DNA of 64,000 nucleotides, taken from NCBI GenBank assembly GCA_039586365.1, contig JBDHKN010000006.1, forward strand, positions 128,001 to 192,000, in the 5' to 3' direction. The stretch's first letter is position 1; each line of letters begins with the position of its first letter. A model generated the notes under the pieces. That model searched no databases. It was not told the DNA's origin and saw only the letters and a program-made list of their open reading frames with translations. Made by a program: the position numbers and the translations under genes. This stretch comes from Gemmatimonadota bacterium. GTDB lineage: Bacteria; Gemmatimonadota; Gemmatimonadetes; Gemmatimonadales; GWC2-71-9. Below are positions 1-64,000 of this stretch, in pieces.

Positions 1-1
1 G

Positions 2-532
2 GCACTCTCGATGCGGACTGGGAAACTGCCGATTCACGGGCCGGCGGAGACACTGGAGCGACTGGGCCAGAGTTTCAGCTATATCTTCAACGCTGCGGTG
101 GTGCCGCGGCCCGGCACATCCAAGCCGGAGTTGAATGCTGTGCCGTTGGAGCCAGGGCGGTGGCTGGATGTGAAAGGCATATCTATCTTGCCTCTTGAGT
201 TGGATCACGGAGGCACTCGTCTGTATGGCTACCGGTTCGGCGAATTGGCCTATCTCACCGACGTCAAATCGGTTCCGGCAAACAGCCTGGCCCTGATCAG
301 AGGCGTCCGTGTGCTGATTGTCAGTGCGCTATTCGATCGGCCACATCCCACGCACTTCTCCTTCGATGATGCCATCGATCTTTCACGCGAGGTCGGAGCA
401 GATCGTACGTATCTGACTCATCTAACACATCAGTTCACCTATACTGAGCTCATGGAACGCCTTCCGGAAGGCATCGAACCGGCGCATGACGGCCTCGTGG
501 TACCTTTTGACGGCCATTGTGTCCCCGGATAG
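2..532 (+). CDS. MBL-fold metallo-hydrolase (PhnP-like), 5'-partial
   Basis: C-terminal MBL motifs HG..YGYRFG.LAYLTD, HPTHF, YLTHLTH; frame is open to the window edge. Confidence 0.8.
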   Translation, partial: ALSMRTGKLPIHGPAETLERLGQSFSYIFNAAVVPRPGTSKPELNAVPLEPGRWLDVKGISILPLELDHGGTRLYGYRFGELAYLTDVKSVPANSLALIRGVRVLIVSALFDRPHPTHFSFDDAIDLSREVGADRTYLTHLTHQFTYTELMERLPEGIEPAHDGLVVPFDGHCVPG

Positions 533-535
533 CTT
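507..535 (+). promoter_or_regulatory. sigma70-like promoter TTGACG-N17-TAGCTT
   Basis: Near-consensus -35, 17-nt spacer and -10, upstream of the YtxH gene. Confidence 0.55.
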
Positions 536-614
536 TCAGGAGGTGAGAGTTTGGCGGGGGTGAGATCCGTGGGCCACCAAGGACGCGGCCCTCGCAAGGA
601 GACAAGGAGAGGCA

Positions 615-1070
615 ATGCCACACGAAGAGAAACAGCCAGTCGTGATAATCGAGAAGTCGAGTGGGGTTGGATCGTTTCTGCTGGGTGCACTTCTGGGTGC
701 TGGTGCTGCCCTGCTACTTGCGCCGCGAACAGGTGAGGAAACGAGGGAGGTGCTGCGGTCCAAAGGTCGCCGACTTAGGTCGAAGGCCGAAGATACTGCG
801 GGTGATCTGCAGAATCGTCTCGAGGACGGTTACGAGCGTGCTAAGGCACGGGTCGAGGACAAGTTCGACCGCGCACGGCAGAATCTCGGAGATACTAAGG
901 ACGGGGCACGAGACGCCGTCGAAGCAGGTAAGGCTGCAGTGCAATCAGCACGGCAGGAACTCGAACGACGTCTTACTGATGCCCGGGCTTCGCGCAAGAA
1001 GGGTGGGGCAGCAGCCGATGAGAGCGAGCCTCCGGACTCCGCCGAGTCGGGAGAGGCAGCAACCGTTTAG
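615..1070 (+). CDS. YtxH domain-containing protein
   Basis: FLLGALLGAGAALLLAPRTGEETR motif followed by coiled coil; GGAG RBS. Confidence 0.85.
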   Translation: MPHEEKQPVVIIEKSSGVGSFLLGALLGAGAALLLAPRTGEETREVLRSKGRRLRSKAEDTAGDLQNRLEDGYERAKARVEDKFDRARQNLGDTKDGARDAVEAGKAAVQSARQELERRLTDARASRKKGGAAADESEPPDSAESGEAATV

Positions 1071-1093
1071 GGCGATCTATCACGGCCCACGTA

Positions 1094-1954
1094 GTGAAAG
1101 CGACGGGACATCCGGGGTGGATCTCCTCGCCCTGGGGATTCGTGCGCCGTGTGCTCGTGTCGGCGTTTGAGGACAACATCCTCTTCCTTGCTAGCGCGCT
1201 CACCTTTCAAGCCCTACTTGCAGCCCTGCCATTCGTGTTACTTGCGTTGGCTACTCTGGGATACGTCTTGCACGCCGGTGACGACGCGGTCACAGACGTG
1301 TTTCGCATCATGGAGAACGTGGTGCCATCAACCGGCCTTGGTGAAGGTGATCCCCTCAATCAAGTAGAGCGGTTCATCAACGGCGTTCAGGAAAGCCGCC
1401 TTCGCCTGTCGAGCTACGGACTTCCGTTGTTTCTCTGGTTCTCAACACGGTTCTTCAGTGGCGCGCGTTCTGCACTGAACCATGTGTTCGACACACAGGA
1501 AAACCGTCCGTGGTTTGTTGGCACTGCATTGGACTTCCTCCTCGTGATTGTCACCTTGGTGCTAGTGGTTCTGAGCACCATGCTGACGCTGCGGATGGCC
1601 GGTTTGCCTTGGCTCGGCCGATTCGCTGCCAGCGTTTCCACTTTTGGCCTCGGGGTAGTGCTGTTCTACATGATATACAGCTTATCTCCGACGAGGCGGA
1701 TTCCCTGGGACACGGCACTCGTCGCGGCGGCGGTAGCGTCGCTCGGGTTTGAGATAACCAAGAAGTTGTTCGTGATATACTTGGTCCAATTCACGACCGT
1801 GGATAGGTTGTTCTCCAACACTAATGTGATTGCCCTGGTCCTCCTCGTAGTGTGGATGTACTTCACTGCCTGTGTGTTCCTAGTAGGCGCTGAAGTTGCG
1901 GAGACATACGATATGCGCCAGCGCCAGCGGGAACAGCGGGCGATTCTCACGTGA
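1094..1954 (+). CDS. YihY/virulence factor BrkB family membrane protein
   Basis: EDNILFLASALTF start, multiple TM helices, LVVWMYFTACVFLVGAE end. Confidence 0.85.
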   Translation: MKATGHPGWISSPWGFVRRVLVSAFEDNILFLASALTFQALLAALPFVLLALATLGYVLHAGDDAVTDVFRIMENVVPSTGLGEGDPLNQVERFINGVQESRLRLSSYGLPLFLWFSTRFFSGARSALNHVFDTQENRPWFVGTALDFLLVIVTLVLVVLSTMLTLRMAGLPWLGRFAASVSTFGLGVVLFYMIYSLSPTRRIPWDTALVAAAVASLGFEITKKLFVIYLVQFTTVDRLFSNTNVIALVLLVVWMYFTACVFLVGAEVAETYDMRQRQREQRAILT

Positions 1955-1973
1955 ATTGAATGGATCTGCAACG

Positions 1974-3041
1974 GTGTCCAACGCACTGGGTTCACAGTTG
2001 CCCGACAAACCGATAGATCTACGCAGTGACACTGTCACTCGCCCGTCTCCGGGGATGCGGCGTGCAATGGCGGACGCCATAGTCGGGGACGACATCCTGG
2101 AGAGGGATCCAACCACACAGAGGCTAGAAGAGAGGATAGCGGATCTCGTGGGAAAGGAAGATGCGCTGTTCTTCCCCTCTGGGGTTCAAGCGAATCAGAC
2201 CGCAGTCTGGCTGCTGGCCGAGCGCGGGAGTGAGCTTGTTGTGGAGGCGAACGCCCACTTGGTCCACTACGAGATGGCCGGCGTGGCGGGGTTGGCGGGT
2301 GTACAGATCCGTCCTGTTACCACGCATGATGGAGTCCTCACTGCGGAGCTGGCCGCGCCCGCAATCCGCCCGGAGGGAATCCACACGCCACGAACCAGTG
2401 CGCTGGCAGTGGAAAACACTCACAATAGTGCCGGTGGTAAGCTCATGCCTACCGCCGTGTGGGATGACCTTGTCGCGCTTGCCAAGGAAAGGCAGCTCCC
2501 AATTCACCTAGACGGTGCGCGGTTGTGGAACGCGGCTGCAGCACTTCGGGAGACACCCGAACGACTTGCGCGCGGTGCCACGACAGTCTCGGTATGTCTC
2601 TCAAAAGGTTTGGGGTGTCCCGTCGGGAGCTGTCTTGCGGGGGACACTGCTCTCATAGCTCAGGCGCGCAGCGTTCGCCGCCGGTTCGGAGGGGCAATGC
2701 GTCAATCGGGCATTCTAGGTGCTGCCGGGCTCTATGCTTTGGAGCACAATCTTGCGCGGATGTGCGACGACCACGCTAACGCCCGGCTCCTCGCGCAGCA
2801 TCTGCAAGGGAATCCTGCGGTGAGGCCTCTGATGCCGGAATCGAACATTGTCATGCTCGACTTGGTGGGTCCCGGTCTAACCGCAGACGTTGTACTCCCG
2901 TTGCTGACGCAAGCTGGGGTGTTGCTAGTACCGTTCAGCCCGACACGGCTGAGAGCCGTCACACACCTCGATGTGACGACTGAGGAAGTCCAGGCCGCGG
3001 CAGGGATAATCGCAAGAGTGTTGGAGGGCTTTGGAGCCTAG
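1974..3041 (+). CDS. ltaE: low-specificity L-threonine aldolase (start uncertain)
   Basis: IDLRSDTVTRPS, VENTHN, HLDGARLWNA, CLSKGLG (PLP lysine), GGAMRQSG. Confidence 0.9.
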   Translation: MSNALGSQLPDKPIDLRSDTVTRPSPGMRRAMADAIVGDDILERDPTTQRLEERIADLVGKEDALFFPSGVQANQTAVWLLAERGSELVVEANAHLVHYEMAGVAGLAGVQIRPVTTHDGVLTAELAAPAIRPEGIHTPRTSALAVENTHNSAGGKLMPTAVWDDLVALAKERQLPIHLDGARLWNAAAALRETPERLARGATTVSVCLSKGLGCPVGSCLAGDTALIAQARSVRRRFGGAMRQSGILGAAGLYALEHNLARMCDDHANARLLAQHLQGNPAVRPLMPESNIVMLDLVGPGLTADVVLPLLTQAGVLLVPFSPTRLRAVTHLDVTTEEVQAAAGIIARVLEGFGA

Positions 3042-3042
3042 C

Positions 3043-4315
3043 ATGCGAGTCATAGTGGTTGGTGCAGGCGAAGTTGGCTATCACGTTGCGGAGCGCCTGT
3101 CGAATGAGAAGCATGACGTCGTTGTCGTCGACGTCGGAAGAGGCCGGCATTAGAGAAGCGGGTTTGCTGACCGCAGTCACCAGCATCGACGAAGTGAATC
3201 TTGTCTGTTGTATGAGCGTGCGCAGCAACAAAGATTTGGTAAAGGTAGCGCGCGTATCTAATCCGGACTTCTATCTCGATGGCGCACATCTCAGGCCCGA
3301 CCTGTTTGGCGTCGACGTGATGATCAATCCAGAGCGGGAGCTTGCTCTTGAGACCATACGTCTGTTGCAGGTCACTGCGGCGACTGAGGTAGCTGTCTTC
3401 GCGGGTGGAGCCGTGCAGTTAGTGGGACTCCACGTCACCGACGATGCCCCCATTGCTGGCCGCACATTTGCGGAGATCGGAGCTGACATCGGGACCGCAT
3501 CCCTGCTGACGGTGGCGCTCAAACGTGGTGATCAGACGGTAGTCCCGACCGGAGTCACCAAGGTAAACGGGGGCGACCAGGTCTATTTCGTTGCGGCAAC
3601 GAATGCCGTTTCTCAAGGGCTCGAACTGTGTGGTTATCATCATACGGATGTGCGTCGGGTCATGATTGCCGGCGGTAGTCATGAAGCATACTACCTGGCG
3701 CAACTGCTACATCAGCATCGCGGTCAAGCAATAATGCTCATAAAGGAAAGGGAACGCGCTCAGGAACTGGCAGAGAAGCTCGGTAACGCGCTTATTCTCA
3801 ACGGTGATGCCACTGATGTAGAGCTATTGGAGCTCGAAGGAGTAGGTGGCGTCGATGCGTTTGTCGCACTGACCGACCACGACGAAACGAATATCTTGTC
3901 GGCGCTGTTAGCAAAACACGCTGGTGCGAACCAGGTCGTCACCTTGGTCAACAGAACAGACTATATGCCGCTGGCCTCCAGGATCGGGCTCGACACTATC
4001 GTGAGCCCACGGCTCTCGGCTGCCAACGCCATTCTCCGGTACGTGAGGAGGGGGAGCGTCACCAGGGTAGCGACACTGAAAGACACCGATGCAGAGGCCA
4101 TATCATTCCGTGTGTCGTCTTTCTCGCCCTTGGCTGATCGCAAACTCGAGGAGATAGATTTCCCGGCTGGCGCCATAGTTGCAGCGATCGTGCGGGGGAC
4201 GGATCAAGAAACGATCGTCCCGCGCGGTGGAGACACCTTGAAGGGTGGGGATACTGTAATTGTGTTCGCGTTGCCAGACGCAGTCGGCCCGGTGACAGAG
4301 CTGTTTCCGTCGTGA
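3043..4315 (+). pseudogene. trkA: Trk K+ uptake NAD-binding subunit with internal deletion/frameshift near 3135
   Basis: ATG at 3043 gives MRVIVVGAGEVGYHVAERLSNEKHDVVVVDV then stops at 3151-3153; the rest (EEAGIREA...DEVNL) is in another frame. Confidence 0.8.
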
Positions 4316-5751
4316 ACATACTCGAAGTCTTGCATCTTGTGGGTGCACTGCTGGTTTGGGTTGCGGCGGCGATGCTACCATCTGCTGTACTCGGTGTGTC
4401 AGACGGCTTGACGGTTCCTTGGCTAGCGTCGGTGTTTGTCACTGCCGTGACCGGGGGCCTACTTTGGGTCTTCACTCCTCGGCGCGTCTCGATAAACCGC
4501 CGTGAGGGCATCGTGATCGTGGGCCTGGGATGGGTGATGTGTGTCGCAGCGGGCAGTCTTCCTTTCATTCTGAGTGGTGTGGCTCCCACGGTCGCGGGCG
4601 GATTCTTCGAGTCCGTATCCGGCTTCACCACCACTGGTGCAACGATCTTCCCTGATGTCGACGCCCTGCCACTCAGCATACTGTTGTGGCGCTCCGTAAG
4701 CCATTGGGTGGGTGGGATGGGCATCATCGTGCTTGGCGTGGCCATTCTACCTCTGATCGGCATGGGGGGGGCCCAGCTGTTTCGGCTTGAAGTGCCGGGC
4801 ATTGCGACGGACCGTCTCAAGCCAAGAGTCGCTACTACGGCAAGGCTTCTGTGGGGAGTATACGCGCTTTTCACTGGCCTGCTGTTCGTTGTCTACATGT
4901 TTCTCGGCATGTCGGCTTTTGAAGCGATCAACCACGCGATGAGTGCGCTGGCAACAGGCGGATTCTCGACTCGCACAGCTTCGCTTGGTGCATACCAGCC
5001 AGCAATTCAGTGGGTGACGGTGTTGTTCATGCTCATAGCCGGCACCAACTTCACGCTCCATTACCGCTTCCTAACGGGCAAGTGGAGTGCCTGGTTCGAG
5101 GATGCAGAGTGGCGTTGGTACGCTGGCATGGCGGTGGGAGCCTCTCTGGCCGTCTTCGTATTGCTCGGTGCCGTGGGTGAAGGATGGGTGTTTCGCAGGG
5201 CTGCGTTCAACGTCGTGGCCATACTGACTACCACCGGATTCGCGACCGCAGACTTCGCTGTCTGGCCATCCTTCTGTCAGGTCCTGCTGCTCGGGCTCAT
5301 GTTCGTTGGGGCTATGGGTGGATCAACGGGCGGTGGCTTCAAGATGGCCCGGGCAGTTGTGGTGCTCAAACACGCCGTCAGTGAAGTTCGCAAGGTGCTT
5401 CACCCGAGGGCCGTGTTCGTGACCAAACTCGGGCGAGCGCCCATTCGATCGGACATTCTATTGAATGTGCTTGCATTTCTAGCCCTATACGTTGCGACCC
5501 ATGGTATTGGTTCTCTCCTCCTGGCTGCGCTGGGCCATGATTTGGTGACTGCCACGAGTGCCGCATTGGCTGCCATGTCGAGCATTGGACCGGGGTTGGG
5601 GCAGGTCGGACCAGCCTCGCACTACGGTGATCTCGGTTCACCTACTCATCTCATTCTCGCCGGGTTGATGCTACTGGGGAGGCTGGAATTCTATACGCTT
5701 CTGGTGCTGCTGATACCAGGGACGTGGGATCGTTGGGGTGGAGACAGGTAA
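4312..5751 (+). CDS. trkH: TrkH family potassium uptake membrane protein
   Basis: FFESVSGFTTTGATI, LATGGFS, TTTGFAT, GGSTGGG, GRLEF pore motifs. Confidence 0.93.
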   Translation: MNILEVLHLVGALLVWVAAAMLPSAVLGVSDGLTVPWLASVFVTAVTGGLLWVFTPRRVSINRREGIVIVGLGWVMCVAAGSLPFILSGVAPTVAGGFFESVSGFTTTGATIFPDVDALPLSILLWRSVSHWVGGMGIIVLGVAILPLIGMGGAQLFRLEVPGIATDRLKPRVATTARLLWGVYALFTGLLFVVYMFLGMSAFEAINHAMSALATGGFSTRTASLGAYQPAIQWVTVLFMLIAGTNFTLHYRFLTGKWSAWFEDAEWRWYAGMAVGASLAVFVLLGAVGEGWVFRRAAFNVVAILTTTGFATADFAVWPSFCQVLLLGLMFVGAMGGSTGGGFKMARAVVVLKHAVSEVRKVLHPRAVFVTKLGRAPIRSDILLNVLAFLALYVATHGIGSLLLAALGHDLVTATSAALAAMSSIGPGLGQVGPASHYGDLGSPTHLILAGLMLLGRLEFYTLLVLLIPGTWDRWGGDR

Positions 5752-5761
5752 CCCAGGCCTC

Positions 5762-5791
5762 TTGGCACACCGTTGGCAGACTTGCTAGCTT
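5762..5791 (+). promoter_or_regulatory. promoter for SRP RNA, TTGGCA-N18-TAGCTT
   Basis: -10 ends about 6 nt before the SRP RNA 5' stem. Confidence 0.5.
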
Positions 5792-5796
5792 ACACG

Positions 5797-5895
5797 GGCC
5801 CCAGGTCCGAAGGGCGAGCGCGCGCGAACCGCGTCAGGACCGTGAAGGTAGCAGCGCTAAGCGATGTCACTTGTCGCTTCGGGTCGCCTGGGGCT
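5797..5895 (+). ncRNA. ffs: signal recognition particle RNA (small bacterial type, 4.5S)
   Basis: Domain IV core GAACCGCGTCAGGACC-GTGAA-GGTAGCAGCGC; terminal helix GCCCCAGG/CCTGGGGC; typical position upstream of dnaX. Confidence 0.9.
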
Positions 5896-5911
5896 ACTTG
5901 TACCTATTCCC

Positions 5912-7567
5912 ATGACGCACACTGCATTAGCCCGTAAGTATCGTCCAACCAGCTTCTCGGATCTGGTTGCCCAAGAACATGTCGCGGCTGGCCTGGAAGG
6001 TGCTGTGGCCAAGGGGCGAGTCGCGCACGCCTATTTGCTGACCGGCCCCCGGGGCGTTGGGAAGACGAGTGCCGCCCGCATTCTGGCGATGGTGCTCAAT
6101 TGCCAGAATCGCGCCAGCGCTCCACGACCGGGTGAACCCTGCGGCACCTGCGATTCGTGCACCCGGATCTGGTCTGGCTCTGCCAACTTGGATGTCGTTG
6201 AGATCGATGCAGCCAGCAACCGGGGTGTGGATGACGCTCGCGACTTACGAGAGCGCGCCATGTATGCGGCCAGTGGACCGGAGGGGTACAAGATCTACAT
6301 CGTTGACGAGGCCCACATGCTGACGCGTGAGGCATGGAATGCACTGCTCAAGATCCTGGAAGAGCCTCCTCCCCGAGTAGTGTTCGTCTTCGCGACAACA
6401 GAACCCCAGAAAATCGCGAATACTGCCGCGCCGGTGATGAGCCGTGTGCAGCGCTTCGATTTCAGACGCATCGGGCCCAACGCGATTGCCGAACGCCTGA
6501 AGTTCGTGGCAGAACAGGAGGCCATTGAAGTAGAGCAGGACGCGCTGCACTTGATTTCTCGAGTTGCCGGGGGAGGGATGCGGGATGCCCTCTCACTGCT
6601 GGACCAGGCCTTGGCGTTTGGTGATGGCACTGTGACGGCTGAACGGGTGCGCCAGGCTCTCGGCTTGATCGATGATGAGATGTACGCCGATTTGCTGGGG
6701 ATGGTTGCGACAGGCAGCACGGTTGACGTGTTCCCCTTTGTTTCTCGCTTGGTGGAGGGGGGGGCCGACCTGGCGGAGTTCGTCAATGGGGCGGGCGAGG
6801 TCATGCGAGCTCTTCTCATGCAGACTCTGGGTGCCAAACCGGAAGGTCTGACGGAGGGGCTACGGGCCGCGGTCGAGCGCCATGCACCCAACTATCGGCC
6901 GGGCGACGTGCTGCGCCTGCTCAAGCTACTTAGTGCTGCTGAGACTACGATTCGCCGGAGTCCGAATGCGCGGCTACACGTGGAAACGTTGCTGGTGCAG
7001 TGGACCCTGTTGGATCGCACAGTGGAGCTCTCCGAAGTGCTTGAGGCTCTGAGTGGGGGGGGGGACGTTGAATCTCCTCCCGGCAAAAGCGGGGCTGTGC
7101 CGACTCGAAAGACGCTTGCGGGACGTCCACCAGAGGCCGCGCGCCGTGCTGCGCTACCATTGCCTGCCGGTGCCGAAGCGACCCTGGAAACGCTCCTAAC
7201 CGCTTGGTCGAACATCCTGGAACGCGTGGGGGCACGCCGGCGGATGCTGCAGGAAGCCTTGGGACATGCTGCTCCGGTAGCCGTGAAGGATGGGGTGGTC
7301 GTGCTCGAGGTAAGTGATTCAGAGGTTCACCTGGAAGGGTTGGAAAGAGGGAGGCTGACCATAGAGAAGGCAATACGGGATACGCTGAGTAGCAGTCCCC
7401 TTCGAGTCCAGTTCAAGTCTGCTGGGGATTCTGGCCAAGTTGTTTCGGGCCCGCCTCGCCGCCTCGATCGAAGTGCGGAGCAACAGGAACGACTGAAACA
7501 GTACCGCGAGAAGGATCCAGCCCTGGATGCCATAGCGGAGGCCCTCGATCTCGAAGTGATCGAATAG
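5912..7567 (+). CDS. dnaX: DNA polymerase III subunit gamma/tau
   Basis: ALARKYRP, GPRGVGKT, zinc cysteines, EIDAASN, DEAHML, LEEPP. Confidence 0.97.
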   Translation: MTHTALARKYRPTSFSDLVAQEHVAAGLEGAVAKGRVAHAYLLTGPRGVGKTSAARILAMVLNCQNRASAPRPGEPCGTCDSCTRIWSGSANLDVVEIDAASNRGVDDARDLRERAMYAASGPEGYKIYIVDEAHMLTREAWNALLKILEEPPPRVVFVFATTEPQKIANTAAPVMSRVQRFDFRRIGPNAIAERLKFVAEQEAIEVEQDALHLISRVAGGGMRDALSLLDQALAFGDGTVTAERVRQALGLIDDEMYADLLGMVATGSTVDVFPFVSRLVEGGADLAEFVNGAGEVMRALLMQTLGAKPEGLTEGLRAAVERHAPNYRPGDVLRLLKLLSAAETTIRRSPNARLHVETLLVQWTLLDRTVELSEVLEALSGGGDVESPPGKSGAVPTRKTLAGRPPEAARRAALPLPAGAEATLETLLTAWSNILERVGARRRMLQEALGHAAPVAVKDGVVVLEVSDSEVHLEGLERGRLTIEKAIRDTLSSSPLRVQFKSAGDSGQVVSGPPRRLDRSAEQQERLKQYREKDPALDAIAEALDLEVIE

Positions 7568-7568
7568 C

Positions 7569-7597
7569 TTGCGGCACCCTACCGCCTAGGGTAGCTT
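7569..7597 (+). promoter_or_regulatory. sigma70-like promoter TTGCGG-N17-TAGCTT
   Basis: Same -10 hexamer as the other candidates with 17-nt spacing, upstream of ybaB-recR. Confidence 0.45.
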
Positions 7598-7638
7598 GCA
7601 CCCAATTACAGTGTTTTTTTGGATGAGTGGGTAGGTCA

Positions 7639-7956
7639 ATGGCAGATTTCTCGCAGCTTCTCCAACTGGGTCAGCAGATGCAGGGTCAGCTGACCAAGAT
7701 GCAGAGTGAACTGACTCAGCAGACTGTCACCGGTTCAGCGGGCGGTGGGATGGTGACGGCCACAGCTGACGGACAGGGCCAGATTCGTTTGATCCAGATC
7801 GACCCGAGTGTCGCGGCTGAAGGTGATGTGGAAATGCTCGAAGATCTGGTCCTCGCAGCGGTCAGCGAAGCTCAGCGGAAAGCTCAGGAACTTTACCGCA
7901 ATGAACTGAGCAAGGTCACTGGAGGACTGCCGCTGCCGTTCCAGCTTCCTTTGTAG
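7639..7956 (+). CDS. ybaB: YbaB/EbfC nucleoid-associated protein
   Basis: GSAGGGMVTATADG, DVEMLEDLVLAAV; between dnaX and recR. Confidence 0.93.
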   Translation: MADFSQLLQLGQQMQGQLTKMQSELTQQTVTGSAGGGMVTATADGQGQIRLIQIDPSVAAEGDVEMLEDLVLAAVSEAQRKAQELYRNELSKVTGGLPLPFQLPL

Positions 7957-7957
7957 T

Positions 7958-8554
7958 GTGTCTGCGATTGACGACCTTTCAGGAGAGCTGGCAAAGCTGC
8001 CCGGCATCGGGCGCAAGACAGCGACCCGGCTGACCTACTTCTTGCTCAAGCAGTCGCCGGAGGCCGTGAACCGGTTGGCCGCGGCGATCAAGGCGGTTTC
8101 GGAGCGAGTGCGTCCCTGCTCGACCTGTGGCAATCTCAGTGAATCTGACCCGTGCTCCATTTGCAGGGATCCAAGGCGGGATCCTGAGACTCTGTGCGTC
8201 GTGGAGGATGCCTCGGACATCCCAGCCATCGAACGCACCGGCGAATATCGCGGGCTGTACCACGTCCTGGGTGGCCACCTATCCCCACTGGACGGTGTTG
8301 GCCCAGAGGATCTGAGAATTGAAGCTTTGCGCATGAGGCTCGCCAACGGAAGTGAGGTTCGGGAGATTATTCTGGCGACGAATCCGTCGATGGAAGGTGA
8401 AGTTACAGCTACGTATGTTCGGCGTGAGCTCGAGAACGCCGCCGTGCGAGTCACCAGGATCGCCCTTGGGCTGCCCGTGGGAGGCGATCTCGAGTACGCG
8501 GACGGACTGACGATCGCCCAAGCTCTGGCCGCGCGGCGAGAGATGCCGACGTGA
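7958..8554 (+). CDS. recR: recombination mediator RecR
   Basis: LPGIGRKTA, C4 zinc finger, YHVLGG, ATNPSMEGE, GGDLEYAD. Confidence 0.97.
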   Translation: MSAIDDLSGELAKLPGIGRKTATRLTYFLLKQSPEAVNRLAAAIKAVSERVRPCSTCGNLSESDPCSICRDPRRDPETLCVVEDASDIPAIERTGEYRGLYHVLGGHLSPLDGVGPEDLRIEALRMRLANGSEVREIILATNPSMEGEVTATYVRRELENAAVRVTRIALGLPVGGDLEYADGLTIAQALAARREMPT

Positions 8555-8823
8555 AGGGACCGAAAGTCAGGGCGCTGCTGATAGGTTTGGCGGTGGGCAC
8601 CACAGTGGGGGCGCTACTGGCCCAGCATTCGATGGACCGCCACCGCCGTCAGTTGTTCAGTGGGAGGCCTCTGAGGAGGCTCTCAGCTCTCAACTACTTG
8701 AACGGTCACCCCAGCGTTGATGCGGTGTACCTGTTGCAGGATTACCTTGCTTGGGAAAGACATCCTGTGCTGCGGCGCCGAGCCGAGGCAATCGCGCGAC
8801 GTATGGAAGCGAAACTAGGTTAA
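8551..8823 (+). CDS. small hypothetical protein (N-terminal TM segment, HEAT-like helices)
   Basis: GTGA overlap with recR; hydrophobic N-terminus. Confidence 0.65.
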   Translation: MKGPKVRALLIGLAVGTTVGALLAQHSMDRHRRQLFSGRPLRRLSALNYLNGHPSVDAVYLLQDYLAWERHPVLRRRAEAIARRMEAKLG

Positions 8824-8835
8824 CCCGAGGGCAGA

Positions 8836-9333
8836 ATGACTGGTGCTGCGACGTGGTCACTAGACGAGAGTGATTATCAGCGCATTACCGCGCAGCTGAA
8901 CGATCTCCTGAAGGAGTGTAACGCTCGGTGTGCGCTGCTGGTGGATCGCGCCGGTCAGCTACTAGCCTCAGCTGGCGAACAGATGGCCTTCGATCCGACT
9001 GCGTTTGCTTCCCTGACAGCTGCGGACTTCAGCGCCAATGACCAATTGGCCAGGATGATCGGAGAACCCGAATTCGCATCGTTGTTCCACCAGGGCGAGA
9101 AGGAGTCAATGTATTTGGCTGACGTGGCCCGGCGGGTGATTTTGGTGGTTCTGTTCGACGAACGTACAACCGTCGGGATGGTCCGGCTTAGAGTCAAGCA
9201 GGCGGTCAACGAACTGGTCACTCTGTTCGATGAGATGTTTCGTCGTGGGGCCCCGGAGGCCGCACCACCCACCCAGAGAGGCGGTTTGCTCGAAGGTGCG
9301 GACGATGAGATCGACAAACTCTTTGGAGATTGA
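8836..9333 (+). CDS. mglB: roadblock/LC7 protein MglB
   Basis: LLVDRAGQL, ASLTAADFSANDQLA, LFHQGEKES; directly upstream of mglA. Confidence 0.92.
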   Translation: MTGAATWSLDESDYQRITAQLNDLLKECNARCALLVDRAGQLLASAGEQMAFDPTAFASLTAADFSANDQLARMIGEPEFASLFHQGEKESMYLADVARRVILVVLFDERTTVGMVRLRVKQAVNELVTLFDEMFRRGAPEAAPPTQRGGLLEGADDEIDKLFGD

Positions 9334-9349
9334 ACGAGGACGCTAGCCG

Positions 9350-10024
9350 ATGTCAATGATCAACTACGCGTCCCGTGAAATCAACTGCAAGCTCGTGTAC
9401 TATGGTCCCGGGCTTGGCGGGAAGACGACAAACCTGGAACACATATACGGTCGGGTCTCCCCGAACGCTCGTGGCAAGATGGTGTCGCTGGCGACTGAGA
9501 CTGAGCGTACGTTGTTTTTCGACTTTCTCCCGGTGGATCTGGGTACCATACGTGGTTTCAAGACACGATTCCATCTGTACACCGTGCCAGGACAGGTCTA
9601 CTACAACGCCTCACGCAAGCTCATACTCAAAGGTGTTGACGGGGTCGTCTTCGTGGCGGACAGTCAGATCGAGCGAATGGAAGCAAACATCGAGTCGATG
9701 CAGAACCTGTACGACAACATGGCGGAGTACGGTTACGATTTGACGAAGATTCCGTTCGTAGTACAGTACAACAAGCGGGACCTACCCAACTCTGCGCAGG
9801 TCTCGGAACTGCAATGTCAGTTGAATCCGGGCTGGCCCGCCGAGGACCCCACCAAGAAGAAGCTCACACCGGACCCGTGGCATCCTGGCGAATATCTGGT
9901 ACAGCAGGTCGACGGTATTTGGGTCGAGCGTGCACCATATTTCGAGTCGGTTGCGATAACCGGTGAAGGTGTCTTCGAGACTCTCAAGGCTCTGGCCAAA
10001 ACGGTGCTGAAATCACTGAGCTGA
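9350..10024 (+). CDS. mglA: small Ras-like GTPase MglA
   Basis: [41 protein letters not shown]. Confidence 0.96.
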
Positions 10025-10037
10025 GGCTGCCGGTGCG

Positions 10038-10700
10038 ATGATCTGGACGCTACCCAATATCCTGACGATATGCCGTATCGCGCTGACCCCGGTCATCGCA
10101 CTGCTTCCGTTCATCCACGGATACATCCCCAAGATCATCGCCTTTGTTGTTTTCCTCGCTGCAGCAATCAGCGACATATATGATGGGAGACTCGCCCGCG
10201 AGCGGGACCAGATAACCGACCTAGGCAAGTTGCTGGATCCACTGGCAGACAAGCTGTTGCTCTTTGCAACGCTAGTCCCGATCTACTGGATCACCAATTA
10301 CCGGATGCAGGAGTATGGCATTCCCTGGTGGGGCAATGTTCCCCTGTGGGTCGCGCTCGTCCTCGTCGGGCGCGAACTCCTCATGACGCTGTTTCGACAC
10401 GTGGCGCAGAAGAGAGGGGTCGTGATCGCGGCGGCAGGTGCGGGCAAGATCAAAACGATCGTGCAGGATATCTTCATCGGCGCCACGATAGCCTGGTTTG
10501 CATGGAAGGACATGCGACTTGCATTTGGATGGCAGACTGGCTGGTTCGGTGCTCTGTGGGAACGCTTTCACGGAACTGTGATAGCAGTAACGCTAGCAAT
10601 AACAGTGCTCGTGACTGTCTACTCCCTGGGTGTCTATATCTACAGGTACAGGATGCTCTTCCGTGGGGTACCCTCCGCTGCCCCGGGCGATGGATCTTGA
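10038..10700 (+). CDS. pgsA: CDP-alcohol phosphatidyltransferase (PgsA-like)
   Basis: LPNILT; SDIYDGRLAR...GKLLDPLADK motif. Confidence 0.88.
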   Translation: MIWTLPNILTICRIALTPVIALLPFIHGYIPKIIAFVVFLAAAISDIYDGRLARERDQITDLGKLLDPLADKLLLFATLVPIYWITNYRMQEYGIPWWGNVPLWVALVLVGRELLMTLFRHVAQKRGVVIAAAGAGKIKTIVQDIFIGATIAWFAWKDMRLAFGWQTGWFGALWERFHGTVIAVTLAITVLVTVYSLGVYIYRYRMLFRGVPSAAPGDGS

Positions 10701-11949
10701 AGTCGTTACCGTCGGTACTGAGCTATTGCTTGGTTACACCCTAGATTCCAACGCAGCAGACATAGCTCGTTCACTCGCTCCGATCGGCGTTCGTGTCGTC
10801 CGTCGCTCGACCGTCGGAGACGACGAGGCAGCGATCCAGCAGGTCGTGGTCGACTGCCTCGAGCGTACTGGCTTCGTGATATTGACTGGTGGATTGGGCC
10901 CGACGCGGGACGATGTCACGAAAAAGGCTGTGGCGAGAGTCTTCGATGCCCCGCTGGAACTGGATGGCGAGTACCTCGAGCTGTTGCAGGAACGGTTCGC
11001 TCGACTTAGCAGTGGGCCAATGCCCGGGAGCAATCGCAGTCAGGCAGAGATACCACGCGGTGCTGTGGTCCTGACCAACCCAAGAGGTACAGCCCCAGGG
11101 CTGTGGATCGATGGACCCCTTGGCCTCGCCATCCTGCTGCCTGGCATCCCGAACGAAATGCGCGGGATCTTGCAGCGCGAGGTCATTCCACGGATGAGGC
11201 ATCGGCTGTATGAGCAGCACGGGCACCCTCGAGTGACGAAATCCAGGACACTCCGCACTACCGGCGTGTCGGAGTCCAAGCTCGCGGAATGGTTGGCGGC
11301 GCCGGAGGCCACGCTCGGTGCCGTTTCGTTGGCATACCTGCCGGGGATCGATGGCGTGGATTTGAGGCTCACGGCCTGGGAGATGCCAGAACAAGAAGTG
11401 GACGGTGCTCTCGATTCGGCTGTGGCCCTCCTCCGGCCGGCACTGGGAAGTGACTTCTATGGCGAAGAGGATGTGGATTTGGCGGAGGTAGTGCTGGAAC
11501 GACTGCGCGACGCCGGGTCTTGTCTCGCTGTGGCGGAGTCGTGTACTGGAGGTGGAATGGGTGCTAGACTCACGGCCGTGCCGGGCTCATCTGACGTATT
11601 CGCTGGCGGAGTCATCTCTTACTCCAATACCTCCAAGATCCGCGACCTCGGGGTCTCCGAGCAGCTCATCGAAGAGCATGGTGCGGTGAGCGTACCGGTC
11701 GTGGAGGCGATGGTGCATGGTGTGCGCGACAAGTTCGCAACCGATGCGGCTGTGGCGGCAACGGGTATTGCGGGACCTGGAGGCGGCACCTCGGAGAAGC
11801 CGGTCGGAACCGTATGTGTGGCCGCCTGCTTCCGTGAGCACACCAGGTCGCTCAAGAGGTGGTTTCCGGGCGGGCGGTCTGAAGTGCGTGATCGCAGCGC
11901 TCAGGCCGCGCTTGATCTGATGCGACGGCTGTTGGAGCGCGCCAGCTGA
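10690..11949 (+). CDS. cinA: competence/damage-inducible protein A (MoCF-like + NMN deamidase)
   Basis: VGTELLLG, GGLGPTRDD, AESCTGG, TGIAGPGGG. Confidence 0.95.
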   Translation: MDLEVVTVGTELLLGYTLDSNAADIARSLAPIGVRVVRRSTVGDDEAAIQQVVVDCLERTGFVILTGGLGPTRDDVTKKAVARVFDAPLELDGEYLELLQERFARLSSGPMPGSNRSQAEIPRGAVVLTNPRGTAPGLWIDGPLGLAILLPGIPNEMRGILQREVIPRMRHRLYEQHGHPRVTKSRTLRTTGVSESKLAEWLAAPEATLGAVSLAYLPGIDGVDLRLTAWEMPEQEVDGALDSAVALLRPALGSDFYGEEDVDLAEVVLERLRDAGSCLAVAESCTGGGMGARLTAVPGSSDVFAGGVISYSNTSKIRDLGVSEQLIEEHGAVSVPVVEAMVHGVRDKFATDAAVAATGIAGPGGGTSEKPVGTVCVAACFREHTRSLKRWFPGGRSEVRDRSAQAALDLMRRLLERAS

Positions 11950-12079
11950 GGCCGATCAGTTGCGTTCGTAGTATCTCTGCCATTCTGGCGTGCCGGAATG
12001 GTGTGTTCCTTGCGTGATGTATATTGTCTACGAGTGTAGTTCGTCCACTTTGGAGATGCAGAAGGTATCGGAAAGAGGT

Positions 12080-12730
12080 ATGGTGAAACGAAAGAAGCGC
12101 AAAGCACAAGCTGGTGAGCCGACCGAACCGGTTGAGCAGGTGATGTCAGATGTGGACGAGGCAGTTGAGGCTACAGGGCAAGAGCCGACCACGGGTGAAT
12201 CTGGCATCGAGGAAGTGGTCTCGCAGGATGCGCCAGTTGACACCTACGCGGAAGAGTTGGCGCGACTGACTGAAGAGGTCGAAGTGCAGAAGGAGCGCTA
12301 CCTTCGCTTGGCTGCGGAGTTTGACAATTATCGGAAGAGGATGCTACGCGAGCGGGAGGAGACCCGAGCCGTGGCGCAGGGGGACGTGGTAGCCACGATA
12401 ATCGAGTCGCTCGATGATTTGGCGCGGGTTGCGGACCTCGATCCATCTCAGACAAATGCGCAGGATGTCATCGCTGGAGTCGAGCTGGTGGAGCGCAAGC
12501 TATTGCGTGAGCTGCAGAATGCCGGCCTGGTGCCTATTGGTACAGAAGGGGATCGCTTCAATCCCCACGATCATGAAGCCGTGGCGACCGCGCCGGCACT
12601 GGAGGCGACCCAGGAGGACCACATCGCGGCCGTCCTGCAGACTGGCTATCGCTTTGGTAAGACGTTGTTGAGGCCAGCGCGAGTGCAAGTCTTCGTGACG
12701 ACTGGAACAGACGAAGTGTCCGACGCGTAG
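12080..12730 (+). CDS. grpE: nucleotide exchange factor GrpE
   Basis: LRLAAEFDNYRKR, FNPHDHEAV, GYRFGKTLLRPARV. Confidence 0.95.
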   Translation: MVKRKKRKAQAGEPTEPVEQVMSDVDEAVEATGQEPTTGESGIEEVVSQDAPVDTYAEELARLTEEVEVQKERYLRLAAEFDNYRKRMLREREETRAVAQGDVVATIIESLDDLARVADLDPSQTNAQDVIAGVELVERKLLRELQNAGLVPIGTEGDRFNPHDHEAVATAPALEATQEDHIAAVLQTGYRFGKTLLRPARVQVFVTTGTDEVSDA

Positions 12731-12736
12731 GCGACC

Positions 12737-13828
12737 GTGAGCGGCAAGGATTACTATCAGATTCTGGGGATCTCCGAGAAGGCAACTGGCGAGGAGATCA
12801 AGAAGGCGTATCGGCGATTGGCCAAGAGATACCATCCCGATGCCAATCCCGGCAACGCTGCTGCCGCCGAACGGTTCAAAGAGATTTCGGAAGCCAACAC
12901 GGTTCTGAGCGATCCCCAACAGCGCAAGAAGTACGACATGATGCGCAAGTACGGGGCCTTCGCTGGCGGGCCGAAGGCTTGGGGTGCCCGTGCTGGACGT
13001 GCGGGTTCGACTCGGGTAGAGGACTTCGATTTCGGTGGCGGATTCGGTGGGTTCGGGGGTCTGGGCGACATCTTCTCGACGATTTTTGGACGTGGCAAGC
13101 GGCCCGGGGATGTCGAACCTATCGAGCAGGTCGCAGAAGTACCGTTCAAGGTGGCTGCGCTCGGTGGCAAGATCCCCGTCACCGTTTCAGTGAGAGAAGC
13201 CTGTCCTATGTGTGGCGGTTCTGGGGCGGCACCCGGGGCGAGAGTGTCGAGCTGTCAAGAGTGTGGTGGGCGGGGGACTGTCAGCTTCGGACAGGGGAGC
13301 TTCGCTGTGAACAGGCCGTGTCCGGCGTGCCGCGGCCGCGGCCAGGTGGCCAGTGAGGTTTGCGGTAGCTGCACTGGGGATGGGGAGGTGGCGGTGCAGA
13401 AGAAGCTGCGTGTTACGGTGCCGCCGGGAACCGACTCCGGACACAAGGTGCGGCTAAAGGGTCAGGGGCAGCGCAACCCAACAGGAGGGCGGCACGGTGA
13501 CCTAATAGTGACCTTCCAGGTCAAGCCTGACAGGTTCTTCCGGCGAGAAGGCTTGGATATCCTCTGCACGATCCCCCTGAACCTGGTCCAGGCCATATTG
13601 GGTACTAAACTGCACGTCCGGACTATCCATGGACAGAAGGTAGTACTGAGAATCCCACCTGCAACCCAACCAGGCCGCAAGCTGAGGATCAAAGGACAGG
13701 GAATCGAGCGGAACGGACGGCGGGGTGATCAGCTGGTTGAGGTCGCTGTCACCATGCCAGAGAAGCTCAACCCAGAACAGGAGCGGCTGCTCAAGGAGTT
13801 CGCCACTTCAGTTGGGATGAAGTACTAG
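12737..13828 (+). CDS. dnaJ: chaperone DnaJ
   Basis: J domain with HPD, G/F region, four CxxCxGxG repeats. Confidence 0.95.
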   Translation: MSGKDYYQILGISEKATGEEIKKAYRRLAKRYHPDANPGNAAAAERFKEISEANTVLSDPQQRKKYDMMRKYGAFAGGPKAWGARAGRAGSTRVEDFDFGGGFGGFGGLGDIFSTIFGRGKRPGDVEPIEQVAEVPFKVAALGGKIPVTVSVREACPMCGGSGAAPGARVSSCQECGGRGTVSFGQGSFAVNRPCPACRGRGQVASEVCGSCTGDGEVAVQKKLRVTVPPGTDSGHKVRLKGQGQRNPTGGRHGDLIVTFQVKPDRFFRREGLDILCTIPLNLVQAILGTKLHVRTIHGQKVVLRIPPATQPGRKLRIKGQGIERNGRRGDQLVEVAVTMPEKLNPEQERLLKEFATSVGMKY

Positions 13829-14631
13829 TTTCCGGCAGCTGGGGTGAGCCAGGGAGATGAATCGTCAGGCTCGATATCACCGTATGCCCCAACCGAGAAG
13901 GTCGCGTTGGGACCTTCCTGCCACCTCACAACCTCACCGGTGAACGGCGAGAATCCGTAAACCATGAATCCCTCAAAGCCCTCGCGCCCGGCCAGTATGT
14001 TAGGGCGGCCTCTCGAATCGACTGAGATGTCTGTGATGAACACATTGTCAGCCCACTGCCAATCCACCCTCCACCTTATCTTCCCCATTTCGTTGTAGAG
14101 TGTGACCTTTCGGTGGGGAACGAGGTGCAGCACTCCGCCTTGGTCCGCAACCAGCAAGCCAGTTCGAGGACTGGATTCTATGAGGGCAAAAGTCGAGATG
14201 CTGTCCTCACGAAAAGCCACAAGCCGGTCATCTCTCGTCTCGAGGACTATGCGCCCGTCTGGGAGGACCGCGAACTGGTGCTGAACAGCCGTAATAGAGT
14301 CTACATCGATTCTCTGTTCGACCTCTCCGCCGGCTCCGAAGACTACAATCCAGGCCCGCCCATCGCGCACGTCAGATACGTACAAGCGGCCATCGTGCCA
14401 CTGTAGATGGGTTGGACTGACCAGCTCGTCGATCCCGAGTGTATCTGTCTTGCGAGTGAGCCGATTGAATATTAGAACACCAGGAAGAGTCGGGCGGGAG
14501 ATCGCCAGCACGCTGTCACCCGCCGGGGCGACCGCTCGTCCATCGAGGAAGATCAACTCGGCCTGTGACGGGGCGTCGCACGACTGAAGCAGTGCTCCTG
14601 CCAACAAGGCCAACGGGAAAGAAGAGCGCAT
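13825..14631 (-). CDS. hypothetical lipoprotein, probable beta-propeller
   Basis: Lipobox LLQSC; repeated short beta-strand blades (LYVSD, FAVLPDGRIV, ISVDSRG). Confidence 0.65.
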   Translation of the reverse strand: MRSSFPLALLAGALLQSCDAPSQAELIFLDGRAVAPAGDSVLAISRPTLPGVLIFNRLTRKTDTLGIDELVSPTHLQWHDGRLYVSDVRDGRAWIVVFGAGGEVEQRIDVDSITAVQHQFAVLPDGRIVLETRDDRLVAFREDSISTFALIESSPRTGLLVADQGGVLHLVPHRKVTLYNEMGKIRWRVDWQWADNVFITDISVDSRGRPNILAGREGFEGFMVYGFSPFTGEVVRWQEGPNATFSVGAYGDIEPDDSSPWLTPAAGN

Positions 14632-14892
14632 TGTTAGGCCCTCGTATTGGTGTCGATGTAGCTGCTGTTACCAAATCTAATAGCTACAAACCACCCGTGC
14701 GGTGATATCAATCTCGTGTGCAAGCGGGGCCACACAGACATCATTGTGGCTGCACGGGTGAGATCAATAGCTTTCGGAACGTGACCGATGTCGGGTAGTG
14801 AAGGCAAGGGACGGCGGAGGCAGGTGTTGGCCGCTCCTGTCGTTCGCTGCTTACCGACCGGCAAAGATCAACTCACCCGAGGAAGCTCGATC

Positions 14893-15318
14893 ATGTCTAC
14901 CATCGCAACCTATCGGCGCTGGACCTTCGAACTTCCAGCAGAGTTCGGACATCGTGACGTTACTGCCGAAGTCCGGGATTTGGTGACAGAGGCCGGCGTC
15001 GAAACAGGGATAGTCTCGGTGCAACTCGTGGGTTCGACCGGTGCCGTCACCACGATAGAGTACGAATCCGGAGCGCTAGAAGACTTGAAACGCGCCCTGG
15101 ATCGTGCGGCGCCCATCGACGCGCACTACGAGCACAATGCTCGCTGGGGAGATGGCAACGGATTTTCGCACGTCCGCTCTGCAATTCTCAAGACAAGCAT
15201 TACGGTGCCGGTCATAGATGGACGCCTGGACCTCGGTACCTGGCAGCAGATTGTGATCATAAACCTCGACAATCGTTCCAGAACCAGAAAAATGACAGTT
15301 GCAGTAGTCGGTGTTTAG
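14893..15318 (+). CDS. yjbQ: YjbQ/UPF0047 family protein
   Basis: GSTGAVTTIEYE, HNARWGDGNGFSHVRS, LGTWQQI. Confidence 0.9.
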   Translation: MSTIATYRRWTFELPAEFGHRDVTAEVRDLVTEAGVETGIVSVQLVGSTGAVTTIEYESGALEDLKRALDRAAPIDAHYEHNARWGDGNGFSHVRSAILKTSITVPVIDGRLDLGTWQQIVIINLDNRSRTRKMTVAVVGV

Positions 15319-15336
15319 TATGAAGACCAACCTTTG

Positions 15337-15693
15337 CTACGAACGTCGTTTCTCTTTGCCGACGAACTTGTTGGCGCCCCAGCTGGTGAGACTCACAATG
15401 ACGGATGCGATGATCGCTGTGGTCAAGCCGTCCGTATGAAAGGTCGGCATGAATCGAGCAACCAATAGCACCATCGCTCCGTTGATGACGAAAATGAAGA
15501 GCCCCAGAGTCAAGAAAGTGATCGGAAACGTCAGAAATACTACGATGGGCCGGACGACCGCATTCACTATGCCGAGTAGAAAGGCTGCGATCAGGAGGGA
15601 AAAAGTAGTATCGAACCTGATGCCACCCAGGAGCTGATCGGCCAACCACAGACCGAACGCGGTAATGAATAAGCGTGCTAGGAAAGATGTCAT
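15337..15693 (-). CDS. YvlD/DUF360 4-TM membrane protein (holin-like superfamily)
   Basis: LLGIVNAVVRP...TFPITFLTLGLFIFVING. Confidence 0.88.
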   Translation of the reverse strand: MTSFLARLFITAFGLWLADQLLGGIRFDTTFSLLIAAFLLGIVNAVVRPIVVFLTFPITFLTLGLFIFVINGAMVLLVARFMPTFHTDGLTTAIIASVIVSLTSWGANKFVGKEKRRS

Positions 15694-15788
15694 GATCGAG
15701 TGTCTCTACGACTCATTCGTCCCAGTTGTTTCAAGGGCTGGCAACACGGAATATGTCCGGCCGGCACGCGGTGAGCTGCACTGGAGTC

Positions 15789-16220
15789 TCAGGAAGAGAA
15801 CTCCACTTGATCCACCAAGTGCATGCCCTGAGCCAAGCTCTTGTGGACGGGACAGCGCTGCGCAATCTGGGTAAGGCGCTTCCGTTGGCTGTCGTCGAAA
15901 TTGCCTGCGATACGTACGAAGCTAGTTACTTGCTCGATCTGCCCACCTCTGTCTTTCTCGCAGCCATCACAGTCATCGGCATGCACCCGTTTGAAGTCGT
16001 ACCACGCGGACACCGACTTCAGCGGTATCCCCTTGTGCTTGCAGTACAGTGACAGGGTAATGCACGTGCACGCTGAAAGTGCACCAAGTAGCAACTCGTA
16101 TGGATTGGGAGCTAGGTCGGTGCCCTTGGCCTCAGGCGGTTCGTCTGCTCGCCACGTGTGCCGGCCGTTGGAGATGGTTACCAGCATTCCTGATGTGAGT
16201 TCAGCGGTGACCTTTGTCAT
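15789..16220 (-). CDS. OsmC family protein
   Basis: ADEP..G.D..PNPYELLLGALSACT; RCPVHKSL. Confidence 0.9.
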   Translation of the reverse strand: MTKVTAELTSGMLVTISNGRHTWRADEPPEAKGTDLAPNPYELLLGALSACTCITLSLYCKHKGIPLKSVSAWYDFKRVHADDCDGCEKDRGGQIEQVTSFVRIAGNFDDSQRKRLTQIAQRCPVHKSLAQGMHLVDQVEFSS

Positions 16221-16231
16221 ATGCTCTCCAA

Positions 16232-16999
16232 TCAAATCACTGCTCTCAAGAATGCAACTATTGCACCTGCTGCTCTCTCAGCATGTTCGTGGCGCGTGAA
16301 CAGGTGGTTCGCGTCCGGTATCGCCGCGAACCACCGGGGTTGACGCGCGGCGGAGAATACCTTCTCGCTTTCTTCGATGCCGATTACCTGGTCGGCTGTT
16401 CCGTGGACTACGAGCAGTGGACGCCGCAGATTCGTGATATGGTCGAGCGTGGACTGGCGCCCTAGGTCCTTAAAGAACTCAGCAGATATCTCGAAAGGAC
16501 GGCCGGCAATCTTGACGTGGACTCGCCCGCTCGAGAGTGCTGTCTCAATATCATCTTCGTCGAACAAATGCCGCACATGCTCGGCGGTCGAAGGCGCTGC
16601 CACTGTAGCCACCGCGCGGATCTCGGGAGATTCCCTCGCAGCCAGCAGGGCCGCAGCGCCGCCGAGACTATGTCCGACCAGCGCGCAAGATCCAAAACCC
16701 CGCAGTTGCATGTAGCGTGTTGCGGCTTCCAGATCTCCGACGTTAGTGGTCAGACTGGTCTCGGCAAAATCGCCGTCGCTCTCGCCTAGTCCAGTGAAAT
16801 CGAATCGCAGCACGGCGTATCCACCGTCTTCGATACCCGTGGCCAAATTCCGTATGACCTTGTATGACCGCGAGCAGGTGAAGCAGTGAGCCAACACCAC
16901 GCCGCCCCGAATATCGCCGTCAGGGATCTGGAGAGAGCCCGATAGGCGGGTCTCAACGCCGTCGAAAGTGACTTCTTCGTGTCTACGGTTCACGGTCAA
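16232..16999 (-). CDS. alpha/beta hydrolase (OsmC-associated type)
   Basis: AHCFTCS, RFDFTGLGESDGDF, GHSLGG nucleophile elbow. Confidence 0.9.
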   Translation of the reverse strand: MTVNRRHEEVTFDGVETRLSGSLQIPDGDIRGGVVLAHCFTCSRSYKVIRNLATGIEDGGYAVLRFDFTGLGESDGDFAETSLTTNVGDLEAATRYMQLRGFGSCALVGHSLGGAAALLAARESPEIRAVATVAAPSTAEHVRHLFDEDDIETALSSGRVHVKIAGRPFEISAEFFKDLGRQSTLDHITNLRRPLLVVHGTADQVIGIEESEKVFSAARQPRWFAAIPDANHLFTRHEHAERAAGAIVAFLRAVI

Positions 17000-17005
17000 T
17001 CTCTG

Positions 17006-18169
17006 TCATAGCCCCACCGCGGCCCGGTTGATGACGCCACCTCCCAATAGCCGTCCATCCTCCCCGTAGAGTACTCCCGACTGCCCCGGAGTTACTGCAC
17101 ACACCGGCTCAGCAAGGTCGAGTGCGAGGTTGCCTTCTTGCGCCGCCTTGCGGTCAGACACACGGGCCGGGACCGGTTTACTTCGGTAGCGGACCTGAAC
17201 CACACATCTGGCGTCTCGATCCAGAGGGGGGCTCAGCCAGTTGACGCCCTCGATCTCGAGGCTGTGGCCGAACAGCTCCGCGCGTGGGCCAATCACGACT
17301 TCGCGAGTCTCGGGTCTTATGGCAGTTACATACATTGGAGTCTTCGAACCACCCGGTAGACCCCGTCTCTGACCAATCGTGTATCTGGCATACCCGCCGT
17401 GTTCGCCCACCACCTCTCCACTGGAAGTGACAATCGGTCCTGGAGTGAGTGCAGGTGAGTCTGCTGGAAGATGTTGCGCCAGTAGAGTCACGTAGTTGTC
17501 GTCAGGCACAAAACAGACTTCGACCGACTCCCTCTTTTCGGCGGTCACGAGACGCAGATCCCGGGCGATCTGTCGGGTTTCCTCCTTCGCGAGGTCACCC
17601 AGCGGAGTCAGCATTCGCTGTACTACGGCCTGGTCGATTCCCCACAAGAAGTACGTCTGATCCTTGTCCGGGTCACGACCGCGATACAGTGCTCCATGTC
17701 TGGCTATCGCGTAGTGACCGGTAGCGATGTAATCGCACCCTAGAGCATCGGCGTGCCCCATGAGATCACGGAACTTGGTGAACGAATTGCAGCGAACACA
17801 CGGGATCGGAGTTCGGCCCCTGGCATACTCAGAGACGAAGTTCTGGATGACATCCCGATTGAACCGATCAGCGAAATCAAGCACGTAGTGGGGTATGCCA
17901 AGACTTGCCGCAACTGACGCCGCGTCGGATATCGACTCCAAGGAACAACAAGGGCGATCCGGGACCTGGTCGCCGTAACAGAAGAGCCTCATGGTGACGC
18001 CGAGTACTTCATATCCCTGCTGGACCAGCAGAGCGGCGGCCACGGAACTGTCGACACCACCGGACATGGCCAGGAGGACCTTGCCACTTGTGCCTTGTCG
18101 GTCCGGGCGATCGCGCAGTATGCCCGTGCGGTGGTGTGCGGTTGACCTCTCCGCAATGCCACCATTCAT
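17006..18169 (-). CDS. mnmA: tRNA 2-thiouridine(34) synthase
   Basis: AMSGGVDSS, TPIPCVRCN, ATGHYA, KDQTYFL, TIGQRRG, TPGQ. Confidence 0.96.
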   Translation of the reverse strand: MNGGIAERSTAHHRTGILRDRPDRQGTSGKVLLAMSGGVDSSVAAALLVQQGYEVLGVTMRLFCYGDQVPDRPCCSLESISDAASVAASLGIPHYVLDFADRFNRDVIQNFVSEYARGRTPIPCVRCNSFTKFRDLMGHADALGCDYIATGHYAIARHGALYRGRDPDKDQTYFLWGIDQAVVQRMLTPLGDLAKEETRQIARDLRLVTAEKRESVEVCFVPDDNYVTLLAQHLPADSPALTPGPIVTSSGEVVGEHGGYARYTIGQRRGLPGGSKTPMYVTAIRPETREVVIGPRAELFGHSLEIEGVNWLSPPLDRDARCVVQVRYRSKPVPARVSDRKAAQEGNLALDLAEPVCAVTPGQSGVLYGEDGRLLGGGVINRAAVGL

Positions 18170-19335
18170 GGTGCTGCACCGTTCAGCGATCTCAACTTCT
18201 GCACTATGTCTGGCATGACTGCGATAGCACGATCCACATCCTCCGTAGTGTTGTCATGGGAGAACGAGACCCGTACTGCACTCCTGGCAGAATCGGGTGG
18301 CACTCCCATAGCTCTCAGCACATGGGAATAGGATCCGGTGCCCGTGTTGCAGGCCGATCCGGAAGAGCAGCAGATGCCAGCCTGATCCAAGTGCATCAGG
18401 ATTGATGTGCCATCAGCACCGGGAAACGAGATGTTCGAGATGTGTGGTGCCCGTTGGCTGCCGCCGTTGATCTGGATATTGGCAATTGCACTCCGGAGCC
18501 CGTCCTCCAACTCGTCACGCAGTAGTTTCATGTGCCGGGATGCATTCTGCCGTTCGGCCACCGCCAACTCCACTGCGACTCCCAGTGCCACAATGCCGAT
18601 GACATTCTCAGTACCAGGGCGGACCCCAAGTTGCTGTCCGCCACCATGCAAAAGAGGTTCTATCAGGGTCGCTTCAGGAATGATGAGCGCACCGATTCCC
18701 TTGGGCGCTCCTATCTTGTGCCCCGAGATGGTTGTGAGCACACCGGGAAGCTCGCTGAGATCACAGGGGACCTTTCCCACGGCCTGAACGGCATCGGTGT
18801 GGAAGTGAACGCCGTGGTCGGCGCAAATGGATGCAAGCTCCCCTACGTCCTGTGTCACGCCGGTCTCGTTGTTCACCCACATCACGCTCAATATGGCCGG
18901 GTTCTGCCTGAGCACCTCTTTCACATCATCCGGGGAGACCAGTCCCGAGGAGTCGACAGGTACCGTATGCGATTCGCCGCCCAGGCTCACGACGGCGCTA
19001 GCTGCATCCAGCACGGCCTTGTGCTCGATGCTACTGACCGCAACGCACATGCTCTTATTCCTTCGTGTGGCTGCCAGAGCTGCGCCAATGACCGCGAGGT
19101 TGTCGGCCTCAGTGCCGCCGGACGTGAAAACCACGCCTGGGGGAGGCGTTCCCAGAGCGTCGGCGACTCGTCGCCGAGCATCCTCAACCGCTGCGCGAAC
19201 AGTGCGCCCGATGCGATGCGATGAGCTGGGATTGCCGAACTGCTGCCGGTCATCTAGGAACGGCGCAATAGCTGCGCTCACCTCCGGTCTTATGCGCGTT
19301 GTAGCCGCATTGTCGAGGTATGTAATGTGCTCCAT
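18166..19335 (-). CDS. iscS: cysteine desulfurase (IscS/NifS family)
   Basis: YLDNAATT, GNPSS, FTSGGTE, SGHKIG, SSGSAC. Confidence 0.93.
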   Translation of the reverse strand: MEHITYLDNAATTRIRPEVSAAIAPFLDDRQQFGNPSSSHRIGRTVRAAVEDARRRVADALGTPPPGVVFTSGGTEADNLAVIGAALAATRRNKSMCVAVSSIEHKAVLDAASAVVSLGGESHTVPVDSSGLVSPDDVKEVLRQNPAILSVMWVNNETGVTQDVGELASICADHGVHFHTDAVQAVGKVPCDLSELPGVLTTISGHKIGAPKGIGALIIPEATLIEPLLHGGGQQLGVRPGTENVIGIVALGVAVELAVAERQNASRHMKLLRDELEDGLRSAIANIQINGGSQRAPHISNISFPGADGTSILMHLDQAGICCSSGSACNTGTGSYSHVLRAMGVPPDSARSAVRVSFSHDNTTEDVDRAIAVMPDIVQKLRSLNGAAP

Positions 19336-19382
19336 AGCGGGAGGAATCTAGGCGGAGGTACGAAGCAGTGGAATGGAGTTGG

Positions 19383-20105
19383 CTATAGCGATTGGACACC
19401 CATGGTCACGACATCGTCCACACGTACCGTCTCGTGAGTCATGAATGGTTCGCCAAAGGCAGTCCTGATGAGGCTGCCGTAGTGGGCGTTCTGAGTTCTA
19501 ATGAGGTCGTACAAAGCCTGACCAGTGGGGAAGATCTCCCCGGCAGCGTTCGCACCGTCGAACTGCGAGGAGTAACAGCGAATTGCCGCTAGCTTGGTCT
19601 CAAACTCACCAGATATGTCGACGACGAAGCTCGGCTTCACGGGATCTTCCCGGTAAGACAGGGCGTACAGGACCTTCTCTACGCCGTGAGCCGTACCCCC
19701 GGCCGGGTAGTTGGCGAGTTTGGCCAGGAAACAGGCGTCACGACCGAGTTCTGACGCTGTTCTGTGATCCGGATGGCGACCCGCCGGGAATGGCAGAATC
19801 ACCACTCGAGGGCGGAACTGCCGGATCAACTCAACAACCGTCCTGCGGGTTTCATCGGTGTTGTGCAAGCGGGCATCCGGTAGGCCGGCGTTGATCCGGC
19901 GGGTCACACCCATCACTTGAGCTGCGTCGGCGGCCTCCGTAGCGCGCGTGTCGACAGAACCCCGGGTTCCCGTTTCGCCGCGCGTCAAATCGATGATCCC
20001 TGTGCGACGTCTGGCACGCTGCGCCTTGATGAGCGTTCCACCACACGTCAGCTCCACGTCGTCCGGGTGCGCTGCGATTGCGAGTATATCTACGGTGTCG
20101 GTCAT
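19383..20105 (-). CDS. bshB1: bacillithiol biosynthesis deacetylase (PIG-L family)
   Basis: AHPDDVELTCGGTL, DLTRGETGTRGS, RHPDH. Confidence 0.88.
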   Translation of the reverse strand: MTDTVDILAIAAHPDDVELTCGGTLIKAQRARRRTGIIDLTRGETGTRGSVDTRATEAADAAQVMGVTRRINAGLPDARLHNTDETRRTVVELIRQFRPRVVILPFPAGRHPDHRTASELGRDACFLAKLANYPAGGTAHGVEKVLYALSYREDPVKPSFVVDISGEFETKLAAIRCYSSQFDGANAAGEIFPTGQALYDLIRTQNAHYGSLIRTAFGEPFMTHETVRVDDVVTMGVQSL

Positions 20106-20206
20106 CTGTTCACCCTTGCGTCCTGCTGGTCTGCTCCGCGGTCAATTGGCCGTTGCTTGCTTCCACTGCTGCGCGGCTGAGCCGAGTGAAGTTGCGTTGT
20201 AGCACG

Positions 20207-21454
20207 CTATTCGTATCTCAGCGCTTCGATCGGATCCAGTCTAGCAGCTCGGTATGCCGGCAGCAGCCCGAAAGTCAACCCGATGCCAACCGACACACAA
20301 CATGCGACTGCCGCGCTCCAGATGGGCACGCCGGACGCGAGACCCAGCAAAGATTTCAGGCCCTGTCCAGCAGCGATTCCCACCGCGATCCCGATCAACC
20401 CTCCCAGGCACGTCAAGGTTGCGGCTTCCACCAAGAATTGCCATAGAATCTCACGCCTGGTGGCTCCCACAGCTTTGCGGAGACCAATTTCTCTCGTGCG
20501 ATCGGTTACTGAGACCATCATGATGGCCATGACCCCGATGCCGCCAACCATGAGGGCTACGCTGGAAATGACGATCATGACTAGAAAGAAACCTCCAGCC
20601 AAGTTGTTGAATACGCTGAGGATCTGGTCCGAGGTGATCATGTCGAAAGTGTTCGGCTGCCCCGGTCTCAACCCGCGCATGCGCCTCAGTTGCAGCGTCG
20701 TGGCGTCCATCGCTTGTGACACTGTCACACCCTCCCTCGGTTTGATGAGAAACAACAGAGCGTTGGTCTCGTCAATCCGGAAGTAGCGTCTGGCGGCTTC
20801 GTACGGGACGATTGCGGCGAGTTCTGTGCCTGGCGGCTGGAATATGTTCTCAGGTAGCCGGTAGAGGCCAACCACGCGAAGCGGTTTGCCCCCCACACGA
20901 ACCACCTTTCCGATCGGATGCATCTGTCCGAATATCCGTTCCGCCGCCTCGACCTCGATGACAGCCACGGGCGTACCGGAGCGCACTTCCGTCAGCGTGA
21001 AGCTACGTCCGTCGACGATCTCTCCCCCCAAGATCTCCATGAATCGATCGTCGGCACCATACACACTCGTGAGTTGAGTTCGTACCCCTTCGTACTCAAG
21101 ACGCTCGAGCACCTGAGTCCAGATGGCGGAATAGTGTATCTCGTTTAGGCGCTGGATAGCCTCCGCCTCTTCGCGGCGTAGCACCGGTCGAATGCGCACT
21201 TCCTTGGGCAGCGCATCGGGGTTTACTGGAGTTTGCGAAAAGAATCGAAACACACGAAACGTGGTGGGTCCGACAACCTCGAGCGTGCTGAAGATCTGAT
21301 CGCGTATTCCGCTGACGATTGACGCCATCGCCATTACGGTGGCAACGCCGATGACCACACCCAGGATCGTGAGTGCGGAGCGCAGTTTGTGGGTGCGCAC
21401 TGCATCTGCCGCGATGCTGGCGCCTTCCGTCAGGCTGCTCAGTCTCAGGTGCAC
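20207..21454 (-). CDS. MacB/FtsX-type ABC permease (4th)
   Basis: VGGIGVMAIMMVSVTDRTREIG, RLDPIEALRYE. Confidence 0.92.
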   Translation of the reverse strand: MHLRLSSLTEGASIAADAVRTHKLRSALTILGVVIGVATVMAMASIVSGIRDQIFSTLEVVGPTTFRVFRFFSQTPVNPDALPKEVRIRPVLRREEAEAIQRLNEIHYSAIWTQVLERLEYEGVRTQLTSVYGADDRFMEILGGEIVDGRSFTLTEVRSGTPVAVIEVEAAERIFGQMHPIGKVVRVGGKPLRVVGLYRLPENIFQPPGTELAAIVPYEAARRYFRIDETNALLFLIKPREGVTVSQAMDATTLQLRRMRGLRPGQPNTFDMITSDQILSVFNNLAGGFFLVMIVISSVALMVGGIGVMAIMMVSVTDRTREIGLRKAVGATRREILWQFLVEAATLTCLGGLIGIAVGIAAGQGLKSLLGLASGVPIWSAAVACCVSVGIGLTFGLLPAYRAARLDPIEALRYE

Positions 21455-21455
21455 T

Positions 21456-22700
21456 TCACTCAAACCGTAATGCCTCGATTGGATCGAGTCGCGAGGCTCG
21501 CACGGCTGGGTACACACCGAATATGAGTCCCACGCTCGTCCCGAGCACCAGGGCGACACCCACTGACCAGAGCGTCACCCGGGCTGGCAGTGGGGTGGCG
21601 AGCACGACGATTTGGGCCAGCAGCCACCCTGCTACCGCGCCCAGGAGGCCACCGAGCGTCGCCAGCGCCACCGATTCTGCCAGAAACTGTCGCGCTATGT
21701 CGCCACGCCTGGCCCCCAGCGACTTGCGAATCCCGATCTCACGGGTACGCTCCCTCACTGTCATGAGCATGATGTTCATGATGACGATACCACCGACTAT
21801 GATGCCAATCGCAACCACGGCAGGGACTACGGTGAACAGGACGCTGGTGAGGCTTTCCCAGAATGCTACTAGTCCCTCGGCTGTGTCGACGGTGAAGTCG
21901 TTGGATTCGCTGGGACGCAGCCCATGGGCGATCCGCATGGCCTCCTCAGCCCGGGCCATACCGTCGGCAACGAGAGAGGCCTCGGCCATCTTGACGGAAA
22001 TGACGGAGGTCTGGCGCCGGCCGTATACCATCTCGAACAGGCGAATGGGAAGTAGCACGAAGCCGTCCCACGACTGACCCAGTACGGTCCCCTTCTTTGC
22101 CATCACTCCTTTGACGGTGACCCGCAGTCTTCCCACGCGGATCGTCTTCCCCACCGCCTGGTCGAGACTGTCGAACAATTTGGATCCTACCTCGTAACCC
22201 AACACCGCCACATATCTTCGCTCGTGCACGTCGACCTCACTGAGCGCCTCACCTGCGGCAATCTCGTAGTCCTGCACGACTTGGAACGGCGCTGTTACTC
22301 CAAACACCGACACATCGCCCACGGTTCGGTTACGGTAGGTGACATCGTTGAAGGGGGTGGGCCAGCCGGACTGCAATGCGATCGCCTCAGCGTCGGGCAG
22401 AGCTCGCTCTACAAAAGACAAATCTTCCGGAGCGATGATCGGGCGACGCTGCAGCTCGCGCCATTCCTCATCATCAATCAAGCCAGCCGAGATAGGGATT
22501 CGTCGAATCTGAAAGGCATTCCTGCCGACGATCGCACCTGCGATGTTCTCTCGTACATAGGCATTCATACCCTGTATGATGGCAACTACTGCGACGAGGA
22601 ACGTGACCGAGACGATGATGCCGAGCAGAGTGAAGAACGACCGCAGCTTGTGGGTCGCGATTGATTGCAGGGCGACGCGCAGGGCCTCCAGGATCGGCAT
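21456..22700 (-). CDS. MacB/FtsX-type ABC permease (3rd)
   Basis: VGGIVIMNIMLMTVRERTREIG, RLDPIEALRFE. Confidence 0.92.
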   Translation of the reverse strand: MPILEALRVALQSIATHKLRSFFTLLGIIVSVTFLVAVVAIIQGMNAYVRENIAGAIVGRNAFQIRRIPISAGLIDDEEWRELQRRPIIAPEDLSFVERALPDAEAIALQSGWPTPFNDVTYRNRTVGDVSVFGVTAPFQVVQDYEIAAGEALSEVDVHERRYVAVLGYEVGSKLFDSLDQAVGKTIRVGRLRVTVKGVMAKKGTVLGQSWDGFVLLPIRLFEMVYGRRQTSVISVKMAEASLVADGMARAEEAMRIAHGLRPSESNDFTVDTAEGLVAFWESLTSVLFTVVPAVVAIGIIVGGIVIMNIMLMTVRERTREIGIRKSLGARRGDIARQFLAESVALATLGGLLGAVAGWLLAQIVVLATPLPARVTLWSVGVALVLGTSVGLIFGVYPAVRASRLDPIEALRFE

Positions 22701-22786
22701 TCAATCAATCTAGACAGGGCAGCGAGACCTGGGGCTCGTCTCTGTCCCTTCCTCTCCACCGAGGAGCGTGCTGGGGCAAGCTGCCC

Positions 22787-24007
22787 TTACTCGTACCGGA
22801 GTGCCTCCACTGGATCCAGTCGTGCCGCGCGGGCCGCCGGGAATATCCCGAACACGATTCCGGTGAATACGGACGCTGTCAGCGCGACTACAATCGACCA
22901 AAGCGGTATCTTGGCCGGGATCGGTGTGGCGTGGGAGACTATGAAGCTAATCACACCTCCCAAGACAAGGCCGATAGCCCCGCCAATCAGCGTGAGAGTG
23001 GCTGCTTCGACCAAGAACTGCCAGAGGACCTCGCGACGCTTCGCACCAATGGCCTTACGCACACCGATTTCTCGGGTTCGCTCCGTAACCGAGATCATCA
23101 TGATTGCCACCACGCCGACGCCACCGACCATCAAACCGACGCTCGAGAGCACGAACATCACCAGGAAGAAGATTCCGGTGACTTGGTTCCAGTTCTCCAA
23201 GGCCTGGTCTTGTGTGACGATTCCGAAATTGTTGTCGTCGCCCGGTCGCAAGCGACGGAACGATCGCATCGCGGCGATCACGTCCTCCGTAGCCTCATGG
23301 ACTGGGACGTTGTCCGCGGGTGAGACGAAGAAGACGAGGTCGGCCCGATACTGGCGAATGTACTTGACGAAGGCGCCCTGCGGGACGACTACCAAGGGAC
23401 GATTCCCCTGGTTGAAGATGTCTGGTGGTGGCTGGTAGATACCGATGACGCGAAATGGCACGCCCCTGACCTTGATCCTTTGGCCGATCGGATCGCGCAA
23501 TCCAAACAGTTCGTCTGACAGTTTCTGATTGATCACCACGATTCTGCTGCCGGCCTCAGCCTCCAAGTTCGTGTAGGATCTGCCCGGGTAGACATCTCCC
23601 CCCATGACACGGGCCCAGCCGGCGCTGCGTCCTCTTATATCCACCGAGCTGAGTTTCTGGCTGCCAAACTCCACCTCACCGCCCGAGTACTCCTCCACCA
23701 CCAAGGTGGCTATCGTTGGCAACTCCCTGAGGCGCTCGGCTTCGTCCAGTGTCAGCGGTGGCGCTCTGTAATAGTCGCTGTCGTCGAAGACAACACCGGT
23801 CTGGGGTGAACGCTGCACAAAAAAGGTGCGCGGTCCCAGTTGGTTGAAGATGTCCTCGACACCGGCGTTGATGCCTGTGATGATCGATCCTATGAGCACA
23901 ACCACCATTACACCGATTGCGATGCCGAGAATCGTCAGGGCTGCACGGGCCTTGCTGGCTCGCAGCGAGCCGATGGCAATGCCGACACCCTCGAAAAGCT
24001 GAGTCAT
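22787..24007 (-). CDS. MacB/FtsX-type ABC permease (2nd)
   Basis: VGGVGVVAIMMISVTERTREIG, RLDPVEALRYE. Confidence 0.92.
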   Translation of the reverse strand: MTQLFEGVGIAIGSLRASKARAALTILGIAIGVMVVVLIGSIITGINAGVEDIFNQLGPRTFFVQRSPQTGVVFDDSDYYRAPPLTLDEAERLRELPTIATLVVEEYSGGEVEFGSQKLSSVDIRGRSAGWARVMGGDVYPGRSYTNLEAEAGSRIVVINQKLSDELFGLRDPIGQRIKVRGVPFRVIGIYQPPPDIFNQGNRPLVVVPQGAFVKYIRQYRADLVFFVSPADNVPVHEATEDVIAAMRSFRRLRPGDDNNFGIVTQDQALENWNQVTGIFFLVMFVLSSVGLMVGGVGVVAIMMISVTERTREIGVRKAIGAKRREVLWQFLVEAATLTLIGGAIGLVLGGVISFIVSHATPIPAKIPLWSIVVALTASVFTGIVFGIFPAARAARLDPVEALRYE

Positions 24008-24009
24008 GG

Positions 24010-25248
24010 CTACTCCTGTCGCATTGCCTCGACCGGGTCGAGTCGTGCGGCGCGACTCGCCGGGTACAGGCCGGCCGCAATCCCCACCCCCGCTCCGAGC
24101 AGGACGCCAACGACTATCGACCAGGGCGCTACGCTGGCAGGCAGTGGTGTCGTCATGTCGACGATCGCGGCAACCGCGAGGCCGAATCCGATACCGATTG
24201 CCGCACCGAGCGTTGCCAGCAGTGCCGACTCCACAAGGAACTGTCGCAGGATATCCCGGCGCCGCGCCCCCAGGGACTTCCGGATGCCAATCTCTCGGGT
24301 GCGCTCGGCTACCGACATCAGCATGATATTCATGATCACTATCCCTCCCACAACCAGAGATATGCTCACTAACCCTGGCAGGACAGCGAACATGATTCGG
24401 TTTATCTGACCCCAGAAATCCAGCACTCCGGCGGCCGACTCGAGGGCAAAGCTGTTGTCCTGCGCCGGTCTGAGATGCCGACGACTCCGCATGACTGCCT
24501 CAACGTCGGCCATCGCGGTTTGCATGTCTTCCGGTGACTGTGCCTTGACCAGGAGGACATCCACAACCCGGGGGGGATTCGCGAAGCGTTTGACGGGCGA
24601 CAGAGCTGGAGCCACGGCGAACTCGTCGAGTGAGAAGCCGAAGATATTGCCCTGACTCTCTACCACCCCGATTACGCGGTAGGGGAGTCCTCTAATCGTT
24701 ATCTCGCGTCCCAGTGGATCCAGGTTCTCGAATAGACCTTCCGCGACTTCGCTGCCGATGACCACAACCGGCTGTCCATTGCGCACTTCTTGGCTGCTGA
24801 AAGCCCTACCGAACTCTATGGTCCAGTTCCTGACTTCGAAGTAGTCCTCAGTGGCGCCGATTACGCGGATCCGCGCGGATTTGTCGCGATAGGCAACCTC
24901 AGCACTCGTGTTTGACTCCCACGCGGTGCTAGCCGGCACCGTAATGGCTGCTGCGGCTGCCCGAGCATCGTCGTATGTGATGCGTGGGCGCCTGCGCCAC
25001 TCCCGCCAGGTATCCGGCGAAATGTTGCCGGCGTTGAAATCGGGATAGCGACGGAGCTGAAACGTGTTGGCCCCCAGGAAATTGCCCGCCACCTGATCGG
25101 TCATATAGCGATTCATTCCCTGGACAATCGTGACCACCGCGATCAAGAACATGACACCGATGAACACTCCGATCACGGCGAAGATACTCTTCATCTTGTT
25201 CGCCCAGATCACTTGCAGAGCGAGCCGAAAGGCCTCTCGGAGTGGCAT
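24010..25248 (-). CDS. MacB/FtsX-type ABC permease (1st)
   Basis: VGGIVIMNIMLMSVAERTREIG, RLDPVEAMRQE. Confidence 0.92.
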   Translation of the reverse strand: MPLREAFRLALQVIWANKMKSIFAVIGVFIGVMFLIAVVTIVQGMNRYMTDQVAGNFLGANTFQLRRYPDFNAGNISPDTWREWRRRPRITYDDARAAAAAITVPASTAWESNTSAEVAYRDKSARIRVIGATEDYFEVRNWTIEFGRAFSSQEVRNGQPVVVIGSEVAEGLFENLDPLGREITIRGLPYRVIGVVESQGNIFGFSLDEFAVAPALSPVKRFANPPRVVDVLLVKAQSPEDMQTAMADVEAVMRSRRHLRPAQDNSFALESAAGVLDFWGQINRIMFAVLPGLVSISLVVGGIVIMNIMLMSVAERTREIGIRKSLGARRRDILRQFLVESALLATLGAAIGIGFGLAVAAIVDMTTPLPASVAPWSIVVGVLLGAGVGIAAGLYPASRAARLDPVEAMRQE

Positions 25249-25251
25249 TTG

Positions 25252-25950
25252 CTACGCCGCTTCCCGCATTGTGTCACTGTGGATCGCGCCATCGAGCAGC
25301 GTGATGACTCGGTGGGCCCGCGCGGCAATGTCACGCTCGTGTGTGACCATCACGATCGTCTGTCCCTGGCGGTGAAGCTCGTCGAAGACTGACATAATCT
25401 CACCGCTGGTGGCCGAGTCGAGGTTCCCGGTGGGCTCATCAGCCAGGAGAATGCTGGGCTGGTTCACCAGCCCGCGAGCGATGGCTACCCGTTGCCGCTG
25501 CCCGCCCGACAGCTCGCTGGGTTTGTGACCCATGCGGTCTGCCAGCCCCACCCGCTGCAGTGCCGTGACGGCACGCTCACGGCGGATACTCGCCCGCACT
25601 CCGGCGTAGATGAGAGGTAGCTCCACATTGTGCAGTGCACTGGCTCGGGGCAGGAGGTTGAACGTCTGAAACACGAATCCTATCTCACGATTGCGGACAC
25701 GAGCCAGCTCATCGTCATCCATCTGTGACACTTCTACTCCATTGAGCCAGTACTCTCCCGCTGTGGGAGTGTCAAGACACCCGATCAGATTCATCAGCGT
25801 AGATTTTCCTGAACCGGAGGGCCCCATGATCGCTACGTATTCGTTGGGGCGTATCTCTGTGCTCACGCCTCTCAGTGCCTGCACTATCTCCGCGTCCATG
25901 CGGTACTCACGCTCGAGCTGCCGGACTCGGATCAGGGCCGCTCCGCTCAT
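25252..25950 (-). CDS. ABC transporter ATP-binding protein (MacB/LolD-like)
   Basis: [27 protein letters not shown]. Confidence 0.95.
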
Positions 25951-27191
25951 GACCCTGTCTCTCCACTGCCGGGCTCCCCCATCGCACGCACCCGCGTGCT
26001 GTCCCGGAGATCCCTGATTGTCTGGTACGGGCCCGCTACGATCGTATCTCCTGCCGCAAGCCCCTCGAGTACCTCGAAATGCTCCTCGCCGGCTATCCCT
26101 GCCTTCACGGGGCGGAACTGGGCTATGCCATCAACCACCACGAACACTCCTTCAGTCTCCTTGGTCGTGGTGTCCTGCGGAGCAGTCTCAGTCGAGATTG
26201 GTGTGTGCTCGCGGACGGTTAGGGCGATGATCGGGATGCTCAGAGCACTGTCACGAGTCGCGGTGACGATCTTGGCGGTCGCCGAGAGATCGGGCCGGAT
26301 GTCGGCGGGCGGATTGTCGATTGTCACCTCGACGTCGTAGTCAACCGCTTGATCTCCGGTTGCTCCGGCTGCGGCAAGGCGGACCGAGCTCCGGGAAATC
26401 ATGGTGACTCGCCCCGTGAACACGGTGTCAGGATAGGCGTCGATCTCGACATCGGTCGAGTCCTGCAGGTGGAGTCTGACGACGTCGGTCTCATCAACTC
26501 TCACGTTCACCTGGATGACGGAGAGATCGCTCACGGTCATGAGGAGACCGGTCTCGCGCGAGAAGGTGCCAGGCACCGCAACTTCGCCTTCCTCAACTGC
26601 GAGTCGCGTGACCTGCCCGTCCATGGGCGACCTGAGGATCGTCTTGGCGAGTTGTTCCTCGGCCTCTTGGAGGGCTGCCCGAGCCTGAGCGACTTGATGT
26701 TCGCCAGAATTGGCAATTGCCTCCGCAACGTCGAAGTTGGTTCGGGCCTGCTCCAGCTGCTCGTCCGAGACGAGCGTCGAGTCAGTGTTTCTGAGCCGTT
26801 CGGAACGTTCGAACGTGCGCCTCGCCTGATCGCGGTTGGCGCCCGCTTGCAGCGCCGAGGCCTGAGCGGAGGCCAGGCTAGCCTGGGCCCGGGCCACAGC
26901 AGCCTCGTATTGCGACGGGTCGATACGAACCAGCAGATCACCTCGCTCGACCCAATCGCCCTCCTCAACCGGGAGTTCGATGATGCGGCCTGTGATATCC
27001 GCACTGATATCAACCTGGCGGGTGGGCTGGATCTGCCCGCTTGCCGTTACGGTTGCCACCAGCGACCGGTGTTCCACCGCTTCGAGCCGAACTGACGTAG
27101 CGCTTTCACCCCGCGACGCGTTCAATGCGATGAGCACGATGAGGGCCAGTGCCCCACCACCAGCAATCATCAATTTCTTTCTTCCTGACAT
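25947..27191 (-). CDS. efflux periplasmic adaptor (MacA-like)
   Basis: N-terminal TM, lipoyl halves ([20 protein letters not shown]), alpha-hairpin. Confidence 0.92.
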
Positions 27192-27208
27192 TATGCGTAT
27201 CTCTTCCC

Positions 27209-28732
27209 CTAACGCAGCGGTCTACCGACTGCCGCTTCGAGCATAGCGATGGACTGGTGATAGGCGTAGACCGCGTTTATGTAGTCCCGTTCGGCGGTCT
27301 CCGCAGCCAGTTGCGCGTCTAGCAGTTCGAAGAAGGTCCCGGATCCGACCCGGTACCGTTCGGTCGCCAGCGTGAGTCCTTCGCTGGCGGCAACTCGATT
27401 CTGTTCTTGGATGCCAATTCCCTCGTAGGATGCGAGCAGGCCATAGTAGGCCTGGCTCACCGCTGTGCGCACGTCCAATTCCCTGGCACGGACGGCTTCC
27501 CGCGCGTCGGCTTCCTGGGCACTGGCCTGAGAATTCCTCATAGGGCGGCTGAATTGGGTAAAGATGGGGAACGAGATCCCCATCGAGGCGCTGAAGGGCT
27601 GTCTGGTGAAGCCCCAGGGGAAGCCAGTGTTTTGACCCTCGATGGCCTGGCGCAGCGACGCCTCGTCAGCGGGCCCGAATTCAAACAGCGAACAGTCCAG
27701 AGGGTTCACCGTGGGTGTGGCCAACCCGGCGATGATGTCGTTCTGGAACTCACACGCCAGAATGTTGGTGGCGGCGTTCTCCTCCGCCCCCAGAATCGAA
27801 TTCTGGATGATCGGCTCGGGGTCGGTGAACTGCTGCGTGTATCCCGACCACCCGGCGGAGAACGACAGTGAGGGTAGCCACTCGGACTTGACGGCGCGCT
27901 CGTTGGCCTTGGCGGAGGAGTGCCGGGCACGGAGTGCCATGAGATCCGGATTGAAGTCCAGGGCGTCACCCAGAAGACCGGACAACTCCCACTGCGGCTC
28001 TGCAATCGGGAAGGTGTCCGACAGCGTCAGGGCGGTGGGATCATCGGGGGCCGGCACACCCATCTGCTGGAACAGCCGGAGCTTTTCGACTACTACGGCC
28101 TGCCTGTACTGGAGCCGTGAGATCTCAGCTTGACCGAGGGCCACTTCAGCCTGACGGACGTCGAGGATGGTGTTCTGACCCACCTCGTAGCGGGCCCGAG
28201 CCAGGCGCAGGAACTCCTCGTTGCGAGTCACCTGGACCTCGGCCAACTCTACCTGAGCCTCAGACTGAAGAACTGCCAAATACTGCTGCCTTATCTGCGA
28301 CTCGAGGTTGATCTCTGCACCGGTGAAGCTCGCGTCCGCTGCTCTCAGCTGGGCTCGAGCCAGACCTGGCTGCAGCAATGTTCGGCCGCTTACGGATAGC
28401 GACAAACGCAGGTTGTAGGTGGAGCCCACGGTGGACGACCGTTGCTGAAAGGAGGTCGTCAAGAAGTTCTGAGTCCCGGGACCCGAGTAGCCAATCCCCC
28501 CGGACAGGTTGAGCGTGGGTAGGAAGGATGCGTAGGCATTGCGAACCCCCCACGCGGCCGGCGCCCGGTCGTTGTCGAATTGGCGCAGAGCCGGGTTGTA
28601 GCGACTCGCCATGTCGATAGCGTCCCGCAGCGACAGACTCTGCGGCACTGGTGGCGGAGTCACCTGACTCCACAGTGCACTTGGAGCGCACAGCACCGCT
28701 GCAACGAGCAGGATCAATGCAGAGCGTTTCAT
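27209..28732 (-). CDS. TolC family outer membrane efflux protein
   Basis: Signal peptide; two OEP repeats (ARYEVG...LDVRQA; ERYRVG...ELLDAQ). Confidence 0.92.
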   Translation of the reverse strand: MKRSALILLVAAVLCAPSALWSQVTPPPVPQSLSLRDAIDMASRYNPALRQFDNDRAPAAWGVRNAYASFLPTLNLSGGIGYSGPGTQNFLTTSFQQRSSTVGSTYNLRLSLSVSGRTLLQPGLARAQLRAADASFTGAEINLESQIRQQYLAVLQSEAQVELAEVQVTRNEEFLRLARARYEVGQNTILDVRQAEVALGQAEISRLQYRQAVVVEKLRLFQQMGVPAPDDPTALTLSDTFPIAEPQWELSGLLGDALDFNPDLMALRARHSSAKANERAVKSEWLPSLSFSAGWSGYTQQFTDPEPIIQNSILGAEENAATNILACEFQNDIIAGLATPTVNPLDCSLFEFGPADEASLRQAIEGQNTGFPWGFTRQPFSASMGISFPIFTQFSRPMRNSQASAQEADAREAVRARELDVRTAVSQAYYGLLASYEGIGIQEQNRVAASEGLTLATERYRVGSGTFFELLDAQLAAETAERDYINAVYAYHQSIAMLEAAVGRPLR

Positions 28733-28785
28733 GCCTTCACCTTCTGTTGTTAACTATGCGAAGTTGATATCCGTCCAACCTGACC

Positions 28786-28812
28786 TACGGCACACCCTGG
28801 TGCGGGGTTTCA
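28786..28812 (-). promoter_or_regulatory. ECF-sigma-type promoter TGAAAC-N17-CGTA
   Basis: Matches SigW/SigM-class consensus, about 55 nt upstream of the TolC start. Confidence 0.55.
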
Positions 28813-28971
28813 ACCCGAGACATCAGCGGTAAGCAGCTGACAGGCGCAAGCGCCAACGATAGCTACACTGGTTCATCTTCGCTAACGGTCAGTACAAAGA
28901 ACTTTAATATGCAAAGTTACTTCCAGCGTAGGGTGTTACGGTACTTCTTGCTGGACATCGAACCCTCGTGC

Positions 28972-29664
28972 TCACTCTTTTGGTTGCCGAACTGCGCCCA
29001 AAACGGTGGAGGGAAAGTCGAACATAATCAGGCGACCCTGCTCGTCGTACCAAAGGTGGCGTACCTCACCGCCCGCGCTCAGGGTAACATGTCTCAGGGA
29101 ACGTTCTATTCCCCGCACGTCGGTCAGCTCGACGCCATGGTCGTCCAGCGTGGCGACGCTGCGCTCCCCGGCGCGGGCGTCGATTAGCGTGACCGTACCG
29201 TCGGACCCGCCAGGCAGGAATGCGAATGTGGCGATCAAGAACTCATCGAGGACGATGGTGCGGTCTGTAGCCGGGAACTGTCGGGCGGATTCCCCATGTG
29301 GTGTGACTGTACGGATGGTCACGCGGCGGGGACTGAACGAGACGAGTGTGCTCGGCCGGTCCTCACTGTCTAAATCCAGGCGGGCGGCCGCTAGCACTGT
29401 GTCAAGCGCAAACTCGAGGGTCGAAGCCAATATCGCGGCTGACCGGTCAGCCGGGTAATAGGAGCTGGCCGTCAGTGTGAAGCCGCGTCCACCCGACTGG
29501 CGGCCTCGTCGCAGGACGAACTCCTCCCGGCCCACCACTTCCGAACCACGAGTGATGACGAATGTCGCCCGGTCCAGCACAGCCCCTTGAACCACCGCCG
29601 GACCAACTGCGGATGGTATCAGCGCTGCGACGGCAGCGAGAACGAGGGAGGTCAGGTATTTCAT
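28972..29664 (-). CDS. secreted hypothetical protein (beta-rich)
   Basis: Signal peptide; ends in LWYDEQGRLI, a common secreted beta-sheet motif. Confidence 0.7.
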   Translation of the reverse strand: MKYLTSLVLAAVAALIPSAVGPAVVQGAVLDRATFVITRGSEVVGREEFVLRRGRQSGGRGFTLTASSYYPADRSAAILASTLEFALDTVLAAARLDLDSEDRPSTLVSFSPRRVTIRTVTPHGESARQFPATDRTIVLDEFLIATFAFLPGGSDGTVTLIDARAGERSVATLDDHGVELTDVRGIERSLRHVTLSAGGEVRHLWYDEQGRLIMFDFPSTVLGAVRQPKE

Positions 29665-30437
29665 CCTATTCGAGACATGTTCGGATCACTCGGGGTCGTT
29701 CTAGGCCTGCGCCCGAATACCCGGGTGGCGATCCGCTCGTAGATAAAGTTATACAAGCGCTCACCCTTCTCAATCGATGCCTGACTTGGATGACCGAGCG
29801 AGCCGGAGCTTTCCCTGGGAATCGCACCCGCCCGGCCGCTTTTGTACTTGCGAATTATCCCTGGAGATGGGGTATAGTCCTGAGCCCGTTCCATCGTGAC
29901 CAGGTCGGCGTCCAGGTAGAGCAGGAGGGATGTGTCCATTTCCCCGCCGTGTATGGGAAGACCCGCGTCATCTAGCCGTCCCTCTAACGGGACAGCGAAA
30001 ATGTCGACGGTCCGGACTGTGGCCCGCCGGGCCCGGATGGTGCTTAGCGCCTCTTGATGGGGATCCTGGCCATGTGCAGTTATGATGATGAACTCCTCGA
30101 CGCCGCCAGCTTCCCACGACCCGATGAGATCGTTCATCAAGCGGGACAACGTCTTGCGGCTGAGGGAAGCGGCGCCGGGGTAGGGCACCCTTGTGGCTGC
30201 GTTGACGCCATATTCTATGGTTGGTGCTCGGAGCGTCCTGAACTCGGCTGACAGATCATCCGCGAGGTGCTCTACGATGGCAGTGTCACATCCTAGTGGA
30301 AGGTGCGCGCCATGCTGTTCGGTTGTTCCGACGGGGACGATCAGTCTGGCTTGCTTGGCCAGCAAGTCGCTCACCTTGCCGGGAGTTAAATGTTTAAGAT
30401 ATAAAGGTTTACGGTGAGACCGGCTAAGATCGCTCAT
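29661..30437 (-). CDS. creatininase family amidohydrolase
   Basis: PVGTTEQHGAHLPLGCD, AHG, HGGEMDTS. Confidence 0.88.
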   Translation of the reverse strand: MSDLSRSHRKPLYLKHLTPGKVSDLLAKQARLIVPVGTTEQHGAHLPLGCDTAIVEHLADDLSAEFRTLRAPTIEYGVNAATRVPYPGAASLSRKTLSRLMNDLIGSWEAGGVEEFIIITAHGQDPHQEALSTIRARRATVRTVDIFAVPLEGRLDDAGLPIHGGEMDTSLLLYLDADLVTMERAQDYTPSPGIIRKYKSGRAGAIPRESSGSLGHPSQASIEKGERLYNFIYERIATRVFGRRPRTTPSDPNMSRIG

Positions 30438-33400
30438 TGGGAGCTCGCTGTGGCAGCCCAGTGTACCGCTGTGGCTTCGTGGTTGGTGAACCCCGGACTC
30501 ATGTGGGCGGTGCTATCAGGGGTGCTATCGGTTCCCACCGTCCTGTTTGTGTTTCGTAAACTCGGGGTCGCTCCTGTCGCCGTGGTTCTGGCAGGATTGA
30601 CGGCTTCGCTGACTGCTCTGAGTACATCTTGGCGGGTGCAGGAAATCGAGAACCGCTGGCCCGACTTGAGAGAGGAGCTCATAGGGTCGGCCAGTGACGT
30701 TCTGGAGGAAACGCTCTTAGATGCGGTTGAACTCGCCCGCACGCTTGCCGATTCAGCCGCAGCCACTGTCTCAGCATCGCCGTCAGAAGCATTTGATCGG
30801 CTGCAGCAGGCAGTGGATCGGCATGGTCCTGAACAGGGCGCCGTGCTGCTCGACAGTGCCGGGCGAGCCGTCGCATGGGCCGGCAAGCACAGGCTCAGTC
30901 CCCAGTTGATCCGTAAAGAACTGTCCGCATTCATCACTCCATTCTACGTCATACTGGAAGCTCAGCGCCAGGAGGGAAACAGCCTCGGCGTCGGCCACGT
31001 GGTCTTGGCGGCGGACAGCGCCGTGCCGGACCGCGACCGCACGTTGGCTCAGGCATTCGCCCGCAAGACGGGATCCACGCTCGAGTTCTTCGCACCACAG
31101 GATGCACCCGGCACGGCTGACGTCTTCGATTACTACCTGGAAGGAGATGCCCAACCGGATACCCTGTTCTCGGTCAGAACGGTCCCGCCAACCCAGGGCA
31201 CGCTCAAACTGGATCTGCTCGCCGGCGGCACCCGAACGGTGACGATGTTGCTGCTCCTCACGTTGGTTCTGATGGTGGCTTGCGCAGGGGCCCACGGAAG
31301 GTGGGTCGGCGCTGCGGGCATGGCCGCTGTTCTCGTTCTGACCCCGGCTGGAACGCATCTGGAGCTAGGCGAGCTGTTTTCAGGCGCTACGTACTTCCTG
31401 GAGGTTTTGGGACCGGTCTCGGCTTCAGCAGGGAGCTTGCTGGTCGGCTCAGCACTTCTCGTATTAGCTCTTGTCCCACTCAGACGACTTCGGATCACCC
31501 ATCGATCGGTTGGTGTTGTGGCGGCAGCTGCCCTCATAATCGCCTCGCCGTATGCGATGGCGTTTCTGGCCGCCGGAATAACACCGCCCGCGGCTCAGGT
31601 GGGAGCGAGCCTCTGGCTAGGTTGGGGAGCCACACTGACTGCTGCGAGCGCGGTGCCGCTGCTCCTGACATCCATTCTCCTCAGTGGTGCAGGCGTGCGG
31701 GCCGCGCCGTTCTGGGCCGCCTGGATTGCGGGATTGTGGGCCGTTGGCAACGCGGTGCTCGGACTTCTCATCTGGCAGCCGGCGCAAGGCTGGCCTGCCT
31801 GGTACCCACTCATTTGGATACCTCCCGTTGTGTTGGCCGTCCTGCCGGCGCGACGCCTCCGGCTGGTGGGCGCGACCGCGATTGTTGCAGGTTCGGCTGC
31901 GGCCCTGCTGACTTGGGGCAGTGTGGTGGAGGGGCGGTTGCTGCTGGCTGGACGCGACGCCTCCCGGGTGGGTGGTGGCGACCCGTTTGCTCGAGGCTTG
32001 CTCGATGGATATGTGTCCGAACTCCTGGCCAGGGAGGTTCCCAGAACAACCGCTCAGTTGTACGCGTCCTGGCGTCGTTCCTCGCTCAGCCAGGATGACT
32101 ATCCGGCTGTGCTCACCACTTGGGATGCTGACGGCAACCCGCTTGCCAGGTTGGATCTGGCAAGACTTGAGCTACGGCCGGGGCTGCTACAAAACCTCGC
32201 AGCAACCGCTCGTGATATCGGCCTGCCGACCGAGGAAAGGGTGGTGCTTCCTCCGACTGTGTATGTCAGGAGTGTCCCGTTCTCGGACGGGTCGGTGGTT
32301 TCCGTGGCCGTGGGCCCCCTGTCACGCTTGGTAGAGCCGGTACGAGTGGGGCGGTTCCTCCGTGGTGAACGGCGGCTCGTCGCACCGTACCGGATGTCTC
32401 TTGCTGGGCCGATAGCGGGGCCCGAAGAATCCCCGGAGATCTCTTGGCAGAGGGAAGGCTGGACTGTCCGTGGCGTGGGTACGCTGCGACCGTCGGACGC
32501 CGCCACCCAAGCGCAATCAGTGCTGTCGCTGCCGGAAGGGTCCGCCAGCCGCTACCACGTCCACCTGCATGTACCGCTCGGCGGGCTCAGCGGCACGCTG
32601 GTGCGGGGAGCCCTCGTCCTGGGCTGGAGCGCCTTGTTCGTCGGTCTCCTGTGGCTGCTCGGAGAAGGCCTCACCGGCAACCTGGTAATGGTCCCCGTAC
32701 TGCGGGAGATGCTGAGCCTGCGGTCGTACCGCGCCAGACTGACCGTGGCTCTAGCCAGCTTCTTCATTCTGCCGACGTTGACCTACGCCACCTGGTCGAT
32801 CGTACGCCTGCGCGTGAGCGCGATTCAAAGCGGTGATCTGCTCATTCAACAGACCCTGAGCGATGCGGTAGGGACGGCGCAACAGTTCCAGGGACTGCCG
32901 GATACCGAGCTCCGGGATCGGCTCACCGTGCTTGCCGAAGGGTTGAATGCCGATTTGTTGTGGTATGAGGGGGGGACCCTGCGTCAGGCTAACCTGCCAG
33001 TGCTGGATGAGTTGGGGCTACTTGATCGGTATCTGCCGGCCGAAGTGTACCGGGAGTTGGCCCTACGCGAGGAACTGGAGGTCACCTACGACGAACTGAT
33101 TGGAGGCCATGCGACACGGGTGGTCTACCGGGGCCTGAGTGAACCCGGGACCGTCCTAGCAGTACCCAGACTCGTCGACGTCCGAGACATCCAGAGTGGG
33201 CAGGAAGACCTGTTATTTGGGTTGCTGCTGGCAACGTTACTGGGGCTCGGTGCGGCCGCCGGACTCGCTGCGGTGGCAGCACGTTCCTTGGCGAGGCCGG
33301 TTAGCTCACTACGCGGAGCGGCTGAAGCGGTGGGCAGGGGCTATCCGGTGCCTGGCTTCGAGCCGGCGGCGCCGACCGAGTTCGTGCCGGTATTCCAGGC

Positions 33401-34451
33401 ATTTGAGCGAATGGCCCATGATGTGGAAGCGAGCCAGGCAGCGCTCGAGGCTGCGCGGCGTCGTACCGCAGCGGTGCTGCGCTACGTTGTGACCGCAGTT
33501 GTGGCGCTCGACCGCGATCTCATGATCATGATCGCCAACCCTCGGGCGGAGCACCTTCTTGGGTCGGTGCTGCCACCGGAAGTCGCAATCGACGCTCTGA
33601 CAGGCCCGGAATGGGCGCCGGTGTGGCAGTGGGTACGCGAATTCCTGAATGTGGGTAAGGACTCGGATTCACGTGAATTCACCGTTGGTGCGAGCTTGAT
33701 CCGCGGTCAGGTTGCGGTGATCCATGGTCCTCCCAGGGGCTGCGTCTTGGCCCTGGATGACACAACGGAACTGACTAGGGCTGTGCGTGTCCTGGCTTGG
33801 GGTGAGTTGGCGCGGCAGGTCGCCCACGAAATCAAGAATCCGCTCACACCCATTCGCTTGGGCATCCAGCACCTGATTAGGGCTCACCAAGACGGTCTGG
33901 GTGACTTTGAGGTGACTCTGGATCGAACGGCGCGGCGGATCTTGGCCGAGATTGAGCGACTAGATGCAATCGCCCGAGCGTTTGCGAGATTCGGCGCTCC
34001 CCCGGCAGAGGCTGAACCATTGTCATTATCAGATCTTGTCCCCATCGCCAGAGACACTGCCGGACTTTATGCGCTTTCTGACGGCACTACAGTGTTCGTT
34101 GAGGCGGACAAGCAGGTTCGGGCGTGCGTGAGGAAAGACGAATTGAAGGAAGTCTTGGTCAATCTGGTGGAGAACGCGCGTGATGCTGGTGCGACCGAGG
34201 TAGTGATCTCGCTTCGAGAGGATGCAGCAAATCAAGTGACGATCAGCGTGTCCGATAACGGCCCCGGGATTCCTGAGGATGATCTCCCCTTGGTCTTCGA
34301 ACCGCACTTCTCCACGACTACCAGTGGTACCGGTCTCGGGTTGGCGATATGTAAGAGGCTCGTGGAATCGTGGGGTGGGGAGATTCATGTGGTCAGCGAA
34401 TCCGGTGGCGGAACGACCGTGAGGATCGCACTCACGGATGGAGAAAGGTGA
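30414..34451 (+). CDS. large multi-TM HAMP/PAS-like sensor histidine kinase (NtrY-like C-terminus; start uncertain)
   Basis: AWGELARQVAHEIKNPLTPI H-box, NLVENA, DNGPGI, FEPHFST, GTGLGL. Confidence 0.9.
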   Translation: MRPAKIAHWELAVAAQCTAVASWLVNPGLMWAVLSGVLSVPTVLFVFRKLGVAPVAVVLAGLTASLTALSTSWRVQEIENRWPDLREELIGSASDVLEETLLDAVELARTLADSAAATVSASPSEAFDRLQQAVDRHGPEQGAVLLDSAGRAVAWAGKHRLSPQLIRKELSAFITPFYVILEAQRQEGNSLGVGHVVLAADSAVPDRDRTLAQAFARKTGSTLEFFAPQDAPGTADVFDYYLEGDAQPDTLFSVRTVPPTQGTLKLDLLAGGTRTVTMLLLLTLVLMVACAGAHGRWVGAAGMAAVLVLTPAGTHLELGELFSGATYFLEVLGPVSASAGSLLVGSALLVLALVPLRRLRITHRSVGVVAAAALIIASPYAMAFLAAGITPPAAQVGASLWLGWGATLTAASAVPLLLTSILLSGAGVRAAPFWAAWIAGLWAVGNAVLGLLIWQPAQGWPAWYPLIWIPPVVLAVLPARRLRLVGATAIVAGSAAALLTWGSVVEGRLLLAGRDASRVGGGDPFARGLLDGYVSELLAREVPRTTAQLYASWRRSSLSQDDYPAVLTTWDADGNPLARLDLARLELRPGLLQNLAATARDIGLPTEERVVLPPTVYVRSVPFSDGSVVSVAVGPLSRLVEPVRVGRFLRGERRLVAPYRMSLAGPIAGPEESPEISWQREGWTVRGVGTLRPSDAATQAQSVLSLPEGSASRYHVHLHVPLGGLSGTLVRGALVLGWSALFVGLLWLLGEGLTGNLVMVPVLREMLSLRSYRARLTVALASFFILPTLTYATWSIVRLRVSAIQSGDLLIQQTLSDAVGTAQQFQGLPDTELRDRLTVLAEGLNADLLWYEGGTLRQANLPVLDELGLLDRYLPAEVYRELALREELEVTYDELIGGHATRVVYRGLSEPGTVLAVPRLVDVRDIQSGQEDLLFGLLLATLLGLGAAAGLAAVAARSLARPVSSLRGAAEAVGRGYPVPGFEPAAPTEFVPVFQAFERMAHDVEASQAALEAARRRTAAVLRYVVTAVVALDRDLMIMIANPRAEHLLGSVLPPEVAIDALTGPEWAPVWQWVREFLNVGKDSDSREFTVGASLIRGQVAVIHGPPRGCVLALDDTTELTRAVRVLAWGELARQVAHEIKNPLTPIRLGIQHLIRAHQDGLGDFEVTLDRTARRILAEIERLDAIARAFARFGAPPAEAEPLSLSDLVPIARDTAGLYALSDGTTVFVEADKQVRACVRKDELKEVLVNLVENARDAGATEVVISLREDAANQVTISVSDNGPGIPEDDLPLVFEPHFSTTTSGTGLGLAICKRLVESWGGEIHVVSESGGGTTVRIALTDGER

Positions 34452-34571
34452 CTGAGCGGGTGCCGATGTGCTGCTGCGTCCGCTGCCTGACGAGTTCGGG
34501 AACAATTGCATGGTCTCGAGGCTTATAGGAGGGCGGGTTGTAGCAAACGAATGCCTAATCGGAGCCAAGGA

Positions 34572-35477
34572 ATGCTGATCAAGAAGCAAAACGACATTAG
34601 TTCCTCAGAGATAACTGACGAAGTCAGCTACCACGGCCGTCGTGAGTTCATCGAGACAGTTGCCGGTGCAGCGGCATACGCGGCGGTCGGCCCTCTAGTC
34701 CCTTGGTTTCAGCGAAGGCAAGCCGATGAGCTGACTTCGTATGAGGCCATAACCAGCTACAACAACTTCTACGAGTTCGGCACAGGGAAAGACGATCCCG
34801 CCCGAAACGCTGGCTCGCTGAGAACACGGCCTTGGACCGTCACCGTTGAGGGTGAAGTGCACAAGCCCGGCGTGCTCGACATAGACGACATTATAAAGCG
34901 GTACCCTGCGGAAGAACGTGTCTATCGACTCCGCTGCGTCGAAGCCTGGTCGATGGTGATCCCGTGGCTGGGATTCCCGCTGGCGAATTTGCTGAAGGCC
35001 GTGGAGCCGACATCCAAAGCCAGATTCGTCGAGTTCACAACCCTACACGATCCGACACAAATGCCAGGGCAGAAGCGGAACGTCCTGCCGTGGCCCTATG
35101 TCGAAGGGCTTCGCCTCGACGAGGCAATGCACCCCCTGACCATCCTGTCCGTAGGCCTGTACGGCAAGATGCTCCCGAACCAGAACGGCGCACCGATCCG
35201 CCTGGTGGTACCGTGGAAGTACGGATTCAAGAGCATCAAGTCGATCGTGCGGATCCGGTTAGTCGAGAGTCAGCCGGTCACGGCTTGGAACTCGGTTGCC
35301 CCTCGAGAGTACGGCTTCTACTCCAATGTGAACCCGGAGGTGAATCATCCCCGGTGGAGCCAGAGGAAAGAGCGCAGGATTGGGAAGCTGTTCAAGCAAG
35401 ACACGCTCATGTTCAATGGCTATGGCGATCAGGTGGCCCAACTCTACAGCGGGATGGACCTCAAGAGGTATTTCTAG
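34572..35477 (+). CDS. msrP: methionine sulfoxide reductase catalytic subunit
   Basis: SEIT...RREF Tat signal, [28 protein letters not shown]. Confidence 0.96.
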
Positions 35478-35486
35478 GCGATCGCC

Positions 35487-36092
35487 ATGAACCGCGCTCA
35501 GTTGGTCAGGAGGGTGGTGAAACCGGCGGCGTTCGTGACACTGTTGCTACCGGCAGTCATTCTCGCTCGGGATCTTGCGGCTGGCAATCTGAGCGTCAAC
35601 CCGATCGAGGACATCACCCATCGAACGGGTCGCTGGGGGCTCATTCTCCTCTTGGCTACTCTCGCTGTCACTCCGGTCCGCCGGATCACAGGTTGGTCAG
35701 TCCTCATCAGATTCAGACGAATGGTGGGATTGTTCGCCTTCTTCTATCTGCTGCTTCATTTCTCGACCTACGTCGTGTTGGACCAGTTTTTCTCTCTGCG
35801 TGGCATCGCGGATGATGTCGTAAATCGACCATACATCACTGTTGGCTTCGCGAGCTTGGTGTTGCTGGTGCCACTCGCTCTCACGTCGACCAAGGGGATG
35901 GTGAAGCGGTTGGGTGGTAGGCGCTGGGCGAACCTCCATCGCTTGATCTACGTCGCCGCGGGAGGGGGCATTGTTCACTTCGTTTGGCTCGTCAAAGCTG
36001 ATTACCGCGATCCCACTATCTATGGGATCGTGTTGGTTCTGTTGCTCGCCTCACGCCTCAAGCTCCCCCGTTGGCGTTCAGTGCCTAGCTAG
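35487..36092 (+). CDS. msrQ: MsrPQ heme-binding membrane subunit
   Basis: HRTGRW, RRMVGLFAFFY..LH, WANLHRLIY. Confidence 0.95.
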   Translation: MNRAQLVRRVVKPAAFVTLLLPAVILARDLAAGNLSVNPIEDITHRTGRWGLILLLATLAVTPVRRITGWSVLIRFRRMVGLFAFFYLLLHFSTYVVLDQFFSLRGIADDVVNRPYITVGFASLVLLVPLALTSTKGMVKRLGGRRWANLHRLIYVAAGGGIVHFVWLVKADYRDPTIYGIVLVLLLASRLKLPRWRSVPS

Positions 36093-36215
36093 AAAATCCG
36101 TCTGAAGCGGTAGTTGATCAACCAGGTTATCTTACCTCCGCTTGATTGCAGACTTGGGTGGAGTACCCTCCGCAACCGAATGATCTTTGAACCCTCCAGT
36201 CTTGGGGACCTGCTG

Positions 36216-37880
36216 ATGACTAGAGTTCTGACATCTAGCCGCTACGTGCTCTGCATGCTTGTGCTCGGATTCATGGCATGTACCGGCGACGCCGCTCTGG
36301 ACAAGGCGCTGGATACGATTACGGCTGACGACCTGATCCCTGACATACAGATCCTCGCTTCCGATGAGTTTGAAGGGCGCTCCCCATCGTCACTGGGCGA
36401 GGAGAGGACGATCAACTTCTTGCGGACCGAGTTTGAGAAGTTGGGTCTCGAGCCAGGCAACGGAGACAGTTTCTTCCAGGAAGTGCCTCTCGTAGCGATA
36501 ACAGCCAATCCGAATGCAACTCTGACGGTGAGTGGCAAGGGCGCGAGGAATGGCTTCAGCTACGGCGACGAATTCATGGCTTGGACCAAACGCGTCGTAG
36601 CTAGAGCCAGCATCGGCAGCTCCGAGTTGGTGTTCGTCGGGTACGGAGTCGTCGCACCAGAGTACGGATGGAACGACTACGAAGGATTGGATGTGCGTGG
36701 CAAGACGGTCGTGGTGCTGGTGAACGATCCTGGTTTCGCGACGCAGGATGAAGCTCTGTTCAACGGCAACGCGATGACGTACTACGGACGGTGGACCTAC
36801 AAATTCGAGGAAGCTGCCCGGCAGGGTGCGGCAGGCGCCTTTATCGTGCATGAGACGGAGCCTGCGGCCTACCCTTGGGGTGTAGTGCAGAACAGCTGGT
36901 CGGGCAAGCAATTCGGACTGGTGGCGGAAGACGACAACATGTCGGCAGTGGCGATCGAGGGCTGGTGGACAGTGGAGACGGCACGAAGCCTGTTCGCACA
37001 GGCTGGTCTCAACTACGACTCACTCAAGACCTTGGCCGAGCAACGGGGATTCGAGTCAGTGCCGATGGGTCTCAGCGCATCACTCACGCTCCAGAACACG
37101 ATCGAACGGTCGACATCCAACAACGTGCTGGCCCTGCTGCCGGGGACGGACCGGGCTGACGAGATCTTCGTGTATATGGCCCACTGGGATCACTTTGGGC
37201 GCGACACGACTCTCGAAGGCGATCAGATCTACAATGGAGCTGTTGACAATGCGACTGGAACCGCTGCACTGATCGAGTTGGCGGAAGCCTTTCTTGCACT
37301 AGAGCGGCGGCCGGCCCGGTCGATCTTGTTCATGGCGGTAACGGCTGAGGAGCGGGGGCTGCTTGGTTCCCAATACTATGGGGAGAATCCCGTGTATCCG
37401 CTCGACAAGACCGTCGCCGCACTCAACATGGATGCACTCAACGTGCTGGGTCGCATGAACGACATCAGTGTCGTGGGCTACGGGAATTCGGAGCTGGACG
37501 ACTACCTCACGGAGGCTGCTGCGGAGCAGGGACGTACGGTCCGTCCCGATCCGCATCCGGAGCATGGTTCTTACTACCGTTCGGATCACTTCAACTTCGC
37601 CAAGGTCGGGGTACCGGCACTCTATCCAGGCAGCGGTGTGGACCATGTTGAACGGGGCGAGGCGTGGACTGAAGCAAGGAACGACGAATATCTCGCCAAC
37701 CAGTATCACAAGCCCACGGATGAGTACAACGCCGAATGGGATCTGTCCGGAATGATCGACGACGTGCGCTTGTGTTTCACCATTGGCTACCGTATCGCGA
37801 ATGGGGCGACCTTCCCCAACTGGCGAGAGGGTACTGAGTTCAAAGCGATCCGGGACGCAATGATGGGGACTGGCCGGTGA
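36216..37880 (+). CDS. M28 family metallopeptidase with PA domain (lipoprotein)
   Basis: FMAC lipobox, AHWDH, GAVDNATG, AEERGLLGS, RSDH. Confidence 0.92.
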   Translation: MTRVLTSSRYVLCMLVLGFMACTGDAALDKALDTITADDLIPDIQILASDEFEGRSPSSLGEERTINFLRTEFEKLGLEPGNGDSFFQEVPLVAITANPNATLTVSGKGARNGFSYGDEFMAWTKRVVARASIGSSELVFVGYGVVAPEYGWNDYEGLDVRGKTVVVLVNDPGFATQDEALFNGNAMTYYGRWTYKFEEAARQGAAGAFIVHETEPAAYPWGVVQNSWSGKQFGLVAEDDNMSAVAIEGWWTVETARSLFAQAGLNYDSLKTLAEQRGFESVPMGLSASLTLQNTIERSTSNNVLALLPGTDRADEIFVYMAHWDHFGRDTTLEGDQIYNGAVDNATGTAALIELAEAFLALERRPARSILFMAVTAEERGLLGSQYYGENPVYPLDKTVAALNMDALNVLGRMNDISVVGYGNSELDDYLTEAAAEQGRTVRPDPHPEHGSYYRSDHFNFAKVGVPALYPGSGVDHVERGEAWTEARNDEYLANQYHKPTDEYNAEWDLSGMIDDVRLCFTIGYRIANGATFPNWREGTEFKAIRDAMMGTGR

Positions 37881-37890
37881 TCTCTACGGA

Positions 37891-37918
37891 CTAACCCCAT
37901 GCTGCTGCCTGGGGTTAG
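37891..37918. terminator. hairpin between convergent genes
   Basis: CTAACCCCA-N10-TGGGGTTAG perfect 9-bp stem; no clear U-tract. Confidence 0.5.
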
Positions 37919-37955
37919 CAGTCTCGCGTAAGGAGCCTGCCCGAGCGACCAGGCC

Positions 37956-40277
37956 CTAGGTCTTCTGTGTCAGCCGGATCCTGTGCGTTCCTGCAGGTAG
38001 CCGGACATCCTGCGCTGGAACGTCTCGCTCCCGCCCGTCAATGGTGAGATGCAGCTGGCTGGCATGCAGATTCACCGCGAGGCTTATGGGTTCTGTAGAG
38101 AGCGTTTCCGCCGAGATCTGTCCAACGGCTACCTCCAAGTGGCGCAGTACGAGAGGCCCCGTGCTATACAACAAGCCCTTGCCGTCGACGTCGACACGGT
38201 AGCCCTCGGGTGACAGCAAGATGTCCCAACGTCGCCCGTTGAGTACGACGTTCTTGATCTTGCTAGATAGCGGTGGAGTCAGCGTCCCGACCCGAAGTCC
38301 GTCCCACGGCGTCGAGTCGATGAATTCCTCAATGCCGGTGAGCGCGAAGAGTGGTCCCCAGCTCTGGTAAGCCTGTCCTCCGCCTTCCCCGGTGCGGCTG
38401 TCGTAGTTCTCGCGGCAGGTCTGATAGTCGCGCCAACTCCGCAGGAATAGATCGACGCTTCGGCCTGCCAGCTCACCAGCCACGTCGTCGAACCGGTAGC
38501 GTCTCAGGCCTTGGTATGCCAGGTAGTTCGGTGGGGGCCAGATGGTACCGCGCCAGTATTGTTGGTCCGAGAACGCCGGATCGTCTCGGCTGATCGTTGG
38601 CAGAACGTAGCGTCCCCAAAACATCGTTTCGTCGAGCAAGGTCACGAGCATCCGCTCGGCACGCTCAGCGGTTGGGATTCCCGCCAGAAGTGGATAGAAA
38701 TGCGAGGCGGCTAGCCTATTGGAGCGGCGTCCGTCCCAAAACCGGTCGACATACATCCCCAGAGCGTCATCCCAAAGCTGTTCGTTGACTCTATCGCTGA
38801 GCCTGCATCTCATGTCTCGGTACAGCACTGCCTTCTGACTCAACCCCAACCGCTCGGCCATCAGTGCGAGGCATTCACAGTCAAGTGCCAGTAGGGAGTT
38901 CAGATCCACCGACTCGAGATTGAATGTCTCAGACTGCTCCATCCAGACAGCATCATCCCAATTGGGTAGGTCGTCTTGGCCCGATTCCCAGGCGGCTAGT
39001 TGGTGGTGACTTGCCTGGTTTTCCCAGGCGGCCGGTGAGTCGGTGAGCAGTCCCAGATCGCAGCCCCATTCGAACAACCCGTTGTCATTTCCGTCACGCC
39101 GCTTGCGTCCGTTCTTGCTTGCTCGCCACCACGCCGACCAGCGCTCGAGGTGGGGGAATGCTCTGTCCAACAGCGAGATGTCCCCAGTTCGTAGATAGCA
39201 TTTGAGAACGGCGAATGAGCCTATGGGGGGCTGTGATCGATCGGGTGTGCCGCTGTACCTACCACGCCAATTGGGGATGTTGCCGTTGTCGTACTGCGTC
39301 TCGAGCACGGCCAGTAGTGCATCCCGTGCCAATTCGGGACTCTCGACAGCAAGCTGGAGGGCGTTCAGAAAGCTGTCCCAGCAGAACACGGTCCAGTGAT
39401 CACGGCCGCCACCATGACGGGGGAAAATCCACCGCCGCCCGGCCGGCGCATATCGGCGGCCGGTCTCCGGTTTGATGGATACCATCCAGTGGAGATTGTT
39501 CGTGATCGACGAGGCGAGACCCTCCCAGTGTCCCTGCACGGCCACACGGCTCGACTCGTAGGCAGCGGCCGCCTGCTGCAACCGCCTGCTGACAGTGTCA
39601 CCCACCAGCAACCGCCTAGCCGCGTCGCGGGCCACTTCTAGTCGGTCCGCCATACATGCGGTAAAGATGATCCGATCACCAGGCGACACGGAAAACGGGA
39701 CGACTGCCTCAATCGCGGTTACATCAGGACCGCCATCGTGATCCCTGCGGTTGCCACCTGTGACTTGCTGCAGCACGAGCGCGATAGCGCACTCCCCGTC
39801 TGCCGTCAGACCAGAGATCTCGTGACACGCAATCTGCCGCTCCCGGTGTCCGACTGGTCTCTCCTGGCCAGCGCGTTCGTCGGACGCACCGTAGTTCGCG
39901 TGCCACACTCCCTCCCAGTCCCAGGGGAAGTAACCATGCATCGTTAGTGTGCCGGCAAACGAGACGCTGAGACCACCGACAGCACCGGCCCTGTCGATCC
40001 GGGACCACTCTACGGTTAGGCCGGCGTCACGGCCGGCCTTCGCTACGGTCGGACCGTCATGCTCGCTGCCGAATGGCAAGACAGCGTCAAAAGCAACGCG
40101 CGCATAGCTGCTGTCGGGAGCATGGGGACCGACCTCATGTACCAGGTGCATTAGGTCATTCCCATCGGCTCGTTCCCCATCTCGTTCCAGTGAGAATCGG
40201 ATGGCGAACCCGCGACCTGGCTGATCTGAGAACACCAATCCGTCCCAGGCTTCGGGGTCGTACGCGCCAACGAGCAC
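37956..40277 (-). CDS. (alpha/alpha)6 glycoside hydrolase, MGH1/GH63/trehalase-like
   Basis: FCWDSF, RSQPPI, ESGQDD, YWRGTIWPP, RENY. Confidence 0.85.
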   Translation of the reverse strand: MLVGAYDPEAWDGLVFSDQPGRGFAIRFSLERDGERADGNDLMHLVHEVGPHAPDSSYARVAFDAVLPFGSEHDGPTVAKAGRDAGLTVEWSRIDRAGAVGGLSVSFAGTLTMHGYFPWDWEGVWHANYGASDERAGQERPVGHRERQIACHEISGLTADGECAIALVLQQVTGGNRRDHDGGPDVTAIEAVVPFSVSPGDRIIFTACMADRLEVARDAARRLLVGDTVSRRLQQAAAAYESSRVAVQGHWEGLASSITNNLHWMVSIKPETGRRYAPAGRRWIFPRHGGGRDHWTVFCWDSFLNALQLAVESPELARDALLAVLETQYDNGNIPNWRGRYSGTPDRSQPPIGSFAVLKCYLRTGDISLLDRAFPHLERWSAWWRASKNGRKRRDGNDNGLFEWGCDLGLLTDSPAAWENQASHHQLAAWESGQDDLPNWDDAVWMEQSETFNLESVDLNSLLALDCECLALMAERLGLSQKAVLYRDMRCRLSDRVNEQLWDDALGMYVDRFWDGRRSNRLAASHFYPLLAGIPTAERAERMLVTLLDETMFWGRYVLPTISRDDPAFSDQQYWRGTIWPPPNYLAYQGLRRYRFDDVAGELAGRSVDLFLRSWRDYQTCRENYDSRTGEGGGQAYQSWGPLFALTGIEEFIDSTPWDGLRVGTLTPPLSSKIKNVVLNGRRWDILLSPEGYRVDVDGKGLLYSTGPLVLRHLEVAVGQISAETLSTEPISLAVNLHASQLHLTIDGRERDVPAQDVRLPAGTHRIRLTQKT

Positions 40278-40282
40278 GGGCT

Positions 40283-42877
40283 CTATGGTCGCAGGTCTTC
40301 TAGAAGGATGGTTATGGTGCGCCGTTGCTCGCCGGGTGGAAACGTGATTGTGAGACCATTTACGCCGTCCTGGTAATCAACGCTCGCCGGTCCGTGCCCC
40401 ACCCGCACGGCTTCGCCGTGGAGATCGATGCGATAGGAGTCGCCGGGATGTCCCTCGACCACCAGACTCCAGCCTCGAACTAACTCCTGAAAGTCGAGTA
40501 CTCTGATCCCCTGGCTCTCTTGCCCAGGGTCGAGCTTGGCTGTCGGCGGTTGCAGGATAAGTCCACCTTCCCAGGTCAACTCCAGTCGTGTCTGCCTGTC
40601 ACTGATTGGAATGGTTATCAGATGTTGTCCTTCGTGTCTGCCCTGGTGGGTCGACCCGCGACCGGCGCCGTGGGTAGGAGAAACTGTGAGACCTACGTCC
40701 CGCGCGCGCAACGGGATGGGAAGTACAAAATCCACATTCACTGGCGTCCCCGTAGCGCGAACGTCGATAGAGAGATAGCCCGGTCCCTGCCGCACGTCGG
40801 CGTCCAGCGAACTGGCTCCGATCTTGAGATTGTGGGCACTCATGCGCTGCCACGAAGGAGGCAACTGAGGGGCCAGCCTCGCCCGACCGCTTGGTGCGTC
40901 CGGATCCCACCCGAGCATTCCGGCGACCACGGGTGTGAGCAGCATCGACGTTGCGAAGAACTGTTGTGGTACGGCTGTGTCGAGAGGACGGTAGTACCGC
41001 CCGGACATCAATTCGGGATGGCGCCCTCGGGCCCAATCGAAAGTGGCTTGCTTCAGAGCGTCGATCAAAGGGAAGCCGGACCAGGACCGTCGGTAGTTGT
41101 ACTGTCCCCAGGTCACGAATCCGGTGACAAACGGCCACACAGAGCCACCGTTGTAGTGCACCGGATCATACAACGCACTGCCAGTGGATAGCATCCGCGC
41201 ACCCCAGTCGGCGCTGATGGAGTCACTCGCCAGTTTCATGAGGGTGAGTTCGGCCCGGGCCGGGTCCAGCAGGTTGAACGCTGCTGCCGTGGCGGGCCAC
41301 ACCGTGAGATTGTCGTTGGTGTCGCCGGATCGGAGTATGCCGAAGGCATGGTGGCCCTCCACATCTCGCCAGTAGTCTCGGTTGAGCACAGCTCTGGCCC
41401 TACGTCCCAACTCTTCAACCTCGCGCGCCAAGGCGGGATCGCCTCTCGCATGGGACAGCTCGGCCATCGCCTCCAACGCCTTGATCCATACGGCAGCGAG
41501 GTAGATGTCCTGATGTATGTCCTGGCCGAGTTCACCCACTTCGATCGCTCCTAGGTTGCCAGGGCCGTTCTCAATGATTGCGTCTCCGTCGGTGTCGCGC
41601 GAAAGGCACCATGCATATGCCTTGCTTACCGCGGGCCAGAGATCGTCGAGGAGTCTGCTGTCGCCAGTGGCTCGCCAGTAACGCCACAGGGCAACTAGCC
41701 AATGGGGCGTCGTATCGGCGTGGTAGTAAGTGTAGGGGAAATCGGTGAACCACGGGATTGTCCCGGCAGCTTGGGAAATCTCGTGCGGGATCTTGCCGTC
41801 TTCACGCTGGTAGTGGGCCAGGAACCGAAGCCCTTGTGACACTTGGGACCACATGCCCGTAGCACTCATGGCGAGCGTGTTGATCGCTGCATCTCCTCCG
41901 AAGAACCAGCCGAAGCCGGGCCTGCTGCTCTGGCCCGAGGGACCCCACCCCGCCACCAGGCCGCACCCGAGATCCGGATTGCACACTACGGCTTCGTCCA
42001 AGTTGATCTTGGACCACTCCAGCGCGAGGTCGAGGTCGTCGTCGGGAGTGTCGATGGATGTGGTATTGGCAAGCAGCGATCGTACGTGCTCCAGCCGCTC
42101 GCGGTAAAGAGCCGCGCCGTTCTCGAGCAACCGCTGATATATGCGGGCTACCGAGTCGCGCGGAGCTGTTGCAGCGGCGACAGCGATGGGGATGAACTCC
42201 GTTTCGCGGCGCGCGGAGTCGATCGGGATCACGAAGGTGTTGGGAGCATCCGGCAGCGCGTGAGCCGGATGGGTAGAAGCTGCCGTGGCCCAGGGTGATC
42301 CTATCAACGCATTTCGCTCACGGAGGCTCTCGGACAGGACGAAGGCCTTGGTATCGGAATCCCACAATGTGTACTGCCCGCCGAACGCGCCAGGCCAGGC
42401 GTACTGAAACACCGTCTTGAAACTGACAACCACATCCAGGGGACGGAACGTGCTCACGTCCAACAGCACCAAGAGTCCGGGCAGGTTGAGAGGCGCCAGA
42501 ATGTGCTGTCGCACCGTGAACGTTGCATGGCTGTAAACGATCGTCGTGATCTCAGGACGTATCACAACTGTTCGGGCGACGTCATTGCCTCGAATCGGTT
42601 CTACATAATCGGGAATCCGGAAGTCCAGTCTGAAATCGTCGGCCAGCTTGAACGGATGGACCCAGAGCTCCGCCTCTCCGGTCTCGCTACCGAGCCAGGC
42701 CGCTGCCCTGCCGAGGATTCCCAGGTATTGCCCACCTCTGGCGTCGCCCTTGAGTGCTAGGGGCGAAGGCACGACATCGAACTTGGAGACCGTCGGTGGA
42801 TGCTGGCCGGTGGCCATGCAGATTGGTATTGCCTGCAGTGTCGTGGCAACCAGCCACGCGCATCTGAGTGCGGTCAT
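40283..42877 (-). CDS. secreted (alpha/alpha)6 glycoside hydrolase, amylo-alpha-1,6-glucosidase-like
   Basis: Signal-like N-terminus; GWFFGGD, GKIPHE, HADTT, YNGGSVWP. Confidence 0.8.
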   Translation of the reverse strand: MTALRCAWLVATTLQAIPICMATGQHPPTVSKFDVVPSPLALKGDARGGQYLGILGRAAAWLGSETGEAELWVHPFKLADDFRLDFRIPDYVEPIRGNDVARTVVIRPEITTIVYSHATFTVRQHILAPLNLPGLLVLLDVSTFRPLDVVVSFKTVFQYAWPGAFGGQYTLWDSDTKAFVLSESLRERNALIGSPWATAASTHPAHALPDAPNTFVIPIDSARRETEFIPIAVAAATAPRDSVARIYQRLLENGAALYRERLEHVRSLLANTTSIDTPDDDLDLALEWSKINLDEAVVCNPDLGCGLVAGWGPSGQSSRPGFGWFFGGDAAINTLAMSATGMWSQVSQGLRFLAHYQREDGKIPHEISQAAGTIPWFTDFPYTYYHADTTPHWLVALWRYWRATGDSRLLDDLWPAVSKAYAWCLSRDTDGDAIIENGPGNLGAIEVGELGQDIHQDIYLAAVWIKALEAMAELSHARGDPALAREVEELGRRARAVLNRDYWRDVEGHHAFGILRSGDTNDNLTVWPATAAAFNLLDPARAELTLMKLASDSISADWGARMLSTGSALYDPVHYNGGSVWPFVTGFVTWGQYNYRRSWSGFPLIDALKQATFDWARGRHPELMSGRYYRPLDTAVPQQFFATSMLLTPVVAGMLGWDPDAPSGRARLAPQLPPSWQRMSAHNLKIGASSLDADVRQGPGYLSIDVRATGTPVNVDFVLPIPLRARDVGLTVSPTHGAGRGSTHQGRHEGQHLITIPISDRQTRLELTWEGGLILQPPTAKLDPGQESQGIRVLDFQELVRGWSLVVEGHPGDSYRIDLHGEAVRVGHGPASVDYQDGVNGLTITFPPGEQRRTITILLEDLRP

Positions 42878-42916
42878 TTTCGCTCTCCTGCAACCTCGAC
42901 GTGGGGTGCGGTGGTC

Positions 42917-43990
42917 TCAGACGCCGACTTCGATCAGTGCGTCGAGCTGCTCGACCACCTCGCCAATGATGGCGGCGCTTGGGGTTTCATTCTTGTTGAG
43001 TGCCCGGACCAGATCTGCGACGGCCGAGGGGTCTACAGCGATCAGTAGTCCACCCGATGTTTGGGCGTCGGCCAACAACAGCATATCCGATTCACTGACG
43101 CCGTCAGCCCAGTGCGTGACTTCATTCGCAGCAGCCAAGTTCGTCTTAGTGCCTCCCGGCACCGCGTTCTGGCTTATCAGTTCCCGCACCCGGTCGAAAG
43201 TCGGGACTGCGTCGGCGCTGAGTCGGGCGCACTGCCCACTTGCCTCCAGGAGGTTCTGCAGGTGGCCGAGCAGGCCGAACCCGGTAACGTCGGTGACCGC
43301 ATGTGCAGCGCTACCGATCTCCGCCACGGCCTGGGCAGCTCCAGCGTTCAAGGTGGACATCGCCGTCACTGCTGCAGCCATATCATCCTCGGCCATCAAA
43401 CCGTTCTTGAGTGCCGTACTCAGAATACCGGTGCCCAACGGCTTCGTGAGCACGAGAAAGTCACCGCTCCGTGCGCCTGAATTGGTGGTTACGCGGTTCG
43501 GGTGTACTTCCCCGAGGGCAACCATGCCGTACTTCGGTTCCGGGTCATCGATAGAATGCCCCCCCAACACAAACGCTCCAGCACGTTGTGCAGTCTCGAT
43601 CCCTCCTCGCAGTGTCTCTCCCAGCAAAGCCAGTACCTCTGCGTTGCGGGGCCATGCCACCAGATTGAGGGCGAGAAGTGGCTTAGCCCCCATCGCATAG
43701 AGATCGCTGAACGCGTTCGCAGCCGCGATCGACCCGAACGAATACGGGTCGTCGACAATAGGAGCGAAGAAGTCCACGCTGACTACTAGCGCGCGATCCT
43801 CAGACAGCAGATACACTGCTGCGTCATCACGCGTCGCGGCATCGACCAAGACTCGCGGATCTGCTACATGAGGCACGTGGAGCAGGACCTGCGCCAACTC
43901 AGCAGAGCTGAGCTTACAGGCTCAGCCAGCGCCGTGCGACAGAGTAGTCAACCGGATACGGGGGCGTTGATCGCGTGCGTCGCTGCTCAT
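42917..43990 (-). CDS. selD: selenide, water dikinase; selenoprotein (Sec at codon 23)
   Basis: ATG at 43990 reads MSSDARDQRPRIRLTTLSHGAG-UGA-ACKL in frame with the DDAAVY, DFF, GGHS, TDVTGFGLLGH, DAQTSGGLL body. Confidence 0.95.
43887..43921 (-). promoter_or_regulatory. candidate SECIS hairpin 3' of the selD UGA
   Basis: GCCUGU-AAGCUCAGC-UCU-GCUGAGUUG-GC-GCAGGU can fold as one long stem-loop starting right after UGA. Confidence 0.65.
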
Positions 43991-44269
43991 TTCCAATCGC
44001 GCATGTTGTGACGAAACCGTTGCTGAGTGAGTAGTAGATAAGGAGTCGTAGCGGCGCAACGCCTGTCACTCGTTGCCCACTCGATAACTGCCAAATCTAC
44101 AGTAATTCCTGGCCCGGGTGAGGCGTGGACCAGCCCGTGGTTGTGCAGCGTATCCGGACAATGAAGGACCCTTAAGAAAAAACACACCCGCGGTTGACCC
44201 ACGCCGTAGGGACATTGGTGATGAACCGGGATTGGGCTTGGGCCTGCGTCTGACTGAGGAGGGGTGAGA

Positions 44270-45862
44270 ATGGCTCGACCGCTGGTTGTGCTGGTTGGTG
44301 CGGAGATCGAGGAGAACCTCTCGATCCGTTACTTGGCTGCGGTCCTCGAGGCGGGCGGCTTCACCGGCATGATCATTCGCTTCAACGAGTCAATGGAGAG
44401 CGATGCCGTGGTACGGGACATCTGCGCTGCGGGCCCGCTGGTCGTGGGTATCTCGATTCCGTTCCAGGCGCGGGCCCGCGAGCTGCTTGGGCTCGCTTCG
44501 CACCTCCGACTGGCCGGCTATCGAGGTCACATAAGTGTGGGTGGCCACTTCGCCACCTTTGAGTACGCCGGCATTCTGCAGGACTACTGGGCTGTCGACT
44601 CAGTGGTAAGGCACGAGGGCGAGCACACGTTCGCCGAGGTGTGCAAGGCCGTTCGGGACGGCATCGCTGTGGGAGGTATCCCTGGCACCATCGCTCGAGA
44701 CAACGGCGAGGTCACGGTGGCTCCGAAGCGCGCACTCGGGCCGCTGGACGATCTGCCGTTCCCCCAACGGCCGGCAACGCCCAACATTGTTCTGGGCATA
44801 TCGTGCGCACCGATCATGGCAAGCAGAGGCTGCTACGCCAACTGCACGTTCTGCTGCATCCATGCCTACACGGACAATGCTGCGGGTCCCCGGTACAGGA
44901 AGAGATCACCGGAAAACATAGTCCGTGAGATGTTGCAGGAATACCGTGAGCGGGGAGTGCGCCTGTTCGTGTTTCACGACGACAACTTCCTGGTTCCGTC
45001 CGTGGCGAAGAACCTGCAACGTTGCAGCGAGCTGGCTGCTCTGCTCGCGAGACAAGAGTTGGATGGGATCGGGTTGGTGATGAAATGTCGCCCGCAGGAA
45101 GTGGATAGACAGCTGTTCGAGTCGTTGCAGTCCATGGGTGTGATTCGTGTGTATGTGGGGATTGAGACCAACTCGGACGAGGGTGTGGTGAGTCTCAACC
45201 GAGGCATCTCCCCGAGCCAGAATCGCAGATCGCTGGAAATCCTGCGGGGGCTTGGGATCTACTGTTCGTTCAATGTGTTGATCTTCGACCCGGAGGCGAC
45301 ACTGCGGGGCATCCAGCAGAACTTGGAATTCATGGAGCAATTCGCTGACGTCCCCTTCAACTTCTGCCGCGCCGAGGTCTACGCTGGTACGCCACTCAAG
45401 CAGATGCTGACCGCGCAGGGGAGGTTGCTGGGCGACTACTTGGCGTGGGGTTACGAGATGCGTGATCCGCGGGTGGAGCTGCTGTTCCGGATCGTCTCAA
45501 CTGCGTTTGCCCAGCGCAACTTCAAGCCGGATGGACTCGCCAATCTCAACATGGGCATTCGGTTCGACAACGAAGTGCTATCTCACTTCCACTCTCGTGC
45601 TCGGGATCGGATCAGAGATGAGCAACTGGTAGCTCTATCTCGCGAGATTGGGCTGGACAGCGTGGCTCACTTCCGCAGAGCGCTGCAATTCGTGGCTGAG
45701 ACGGATCAACCGGAAAGCGATGCCGTGAAGCGGTTCACTGTGCAGCTGGCCGGCAGCCTGGCGCGGAGTGAGCTACGGTTTCTGCCACGCATCAAATCCG
45801 CCAGACGCGAGATGGAAAGTTGTGTGCCGCGCGAGCATGCTGGCCTGTCAGGGGCACTTTGA
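44270..45862 (+). CDS. B12-binding domain radical SAM protein (class B methyltransferase-like)
   Basis: ENLSIRYLAA, VGGHFAT, RHEGE cobalamin domain; SRGCYANCTFC; DDNF; GIE; AGGAGG RBS. Confidence 0.92.
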   Translation: MARPLVVLVGAEIEENLSIRYLAAVLEAGGFTGMIIRFNESMESDAVVRDICAAGPLVVGISIPFQARARELLGLASHLRLAGYRGHISVGGHFATFEYAGILQDYWAVDSVVRHEGEHTFAEVCKAVRDGIAVGGIPGTIARDNGEVTVAPKRALGPLDDLPFPQRPATPNIVLGISCAPIMASRGCYANCTFCCIHAYTDNAAGPRYRKRSPENIVREMLQEYRERGVRLFVFHDDNFLVPSVAKNLQRCSELAALLARQELDGIGLVMKCRPQEVDRQLFESLQSMGVIRVYVGIETNSDEGVVSLNRGISPSQNRRSLEILRGLGIYCSFNVLIFDPEATLRGIQQNLEFMEQFADVPFNFCRAEVYAGTPLKQMLTAQGRLLGDYLAWGYEMRDPRVELLFRIVSTAFAQRNFKPDGLANLNMGIRFDNEVLSHFHSRARDRIRDEQLVALSREIGLDSVAHFRRALQFVAETDQPESDAVKRFTVQLAGSLARSELRFLPRIKSARREMESCVPREHAGLSGAL

Positions 45863-45934
45863 AGTGGGCCCACAACGGTCTGTACCTAACATCCCGACGT
45901 TGTGATCACAGTTCCTTAGGACAGGGGGTCGATT

Positions 45935-46663
45935 GTGGGAATCAAGAGCAAGGCAAAGAAGGCAGCTGCTGCGGGGGTCACGGTGGCAACGAGTGGCCTG
46001 AGTAGCTGTAATGACAATGGCGTGGTTGACCCGCCCCCACCGCCACTCGAGTGCAGTGATGTAGACCAGGGGCAATCGCTCGAAGCGACGGCCGAGCGGG
46101 TTGACCGTGTCCTGTCCGTGACAGTGCGACACGCACTAGGGGCTGATGCGTACTGGTTCGATGTCCGAGTCACGAACCCGCAGGGAGCAGTGATCGTGTC
46201 GGTGGTTACGTCGCCGAACGGCCGGCCGGATGACGTGTTGGTGACGCTCTTGCTGCAGTCCGACACAACCAGCACGGGGTCGTTCACCGTGGAAGGTACC
46301 TTGGCCGGCTACTCGAACCAGCATTGTGCCGTGTTGCGCACGTTCACATTCACCGTCGACGGGCAGAACGTCGTTGTCAGTCAGCGGAAGGGCCACTCGC
46401 TTCCTTTGGTGGCCCGTGAGAGGGCCTGGATTGTCATGGTTGGTGGTGACCAACGCGAGGTGGAGCTGGAGGCCAGGACAGAATACCGCGATCCGCACGG
46501 CGTCAGTTGGTCTGTCACTGGTGGTTCCCTGGTCATCAATCCGAATCAGAAGGCCCGCTGGTTGTTGCCGGAAGAAGCTGGCCTTTACCAGGTGCAGGTG
46601 GTTGTCGACTATGGGCAGAATGGCTTGGCGGTCGACACGATGGCCTTCGAGGTGTTGGGTTAA
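45935..46663 (+). CDS. hypothetical lipoprotein-like protein with VVDPPPPP motif and beta-rich domains
   Basis: Lys-rich N-terminus, GLSSC lipobox-like site, Pro run, two predicted beta-sandwich regions. Confidence 0.75.
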   Translation: MGIKSKAKKAAAAGVTVATSGLSSCNDNGVVDPPPPPLECSDVDQGQSLEATAERVDRVLSVTVRHALGADAYWFDVRVTNPQGAVIVSVVTSPNGRPDDVLVTLLLQSDTTSTGSFTVEGTLAGYSNQHCAVLRTFTFTVDGQNVVVSQRKGHSLPLVARERAWIVMVGGDQREVELEARTEYRDPHGVSWSVTGGSLVINPNQKARWLLPEEAGLYQVQVVVDYGQNGLAVDTMAFEVLG

Positions 46664-46670
46664 GCTCGGC

Positions 46671-47897
46671 TCAGCCTCTCCCTCCTGCCAACCGAGCAGC
46701 GTCCGGTGAATGCTTGAGCCGCCACATCGCCCAGATGCCGAAAGCCGGGCCTGGGGCCAACAACGCGAATGCCCAGCGCCAACCGGCCATGTCCAGTGCA
46801 CCGGGGATCAGACGGATCGAGATCAGGGTCAGTAGGAATCCCATGGCTGTCTGGGTTGTGAGCTGGGTCCCCATGTATTCACGGTCTGATAACTCACTGA
46901 CGCTGCTGCTGAACTGAGCCGAGTCGGCAACAACCGCGAAGCCCCAGATCAAGGCGATTGCCGTTACGATCAGAGGAGATCGGCCGAAGCAGAAGCCAAT
47001 GCTGAGGGCGCACACCCCGCTCACCCACATGCTCACTATGGTGGTTCGGCAACGCCCCCACCGGTCGGCAATGTGCCCGGCCAACAGACTTCCTGCTCCA
47101 CCTGCCGCAATAGCCGCGAAAGCGGCAATCGAGGCCCACTTGGTCACCGTGTCCTGATGTAGTGACTTGCCGAAGCTGGAAGCACTGAAAGACGCTGCCA
47201 GGAAGAGCGGGATCCAGGTCCACATCGCATACAGTTCCCACATGTGGCCCAGGTATCCGAAGTTGGTCAGCCGCAGCGGCCGGAGGTGCAGCGACCGGCC
47301 CATGTGACGCCAGTGAAACGGGGCGGTGGGAGCGGCATATGGCCCGAGTTTTCCAGCGAACCACCCGCTGATCCCGCCAGCAACCGCAAGGCCCGACACT
47401 GCATAGATGACCGGCTGCCACGCGCCGATGCCCCCCAAGGCCTTGACCAGGTGCGGCGATGCGCTGCCTACTGTTAGGGCACCCACCAGCATGCCGATCG
47501 CCAAGCCTCGATCGTGCTTGGTCCAAGTGGCCATGATCTTCATACCCACTGGGTATACAGCTGCCAGCGCCATGCCTGTCCCGAACCGCAACAGGACTGC
47601 CACCATGAAACCGCTGTTGAGCGCTGGAATGAGCGCGTTGAGCAGCGCCCCCAGCAGCGCACCCGTCGCGAAGACCTTTCGGGGAGACCACAGGTCGGGG
47701 ATGTTGAGCAGGGCGCTGAGCAGTGCTCCCAGGACGAAGCCGAGCTGGACTGACATGGTCAACCACGCCGCCTGTCCACCTGAGACATCCCAGTGATCCA
47801 TCAGAGCCGGCACGACAGCAGTAGCGGAGAACCACAGGCTCATGGCCAGGAGTTCGCCCAGTGAGAGCAGGATCAGGTGGGGCCATTTGCCCGCCAC
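46671..47897 (-). CDS. MFS transporter
   Basis: MSLWFSATAV, AVYPVGMK, GYLGHMWELYAMW, ADSAQFS; about 12 TM helices. Confidence 0.9.
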   Translation of the reverse strand: MAGKWPHLILLSLGELLAMSLWFSATAVVPALMDHWDVSGGQAAWLTMSVQLGFVLGALLSALLNIPDLWSPRKVFATGALLGALLNALIPALNSGFMVAVLLRFGTGMALAAVYPVGMKIMATWTKHDRGLAIGMLVGALTVGSASPHLVKALGGIGAWQPVIYAVSGLAVAGGISGWFAGKLGPYAAPTAPFHWRHMGRSLHLRPLRLTNFGYLGHMWELYAMWTWIPLFLAASFSASSFGKSLHQDTVTKWASIAAFAAIAAGGAGSLLAGHIADRWGRCRTTIVSMWVSGVCALSIGFCFGRSPLIVTAIALIWGFAVVADSAQFSSSVSELSDREYMGTQLTTQTAMGFLLTLISIRLIPGALDMAGWRWAFALLAPGPAFGIWAMWRLKHSPDAARLAGGRG

Positions 47898-48730
47898 TAT
47901 CTGAATCCTGTCAACTGAATTCCCTGCACGAAGTACCGCTGTGTCAGGAAGAACAGTATCACTATGGGTATCACCGCTGTCACTGCAGCCGCCATTTGAT
48001 ACGGCCAGTTCATCACGAAAGTACCGTGGAACGAAGCAATCCCTACCTCCACGGTGCGCATCGTCATGGACCGGGTGACAACCAGGGGCCACAGCAGGTT
48101 CTTCCAAGCATCGATGAAGGCGAAGAGACCGATCGTTGCCAGCGCCGGCTTGGCGAGTGGCAGCGAGATCGTCCAGAATACGCGCCACGAACCCGCTCCG
48201 TCGATCCGTGCGGCATCCTCGAGTTCTCTGGGAACCGAGCGAAAATACTGCCGCATCAGGAAGATTCCCCAGACAGACACCAGCTCGGTGCTGATCAGTC
48301 CGCCATAAGTGTCTATCCAGCCGAGTGCGTCCACCAACAGGAATCTGGGAATGAGCACCACGACTGCCGGGACCATCATGGTTGACAGGTAGAGCATGAA
48401 CAGTCGGTCACGCCCTCGGAAGTCGAACTTCGCGAATGCGTAGCCGGCCGTTGCAGCCGTGAACAGCTGCCCCACGACGACTGCGGACGCGAACACGAAC
48501 GAATTGAGGAAATAGCGACCGAACGGACGTGCCGTCAGGGCGCCAGCGTAGTTGTCCCAACGCAGCGATTCCGGCACTAGTCGAGGCGGGAAACGGAACA
48601 CCTCGAGTTCGTCCATGAAGGAGGTGGCTATCATCCAGAGAAATGGGAGCAGCATCGTTGCAGCCAGAAGAACGGCGAGCCCCCAGGCTGCAGATTCTCG
48701 CCACGGTCGCGAGCGCCGCAAGCGCCCCAT
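47897..48730 (-). CDS. carbohydrate ABC transporter permease (MalG-like)
   Basis: ELEDAARIDGAG EAA loop; QRYFVQGI. Confidence 0.93.
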   Translation of the reverse strand: MGRLRRSRPWRESAAWGLAVLLAATMLLPFLWMIATSFMDELEVFRFPPRLVPESLRWDNYAGALTARPFGRYFLNSFVFASAVVVGQLFTAATAGYAFAKFDFRGRDRLFMLYLSTMMVPAVVVLIPRFLLVDALGWIDTYGGLISTELVSVWGIFLMRQYFRSVPRELEDAARIDGAGSWRVFWTISLPLAKPALATIGLFAFIDAWKNLLWPLVVTRSMTMRTVEVGIASFHGTFVMNWPYQMAAAVTAVIPIVILFFLTQRYFVQGIQLTGFR

Positions 48731-50547
48731 TACCGGCTCACCTTGAGCCGTTGCTCCAGCGTGCGGAACTGGAGCCACGTTACCACGAAGATGATCGCGA
48801 ACAGCACCCAACTCATTGCGGCGGCGTTGCCGAACCGGAAGAACTCCCACGCCTCCTGATAAATGTGAAAGACTGCCACATCAGTGGCGTGCAGCGGTCC
48901 CCCCTCAGTCATCACGTACACGGCGCCAAAGACCTGGAATGACCCGATCACCGATGTTATCAGCACGAAGAACAGTGTGTGGCGCAGACCCGGGATTGTG
49001 ACGTGAAAGAACCGCTGCAATGGGCCGGCCCCGTCTATGCGGGCGGCGTCATATAACTCAGTGGGAATCGTGGCTAATCCTGCCTGAAACAATATCATCT
49101 GGTACCCCACCACCATCCACACAGCCATGATCATAATCGACAGGAGAGCGGTATTGGGTGAACTCAGCCAGCCTACCGCGGGTAGTCCGAGCACCGAGAG
49201 CAGCCAATTGATGAGACCGTAGTCGTCATGCAGCATCCATTGCCACACCATCGCAATGGCCACCAGACTCGTGATCGTCGGCAGAAAGAGCATTGCACGC
49301 AGGAAGACGACGCCGGCAACCTTGCGGCGCACCACCAACGCGATCCCGAGGGCGAGCGCCATCGATGCGGGCACGTGGAAAGTGAATACTGCGGTGTTGC
49401 GGATCGCGTTCCAGAACATGCCATCGCCCAGCAGGCTGACGTAGTTGGCCAACCCAATGAACGGCCGGGCAGCGTCAATCAAGCTCCATCTGTGGAGGCT
49501 GAGCCACGCCGCAAACGCGAGCGGTCCGATTGTGAAGATCAGCAAATGAACCAGCGAGGGGGCTAGGAACGACCAGGCAACGAGATTACTGCGGAAAGCC
49601 CGAGGTCGCTCGGCAAGACCGGCCAGTGACAGCAGAGGCGCGGCCAGGCTGAGCCCGATGAGGGCGACGGCTACCATGGTCGTGGTTGGTCCACCGGCGT
49701 GCTCGTAGGGCAGGCCTACCAGACGCACCGCCCCGACGTCAGCGACCGCATACCCCACGCCGTCAACCGTAATACGACCATCCGAAGGGCGGTCCGTCAT
49801 TGCCAGTGCCCGTGCCACCGGAGCTGATAACAAGGGGGATTCAACGTCTCCGGCCGAGCCACGGAGGACGAAAGCAAGGCCCGTCAACTGAGCAACTCCT
49901 CCTGGCCGCCCCGTCAGATCTCCCAGGTCCGGTACCAAGCGGAGGGCGTGGGCTGCGACTGCGACGCGGTGATCCGTTGCCTCCTGCAGCCTTGCAGTGG
50001 CCCAATTCCGGGCTAGCCAAAGCGACGACGTGAGGGAGACGATTACAGTGGTGGCCACGAGAAAACCGATGACGGCCGCTGCCCGTCGCTCGCGGATCAC
50101 GGGGAGCTTGACCCACAAGAGGAGACCCAGGAGCAATGAGCCCAGCAAGGTGAACAGCGCAGCTGAGTTCGCGACGGGTATTCGGGCCTCCGATCCACGG
50201 CGGGCGCTGAGGAGGAGGGTGCCGACCTGGTACCAGGAGTCGGCGTCATACAACGCCGCCCGAGCGGCGAGCCCGTCTCCTGCTTGATACACCACTGACT
50301 CATCGAGCCACGGATCGACTTCGTCGCTGAGGCGCCATCGGTCAGGAAACACTCCATCCAATAGCGCCGGTTGTTGGGTCTCCCGTAGTGTTCCAACTGC
50401 GATCCTAGCTTCCGCGGCCAGCAGGTCGCGCTCCGCCGCTGTCACAGCAGACAGTGCGGTATAGAGAGCGGCCGCGCAGGCTATCGCCAGTAACGCGAAG
50501 GCGGCGCCGCCGAGGAATAGGCGGCGTTTCTGCGCAACCGGAGTCAC
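48730..50547 (-). CDS. carbohydrate ABC permease (MalF/UgpA-like) with long N-terminal extension
   Basis: C-terminal FIGLANY, ELYDAARIDGAG, GSFQVF; about 320 extra N-terminal residues. Confidence 0.88.
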   Translation of the reverse strand: MTPVAQKRRLFLGGAAFALLAIACAAALYTALSAVTAAERDLLAAEARIAVGTLRETQQPALLDGVFPDRWRLSDEVDPWLDESVVYQAGDGLAARAALYDADSWYQVGTLLLSARRGSEARIPVANSAALFTLLGSLLLGLLLWVKLPVIRERRAAAVIGFLVATTVIVSLTSSLWLARNWATARLQEATDHRVAVAAHALRLVPDLGDLTGRPGGVAQLTGLAFVLRGSAGDVESPLLSAPVARALAMTDRPSDGRITVDGVGYAVADVGAVRLVGLPYEHAGGPTTTMVAVALIGLSLAAPLLSLAGLAERPRAFRSNLVAWSFLAPSLVHLLIFTIGPLAFAAWLSLHRWSLIDAARPFIGLANYVSLLGDGMFWNAIRNTAVFTFHVPASMALALGIALVVRRKVAGVVFLRAMLFLPTITSLVAIAMVWQWMLHDDYGLINWLLSVLGLPAVGWLSSPNTALLSIMIMAVWMVVGYQMILFQAGLATIPTELYDAARIDGAGPLQRFFHVTIPGLRHTLFFVLITSVIGSFQVFGAVYVMTEGGPLHATDVAVFHIYQEAWEFFRFGNAAAMSWVLFAIIFVVTWLQFRTLEQRLKVSR

Positions 50548-51842
50548 CGTGCTCTCACTCTGTCTATCTGTCGGGCGATCTCGGAGGCAGCTTGCTGGAG
50601 ATCATCTCCCCGCAACAGGTGGCGATCCATGATGTCGAAAGAGAGTTCTTCGATCTCGTAGAAGTCCACGACCACCGCACCCCAGGGAGGGCGACTACCG
50701 GCTACCTGCGTTAGGAATGCCTGCTCTAGTCCCAGCGTATCTTGCTGGGCCAGTTCCAGCGCCACTGTTCGGAATGCCGGGATCTCGAGGTGGTTCTCCC
50801 CACGAATGCGCTGCGCTTCCTCGCCAGCCAAGAAAGCCGCTAGTTCCACTGCCAGTCTCTTGCGACTCACGTTGGTGGGAACAGCCCAACCCGATGTGTA
50901 CACTACGTTCTGGGGGGCCGCACCCTGACGGTGGGGAATCGGTGCGATCCCGACACGGATGTCACCTCTCGCGTTGTAGTGCAGCAGCCGCGGTACCAAC
51001 CAGTGTCCGGAGTGGAGCATCGCCTGCGCTCCTACATAGAAGCGGCCCACCCGCATGGGGTCACCGCCCCGGAGGAACTGGACAGGCGCCGCCTTCCACT
51101 CGGTCACCAGGGACGTCAAGAACTCGAATGTCTCAACGGTAGCTGGGGAGTCCAGGTACCCAGCCGTTGTGTTTCCCTGTGGATCCAGGATGTCGCCCCC
51201 CGCTGACCAGACCCATGGTATCCACTCGAATAGCCGGCGCGGGAAATCGATGGCGTAAGTGTCGGTCTCACCGTCGCCGTCCAGATCCCGTGTGACGGAG
51301 CGCGCCGTCTCCAGGAATTGATCCCAGGTCCACTGATCGGCAGGGGGTGGTGGCACGTCCAGTTCGTCAAACAGGGCTCCATTGTAGAAGATGACCATGG
51401 GCGTGAAGCCCTTGGGAAATGCATGGAGCTGCTGAGACTTCGTAAAGATTCTCAGGACTTCAGGGAACACCATGGCCGGATCGTAATCCACCCTGTCTAG
51501 GTATGGTGCCAAGTCGAGCACCAATCCGCGCTCTACGAATGCGGGTATGTCCGGCGCGTCGAGCAGAAAGACATCGGGCGGAGTCCCCGAGGCTATCTCC
51601 GTCGCCAGCTTCTCACCGTAGTTCGTGACGATTGACTCGACGGTGACCTCAACTCCAGGATTCTGCTGGGAGAATCGGTCTGCGATCTGCTGCTCCGCCA
51701 TCACTTCGAGATCGGTTGCCCAATTGAGCACCCGCAGTGTTATGCGGCGGGAATCCGGTCCATCAGCAGTGCAGTTGAGCAGCAAGGGCACGAGGTGCAG
51801 CAGGGCCAGGCGTCTGGTCTTGAACAGGTCGCGGCGGCACAT
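50544..51842 (-). CDS. sugar ABC transporter substrate-binding lipoprotein
   Basis: LLLNC lipobox; GTPPDVF, FYNGALF, WTWDQF. Confidence 0.9.
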   Translation of the reverse strand: MCRRDLFKTRRLALLHLVPLLLNCTADGPDSRRITLRVLNWATDLEVMAEQQIADRFSQQNPGVEVTVESIVTNYGEKLATEIASGTPPDVFLLDAPDIPAFVERGLVLDLAPYLDRVDYDPAMVFPEVLRIFTKSQQLHAFPKGFTPMVIFYNGALFDELDVPPPPADQWTWDQFLETARSVTRDLDGDGETDTYAIDFPRRLFEWIPWVWSAGGDILDPQGNTTAGYLDSPATVETFEFLTSLVTEWKAAPVQFLRGGDPMRVGRFYVGAQAMLHSGHWLVPRLLHYNARGDIRVGIAPIPHRQGAAPQNVVYTSGWAVPTNVSRKRLAVELAAFLAGEEAQRIRGENHLEIPAFRTVALELAQQDTLGLEQAFLTQVAGSRPPWGAVVVDFYEIEELSFDIMDRHLLRGDDLQQAASEIARQIDRVRAR

Positions 51843-52955
51843 CTACAGCCGGTCCCAGCGCTGGTCGGGAATCAGGCGTTTCCGGTCTGGGCCTGCAAAC
51901 AAATGCGCCCGGGTCCTGTCTACTCTGACCCCGACTTGATCCCCCGCGGTGGCGCCGTATTCGGGGTCCACCCTGGTCACCCAGTGGTCATTCCCAGGGC
52001 CTGCGAGATGCACCAGCGATTCGTTGCCCAGCGGCTCCAGGCGGACTATCTCGGCAGTGAAGTCGACTTCATGCACCGTTGTGGTCAGATAGAGCGCCTC
52101 GGGCCGCACCCCGAGTATGGCGGGACCCGAGTGCATATAGGTTGGCAGGTCAAGTGACAGGCCGTTGCCTTGGAACACCGAGCCGATCTTCGCCGGCAGT
52201 AACTCACCCTCAGTCGTATTGATTGGTGGTGAGCCGATGAAGGTCGCCACGAAGAGATTGGTCGGCGACCGGTACACCTCGAGCGGTGTCGCGAACTGCT
52301 GTAGGCTACCGCCCTTCATGACAGCGATGCGCTGTCCCAGAGTCATGGCTTCCACCTGATCGTGCGTGACGAATATCATGGTGATGCCGAGTCTCCGGTG
52401 CAGCTGAGCGATCTCGGCGCGCATCTCCAACCTGAGTCTCGCGTCGAGGTTTGACAGGGGTTCGTCGAACAGAAAGACACTCGGCTCGCGCACCAGCGCT
52501 CGACCCAGGGCGACTCGCTGTCGCTGCCCTCCGGAGAGCTGGCCCGGACGGCGGTCGAGTAGGGGCTCGAGGTCCAGCACTGCGGCTGCGTGTATCACCT
52601 TTTCTGCAACCTCCGCCCGGGGGAGCCCGCGCATTTTGAGCCCGAACCCGAGATTCTGACGCACGGTCATATGCGGATAGAGTGCGTAGTTCTGAAACAC
52701 CATTGCTATGTCACGGTCCGCCGGCTCGACGTCGTTTACCGCTCGTGGGCCGATCCGGATCTCCCCTGCGCTCGGTTCTTCCAGTCCGGCAATGGTCCGC
52801 AGCACCGTGGTCTTGCCGCACCCCGACGGTCCCAACAGGACTACTAGTTCTCCAGGAGCGATCTCCAGGTCGAACGCGCGCACTGCCGGTACGTCGTCAA
52901 ACCACTTCTCAACCCCGCAGAGCGTGACACCGGCTGTCTTCGGCTGGTTACTCAT
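51843..52955 (-). CDS. sugar ABC transporter ATP-binding protein (UgpC/MalK-like)
   Basis: [41 protein letters not shown] domain. Confidence 0.95.
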   Translation of the reverse strand: MSNQPKTAGVTLCGVEKWFDDVPAVRAFDLEIAPGELVVLLGPSGCGKTTVLRTIAGLEEPSAGEIRIGPRAVNDVEPADRDIAMVFQNYALYPHMTVRQNLGFGLKMRGLPRAEVAEKVIHAAAVLDLEPLLDRRPGQLSGGQRQRVALGRALVREPSVFLFDEPLSNLDARLRLEMRAEIAQLHRRLGITMIFVTHDQVEAMTLGQRIAVMKGGSLQQFATPLEVYRSPTNLFVATFIGSPPINTTEGELLPAKIGSVFQGNGLSLDLPTYMHSGPAILGVRPEALYLTTTVHEVDFTAEIVRLEPLGNESLVHLAGPGNDHWVTRVDPEYGATAGDQVGVRVDRTRAHLFAGPDRKRLIPDQRWDRL

Positions 52956-55227
52956 ACGGGATCTCAAGGGGGTTTCCCACCTCGGACACGTGCTCTGTCC
53001 CGTCGACGGTGGCCACGATTGTGTGTCCCGTACGCTCGATGTCGATCGATCTGCCACGTACCACCGCACCTGTGAGTGTGACTCTGTCCAGCTCGAATGG
53101 CAGAGGATCGACGATTATCCCATCAGACGTCGGTTCCAACCCTGCCACGCCGCGGATCAACAGGTCGAGCACCCAGCTGTGCTGGTAATCGTCGATTCCG
53201 CGGTATACCGACGGATGTCCGGTGATTGGGTTGTAGTGCTCATAGCAGTTTGGCCTTTCGACGTCGCCGCCGTGAAACATCATGTGCACGAACCGAGTCA
53301 AAACATCGACAGCTACCGCACCTACCTCCCGTCTGCCACGGTGCCATTGTCTGATCAGGCCCTCGACGATATGACTGTTGATCATCGGCCAGGTACGGCC
53401 ATTCCATGGGCAGTTGTGTCGCTTTCCCTTCCACTCGGCATAGGGGTTGAAGAGGGGATCGTCCATACTCGATGACGGCACCGGATAGGGCGCGCCGAAT
53501 TCTGTCGGGTCTACCAGGTGATCGACTAGCTGGTGCAGCGTGCGTTCGTCCAACAGATCAGTCAACAGGGGATAGAAACAGACCGCTGCCTTGACGCGCG
53601 TAGGCTGCATTGCTGCGGGATTCACGTCGCTGAACATGGCAGCGACTGGATCCCACATGCACTCGGCGATGCTAGTAGCGATCAAGTCGGCACCGCTTGC
53701 CCAGTAATCCGAGTCCATATCGCACCCGAGGCGTCGAGCGATCCTCTGCAGTGCCCGCTTGAGTTGATAGGCATAGACCGTGACGTCGATACCCTTGAGG
53801 CTCAGACCAGATCGCCAGCCCACGCGATCAGCGTGAGGAAACACCACCTGATAGCGGGACATGTACTCTTGGCCCGTCTCAAAGTGGTTTGCTACATCGT
53901 ACATCCCACAGACTTCGCGGTCACGTGTTTGGTCGAGCCACTTGGCGTACCGGGAGAGGCCGTCGTAGGCGCGTTCCAGGAAGCGGATGTCGTCATGAAC
54001 GGCGTCGACAGCCAGCACAGCGTCACCCCAGTTGGCGTGGTAGAAGTCGGTTCCTATCTGGTGGTTGGTATAGATCCGGCCGTGCAGAGACCCATTTTCT
54101 CGCTGGCACTCCAGGAAGTTGAGCAGCGAGCCTCGGGCCAAGTCCGGCGTATACGCCCACCGGGTCTCCCACATGTGGCACTGGGCACTGTAGGTGATTG
54201 GAACGTGGAAGTAGCCTATTCCTTCCGCCACAGCCGGGTAGCGGACATACCCACTGTCTCCCTCCAGCCGGTTCAATCTCAGGCCGTAGATCCGATAGTC
54301 GTAGTAGCGAGTCAAGTACTCGTCGGAGCAACTGAAACGGGGGAACGATTCGAAGAAGTCAATCCAGGGGGTGGCGGGATCGCTGGAACCACGGGCCTTC
54401 GCCCTGTGGCGAGCCGCGTCCCGTCCAGTGTCCCGCTCTCCTGACGTTGCGCGGTCACAAGGGGCTAATTCTATGGAAAACTCAATGGTGGGCACTCGAT
54501 CAAACGGTACGGCTACAGCGAGGTAGACCTGGCCTGACTCAGTGATACCGCCCAACTCGATGCCGTCTCTGAGTCCGCCCGACTCGCCACCTTGCCAGTG
54601 TTCCCAGAATGGCGTGTGCTGCCACAAGGGGGTGGGCAACGCTCCCTCGGAGCGCATGGCAGCGAGCCGATGTTCACCGCTACCGATCTCGCCGTTTACC
54701 GAGAGCGTGGCCATGATCTCCAGAGGGAATTCGTGCCGGTCGATCAGAATCCGTCGCCAACGCAGCGCTGATTCGCTGTCCACTCGTTCAATCTCGTTCA
54801 CGGTCTCCCCGGGTTGTGCCGAGAAGGCCACGAGGTACCTGGTCTCAGATACTTCATCCGTTCTCGCGCCAGCATCGTGTGTGACCCACCGCGAAACTAG
54901 TCTTCCTCCAGGCTGTGCGAACCGCTCCTCACGGAGAATGAGTTGGTCGAGAGAGCGCCACTCGGTTGTAAGCTTGTGTGGTTGCCAGGAGCGATTCAGC
55001 TCACTGAGCGACAACTCGGCTCCATCGTGGTTGACCAGTGCAACGGTGAAGACGGGGGCGAACGGGTGGTTGTAGACGAGTGCCTCATCCCAGAATCCCG
55101 GACGATGCAGCATCAGTGGGAATGGAGGAGCCCAGATGATCCCGTCCCCACAAGATAGGAACCACTTGTCCTGACGTCTCAGTGCCTGCAGTCTCTCGAC
55201 ACCCGCTGAGGATGCCTGTTCAGCCAA
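52948..55227 (-). CDS. (alpha/alpha)6 glycoside hydrolase, MGH1/GH63-like (TTG start inferred)
   Basis: ETGQE, WNGRTWP, YEHYNPITG catalytic-type motifs. Confidence 0.8.
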   Translation of the reverse strand: MAEQASSAGVERLQALRRQDKWFLSCGDGIIWAPPFPLMLHRPGFWDEALVYNHPFAPVFTVALVNHDGAELSLSELNRSWQPHKLTTEWRSLDQLILREERFAQPGGRLVSRWVTHDAGARTDEVSETRYLVAFSAQPGETVNEIERVDSESALRWRRILIDRHEFPLEIMATLSVNGEIGSGEHRLAAMRSEGALPTPLWQHTPFWEHWQGGESGGLRDGIELGGITESGQVYLAVAVPFDRVPTIEFSIELAPCDRATSGERDTGRDAARHRAKARGSSDPATPWIDFFESFPRFSCSDEYLTRYYDYRIYGLRLNRLEGDSGYVRYPAVAEGIGYFHVPITYSAQCHMWETRWAYTPDLARGSLLNFLECQRENGSLHGRIYTNHQIGTDFYHANWGDAVLAVDAVHDDIRFLERAYDGLSRYAKWLDQTRDREVCGMYDVANHFETGQEYMSRYQVVFPHADRVGWRSGLSLKGIDVTVYAYQLKRALQRIARRLGCDMDSDYWASGADLIATSIAECMWDPVAAMFSDVNPAAMQPTRVKAAVCFYPLLTDLLDERTLHQLVDHLVDPTEFGAPYPVPSSSMDDPLFNPYAEWKGKRHNCPWNGRTWPMINSHIVEGLIRQWHRGRREVGAVAVDVLTRFVHMMFHGGDVERPNCYEHYNPITGHPSVYRGIDDYQHSWVLDLLIRGVAGLEPTSDGIIVDPLPFELDRVTLTGAVVRGRSIDIERTGHTIVATVDGTEHVSEVGNPLEIPYE

Positions 55228-55228
55228 G

Positions 55229-55891
55229 CTACTTCCCTCTGGCTGTGGTGAGGAGGTCAACGAAGGCGTATCCCTCCACTTCGGAGCGCTCGCCCTGGGT
55301 GAAGTCGACTGCTTGGCCAAAGGCAGGACCGTCGTAGACAAAAGTGTGATACTCGCCGTGTTCACCGCACGGATCGAGGTCGTCGGTGCATCCCAGCTCG
55401 GTTACGAGGTCGGCGTCGAGTTCGCGGCCGAGGAAAGGTGCGGCTGGTCGGCTCAGGTCTACGCTGACAACGAGCGCCTGATATCCGCGTTCGACCACTT
55501 CCCACGCCAGCTCGATCGGTGGTTCGCCCCACAGCGGCTCTAAGTGCTCGAGTCCGGCTGCCGTAACCCGATCTTCATACCAAGCACGAACCTGTTCCAG
55601 GTGGATGTTGCCGCATATCACGCCTGACACACCGTGGTCCCTGAGCTCCTGCAGTGTTCGCAGGAAGACGGTCTCGAAGTCATCCGGTCTGATGTGATCC
55701 AAGATTGGTTGCAGTCCCAGATGACGTGCCTGCCGCTCAATCAGCTTATATGGGACGCCGTGAGATCGCACGCGCTTGGAGGAGCCGTCGTATATGTTGG
55801 CGAGGTATTTGACGTCGAGATTGATTCGACGAGCTCGGTCTAAGGCGAGGACGGATTCCTTGCCGCCGCCACTCATGAGAGCATAGATCAT
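55229..55891 (-). CDS. Dph6/diphthine-ammonia ligase-like PP-loop ATPase
   Basis: SGGGKES, SHGV, CGNIHLE, EPLW, DPCGEHGEYHTFVYDGPAF. Confidence 0.88.
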   Translation of the reverse strand: MIYALMSGGGKESVLALDRARRINLDVKYLANIYDGSSKRVRSHGVPYKLIERQARHLGLQPILDHIRPDDFETVFLRTLQELRDHGVSGVICGNIHLEQVRAWYEDRVTAAGLEHLEPLWGEPPIELAWEVVERGYQALVVSVDLSRPAAPFLGRELDADLVTELGCTDDLDPCGEHGEYHTFVYDGPAFGQAVDFTQGERSEVEGYAFVDLLTTARGK

Positions 55892-56138
55892 GGTCTAAAG
55901 TACGTTCCCGGAAAGGGAGCCGGCTAGACCACCGCGAGGTCTCCCACGGGAAGTGACGAACCCAGTGGTGTGCTTGGGTATCCGGCTCTCGTGGGTCTCT
56001 ACCGATAAAGAAGATGGTCCCGGATGCCGATGAATAATGTCACGGGCTGTTCACGCACACTGTGAAGGTGGATCAGGCAAGGCTGCCGTACTGCGACAGA
56101 GGTACTAAGGTCGCGGAGTCGTTCCGAGAGGCCGCCGC

Positions 56139-56783
56139 CTACATGCCGGGTTCGCGGTGTTGGTAGAGGTAGCCGATCAAACCCTGAGCTGCCGTCACTG
56201 CGTCGGAGCAGAACTCCAGTTCGACGCGCAATATCTGTTGGCCAAGACAGCCCGCTGGTGGCCGGTGCGAAAGGAGTAGACTATCTGTTTCCACAGCTAA
56301 TCCCGGCCGGCGTCTGACGATGGAATGGATCTCCAGGCGATCGCTCCGACTCAGCGCTTGGATGCTACCGCCCGTGTGCACTATGCAATCCCGTATCAGC
56401 ATCACGTCGGAGAGCCACCGCCACAGGTTTTGTGGTGGCTCAAGGCTGAGTGATTGTGCGAGAAAGGCGTGGGCCCTCGCAAAGACATCACCTGCCAGAT
56501 CGTCTATCCCGGTGGCGAGTGCGTAATCTTGCTGTACCGTCCTGCAAAACACCGAGAGCCGCGCCTCAACGATGAGTGCCAAGAGCGTGACAAACGAGTA
56601 GGTCTGGAGCCTGGGCAACAAGTCACCAAAGTGTACCGGGTGCACACGTCCGTCTCTGGAGTTCACCGCAGTCGAGTTCTCTTCCTGGCGGACACTATCC
56701 AGCTGTATCTCGAACGTGGTGAGGTACGATCGTAGCCCGTCCAGCAGGTTGCGGGTCGTCGCTTTCTCGAGATCGACTGACAT
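56139..56783 (-). CDS. hypothetical helical protein with HEPN-type RxxxxH motif
   Basis: IRDCIVHTGG motif preceded by a helical LALIVE segment. Confidence 0.6.
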   Translation of the reverse strand: MSVDLEKATTRNLLDGLRSYLTTFEIQLDSVRQEENSTAVNSRDGRVHPVHFGDLLPRLQTYSFVTLLALIVEARLSVFCRTVQQDYALATGIDDLAGDVFARAHAFLAQSLSLEPPQNLWRWLSDVMLIRDCIVHTGGSIQALSRSDRLEIHSIVRRRPGLAVETDSLLLSHRPPAGCLGQQILRVELEFCSDAVTAAQGLIGYLYQHREPGM

Positions 56784-57091
56784 CAGGTGCTGGTGGGCAA
56801 AGCCACTTGGACTACAACTGGTAGGAGATACGCCGCCGCGACGTAGAACCAGTATCGAGGTGCGAAGTCGGGGCGATGGGACATGGGTTCGTATCCGGTG
56901 ATCTTCAATACGCTGGGGCGCACGGGCATGGTACACCACACAAGGTGTTGGGAAGCAACCACAAACATTACGACCACAACCGGAAAGCGAAAGCCTCTGC
57001 GCTGTTACGTGCCGTCGTGTTCAGAAACGGTACATGATGCTACCAGTGCGGTTCCTAGGATTGTCTAGTCTGCAATCCGGAGACACCGCCT

Positions 57092-58645
57092 GTGCTGGCG
57101 CGCGTACGATCGGCAGCCGTGCTTGGGATCGATGCATACCTGGTGGATGTCGAAATAGACATCAGCAATGGATTACCCTCGTTCACTACCGTGGGATTGC
57201 CACAAGGGGCGGTCAAGGAGGGACGGGAACGGGTCGGAGCGTCCATCGCGAACTCGGAATTCCTGTTTCCTTTGAAGCGGATAACGGTAAACCTCGCCCC
57301 GGCGGACATTCGCAAGGACGGATCGGCGTTTGATTTGCCCATTGCGCTCGGGATACTGGCGGCCACTGAGCAGCTGAATCGCAAGTCGCACGGTTTCCCT
57401 AGGCAAAGACTCGGCGATTATGTGGTCGTCGGTGAGCTGGGACTGGAAGGAGGACTACGCCCCGTCCGTGGCGCTCTACCCATTGCTCTCGAGGCCAAGT
57501 CTGCCGGAATCAAGGGTGTCATCGTGCCGGCCGCGAACCTCGCCGAAGCCGGCGTGGTGAACGGCCTCGAGATCCTCGGCGCCGAGTCTCTGGAGCAGGT
57601 TGCCGATTTCTTTGCCGGCAGAAGCTCGCTCAGAAGGGAGCAGGTCGACACACGGATCCTGTTCGGATCCAGAGTGCATGACGATGTCGACTTTGCCGAA
57701 GTGAAGGGGCAGGAACACGCCAAGCGCGCCCTAGAGATCGCTGCCGCCGGAGCGCACAACCTGTTGATGATCGGCTCGCCGGGCTCTGGGAAGACCATGC
57801 TGGCGCGGCGGGTCCCGACCATCCTGCCGAGAATGAGCCTCGAAGAGGCACTCGAGACGACGAAGATACACAGCGTTGCCGGTCTCCTACCTCCGGGGAC
57901 GTCCCTGGTGACCACGCGCCCGTTTCGTGCCCCTCACCACACCATCAGTGACGCCGGGTTGATAGGGGGCGGTTCGTATCCGCGTCCCGGAGAGGTCAGC
58001 CTGGCGCATGGTGGCGTGCTTTTCCTCGACGAGTTGCCTGAATTCCGTAAGAACGTCTTGGAGGTGCTTCGTCAACCCATGGAGGACGGATTCGTAACCA
58101 TATCCCGGGCTGCAACATCATTGTGCTATCCCGCCCGCTTCATGCTTGCGGCCGCAATGAACCCTTGCCGGTGCGGCTTGTGGGGCAATCCCGGACGGAA
58201 CTGCGTATGTAGTCTGTTGGAGGTCGAGCGCTATCTCTCGCGCATCTCAGGACCATTACTCGATCGAATCGACATTCACATCGAGGTGCCGGCGGTGCCG
58301 TATCGGGAGCTATCGGTGGATCGCTCGGGTGAGCCCAGTGCTGCGATCAGTGAGCGGGTGAACAGAGCGAGGGAAGTGCAGTTGGAGCGGTTTGCCACGC
58401 GGGACGGCGTGTACGCCAATGCGCATATGGGCCCCAGGGATCTGGGGGCGTTCTGTCGGGTGAGCGACGCGGCAGATGCGCTGCTGAAGACCGCAATCCA
58501 GCGGCTTCACCTGTCGGCCCGGGCCTATCATCGGGTACTCAAGATCGCGCGGACGATTGCGGATCTTGTGGGCAGTACCGCGATCGAGGCGGCGCAAGTC
58601 TCCGAGGCCGTTCAGTATCGGAGTCTCGACCGGCCGGTGCAGTGA
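57092..58645 (+). CDS. comM: YifB/ComM Mg-chelatase-like AAA ATPase
   Basis: VNLAPADIRKDGSAFDLPIA, GSPGSGKT, PFRAPHH, LDELPEF, SGPLLDRID. Confidence 0.95.
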   Translation: MLARVRSAAVLGIDAYLVDVEIDISNGLPSFTTVGLPQGAVKEGRERVGASIANSEFLFPLKRITVNLAPADIRKDGSAFDLPIALGILAATEQLNRKSHGFPRQRLGDYVVVGELGLEGGLRPVRGALPIALEAKSAGIKGVIVPAANLAEAGVVNGLEILGAESLEQVADFFAGRSSLRREQVDTRILFGSRVHDDVDFAEVKGQEHAKRALEIAAAGAHNLLMIGSPGSGKTMLARRVPTILPRMSLEEALETTKIHSVAGLLPPGTSLVTTRPFRAPHHTISDAGLIGGGSYPRPGEVSLAHGGVLFLDELPEFRKNVLEVLRQPMEDGFVTISRAATSLCYPARFMLAAAMNPCRCGLWGNPGRNCVCSLLEVERYLSRISGPLLDRIDIHIEVPAVPYRELSVDRSGEPSAAISERVNRAREVQLERFATRDGVYANAHMGPRDLGAFCRVSDAADALLKTAIQRLHLSARAYHRVLKIARTIADLVGSTAIEAAQVSEAVQYRSLDRPVQ

Positions 58646-58683
58646 GAATCGTCCATTTGTGGTCACGGTTTCGAGGCCTTGGA

Positions 58684-58707
58684 AAGATGACTAGAAATAG
58701 TCATCTT
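58684..58707. promoter_or_regulatory. palindromic operator of the toxin-antitoxin operon
   Basis: AAGATGACTA-GAAA-TAGTCATCTT perfect inverted repeat just before the antitoxin ATG. Confidence 0.7.
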
Positions 58708-58713
58708 ATAGTC

Positions 58714-58980
58714 ATGAAGAAGCCTGTGACACCAGGTGTCCGGGTCGCGGAACTCAAGGCGCGGCTCAGTGCCTATCTCCGGCGGGTGCGGGCCGGTGAG
58801 TCCATCACCGTGCTCGACCGTGACACCCCCATCGCTCGCCTGGTGCCCATAGGCGCGGCAGCGCCGCTTTCGGTGCGGCGATCCCACGGTCGCCTCCAGG
58901 ACCTCCGGCTGCCGCCCCCGCTCGAGCTCGGGGTCGACGTGGTGGATTTGCTACTCCAGGAGCGGCAGGCCGATCGATGA
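58714..58980 (+). CDS. Phd/YefM family antitoxin
   Basis: VAELKARLSAYLRRVRAGESITVLDRDTPIARLVP. Confidence 0.92.
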   Translation: MKKPVTPGVRVAELKARLSAYLRRVRAGESITVLDRDTPIARLVPIGAAAPLSVRRSHGRLQDLRLPPPLELGVDVVDLLLQERQADR

Positions 58981-59390
58981 ACGCCTATCTCGATGCCTCG
59001 GTCCTGCTGCGTCTGGTGCTCGGTCAGCGGGGTCAGCTTGCGGAATGGAAGGCCGTGCGGGTGGGTGTAGCGAGTGCGCTGACCGAGGTGGAATGCCTCC
59101 GCACGCTCGACCGGTTGCGGCTTCACGGTACTGCAGCGGACGAGATCGCCGTCCGTCGCGAGGCGGTGTACCGCCTGGTGGAGCGTATCGAGTTGGTCGA
59201 GCCGACATCAGTCGTGCTACGTCGCGCGGCGCAACCCATGCCGATGGCTTTGGGCACGCTCGACGCCGTCCACTTGGCAACGGCCTTGCTGTGGCAGGAA
59301 ACGCGCGAGAAGGATCTGGTCCTCGCCACTCACGATCGGGCGCTAGCGCTGGCGGCGCGGGCGAGCGGATTGCACGTGATCGGCGTGTAG
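58977..59390 (+). CDS. vapC: VapC-type PIN domain toxin
   Basis: AYLDASVLL, TEVE, LGTLDAVHLATA, ATHD; ATGA overlap with the antitoxin. Confidence 0.92.
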   Translation: MNAYLDASVLLRLVLGQRGQLAEWKAVRVGVASALTEVECLRTLDRLRLHGTAADEIAVRREAVYRLVERIELVEPTSVVLRRAAQPMPMALGTLDAVHLATALLWQETREKDLVLATHDRALALAARASGLHVIGV

Positions 59391-59393
59391 AGC

Positions 59394-59501
59394 TCAGCCT
59401 GCTGGCTGGCGCGACCTTTCGTAACCCGGCTCGGTAATGCTGCAGGCCACAGCCACGAGGAGGGCCGGCAGGGACAGGATTCCTGTGGTGCGCGACGTCA
59501 T
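59394..59501 (-). CDS. 35-aa lipoprotein-signal ORF (mini-lipoprotein or truncated remnant)
   Basis: MTSRTTGILSLPALLVAVAC-SITEPG...; below the ORF-track cutoff. Confidence 0.4.
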   Translation of the reverse strand: MTSRTTGILSLPALLVAVACSITEPGYERSRQPAG

Positions 59502-59609
59502 GGTTCACATCCGGCGATCATCTGGCGCGGTGCCGTCCGCGCCGACGCAACCTCACCCAAGAGTTGAATCGAATCTGTCAGGGCGCTCACGTTCCAGTGG
59601 CCCAAGCAC

Positions 59610-59640
59610 AAAAAGCGGTGCCGCGGACGGGCGCCCGCTT
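59610..59640 (-). terminator. rho-independent terminator after the anti-sigma gene
   Basis: AAGCGG-GCGCC...GGCA-CCGCTT stem followed by TTT on the minus strand. Confidence 0.55.
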
Positions 59641-59654
59641 GAGACCGAACGCGC

Positions 59655-60449
59655 CTAGCGCTCACCTGGATCAGCGCCGGACAGGTTGATATCTCTCCTG
59701 ATCGGGCCCGCCTGTGCAGTCAAGTCGAGTCTCAGTTCCGTGCGGTCTCCAATATGTACTTCGAGCGTCTCGAGGTGGCTCGGCAGCCGAACTTCATAGC
59801 TGGCCGTTGACGTGGCTGCGTTGCGTATCTGAAACCCGTCCGGCAAGACCACGATTTCTTCACTTCCGTCCCCTCCGATTACCCCAGCCGATGCCGATGC
59901 CGTGGGGTCGACGGTGAGATACAGGGTACCCCCTGCTTGTACGTGGACGATCCTCAGCGTGAACTCCGGGCCCGCCGGCGTGAACGTGATCACCGGGCCG
60001 AGCTCACGAGGCTCGATTGGAGCGGGCACTGCCTCTGGCTGCTCCGCGGGCGCTCCCACGACGAGTGACTTCAAGGCGTCCCAGCGCTCTGCCAGCCACG
60101 CGCGAGCCGGAGTCGCAGATAGTGCTGCGGTGAGTATCACGATTGCGGCCGCCGCCCGCGTGACACGCCACCTCGACCAATGCCGTTGCAGCACTGAGGG
60201 ACGGATCTTCCCGACGACTTCAGGAGGGCTCGAATCGCGGGGTGTCGCAGGCTGATCTTCGAGCTGCAAGGCGCAGCTGAAATCCTGGGACAACTGGCAC
60301 AACTCATCCATCTTGCATCGGCATTCGTCGCACTCGTGCAGATGCGCGTGAAACAGCCGTGCTTCCTCCTGTGAGCACTCTCCGTCCAGGAGCCTGATCA
60401 CATCACCGTCTTCCATATGTCGTCCGTCATCGGCCGCCGGTTGAATCAT
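59655..60449 (-). CDS. zf-HC2 (ZAS) transmembrane anti-sigma factor
   Basis: HLHECDEC (HxxxCxxC), central TM helix, periplasmic C-terminus; overlaps the sigma stop. Confidence 0.85.
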   Translation of the reverse strand: MIQPAADDGRHMEDGDVIRLLDGECSQEEARLFHAHLHECDECRCKMDELCQLSQDFSCALQLEDQPATPRDSSPPEVVGKIRPSVLQRHWSRWRVTRAAAAIVILTAALSATPARAWLAERWDALKSLVVGAPAEQPEAVPAPIEPRELGPVITFTPAGPEFTLRIVHVQAGGTLYLTVDPTASASAGVIGGDGSEEIVVLPDGFQIRNAATSTASYEVRLPSHLETLEVHIGDRTELRLDLTAQAGPIRRDINLSGADPGER

Positions 60450-60943
60450 GAGAGTGTCCCCGCTACCTGGGCTAATTCGTTTGCGAGCTTGCGCAGGGCC
60501 CGCGCGATCATCGTACCCACTGACCCGGTTGTCGTGCCGACCGCCTCCGCGATCTCCTTGTGCGAGAATCCTTCCTCTCGCATGAGCAACACGGTGCGAT
60601 CTTTGGTCGAGAGCTTCAGCAACATCTCTCTCACGAACTGACGGCGCTCATCCCGCTCGAGCTGCTCCAGTGGAGTCGGTGGGGCATCCACGTGCGGCGC
60701 CCTGGAGGGGGCCTGGAACAGCGCGACCGCGTGCCTCTGCTTTTTCCAGTCATCGCGCACCACATTGGTTGCCACCGTGAAGAGCCATGCTCTGAGATTG
60801 TCCGCTCGTGCAGGCGGCTGCCTGAGGAGTCGTAGATACGATTCCTGGGCGGCGTCTGCTGCCTGGTCCGGGTCCCCCGTCAGGCGGGTGAGGTAGCGGA
60901 GCAGAGCATCATGGTGTGCGGCAAATAGCGCGTTCAGGTCCAC
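60446..60943 (-). CDS. ECF RNA polymerase sigma factor
   Basis: AADAAQESY, RAWLFTVATN (region 2); GFSHKEIAEAVG (region 4). Confidence 0.92.
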   Translation of the reverse strand: MDLNALFAAHHDALLRYLTRLTGDPDQAADAAQESYLRLLRQPPARADNLRAWLFTVATNVVRDDWKKQRHAVALFQAPSRAPHVDAPPTPLEQLERDERRQFVREMLLKLSTKDRTVLLMREEGFSHKEIAEAVGTTTGSVGTMIARALRKLANELAQVAGTLS

Positions 60944-61026
60944 GGCATACAACGTTGCCGCTTGGATCCCCGGCGGGGAAGTACGACCCCCGCGCACCGC
61001 CGTCGTCCCCGGCACCAGTCTGTCTC

Positions 61027-61560
61027 TCAGTGCCAAGTCAAGCCGAGTGTGAACACCACGGATACGTTAGTGGTGTCATTGAAGAACAAGAACATGGCGT
61101 CTACGTTTGGCGTCACAAAGAAGTTGCCGCCCAAATGAAGATCGAAGCCGGTTCCGGCATCGAGTGCGATGCCACTCTCTTCGCCGCCCATCCACGATTC
61201 TTCGCCCGCGGCGACACCAAACCCCAGCTTCAAGAACCACTCTTGCAGCGGCCCGCGGCTTCCCCGTTGTAGGTGGAACGGGAAGATCGAGCCGGTCGCG
61301 GTGACGGCCACTCGGTTCGTCTCGATACCGAACTGGTCGCCGCGCCACCAATGCAGCACCTGGCCACCGAACTGAACTCGAGAATTCGGTGTGCCACCCA
61401 TGCGCACGTAGCCCGCCGCACCGCGGGTACCGTCCATCCAGCCACCGCCACCGCCGAAGCTCAGCCAGAAACCCCTGTGGGCCCCCTCGTGCTGGGCACA
61501 GGCCATTCCGGTAGCCAGGGCGCCTAGGGCGATCAGGAGAATTGCAGATCGTTGGAACAT
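61027..61560 (-). CDS. small outer-membrane beta-barrel protein
   Basis: Signal peptide, alternating beta strands, C-terminal LGLTWH. Confidence 0.75.
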   Translation of the reverse strand: MFQRSAILLIALGALATGMACAQHEGAHRGFWLSFGGGGGWMDGTRGAAGYVRMGGTPNSRVQFGGQVLHWWRGDQFGIETNRVAVTATGSIFPFHLQRGSRGPLQEWFLKLGFGVAAGEESWMGGEESGIALDAGTGFDLHLGGNFFVTPNVDAMFLFFNDTTNVSVVFTLGLTWH

Positions 61561-61708
61561 GTAGCCCCCTGCTGTGTATTGCGTATAATAAATATACAGT
61601 TGTAAATTAGGTATCAGGATGTCGTCCACTAAATGAACGATCGGTGGGAGCGCATTCTGACGGCTTCCAGGCAAGTGACACGGTGCAAACGGAACGGCGC
61701 AGACCAAG

Positions 61709-64000
61709 ATGACAGTAGGCAGCTGGGTCCGAGACGTGGCGCGCGGACTGAAAGAACTGACGGTGCTGGGGGCAGTAGCCCATCTTCTCGTTGGGGCGGC
61801 GGCGGCCCAAGACGGGGGTGGGGGCGGGGGCGGGGGCGGTCAGGGTGGAACGATTGCGGGCACTGTTCTGGCGGCGGATCAGTCGGCTCCCCTGGCGTGG
61901 GCGACGGTGTCCATCACGCAACTCTCCTCCCCGGTGACCGCTGTGGGAGAGCCCGAGTTTGCGCGTGACCGGACCGCCATCACAAGCGGCGACGGCACCT
62001 ACCGCTTTACGGAGCTTACCCCGGCCCAATACCGACTCCATATCAGACGGATTGGCTACTACCCCGCCACGATAGAAGTAGAGCTCAAGCAACCGAAGAG
62101 CGTCACAGTGTCGGCCGCCTTGGAGGTTGCTCCGGTGCAGCTCGAGAGGTTGGTGGTCAAAGGGATTACGCCCGACAAATATGCCCGGACTACGGATGGA
62201 GACGTCAGCGCAGGGCAAAAGCGGATCGAGATCGAGCGGTGGCGGCAGAAGGCCTTTCTCGGCAGTGACGTCCGGGCTCTTACCCATGCCGACGTTCTCG
62301 AAGCGGTCACGTTGGGGACTGCGGATCCCCTTCGTGCCCTACAGAGGCTTCCGGGGGTGACCACCCGCGACTCATGGACGGCGGAGGTCTGGACACGTGG
62401 TGCCTCGTGGGGCCAGACGCGCGTCTACTTCGACGACCTCCCGCTACTCAACCCGCTACATGCTGGTGGTGTTACCTCGGCGGTGAATGAGGATGTGTTG
62501 GGTTCCGTCTTGTTCCATCCCGGTGTCCGACCGGTCACGTTGGGCGAAGGTGCAGCCGGTGTCGTGCACTTGCGATCTCGTCCGGCCGGGGGGAGCGGAG
62601 ACCTGCGGGGCCACGTCGGCGCCGCGTTGTTTTCCGCCGGTCTCACGCTCGAACGCCGGTTCTCGCGCGGACGGATAGGGGCCCTGCTTGGCGGTCGCAG
62701 GTCGACCCTCGAAGGACCGAACTGGGAGCACCTGCCCCAGGAGTTCGGCGACTTCGCCGGGCGGTTCGATGTCGACCTCGGGAGAGACTGGTCCATCGAA
62801 GCCAGCGGGTTATGGGAGCGAGACTGGATTAATACGGATCTCCCCGATGGGCCAAGGGGCAACCAGTTTGCATGGGGCAACGCCGTCGGCAGGCTAACGT
62901 TCGATGGACCGGTCCCAGGAGCCAATGCGCGTCACACGGCCGGTTTCTCCCAGTTCGACTTGTCCGTCAGACAATACCGGTCTGCGGCGTCGATCGATCG
63001 CTTCAATAGTCACAATCCCACCCAAGGAAACACCAACGGGCGCATCAATCACTTTATCTTGAGCGGTGAATTCGGGTCGGTGAGTCCCGAACAGGACGTG
63101 GACGGATGGCGGGCCGGCTACCAGCTCATGCATCGTCTTCTGAAGTATGATGGGGCACCCATATCACCCTATCCGATACAGACGTTCTTGGGTCCGCTTT
63201 CTCTACAACAAGATCTGACCGTAGGCTCCCTGTGGGGTGAGGCTCGCTGGAAGCCGGCCAACGGGCTCACGGCGCTAGGTGGGATACGAGTGGAAGCGTC
63301 CGGCTCCATACGAAACGGGGGTCGAGTTCGCTTGGCCCCTCACATCTCGGTTCGATACGCGGTGTCAGAGCGGTGGAGTCTTTCCGCCGGCGTGGGCCGG
63401 ACCTATCAGTACTTGCAGCTGTTGGCTCAAGCCGGGCTGAGTGTCGGGCCCGGACTCCCGACCAGCCATGTCTGGCTGCTTGCGGGGCGGGATACACCGG
63501 CAGCACGAAGCGACGTCGTTTCGTTGGGCGCGGAGCGATGGTTGAGCGATCGGTGGCTGACGTCGGCCGCTCTGTATCTGCGCCGTGTTGCTGGCATCAC
63601 TCTCGTTGACCCGACCCCCGGACCGCTCCCGGCCAGGCCCAATACGGTTGTCGGCGAGAGCGGGGCCCGCGGGTTTGAGGTGTCTCTCCGGCGCTTGGCG
63701 GGAAGCTTCACGATGTCGGCGAGCTACAGTCTGGGTGTGTCCGAGATACGAGCGGCAGGACTCCGGTTTCCCGCCCCGTCCGACCGCAGTCACGCCATCG
63801 ACGCGACTGGTACGTGGAGAGTGCCGCGGAAAATCGTCGGGGGGGCGATCCGCATCGGGAGCGCGTTCACTGCCATGTCGGGTGCTCCGTACACGCCGTT
63901 GTATCCCGGGTCCTACGAGTGCGACTACGTGCTCGACCGTTGCAGAGAGCTCGTCTCAGATATCATCGGTGAACCAAACTCGGCCCGGTCTCCGTGGTAC
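61709..64000 (+). CDS. TonB-dependent receptor with N-terminal carboxypeptidase-regulatory-like domain, 3'-partial
   Basis: Absent from the ORF track, presumably because no stop falls in the window. Signal peptide, GTIAGTV...GTYRF...RRIGY, plug-like DPLRALQRLPGV...RG...NPLH. Confidence 0.88.
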   Translation, partial: MTVGSWVRDVARGLKELTVLGAVAHLLVGAAAAQDGGGGGGGGGQGGTIAGTVLAADQSAPLAWATVSITQLSSPVTAVGEPEFARDRTAITSGDGTYRFTELTPAQYRLHIRRIGYYPATIEVELKQPKSVTVSAALEVAPVQLERLVVKGITPDKYARTTDGDVSAGQKRIEIERWRQKAFLGSDVRALTHADVLEAVTLGTADPLRALQRLPGVTTRDSWTAEVWTRGASWGQTRVYFDDLPLLNPLHAGGVTSAVNEDVLGSVLFHPGVRPVTLGEGAAGVVHLRSRPAGGSGDLRGHVGAALFSAGLTLERRFSRGRIGALLGGRRSTLEGPNWEHLPQEFGDFAGRFDVDLGRDWSIEASGLWERDWINTDLPDGPRGNQFAWGNAVGRLTFDGPVPGANARHTAGFSQFDLSVRQYRSAASIDRFNSHNPTQGNTNGRINHFILSGEFGSVSPEQDVDGWRAGYQLMHRLLKYDGAPISPYPIQTFLGPLSLQQDLTVGSLWGEARWKPANGLTALGGIRVEASGSIRNGGRVRLAPHISVRYAVSERWSLSAGVGRTYQYLQLLAQAGLSVGPGLPTSHVWLLAGRDTPAARSDVVSLGAERWLSDRWLTSAALYLRRVAGITLVDPTPGPLPARPNTVVGESGARGFEVSLRRLAGSFTMSASYSLGVSEIRAAGLRFPAPSDRSHAIDATGTWRVPRKIVGGAIRIGSAFTAMSGAPYTPLYPGSYECDYVLDRCRELVSDIIGEPNSARSPWY
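61814..61839 (+). repeat. (GGGGGY)4 hexamer repeat encoding poly-Gly
   Basis: GGGGGT GGGGGC GGGGGC GGGGGC GG, in frame. Confidence 0.9.

Follow-up and report, generated by a model that had tools for sequence, protein, structure and literature searches.

Modification of lipoprotein precursors in the cytoplasm has been described for DAG-RiPPs, whose precursors carry lipoprotein signals and are modified by cytoplasmic multinuclear non-haem iron oxidases (MNIO, DUF692), e.g., DybA/DybH (PMC13056109, PNAS 2026). In the order proposed there, cytoplasmic modification is followed by export and then by lipidation through the general lipoprotein pathway. The main text of that paper describes MNIO substrates above 30 kDa as secreted proteins, not lipoproteins, and contains no mention of radical SAM, rSAM, B12, or cobalamin (PMC13056109). 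These MNIO-made DAG-RiPPs are the closest described logic for the gene pair analyzed here, which is known from sequence comparison and lies in a 64,000-nucleotide stretch of Gemmatimonadota DNA (the window). In both cases, the precursor or predicted precursor has a lipobox signal and the adjacent modifying enzyme lacks a signal peptide; substrates of protein size are also found among MNIO substrates. However, gene 1 of our pair encodes a radical SAM enzyme rather than an MNIO, and the motif in gene 2 is an N-proximal Asp-Pro motif, whereas the DAG-RiPP target described in the paper is a C-terminal Cys-containing motif. The original prediction knew of no characterized system of this layout. As far as the literature searched shows, that holds for a B12 radical SAM enzyme with such a partner, but not for cytoplasmic modification of lipoprotein-signal precursors as such, which has been described for MNIO enzymes (PMC13056109). 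Our literature search, from which subscription journals were largely absent, found no report of such proteins as partners of, or in fusion with, a B12 radical SAM enzyme, and the pair is covered by no family model, solved relative, or paper that we found.

Several class-B radical SAM enzymes resemble gene 1 in part. MgmA/QCMT and Mmp10, reportedly methylases of methyl-coenzyme M reductase, share the B12-binding domain and radical SAM core and act on a residue of a full-size protein. They differ in substrate and organisms and in having no export step, and the sequence of MgmA/QCMT is remote. The carbons methylated by PoyC-type enzymes are unactivated positions in ribosomal peptides, and bottromycin provides an example of proline beta-methylation. 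Such class-B RiPP C-methyltransferases (TIGR03975 rSAM_ocin_1, PoyC type) also have a substrate encoded beside the enzyme, but it is a short peptide, whereas gene 2 encodes a folded lipoprotein of 242 aa. OxsB, a cobalamin-dependent radical SAM enzyme of oxetanocin biosynthesis, has a nucleotide as its substrate and no such protein partner. Both OxsB and AprD4 carry out chemistry other than methylation, and AprD4 is not known to use cobalamin. Finally, AtsB/anSME, the anaerobic sulfatase-maturating enzyme, is a cytoplasmic radical SAM enzyme that acts on a short N-terminal-proximal motif of a sulfatase that is later exported. Unlike gene 1, it belongs with QhpD to the SPASM-type maturases, has no B12 domain, and its motif is C/S-x-P-x-R.

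The features of the locus are listed in Table 1. As originally described, the two plus-strand genes lie inside a minus-strand region, since all long flanking ORFs in the ORF list (37956-43897 and 46671-53069) are on the minus strand. The ATG of gene 1 is preceded by an SD-like GAGGAGG and aligns with Met1 in 11/11 orthologs (alignment A2), and in alignment A1 the gene 2 GTG coincides with the Met1 that nearly all family members share. A scan of positions 43800-46900 for promoters and terminators returned no promoter-like site and a single terminator-like site, which is on the minus strand and lies in the intergenic region upstream; the gap between the two genes has none. A search of sequencing runs listed 16 DNA matches and no RNA match. 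We rejected a link to the divergent SelD gene, which is not kept beside the cassette in other genomes.

Table 1. Features of the two-gene cassette (positions within the window)
Feature	Position	Strand	Description
Gene 1	44270..45862	+	530 aa from ATG; class-B (B12-binding domain) radical SAM enzyme, no signal peptide
Gene 1 ORF from GTG	44264-45862	+	532 aa
B12-binding (Rossmann) domain, gene 1	44288..44641	+	Pfam PF02310, residues 9-126 of the 532-aa ORF
Radical SAM core, gene 1	44822..45289	+	Pfam PF04055, residues 187-342 of the 532-aa ORF
CxxxCxxC, [4Fe-4S] cluster motif, gene 1	44831..44854	+	C188/C192/C195, ATG numbering
Helical C-terminal domain, gene 1	45467..45841	+	residues 400-524, AF2 model
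Intergenic spacer	45863..45934	+	72 bp; SD-like AGGGGG 6 nt before the gene 2 GTG
Gene 2, lipoprotein, predicted substrate	45935..46663	+	242-aa ORF, GTG start
Lipoprotein signal peptide, gene 2	45935..46009	+	ends in lipobox L22-S23-S24-C25
V31-D32-P33-P34-P35-P36-P37-L38-E39-C40, gene 2	46025..46054	+	predicted target or recognition motif
Ig-like beta-sandwich domain 1, gene 2	46079..46384	+	residues 49-150
Ig/PKD-like beta-sandwich domain 2, gene 2	46424..46654	+	residues 164-240

Domains, CxxxCxxC motif, and fold all agree that gene 1 encodes a class-B radical SAM enzyme. Pfam matched B12-binding (53.6 bits; cut-off 32.1) and Radical_SAM (63 bits; cut-off 29.5), and the protein opens directly with the first Rossmann strand. 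C188, C192, and C195 are invariant in 12/12 sequences of alignment A2 and 40/40 of alignment A4. The long helical C-terminal extension claimed earlier was confirmed because the AlphaFold2 (AF2) model of the enzyme (pLDDT 94.5, pTM 0.92) places long helices at residues 400-412, 414-418, 423-440, 447-477, 483-517, and 521-524. This all-helical domain gave a DUF4070 match as a lead only (Atlas score 0.92), and no invariant Cys besides those of CxxxCxxC was found there in A4. The window's enzyme lacks a C-terminal tail that is present in 10 of the 12 aligned orthologs (A2).

By Foldseek, the model was closest to OxsB (E = 1.3e-21; PDB 5ul2/5ul3/5ul4), TsrM (1.6e-18), and MgmA (5e-18; PDB 9ccb), a top structural match, followed by AprD4 (1.6e-15), CysS (2.9e-15), and TokK (2.2e-14). 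TM-scores were 0.71 for OxsB, 0.58-0.60 for TsrM, and 0.57 (by query) or 0.71 (by target) for MgmA. OxsB was the best match by profile (E = 7.3e-16) as well as by fold, but it is only 15% identical and has an extra N-terminal domain. Thus, the overall fold, as modeled, matches that of solved class-B members. Cobalamin binding and methyl transfer by gene 1, neither of which has a sequence signature, are guesses from the enzyme class. The host genome contains a cobalamin riboswitch (82.1 bits), which speaks for use of B12 by the organism, not by this enzyme.

None of 23 NCBIfam families (HpnR, BchE, ApyD, HpnJ, rSAM_ocin_1, PhpK, QCMT, and 16 others) reached its whole-protein cut-off for gene 1, the best being HpnR with 93.5 bits against 650. 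The QCMT model TIGR04014 scored 54.2 bits against 360, with a profile E-value of 1e-4 to the 9ccb structure, and TIGR03975 scored 70 bits against 281.85. Pfam returned no other family at E ≤ 0.01 and no SPASM domain, and an RRE leader-binding domain was likewise not detected in the Pfam search.

Gene 2 has the predicted layout, in which lipobox C25 and a V-D-P-P-P-P-P-L-x-C motif are followed by two beta-sandwich domains. Sequence patterns predict an SPII lipoprotein signal peptide with a lipobox Cys: G21, L22, and C25 are near-invariant in A1 (40 sequences, 37-85% identical), and the lipobox pattern was matched in 79/83 homologs. Within the motif, D32, P33, P35, and C40 are invariant in A1, and V31, P36, P37, and L38 reach at least 90% conservation. 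The motif is the best-conserved 10-residue segment of gene 2 (0.92, against a protein-wide 0.56). Conservation is also higher in the signal-peptide region (0.62) than in the first mature domain (0.47), which is compatible with that region also serving as a recognition handle but is no demonstration of it. The motif pattern was matched in 81/83 homologs, the other two being an N-terminally truncated fragment and a protein with H-G-D-P-P-P-P-P, and tandem gene 2 paralogs at two loci (L016 and L019) retain it. In the 5.44-Mb genome, V-[DE]-P-[PLA]-P-P-P occurs in a single ORF of at least 80 aa, gene 2 itself.

In the AF2 model of gene 2 (pLDDT 82.6), the motif falls in a low-confidence flexible stretch ahead of the first domain. 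That domain contains a nearly invariant C131, which may be disulfide-bonded to C40. None of the 83 homologs belongs to a named family; Pfam gave no matches to gene 2, and NCBIfam and Atlas likewise gave no name. The PKD leads from Atlas for domain 2 (0.87-0.89) were under the 0.9 mark, and Foldseek returned generic Ig-like matches only (TM about 0.2-0.28). A weak search, with its word filter saturated, found no related proteins longer than 424 aa at E ≤ 0.001. A co-fold that combined residues 1-60 of gene 2 (A1) and the enzyme (A2) scored 0.01, a value to which we attach no weight in either direction on binding.

Genes 1 and 2 strictly co-occur, as a unit of two genes. Starting from gene 2 in species-representative genomes, we found the enzyme directly upstream on the same strand at 15/16 loci; the 16th is a contig-end fragment, leaving 15/15 evaluable loci with the enzyme. 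The original prediction had proposed a check of enzyme homologs for a neighboring DPxPPP-type partner, and 31/31 evaluable ortholog loci carry one downstream, its motif being better conserved than the protein around it. These came from 33 enzyme-found metagenome loci at ≥ 50% identity, of which 29 contained gene 2 by tblastn and two more an N-terminal gene 2 fragment with the motif, while the last two stop 7 and 144 bp past the enzyme. Seven of 401 genomes in the phylum have an enzyme ortholog (58-63% identity), and exactly the same seven have full-length gene 2, at adjacent coordinates. No third gene is conserved: no other gene cluster was common to more than 2 of 16 neighborhoods.

Some genomes or loci count against pairing. 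Genome G304 contains a truncated ORF that resembles gene 2 and carries V-D-P-P-P-P-L, but an enzyme ortholog was not found there at E ≤ 1e-60. In G001 (loci L003/L013) and at locus L017, the enzyme gene is broken by stops or frame breaks next to an intact gene 2; these broken genes may be pseudogenes or assembly errors.

The enzyme's clade is large: a phmmer search at E ≤ 1e-30 gave 1063 representative clusters, other B12 radical SAM enzymes included. Partner type tracks enzyme clade. The partner at L085 is a lipoprotein with five copies of VVDP-x-P-x-D, and the one at L062 has three motif copies. At L060 and L061, all that remains of the motif in the partners is D-P and the Cys, located 75-85 residues past the lipobox, so neither the poly-Pro run nor nearness to the lipid anchor is essential; the L060 partner scored 17.4 bits for PKD, below the Pfam gathering score of 23.5. 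In a further clade, which we call EPAH, the partner is a cytoplasmic protein without a signal peptide that contains 3-13 copies of E-P-[AVPS]-[HQ] per protein, compared with 0.05 in shuffles. It was present at 37 of 42 clade loci, with three lacking room for it and two unclear. No conserved Cys was found near these motifs, and searches of Pfam, NCBIfam, and Atlas left the protein unnamed.

Fused ORFs, which the check in the original prediction also covered, occur with repeated motifs among the enzyme's relatives. Of the best 150 enzyme representatives, 94 are long forms of at least 620 aa with the enzyme at the N terminus. Among 12 representatives listed, P0087, P0093, P0109, and P0124 carry repeated VDP-type motifs behind a hydrophobic segment that resembles a lipobox. 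By our own patterns, 31/94 long representatives contain at least two recognizable motifs, and 63/94 fail to match twice. The split L085 and the fused P0109 are sisters (support 89). Against the A1 profile, fused P0093 and P0109 gave only weak C-terminal beta-domain matches (E = 0.0037 and 0.0052, probability <10%), which does not establish that the fused tails are homologous to gene 2. The apparent motif link across clades is short, consisting only of an acidic residue and a Pro at +1 or +3, and is partly our own reading.

We propose, with a probability of roughly 0.6, that gene 1 modifies V-D-P-P-P-P-P of the gene 2 pre-lipoprotein in the cytoplasm before export, most likely by C-methylation. 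The genes would be co-transcribed, as the 72-bp gap holds no terminator-like site. The enzyme, itself without a signal peptide, would bind the unfolded N-terminal part of the preprotein, and the unusually well conserved signal peptide may belong to the bound stretch. A [4Fe-4S] cluster on C188/C192/C195 would cleave SAM, and the resulting 5′-deoxyadenosyl radical would abstract hydrogen from one of the two Asp-Pro residues or from a neighbor of the pair. Methyl-cobalamin would then give the methyl group, as in the class-B paradigm. The modified chain would be exported by Sec, with lipidation and cleavage at C25 by Lgt and LspA, both of which were found in the host genome. The mature product would be an envelope lipoprotein with a short spacer, the modified motif, and two Ig-like domains. 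That the genes encode enzyme and substrate is, on these comparisons, quite likely. Methylation, taken from the enzyme class, is a tentative assignment at somewhat less than even odds and amounts to a guess, because class-B enzymes are not all methylases, as OxsB and AprD4 illustrate.

A broader reading, for which we see about even chances, is that a large, unstudied B12 radical SAM family, represented by this cassette in split form, puts an as yet undescribed modification on acidic-Pro motifs (D-P-P-P, E-P-A-H, E-M-A-P) of dedicated protein substrates. The lipoprotein branch would be modified before export, and fused forms would be freed from their own enzyme by signal peptidase II.

The best-surviving alternative keeps the pair and modification before export but replaces methylation with another chemistry: epimerization, hydroxylation-type or desaturation reactions, a C-C or C-S cross-link (e.g., D32-C40), or rearrangement of the Asp-Pro backbone. 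OxsB is the top structural match and AprD4 also ranks high, neither of them known as a methylase; no NCBIfam methylase model comes near its cut-off for gene 1; and both D32 and C40 are invariant. However, most class-B enzymes characterized on peptide or protein substrates are C-methylases, among them the matched MgmA/QCMT as well as Mmp10 and PoyC, and in the EPAH-clade partners the motifs have no conserved Cys nearby, so that a Cys cross-link cannot be the family-wide reaction. We consider this alternative rather unlikely.

Clearly less probable is action of the enzyme on a small molecule or lipid, with the lipoprotein serving as an envelope binder, carrier, or receptor for the product. Ligand binding by the two Ig-like domains of gene 2 is conceivable, and the top NCBIfam similarities of gene 1 include lipid and cofactor enzymes (HpnR with 93.5 bits, BchE with 80.3, HpnJ with 71.8, and a ladderane-lipid enzyme with 51.2), but these scores are far under the curated cut-offs of 360-650 bits, and no other conserved pathway gene lies nearby. 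This explanation also leaves unexplained the fusion of the enzyme to a signal-like segment and repeated short motifs, and the recurrence of repeated acidic-Pro motifs in unrelated partners.

It is very improbable that the motif is only a structural tether or lipoprotein-sorting signal, linked to the enzyme by some other dependence such as action elsewhere on the protein or signal peptide: its position in a flexible stretch between lipid anchor and first domain, the possible C40-C131 disulfide, and the location of the L060/L061 motif at a domain start far from the lipobox would fit, but tethers are usually poorly conserved, whereas this is the best-conserved segment, and the motif type is repeated 3-13 times in sister-clade partners that include cytoplasmic proteins without a signal peptide.

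The preferred reading, modification of the gene 2 motif by gene 1 before export, concerns a two-gene unit small enough for direct co-expression, and the family supplies enzyme-substrate fusions and natural multi-site substrates (5-13 motif copies) that are handy for studying the chemistry. Modification of the motif by the enzyme, if it occurs, would be a post-translational modification new to bacterial envelope lipoproteins, and the radical SAM clade responsible has no studied member. It would also extend the logic of modifying in the cytoplasm and then entering the lipoprotein pathway from MNIO to radical SAM enzymes. If the family-wide reading is true as well, these proteins would constitute a new class of radical-SAM-made, lipid-anchored modified proteins and would carry a new protein modification.

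In the ORF listing of the window, gene 1 (the enzyme) and gene 2 (the partner lipoprotein) are two plus-strand ORFs amid a run of minus-strand genes. The original prediction had described this two-gene plus-strand cassette within a minus-strand region, an enzyme with a cobalamin-binding domain, CxxxCxxC and a helical C-terminal extension, and a lipoprotein-like partner with a Cys, an Asp/Pro-rich segment and then beta domains. The layout was borne out by the ORF listing, the enzyme features by Pfam, alignments and AlphaFold2, and the partner features by sequence and predicted structure.

Coordinates of the cassette, its neighbors and related features (window positions, or positions within the named locus)
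Feature	Location	Strand	Remarks
Gene 1	44270-45862	+	ATG start, GAGGAGG just 5′
Gene 2	45935-46663	+	starts 72 bp past gene 1 end
Two large MGH1/GH63-like glycoside hydrolases	within 37956-42877	-	
SelD	42917-43990	-	divergent from cassette; TIGR00476, 333.7 bits
ABC sugar-transporter set	within 47897-53069	-	two permeases, binding protein, ATPase-like ORF
Tail-bearing enzyme orthologs (L014, L015, L016, L019, L021, L022, L024, L025, L026, L028)	enzyme-gene 3′ ends		
573-aa lipoprotein	L049 5081-6802	+	many D-x-D-G-D-G-V (thrombospondin-type-3-like) repeats; also L050
Orphan gene-2-like ORF	L109 4314-4958 (G304:C1)	-	lipobox-like Cys, V-D-P-P-P-P-L-V-C, without second beta domain
EPAH-repeat cytoplasmic family	L063-L108, e.g., L081 5365-6075, L094 5188-6822		adjoins sister enzyme clade

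The minus-strand neighbors are two glycoside-hydrolase-like genes and SelD on the 5′ side, and an MFS transporter and a sugar-type ABC transporter set, one permease ORF of which has a long N-terminal extension, on the 3′ side. None of these carbohydrate-gene surroundings is kept beside the cassette elsewhere. The window's SelD is a selenocysteine-containing SelD, since it has an in-frame TGA (43922-43924) inside G-A-G-U-A-C-K; ORF lists shorten it to a TTG start (43897).

Gene 1 scored above the cut-offs of the Pfam models B12-binding (53.6 bits) and Radical_SAM (63 bits), and its CxxxCxxC cysteines (C188, C192, and C195) were invariant across all alignments we made. Its AlphaFold2 model (pLDDT 94.5, pTM 0.92; 40-sequence alignment as input) comprises a Rossmann domain, a radical SAM barrel and a helical C-terminal domain (residues 400-524), and its best Foldseek matches, OxsB, TsrM, MgmA, AprD4, CysS, and TokK, are all cobalamin-type radical SAM enzymes. 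Sequence kinship to these matches is remote (OxsB, E 7.3e-16; the rest weaker). NCBIfam listed 23 models at E ≤ 0.01, all scoring far below their curated cut-offs; the top score was 93.5 bits for HpnR against a cut-off of 650. Neither protein of the cassette is named by any Pfam or NCBIfam model, and gene 2 has no match in either collection. Gene 1 lacks a signal peptide.

The gene 2 product begins with a Lys-rich segment, then an Ala-rich hydrophobic stretch and the lipobox L-S-S-C25, downstream of which lies V-D-P-P-P-P-P-L-E-C40 (the motif). Two beta-sandwich domains follow in the predicted structure (pLDDT 82.6), in which residues 1-27 fall below pLDDT 50 and the motif region has low to medium confidence; a fold search returned only generic tandem Ig-like matches. 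A large protein collection held 83 relatives of 157-274 aa, all unnamed or "hypothetical." When 40 of these, picked over an identity range of 37-85%, were aligned, D32, P33, P35, and C40 were among the invariant positions, and V31, P36, P37, L38, the lipobox residues G21, L22, and C25, and C131 were kept in at least 90%. Across all 83, the motif pattern was matched by 81 (the others being a truncated fragment and a copy with H-G-D-P-P-P-P-P) and the lipobox pattern by 79; both occurred in the correct order in 78, with the same spacing in 65 of those. Measured as mean top-residue frequency, conservation in a 10-residue window was highest at residues 31-40 (0.92 vs 0.56 overall and 0.47 in the first domain); the signal peptide, at 0.62, also exceeded the first domain. 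Gene 2 has no paralog in the window's own genome, where just one ORF of at least 80 aa contains the motif.

The two genes are tightly linked. Of 40 genomes related to that of the window, only G020 (61% identity) and G001 (67%, internal stops) had a true enzyme ortholog, in both cases with gene 2 directly downstream. Scanning species-representative genomes with a gene 2 profile yielded 16 loci, mostly in Gemmatimonadota MAGs, with one each in an Acidobacteriota, a Vicinamibacteria, and a Myxococcales MAG. The enzyme lay directly upstream on the same strand in 15, and the 16th was cut off by a contig end, leaving 26 residues. No third gene was common to more than two loci in a crude ORF clustering of the 16 neighborhoods, which was noisy from high-GC shadow ORFs. 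From a metagenome scan with the enzyme profile, we took the best 80 of 257 confirmed loci, 33 of which were at least 50% identical. Gene 2 was detected downstream by tblastn in 29 of the 33; the contig ends of L033 and L054 hold an N-terminal piece of gene 2 that includes the motif, and in the last two the sequence stopped 7 and 144 bp past the enzyme. A motif-bearing partner lies downstream of every evaluable ortholog, with the motif as its best-conserved window, so that the neighbor check proposed at the outset came out positive. An unrelated repeat lipoprotein of 573 aa separates the enzyme from the gene 2 homolog at two loci, L049 and L050.

Of 401 sampled genomes from the phylum, eight were matched by the gene 2 profile and eight by the enzyme at E ≤ 1e-60; both occurred together, at adjacent coordinates, in seven. 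In the complete genome G304, the gene 2 profile matched a truncated ORF alone (profile positions 13-159, V-D-P-P-P-P-L present), with no enzyme ortholog at E ≤ 1e-60. G211 had only the enzyme (32% identical), and tblastn found no partner of either type there. The cassette is rare (~2% of sampled genomes), is patchy over three families and at least three phyla, and acts as one unit.

Frame breaks interrupted the enzyme gene at two of the 15 loci, L013 and L017; L013 and L003 are the same contig (G001:C86). At L003/L013 and L017, the enzyme gene is broken by stops or frame shifts and the downstream lipoprotein gene is intact. The broken genes may be pseudogenes or may reflect indel errors in MAG assembly.

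Among the best 80 of 257 metagenome loci, the 47 under 50% identity split into separate clades, and the type of partner tracked the enzyme clade in a quick IQ-TREE phylogeny (90 rows; 15 of 104 loci, with short or broken aligned pieces, removed first). At 44% identity, L060 and L061 branch as sister to the clade that holds the window's enzyme (support 97). In the lipoprotein they are paired with, a Gly-rich linker of 75-85 residues leads to G-D-P-A-C-F-P-I-Y-C and similar beta domains; D-P and Cys are retained, without the poly-Pro run or nearness to the lipobox. L062, L085, and L103 form a small clade. At L085, the partner lipoprotein carries [TMI]-V-V-D-P-x-P-x-D five times ahead of a single beta domain; the L062 partner has three such copies in a seemingly broken reading frame, and L103 has no downstream room. 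A separate clade of 42 loci (support 100; same best 80) has a very different partner of ~235 aa (some 400-544 aa), without a signal peptide or family name. The invariant positions of this EPAH partner are E-P-x-H motifs near residues 14, 130, and 164, and E-P-[AVPS]-[HQ] occurs in 3-13 copies per protein in 21 aligned proteins, vs 0.05 expected by shuffling. The partner was clear in 37 of the 42 loci, with three having ≤482 bp of room and two unclear, and is probably a further substrate family.

Many relatives of the enzyme are longer. A phmmer search gave 25590 matches at E ≤ 0.001 and 1063 at E ≤ 1e-30, and 94 of the 150 best representatives were 620-1053 aa long, with the enzyme at about residues 3-520. 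Among 12 sequences inspected, P0087, P0091, P0093, P0109, P0124, and P0090 have a hydrophobic segment past the enzyme, often closing in a lipobox-like Cys; beyond this segment lie repeats of [VT]-V-D-P-x-P-x-P, V-V-D-P-x-P-x-D or P-P-D-P-L-P and, in many cases, a beta domain. In P0101 and P0105, E-M-A-P is repeated in place of VDP-type motifs. By patterns of our own making, at least two motifs of VDP-type, D-P-x-P or E-M-A-P were present in 13, 12, and six of the 94 long representatives, respectively. No pattern matched twice in 63, several of which have one E-M-x-x-P or E-A-A-P-P-P motif, often at the extreme C terminus. In a FastTree phylogeny of 127 rows (23 hand-picked locus rows plus the 104 representatives left after 46 fragmentary ones of the 150 were dropped; local supports, clade labels ours), the unfused clade of the window's enzyme (20 rows, support 97) was nested among fused clades, and the split L085 was sister to the fused P0109 (support 89). 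The sole feature common to all clades was an acidic residue with Pro at +1 or +3.

Ten of 12 aligned enzyme orthologs carry an additional C-terminal tail of ~35 residues ending [ST]-E-x-L-P-x-P, which is absent from the window's enzyme (45800-45862) and L018. This ending is similar to the C-terminal E-M-A-P-x-P of the fused P0101, P0105, P0117, and P0156, and the tail could be a pseudo-substrate or self-modified.

We consider it probable, at about 0.7, that gene 1 and gene 2 are enzyme and substrate, because linkage is strict in both directions, the motif is the best-conserved part of gene 2, the motif type is multiplied in partners of related enzymes, split and fused forms interconvert, and no further gene is conserved. 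Points against it are that G304 has an orphan truncated copy, that two MAGs have broken enzyme genes, that L060/L061 keep a reduced motif, and that what the clades share is a short motif. At the level of comparative genomics, the data support the proposal that the enzyme modifies the motif after the Cys. Gene 1 would act in the cytoplasm, ahead of Sec export and lipidation of gene 2, since it lacks a signal peptide and requires an Fe-S cluster. Genes for LspA and Lgt, as well as a cobalamin riboswitch, are present in the window's genome. As to the reaction, C-methylation is a tentative suggestion by analogy, favored because it is the most frequent class-B reaction on peptides and proteins; OxsB, the closest solved structure to gene 1, is not a methylase. 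Cobalamin binding and the target atom lie beyond what sequence can tell.

In kind, gene 1 most resembles the class-B methylases that modify proteins, MgmA/QCMT and Mmp10, along with the RiPP C-methylases; it is close in sequence to none of them. A full-text literature search found no paper on a B12 radical SAM enzyme/lipoprotein pairing. The nearest described logic, going by the main text of PMC13056109, is that of the DAG-RiPPs, in which precursors are modified in the cytoplasm by MNIO enzymes that lack signal peptides; several precursors bear lipoprotein signal peptides and are afterwards lipidated by the lipoprotein pathway, and substrates include proteins >30 kDa (PMC13056109). The modifying enzyme there is an MNIO, whereas that of the cassette is a B12-type radical SAM enzyme. 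The authors consider their mining approach applicable to further enzyme families; beyond MNIOs, that text mentions autoinducing peptides alone, and the terms radical SAM, rSAM, B12, and cobalamin are absent from it (PMC13056109). Our comparisons support placing the cassette, as a split member, in a large and uncharacterised class-B radical SAM branch with dedicated protein substrates; the cassette would join radical SAM protein/RiPP modification to the lipoprotein pathway.
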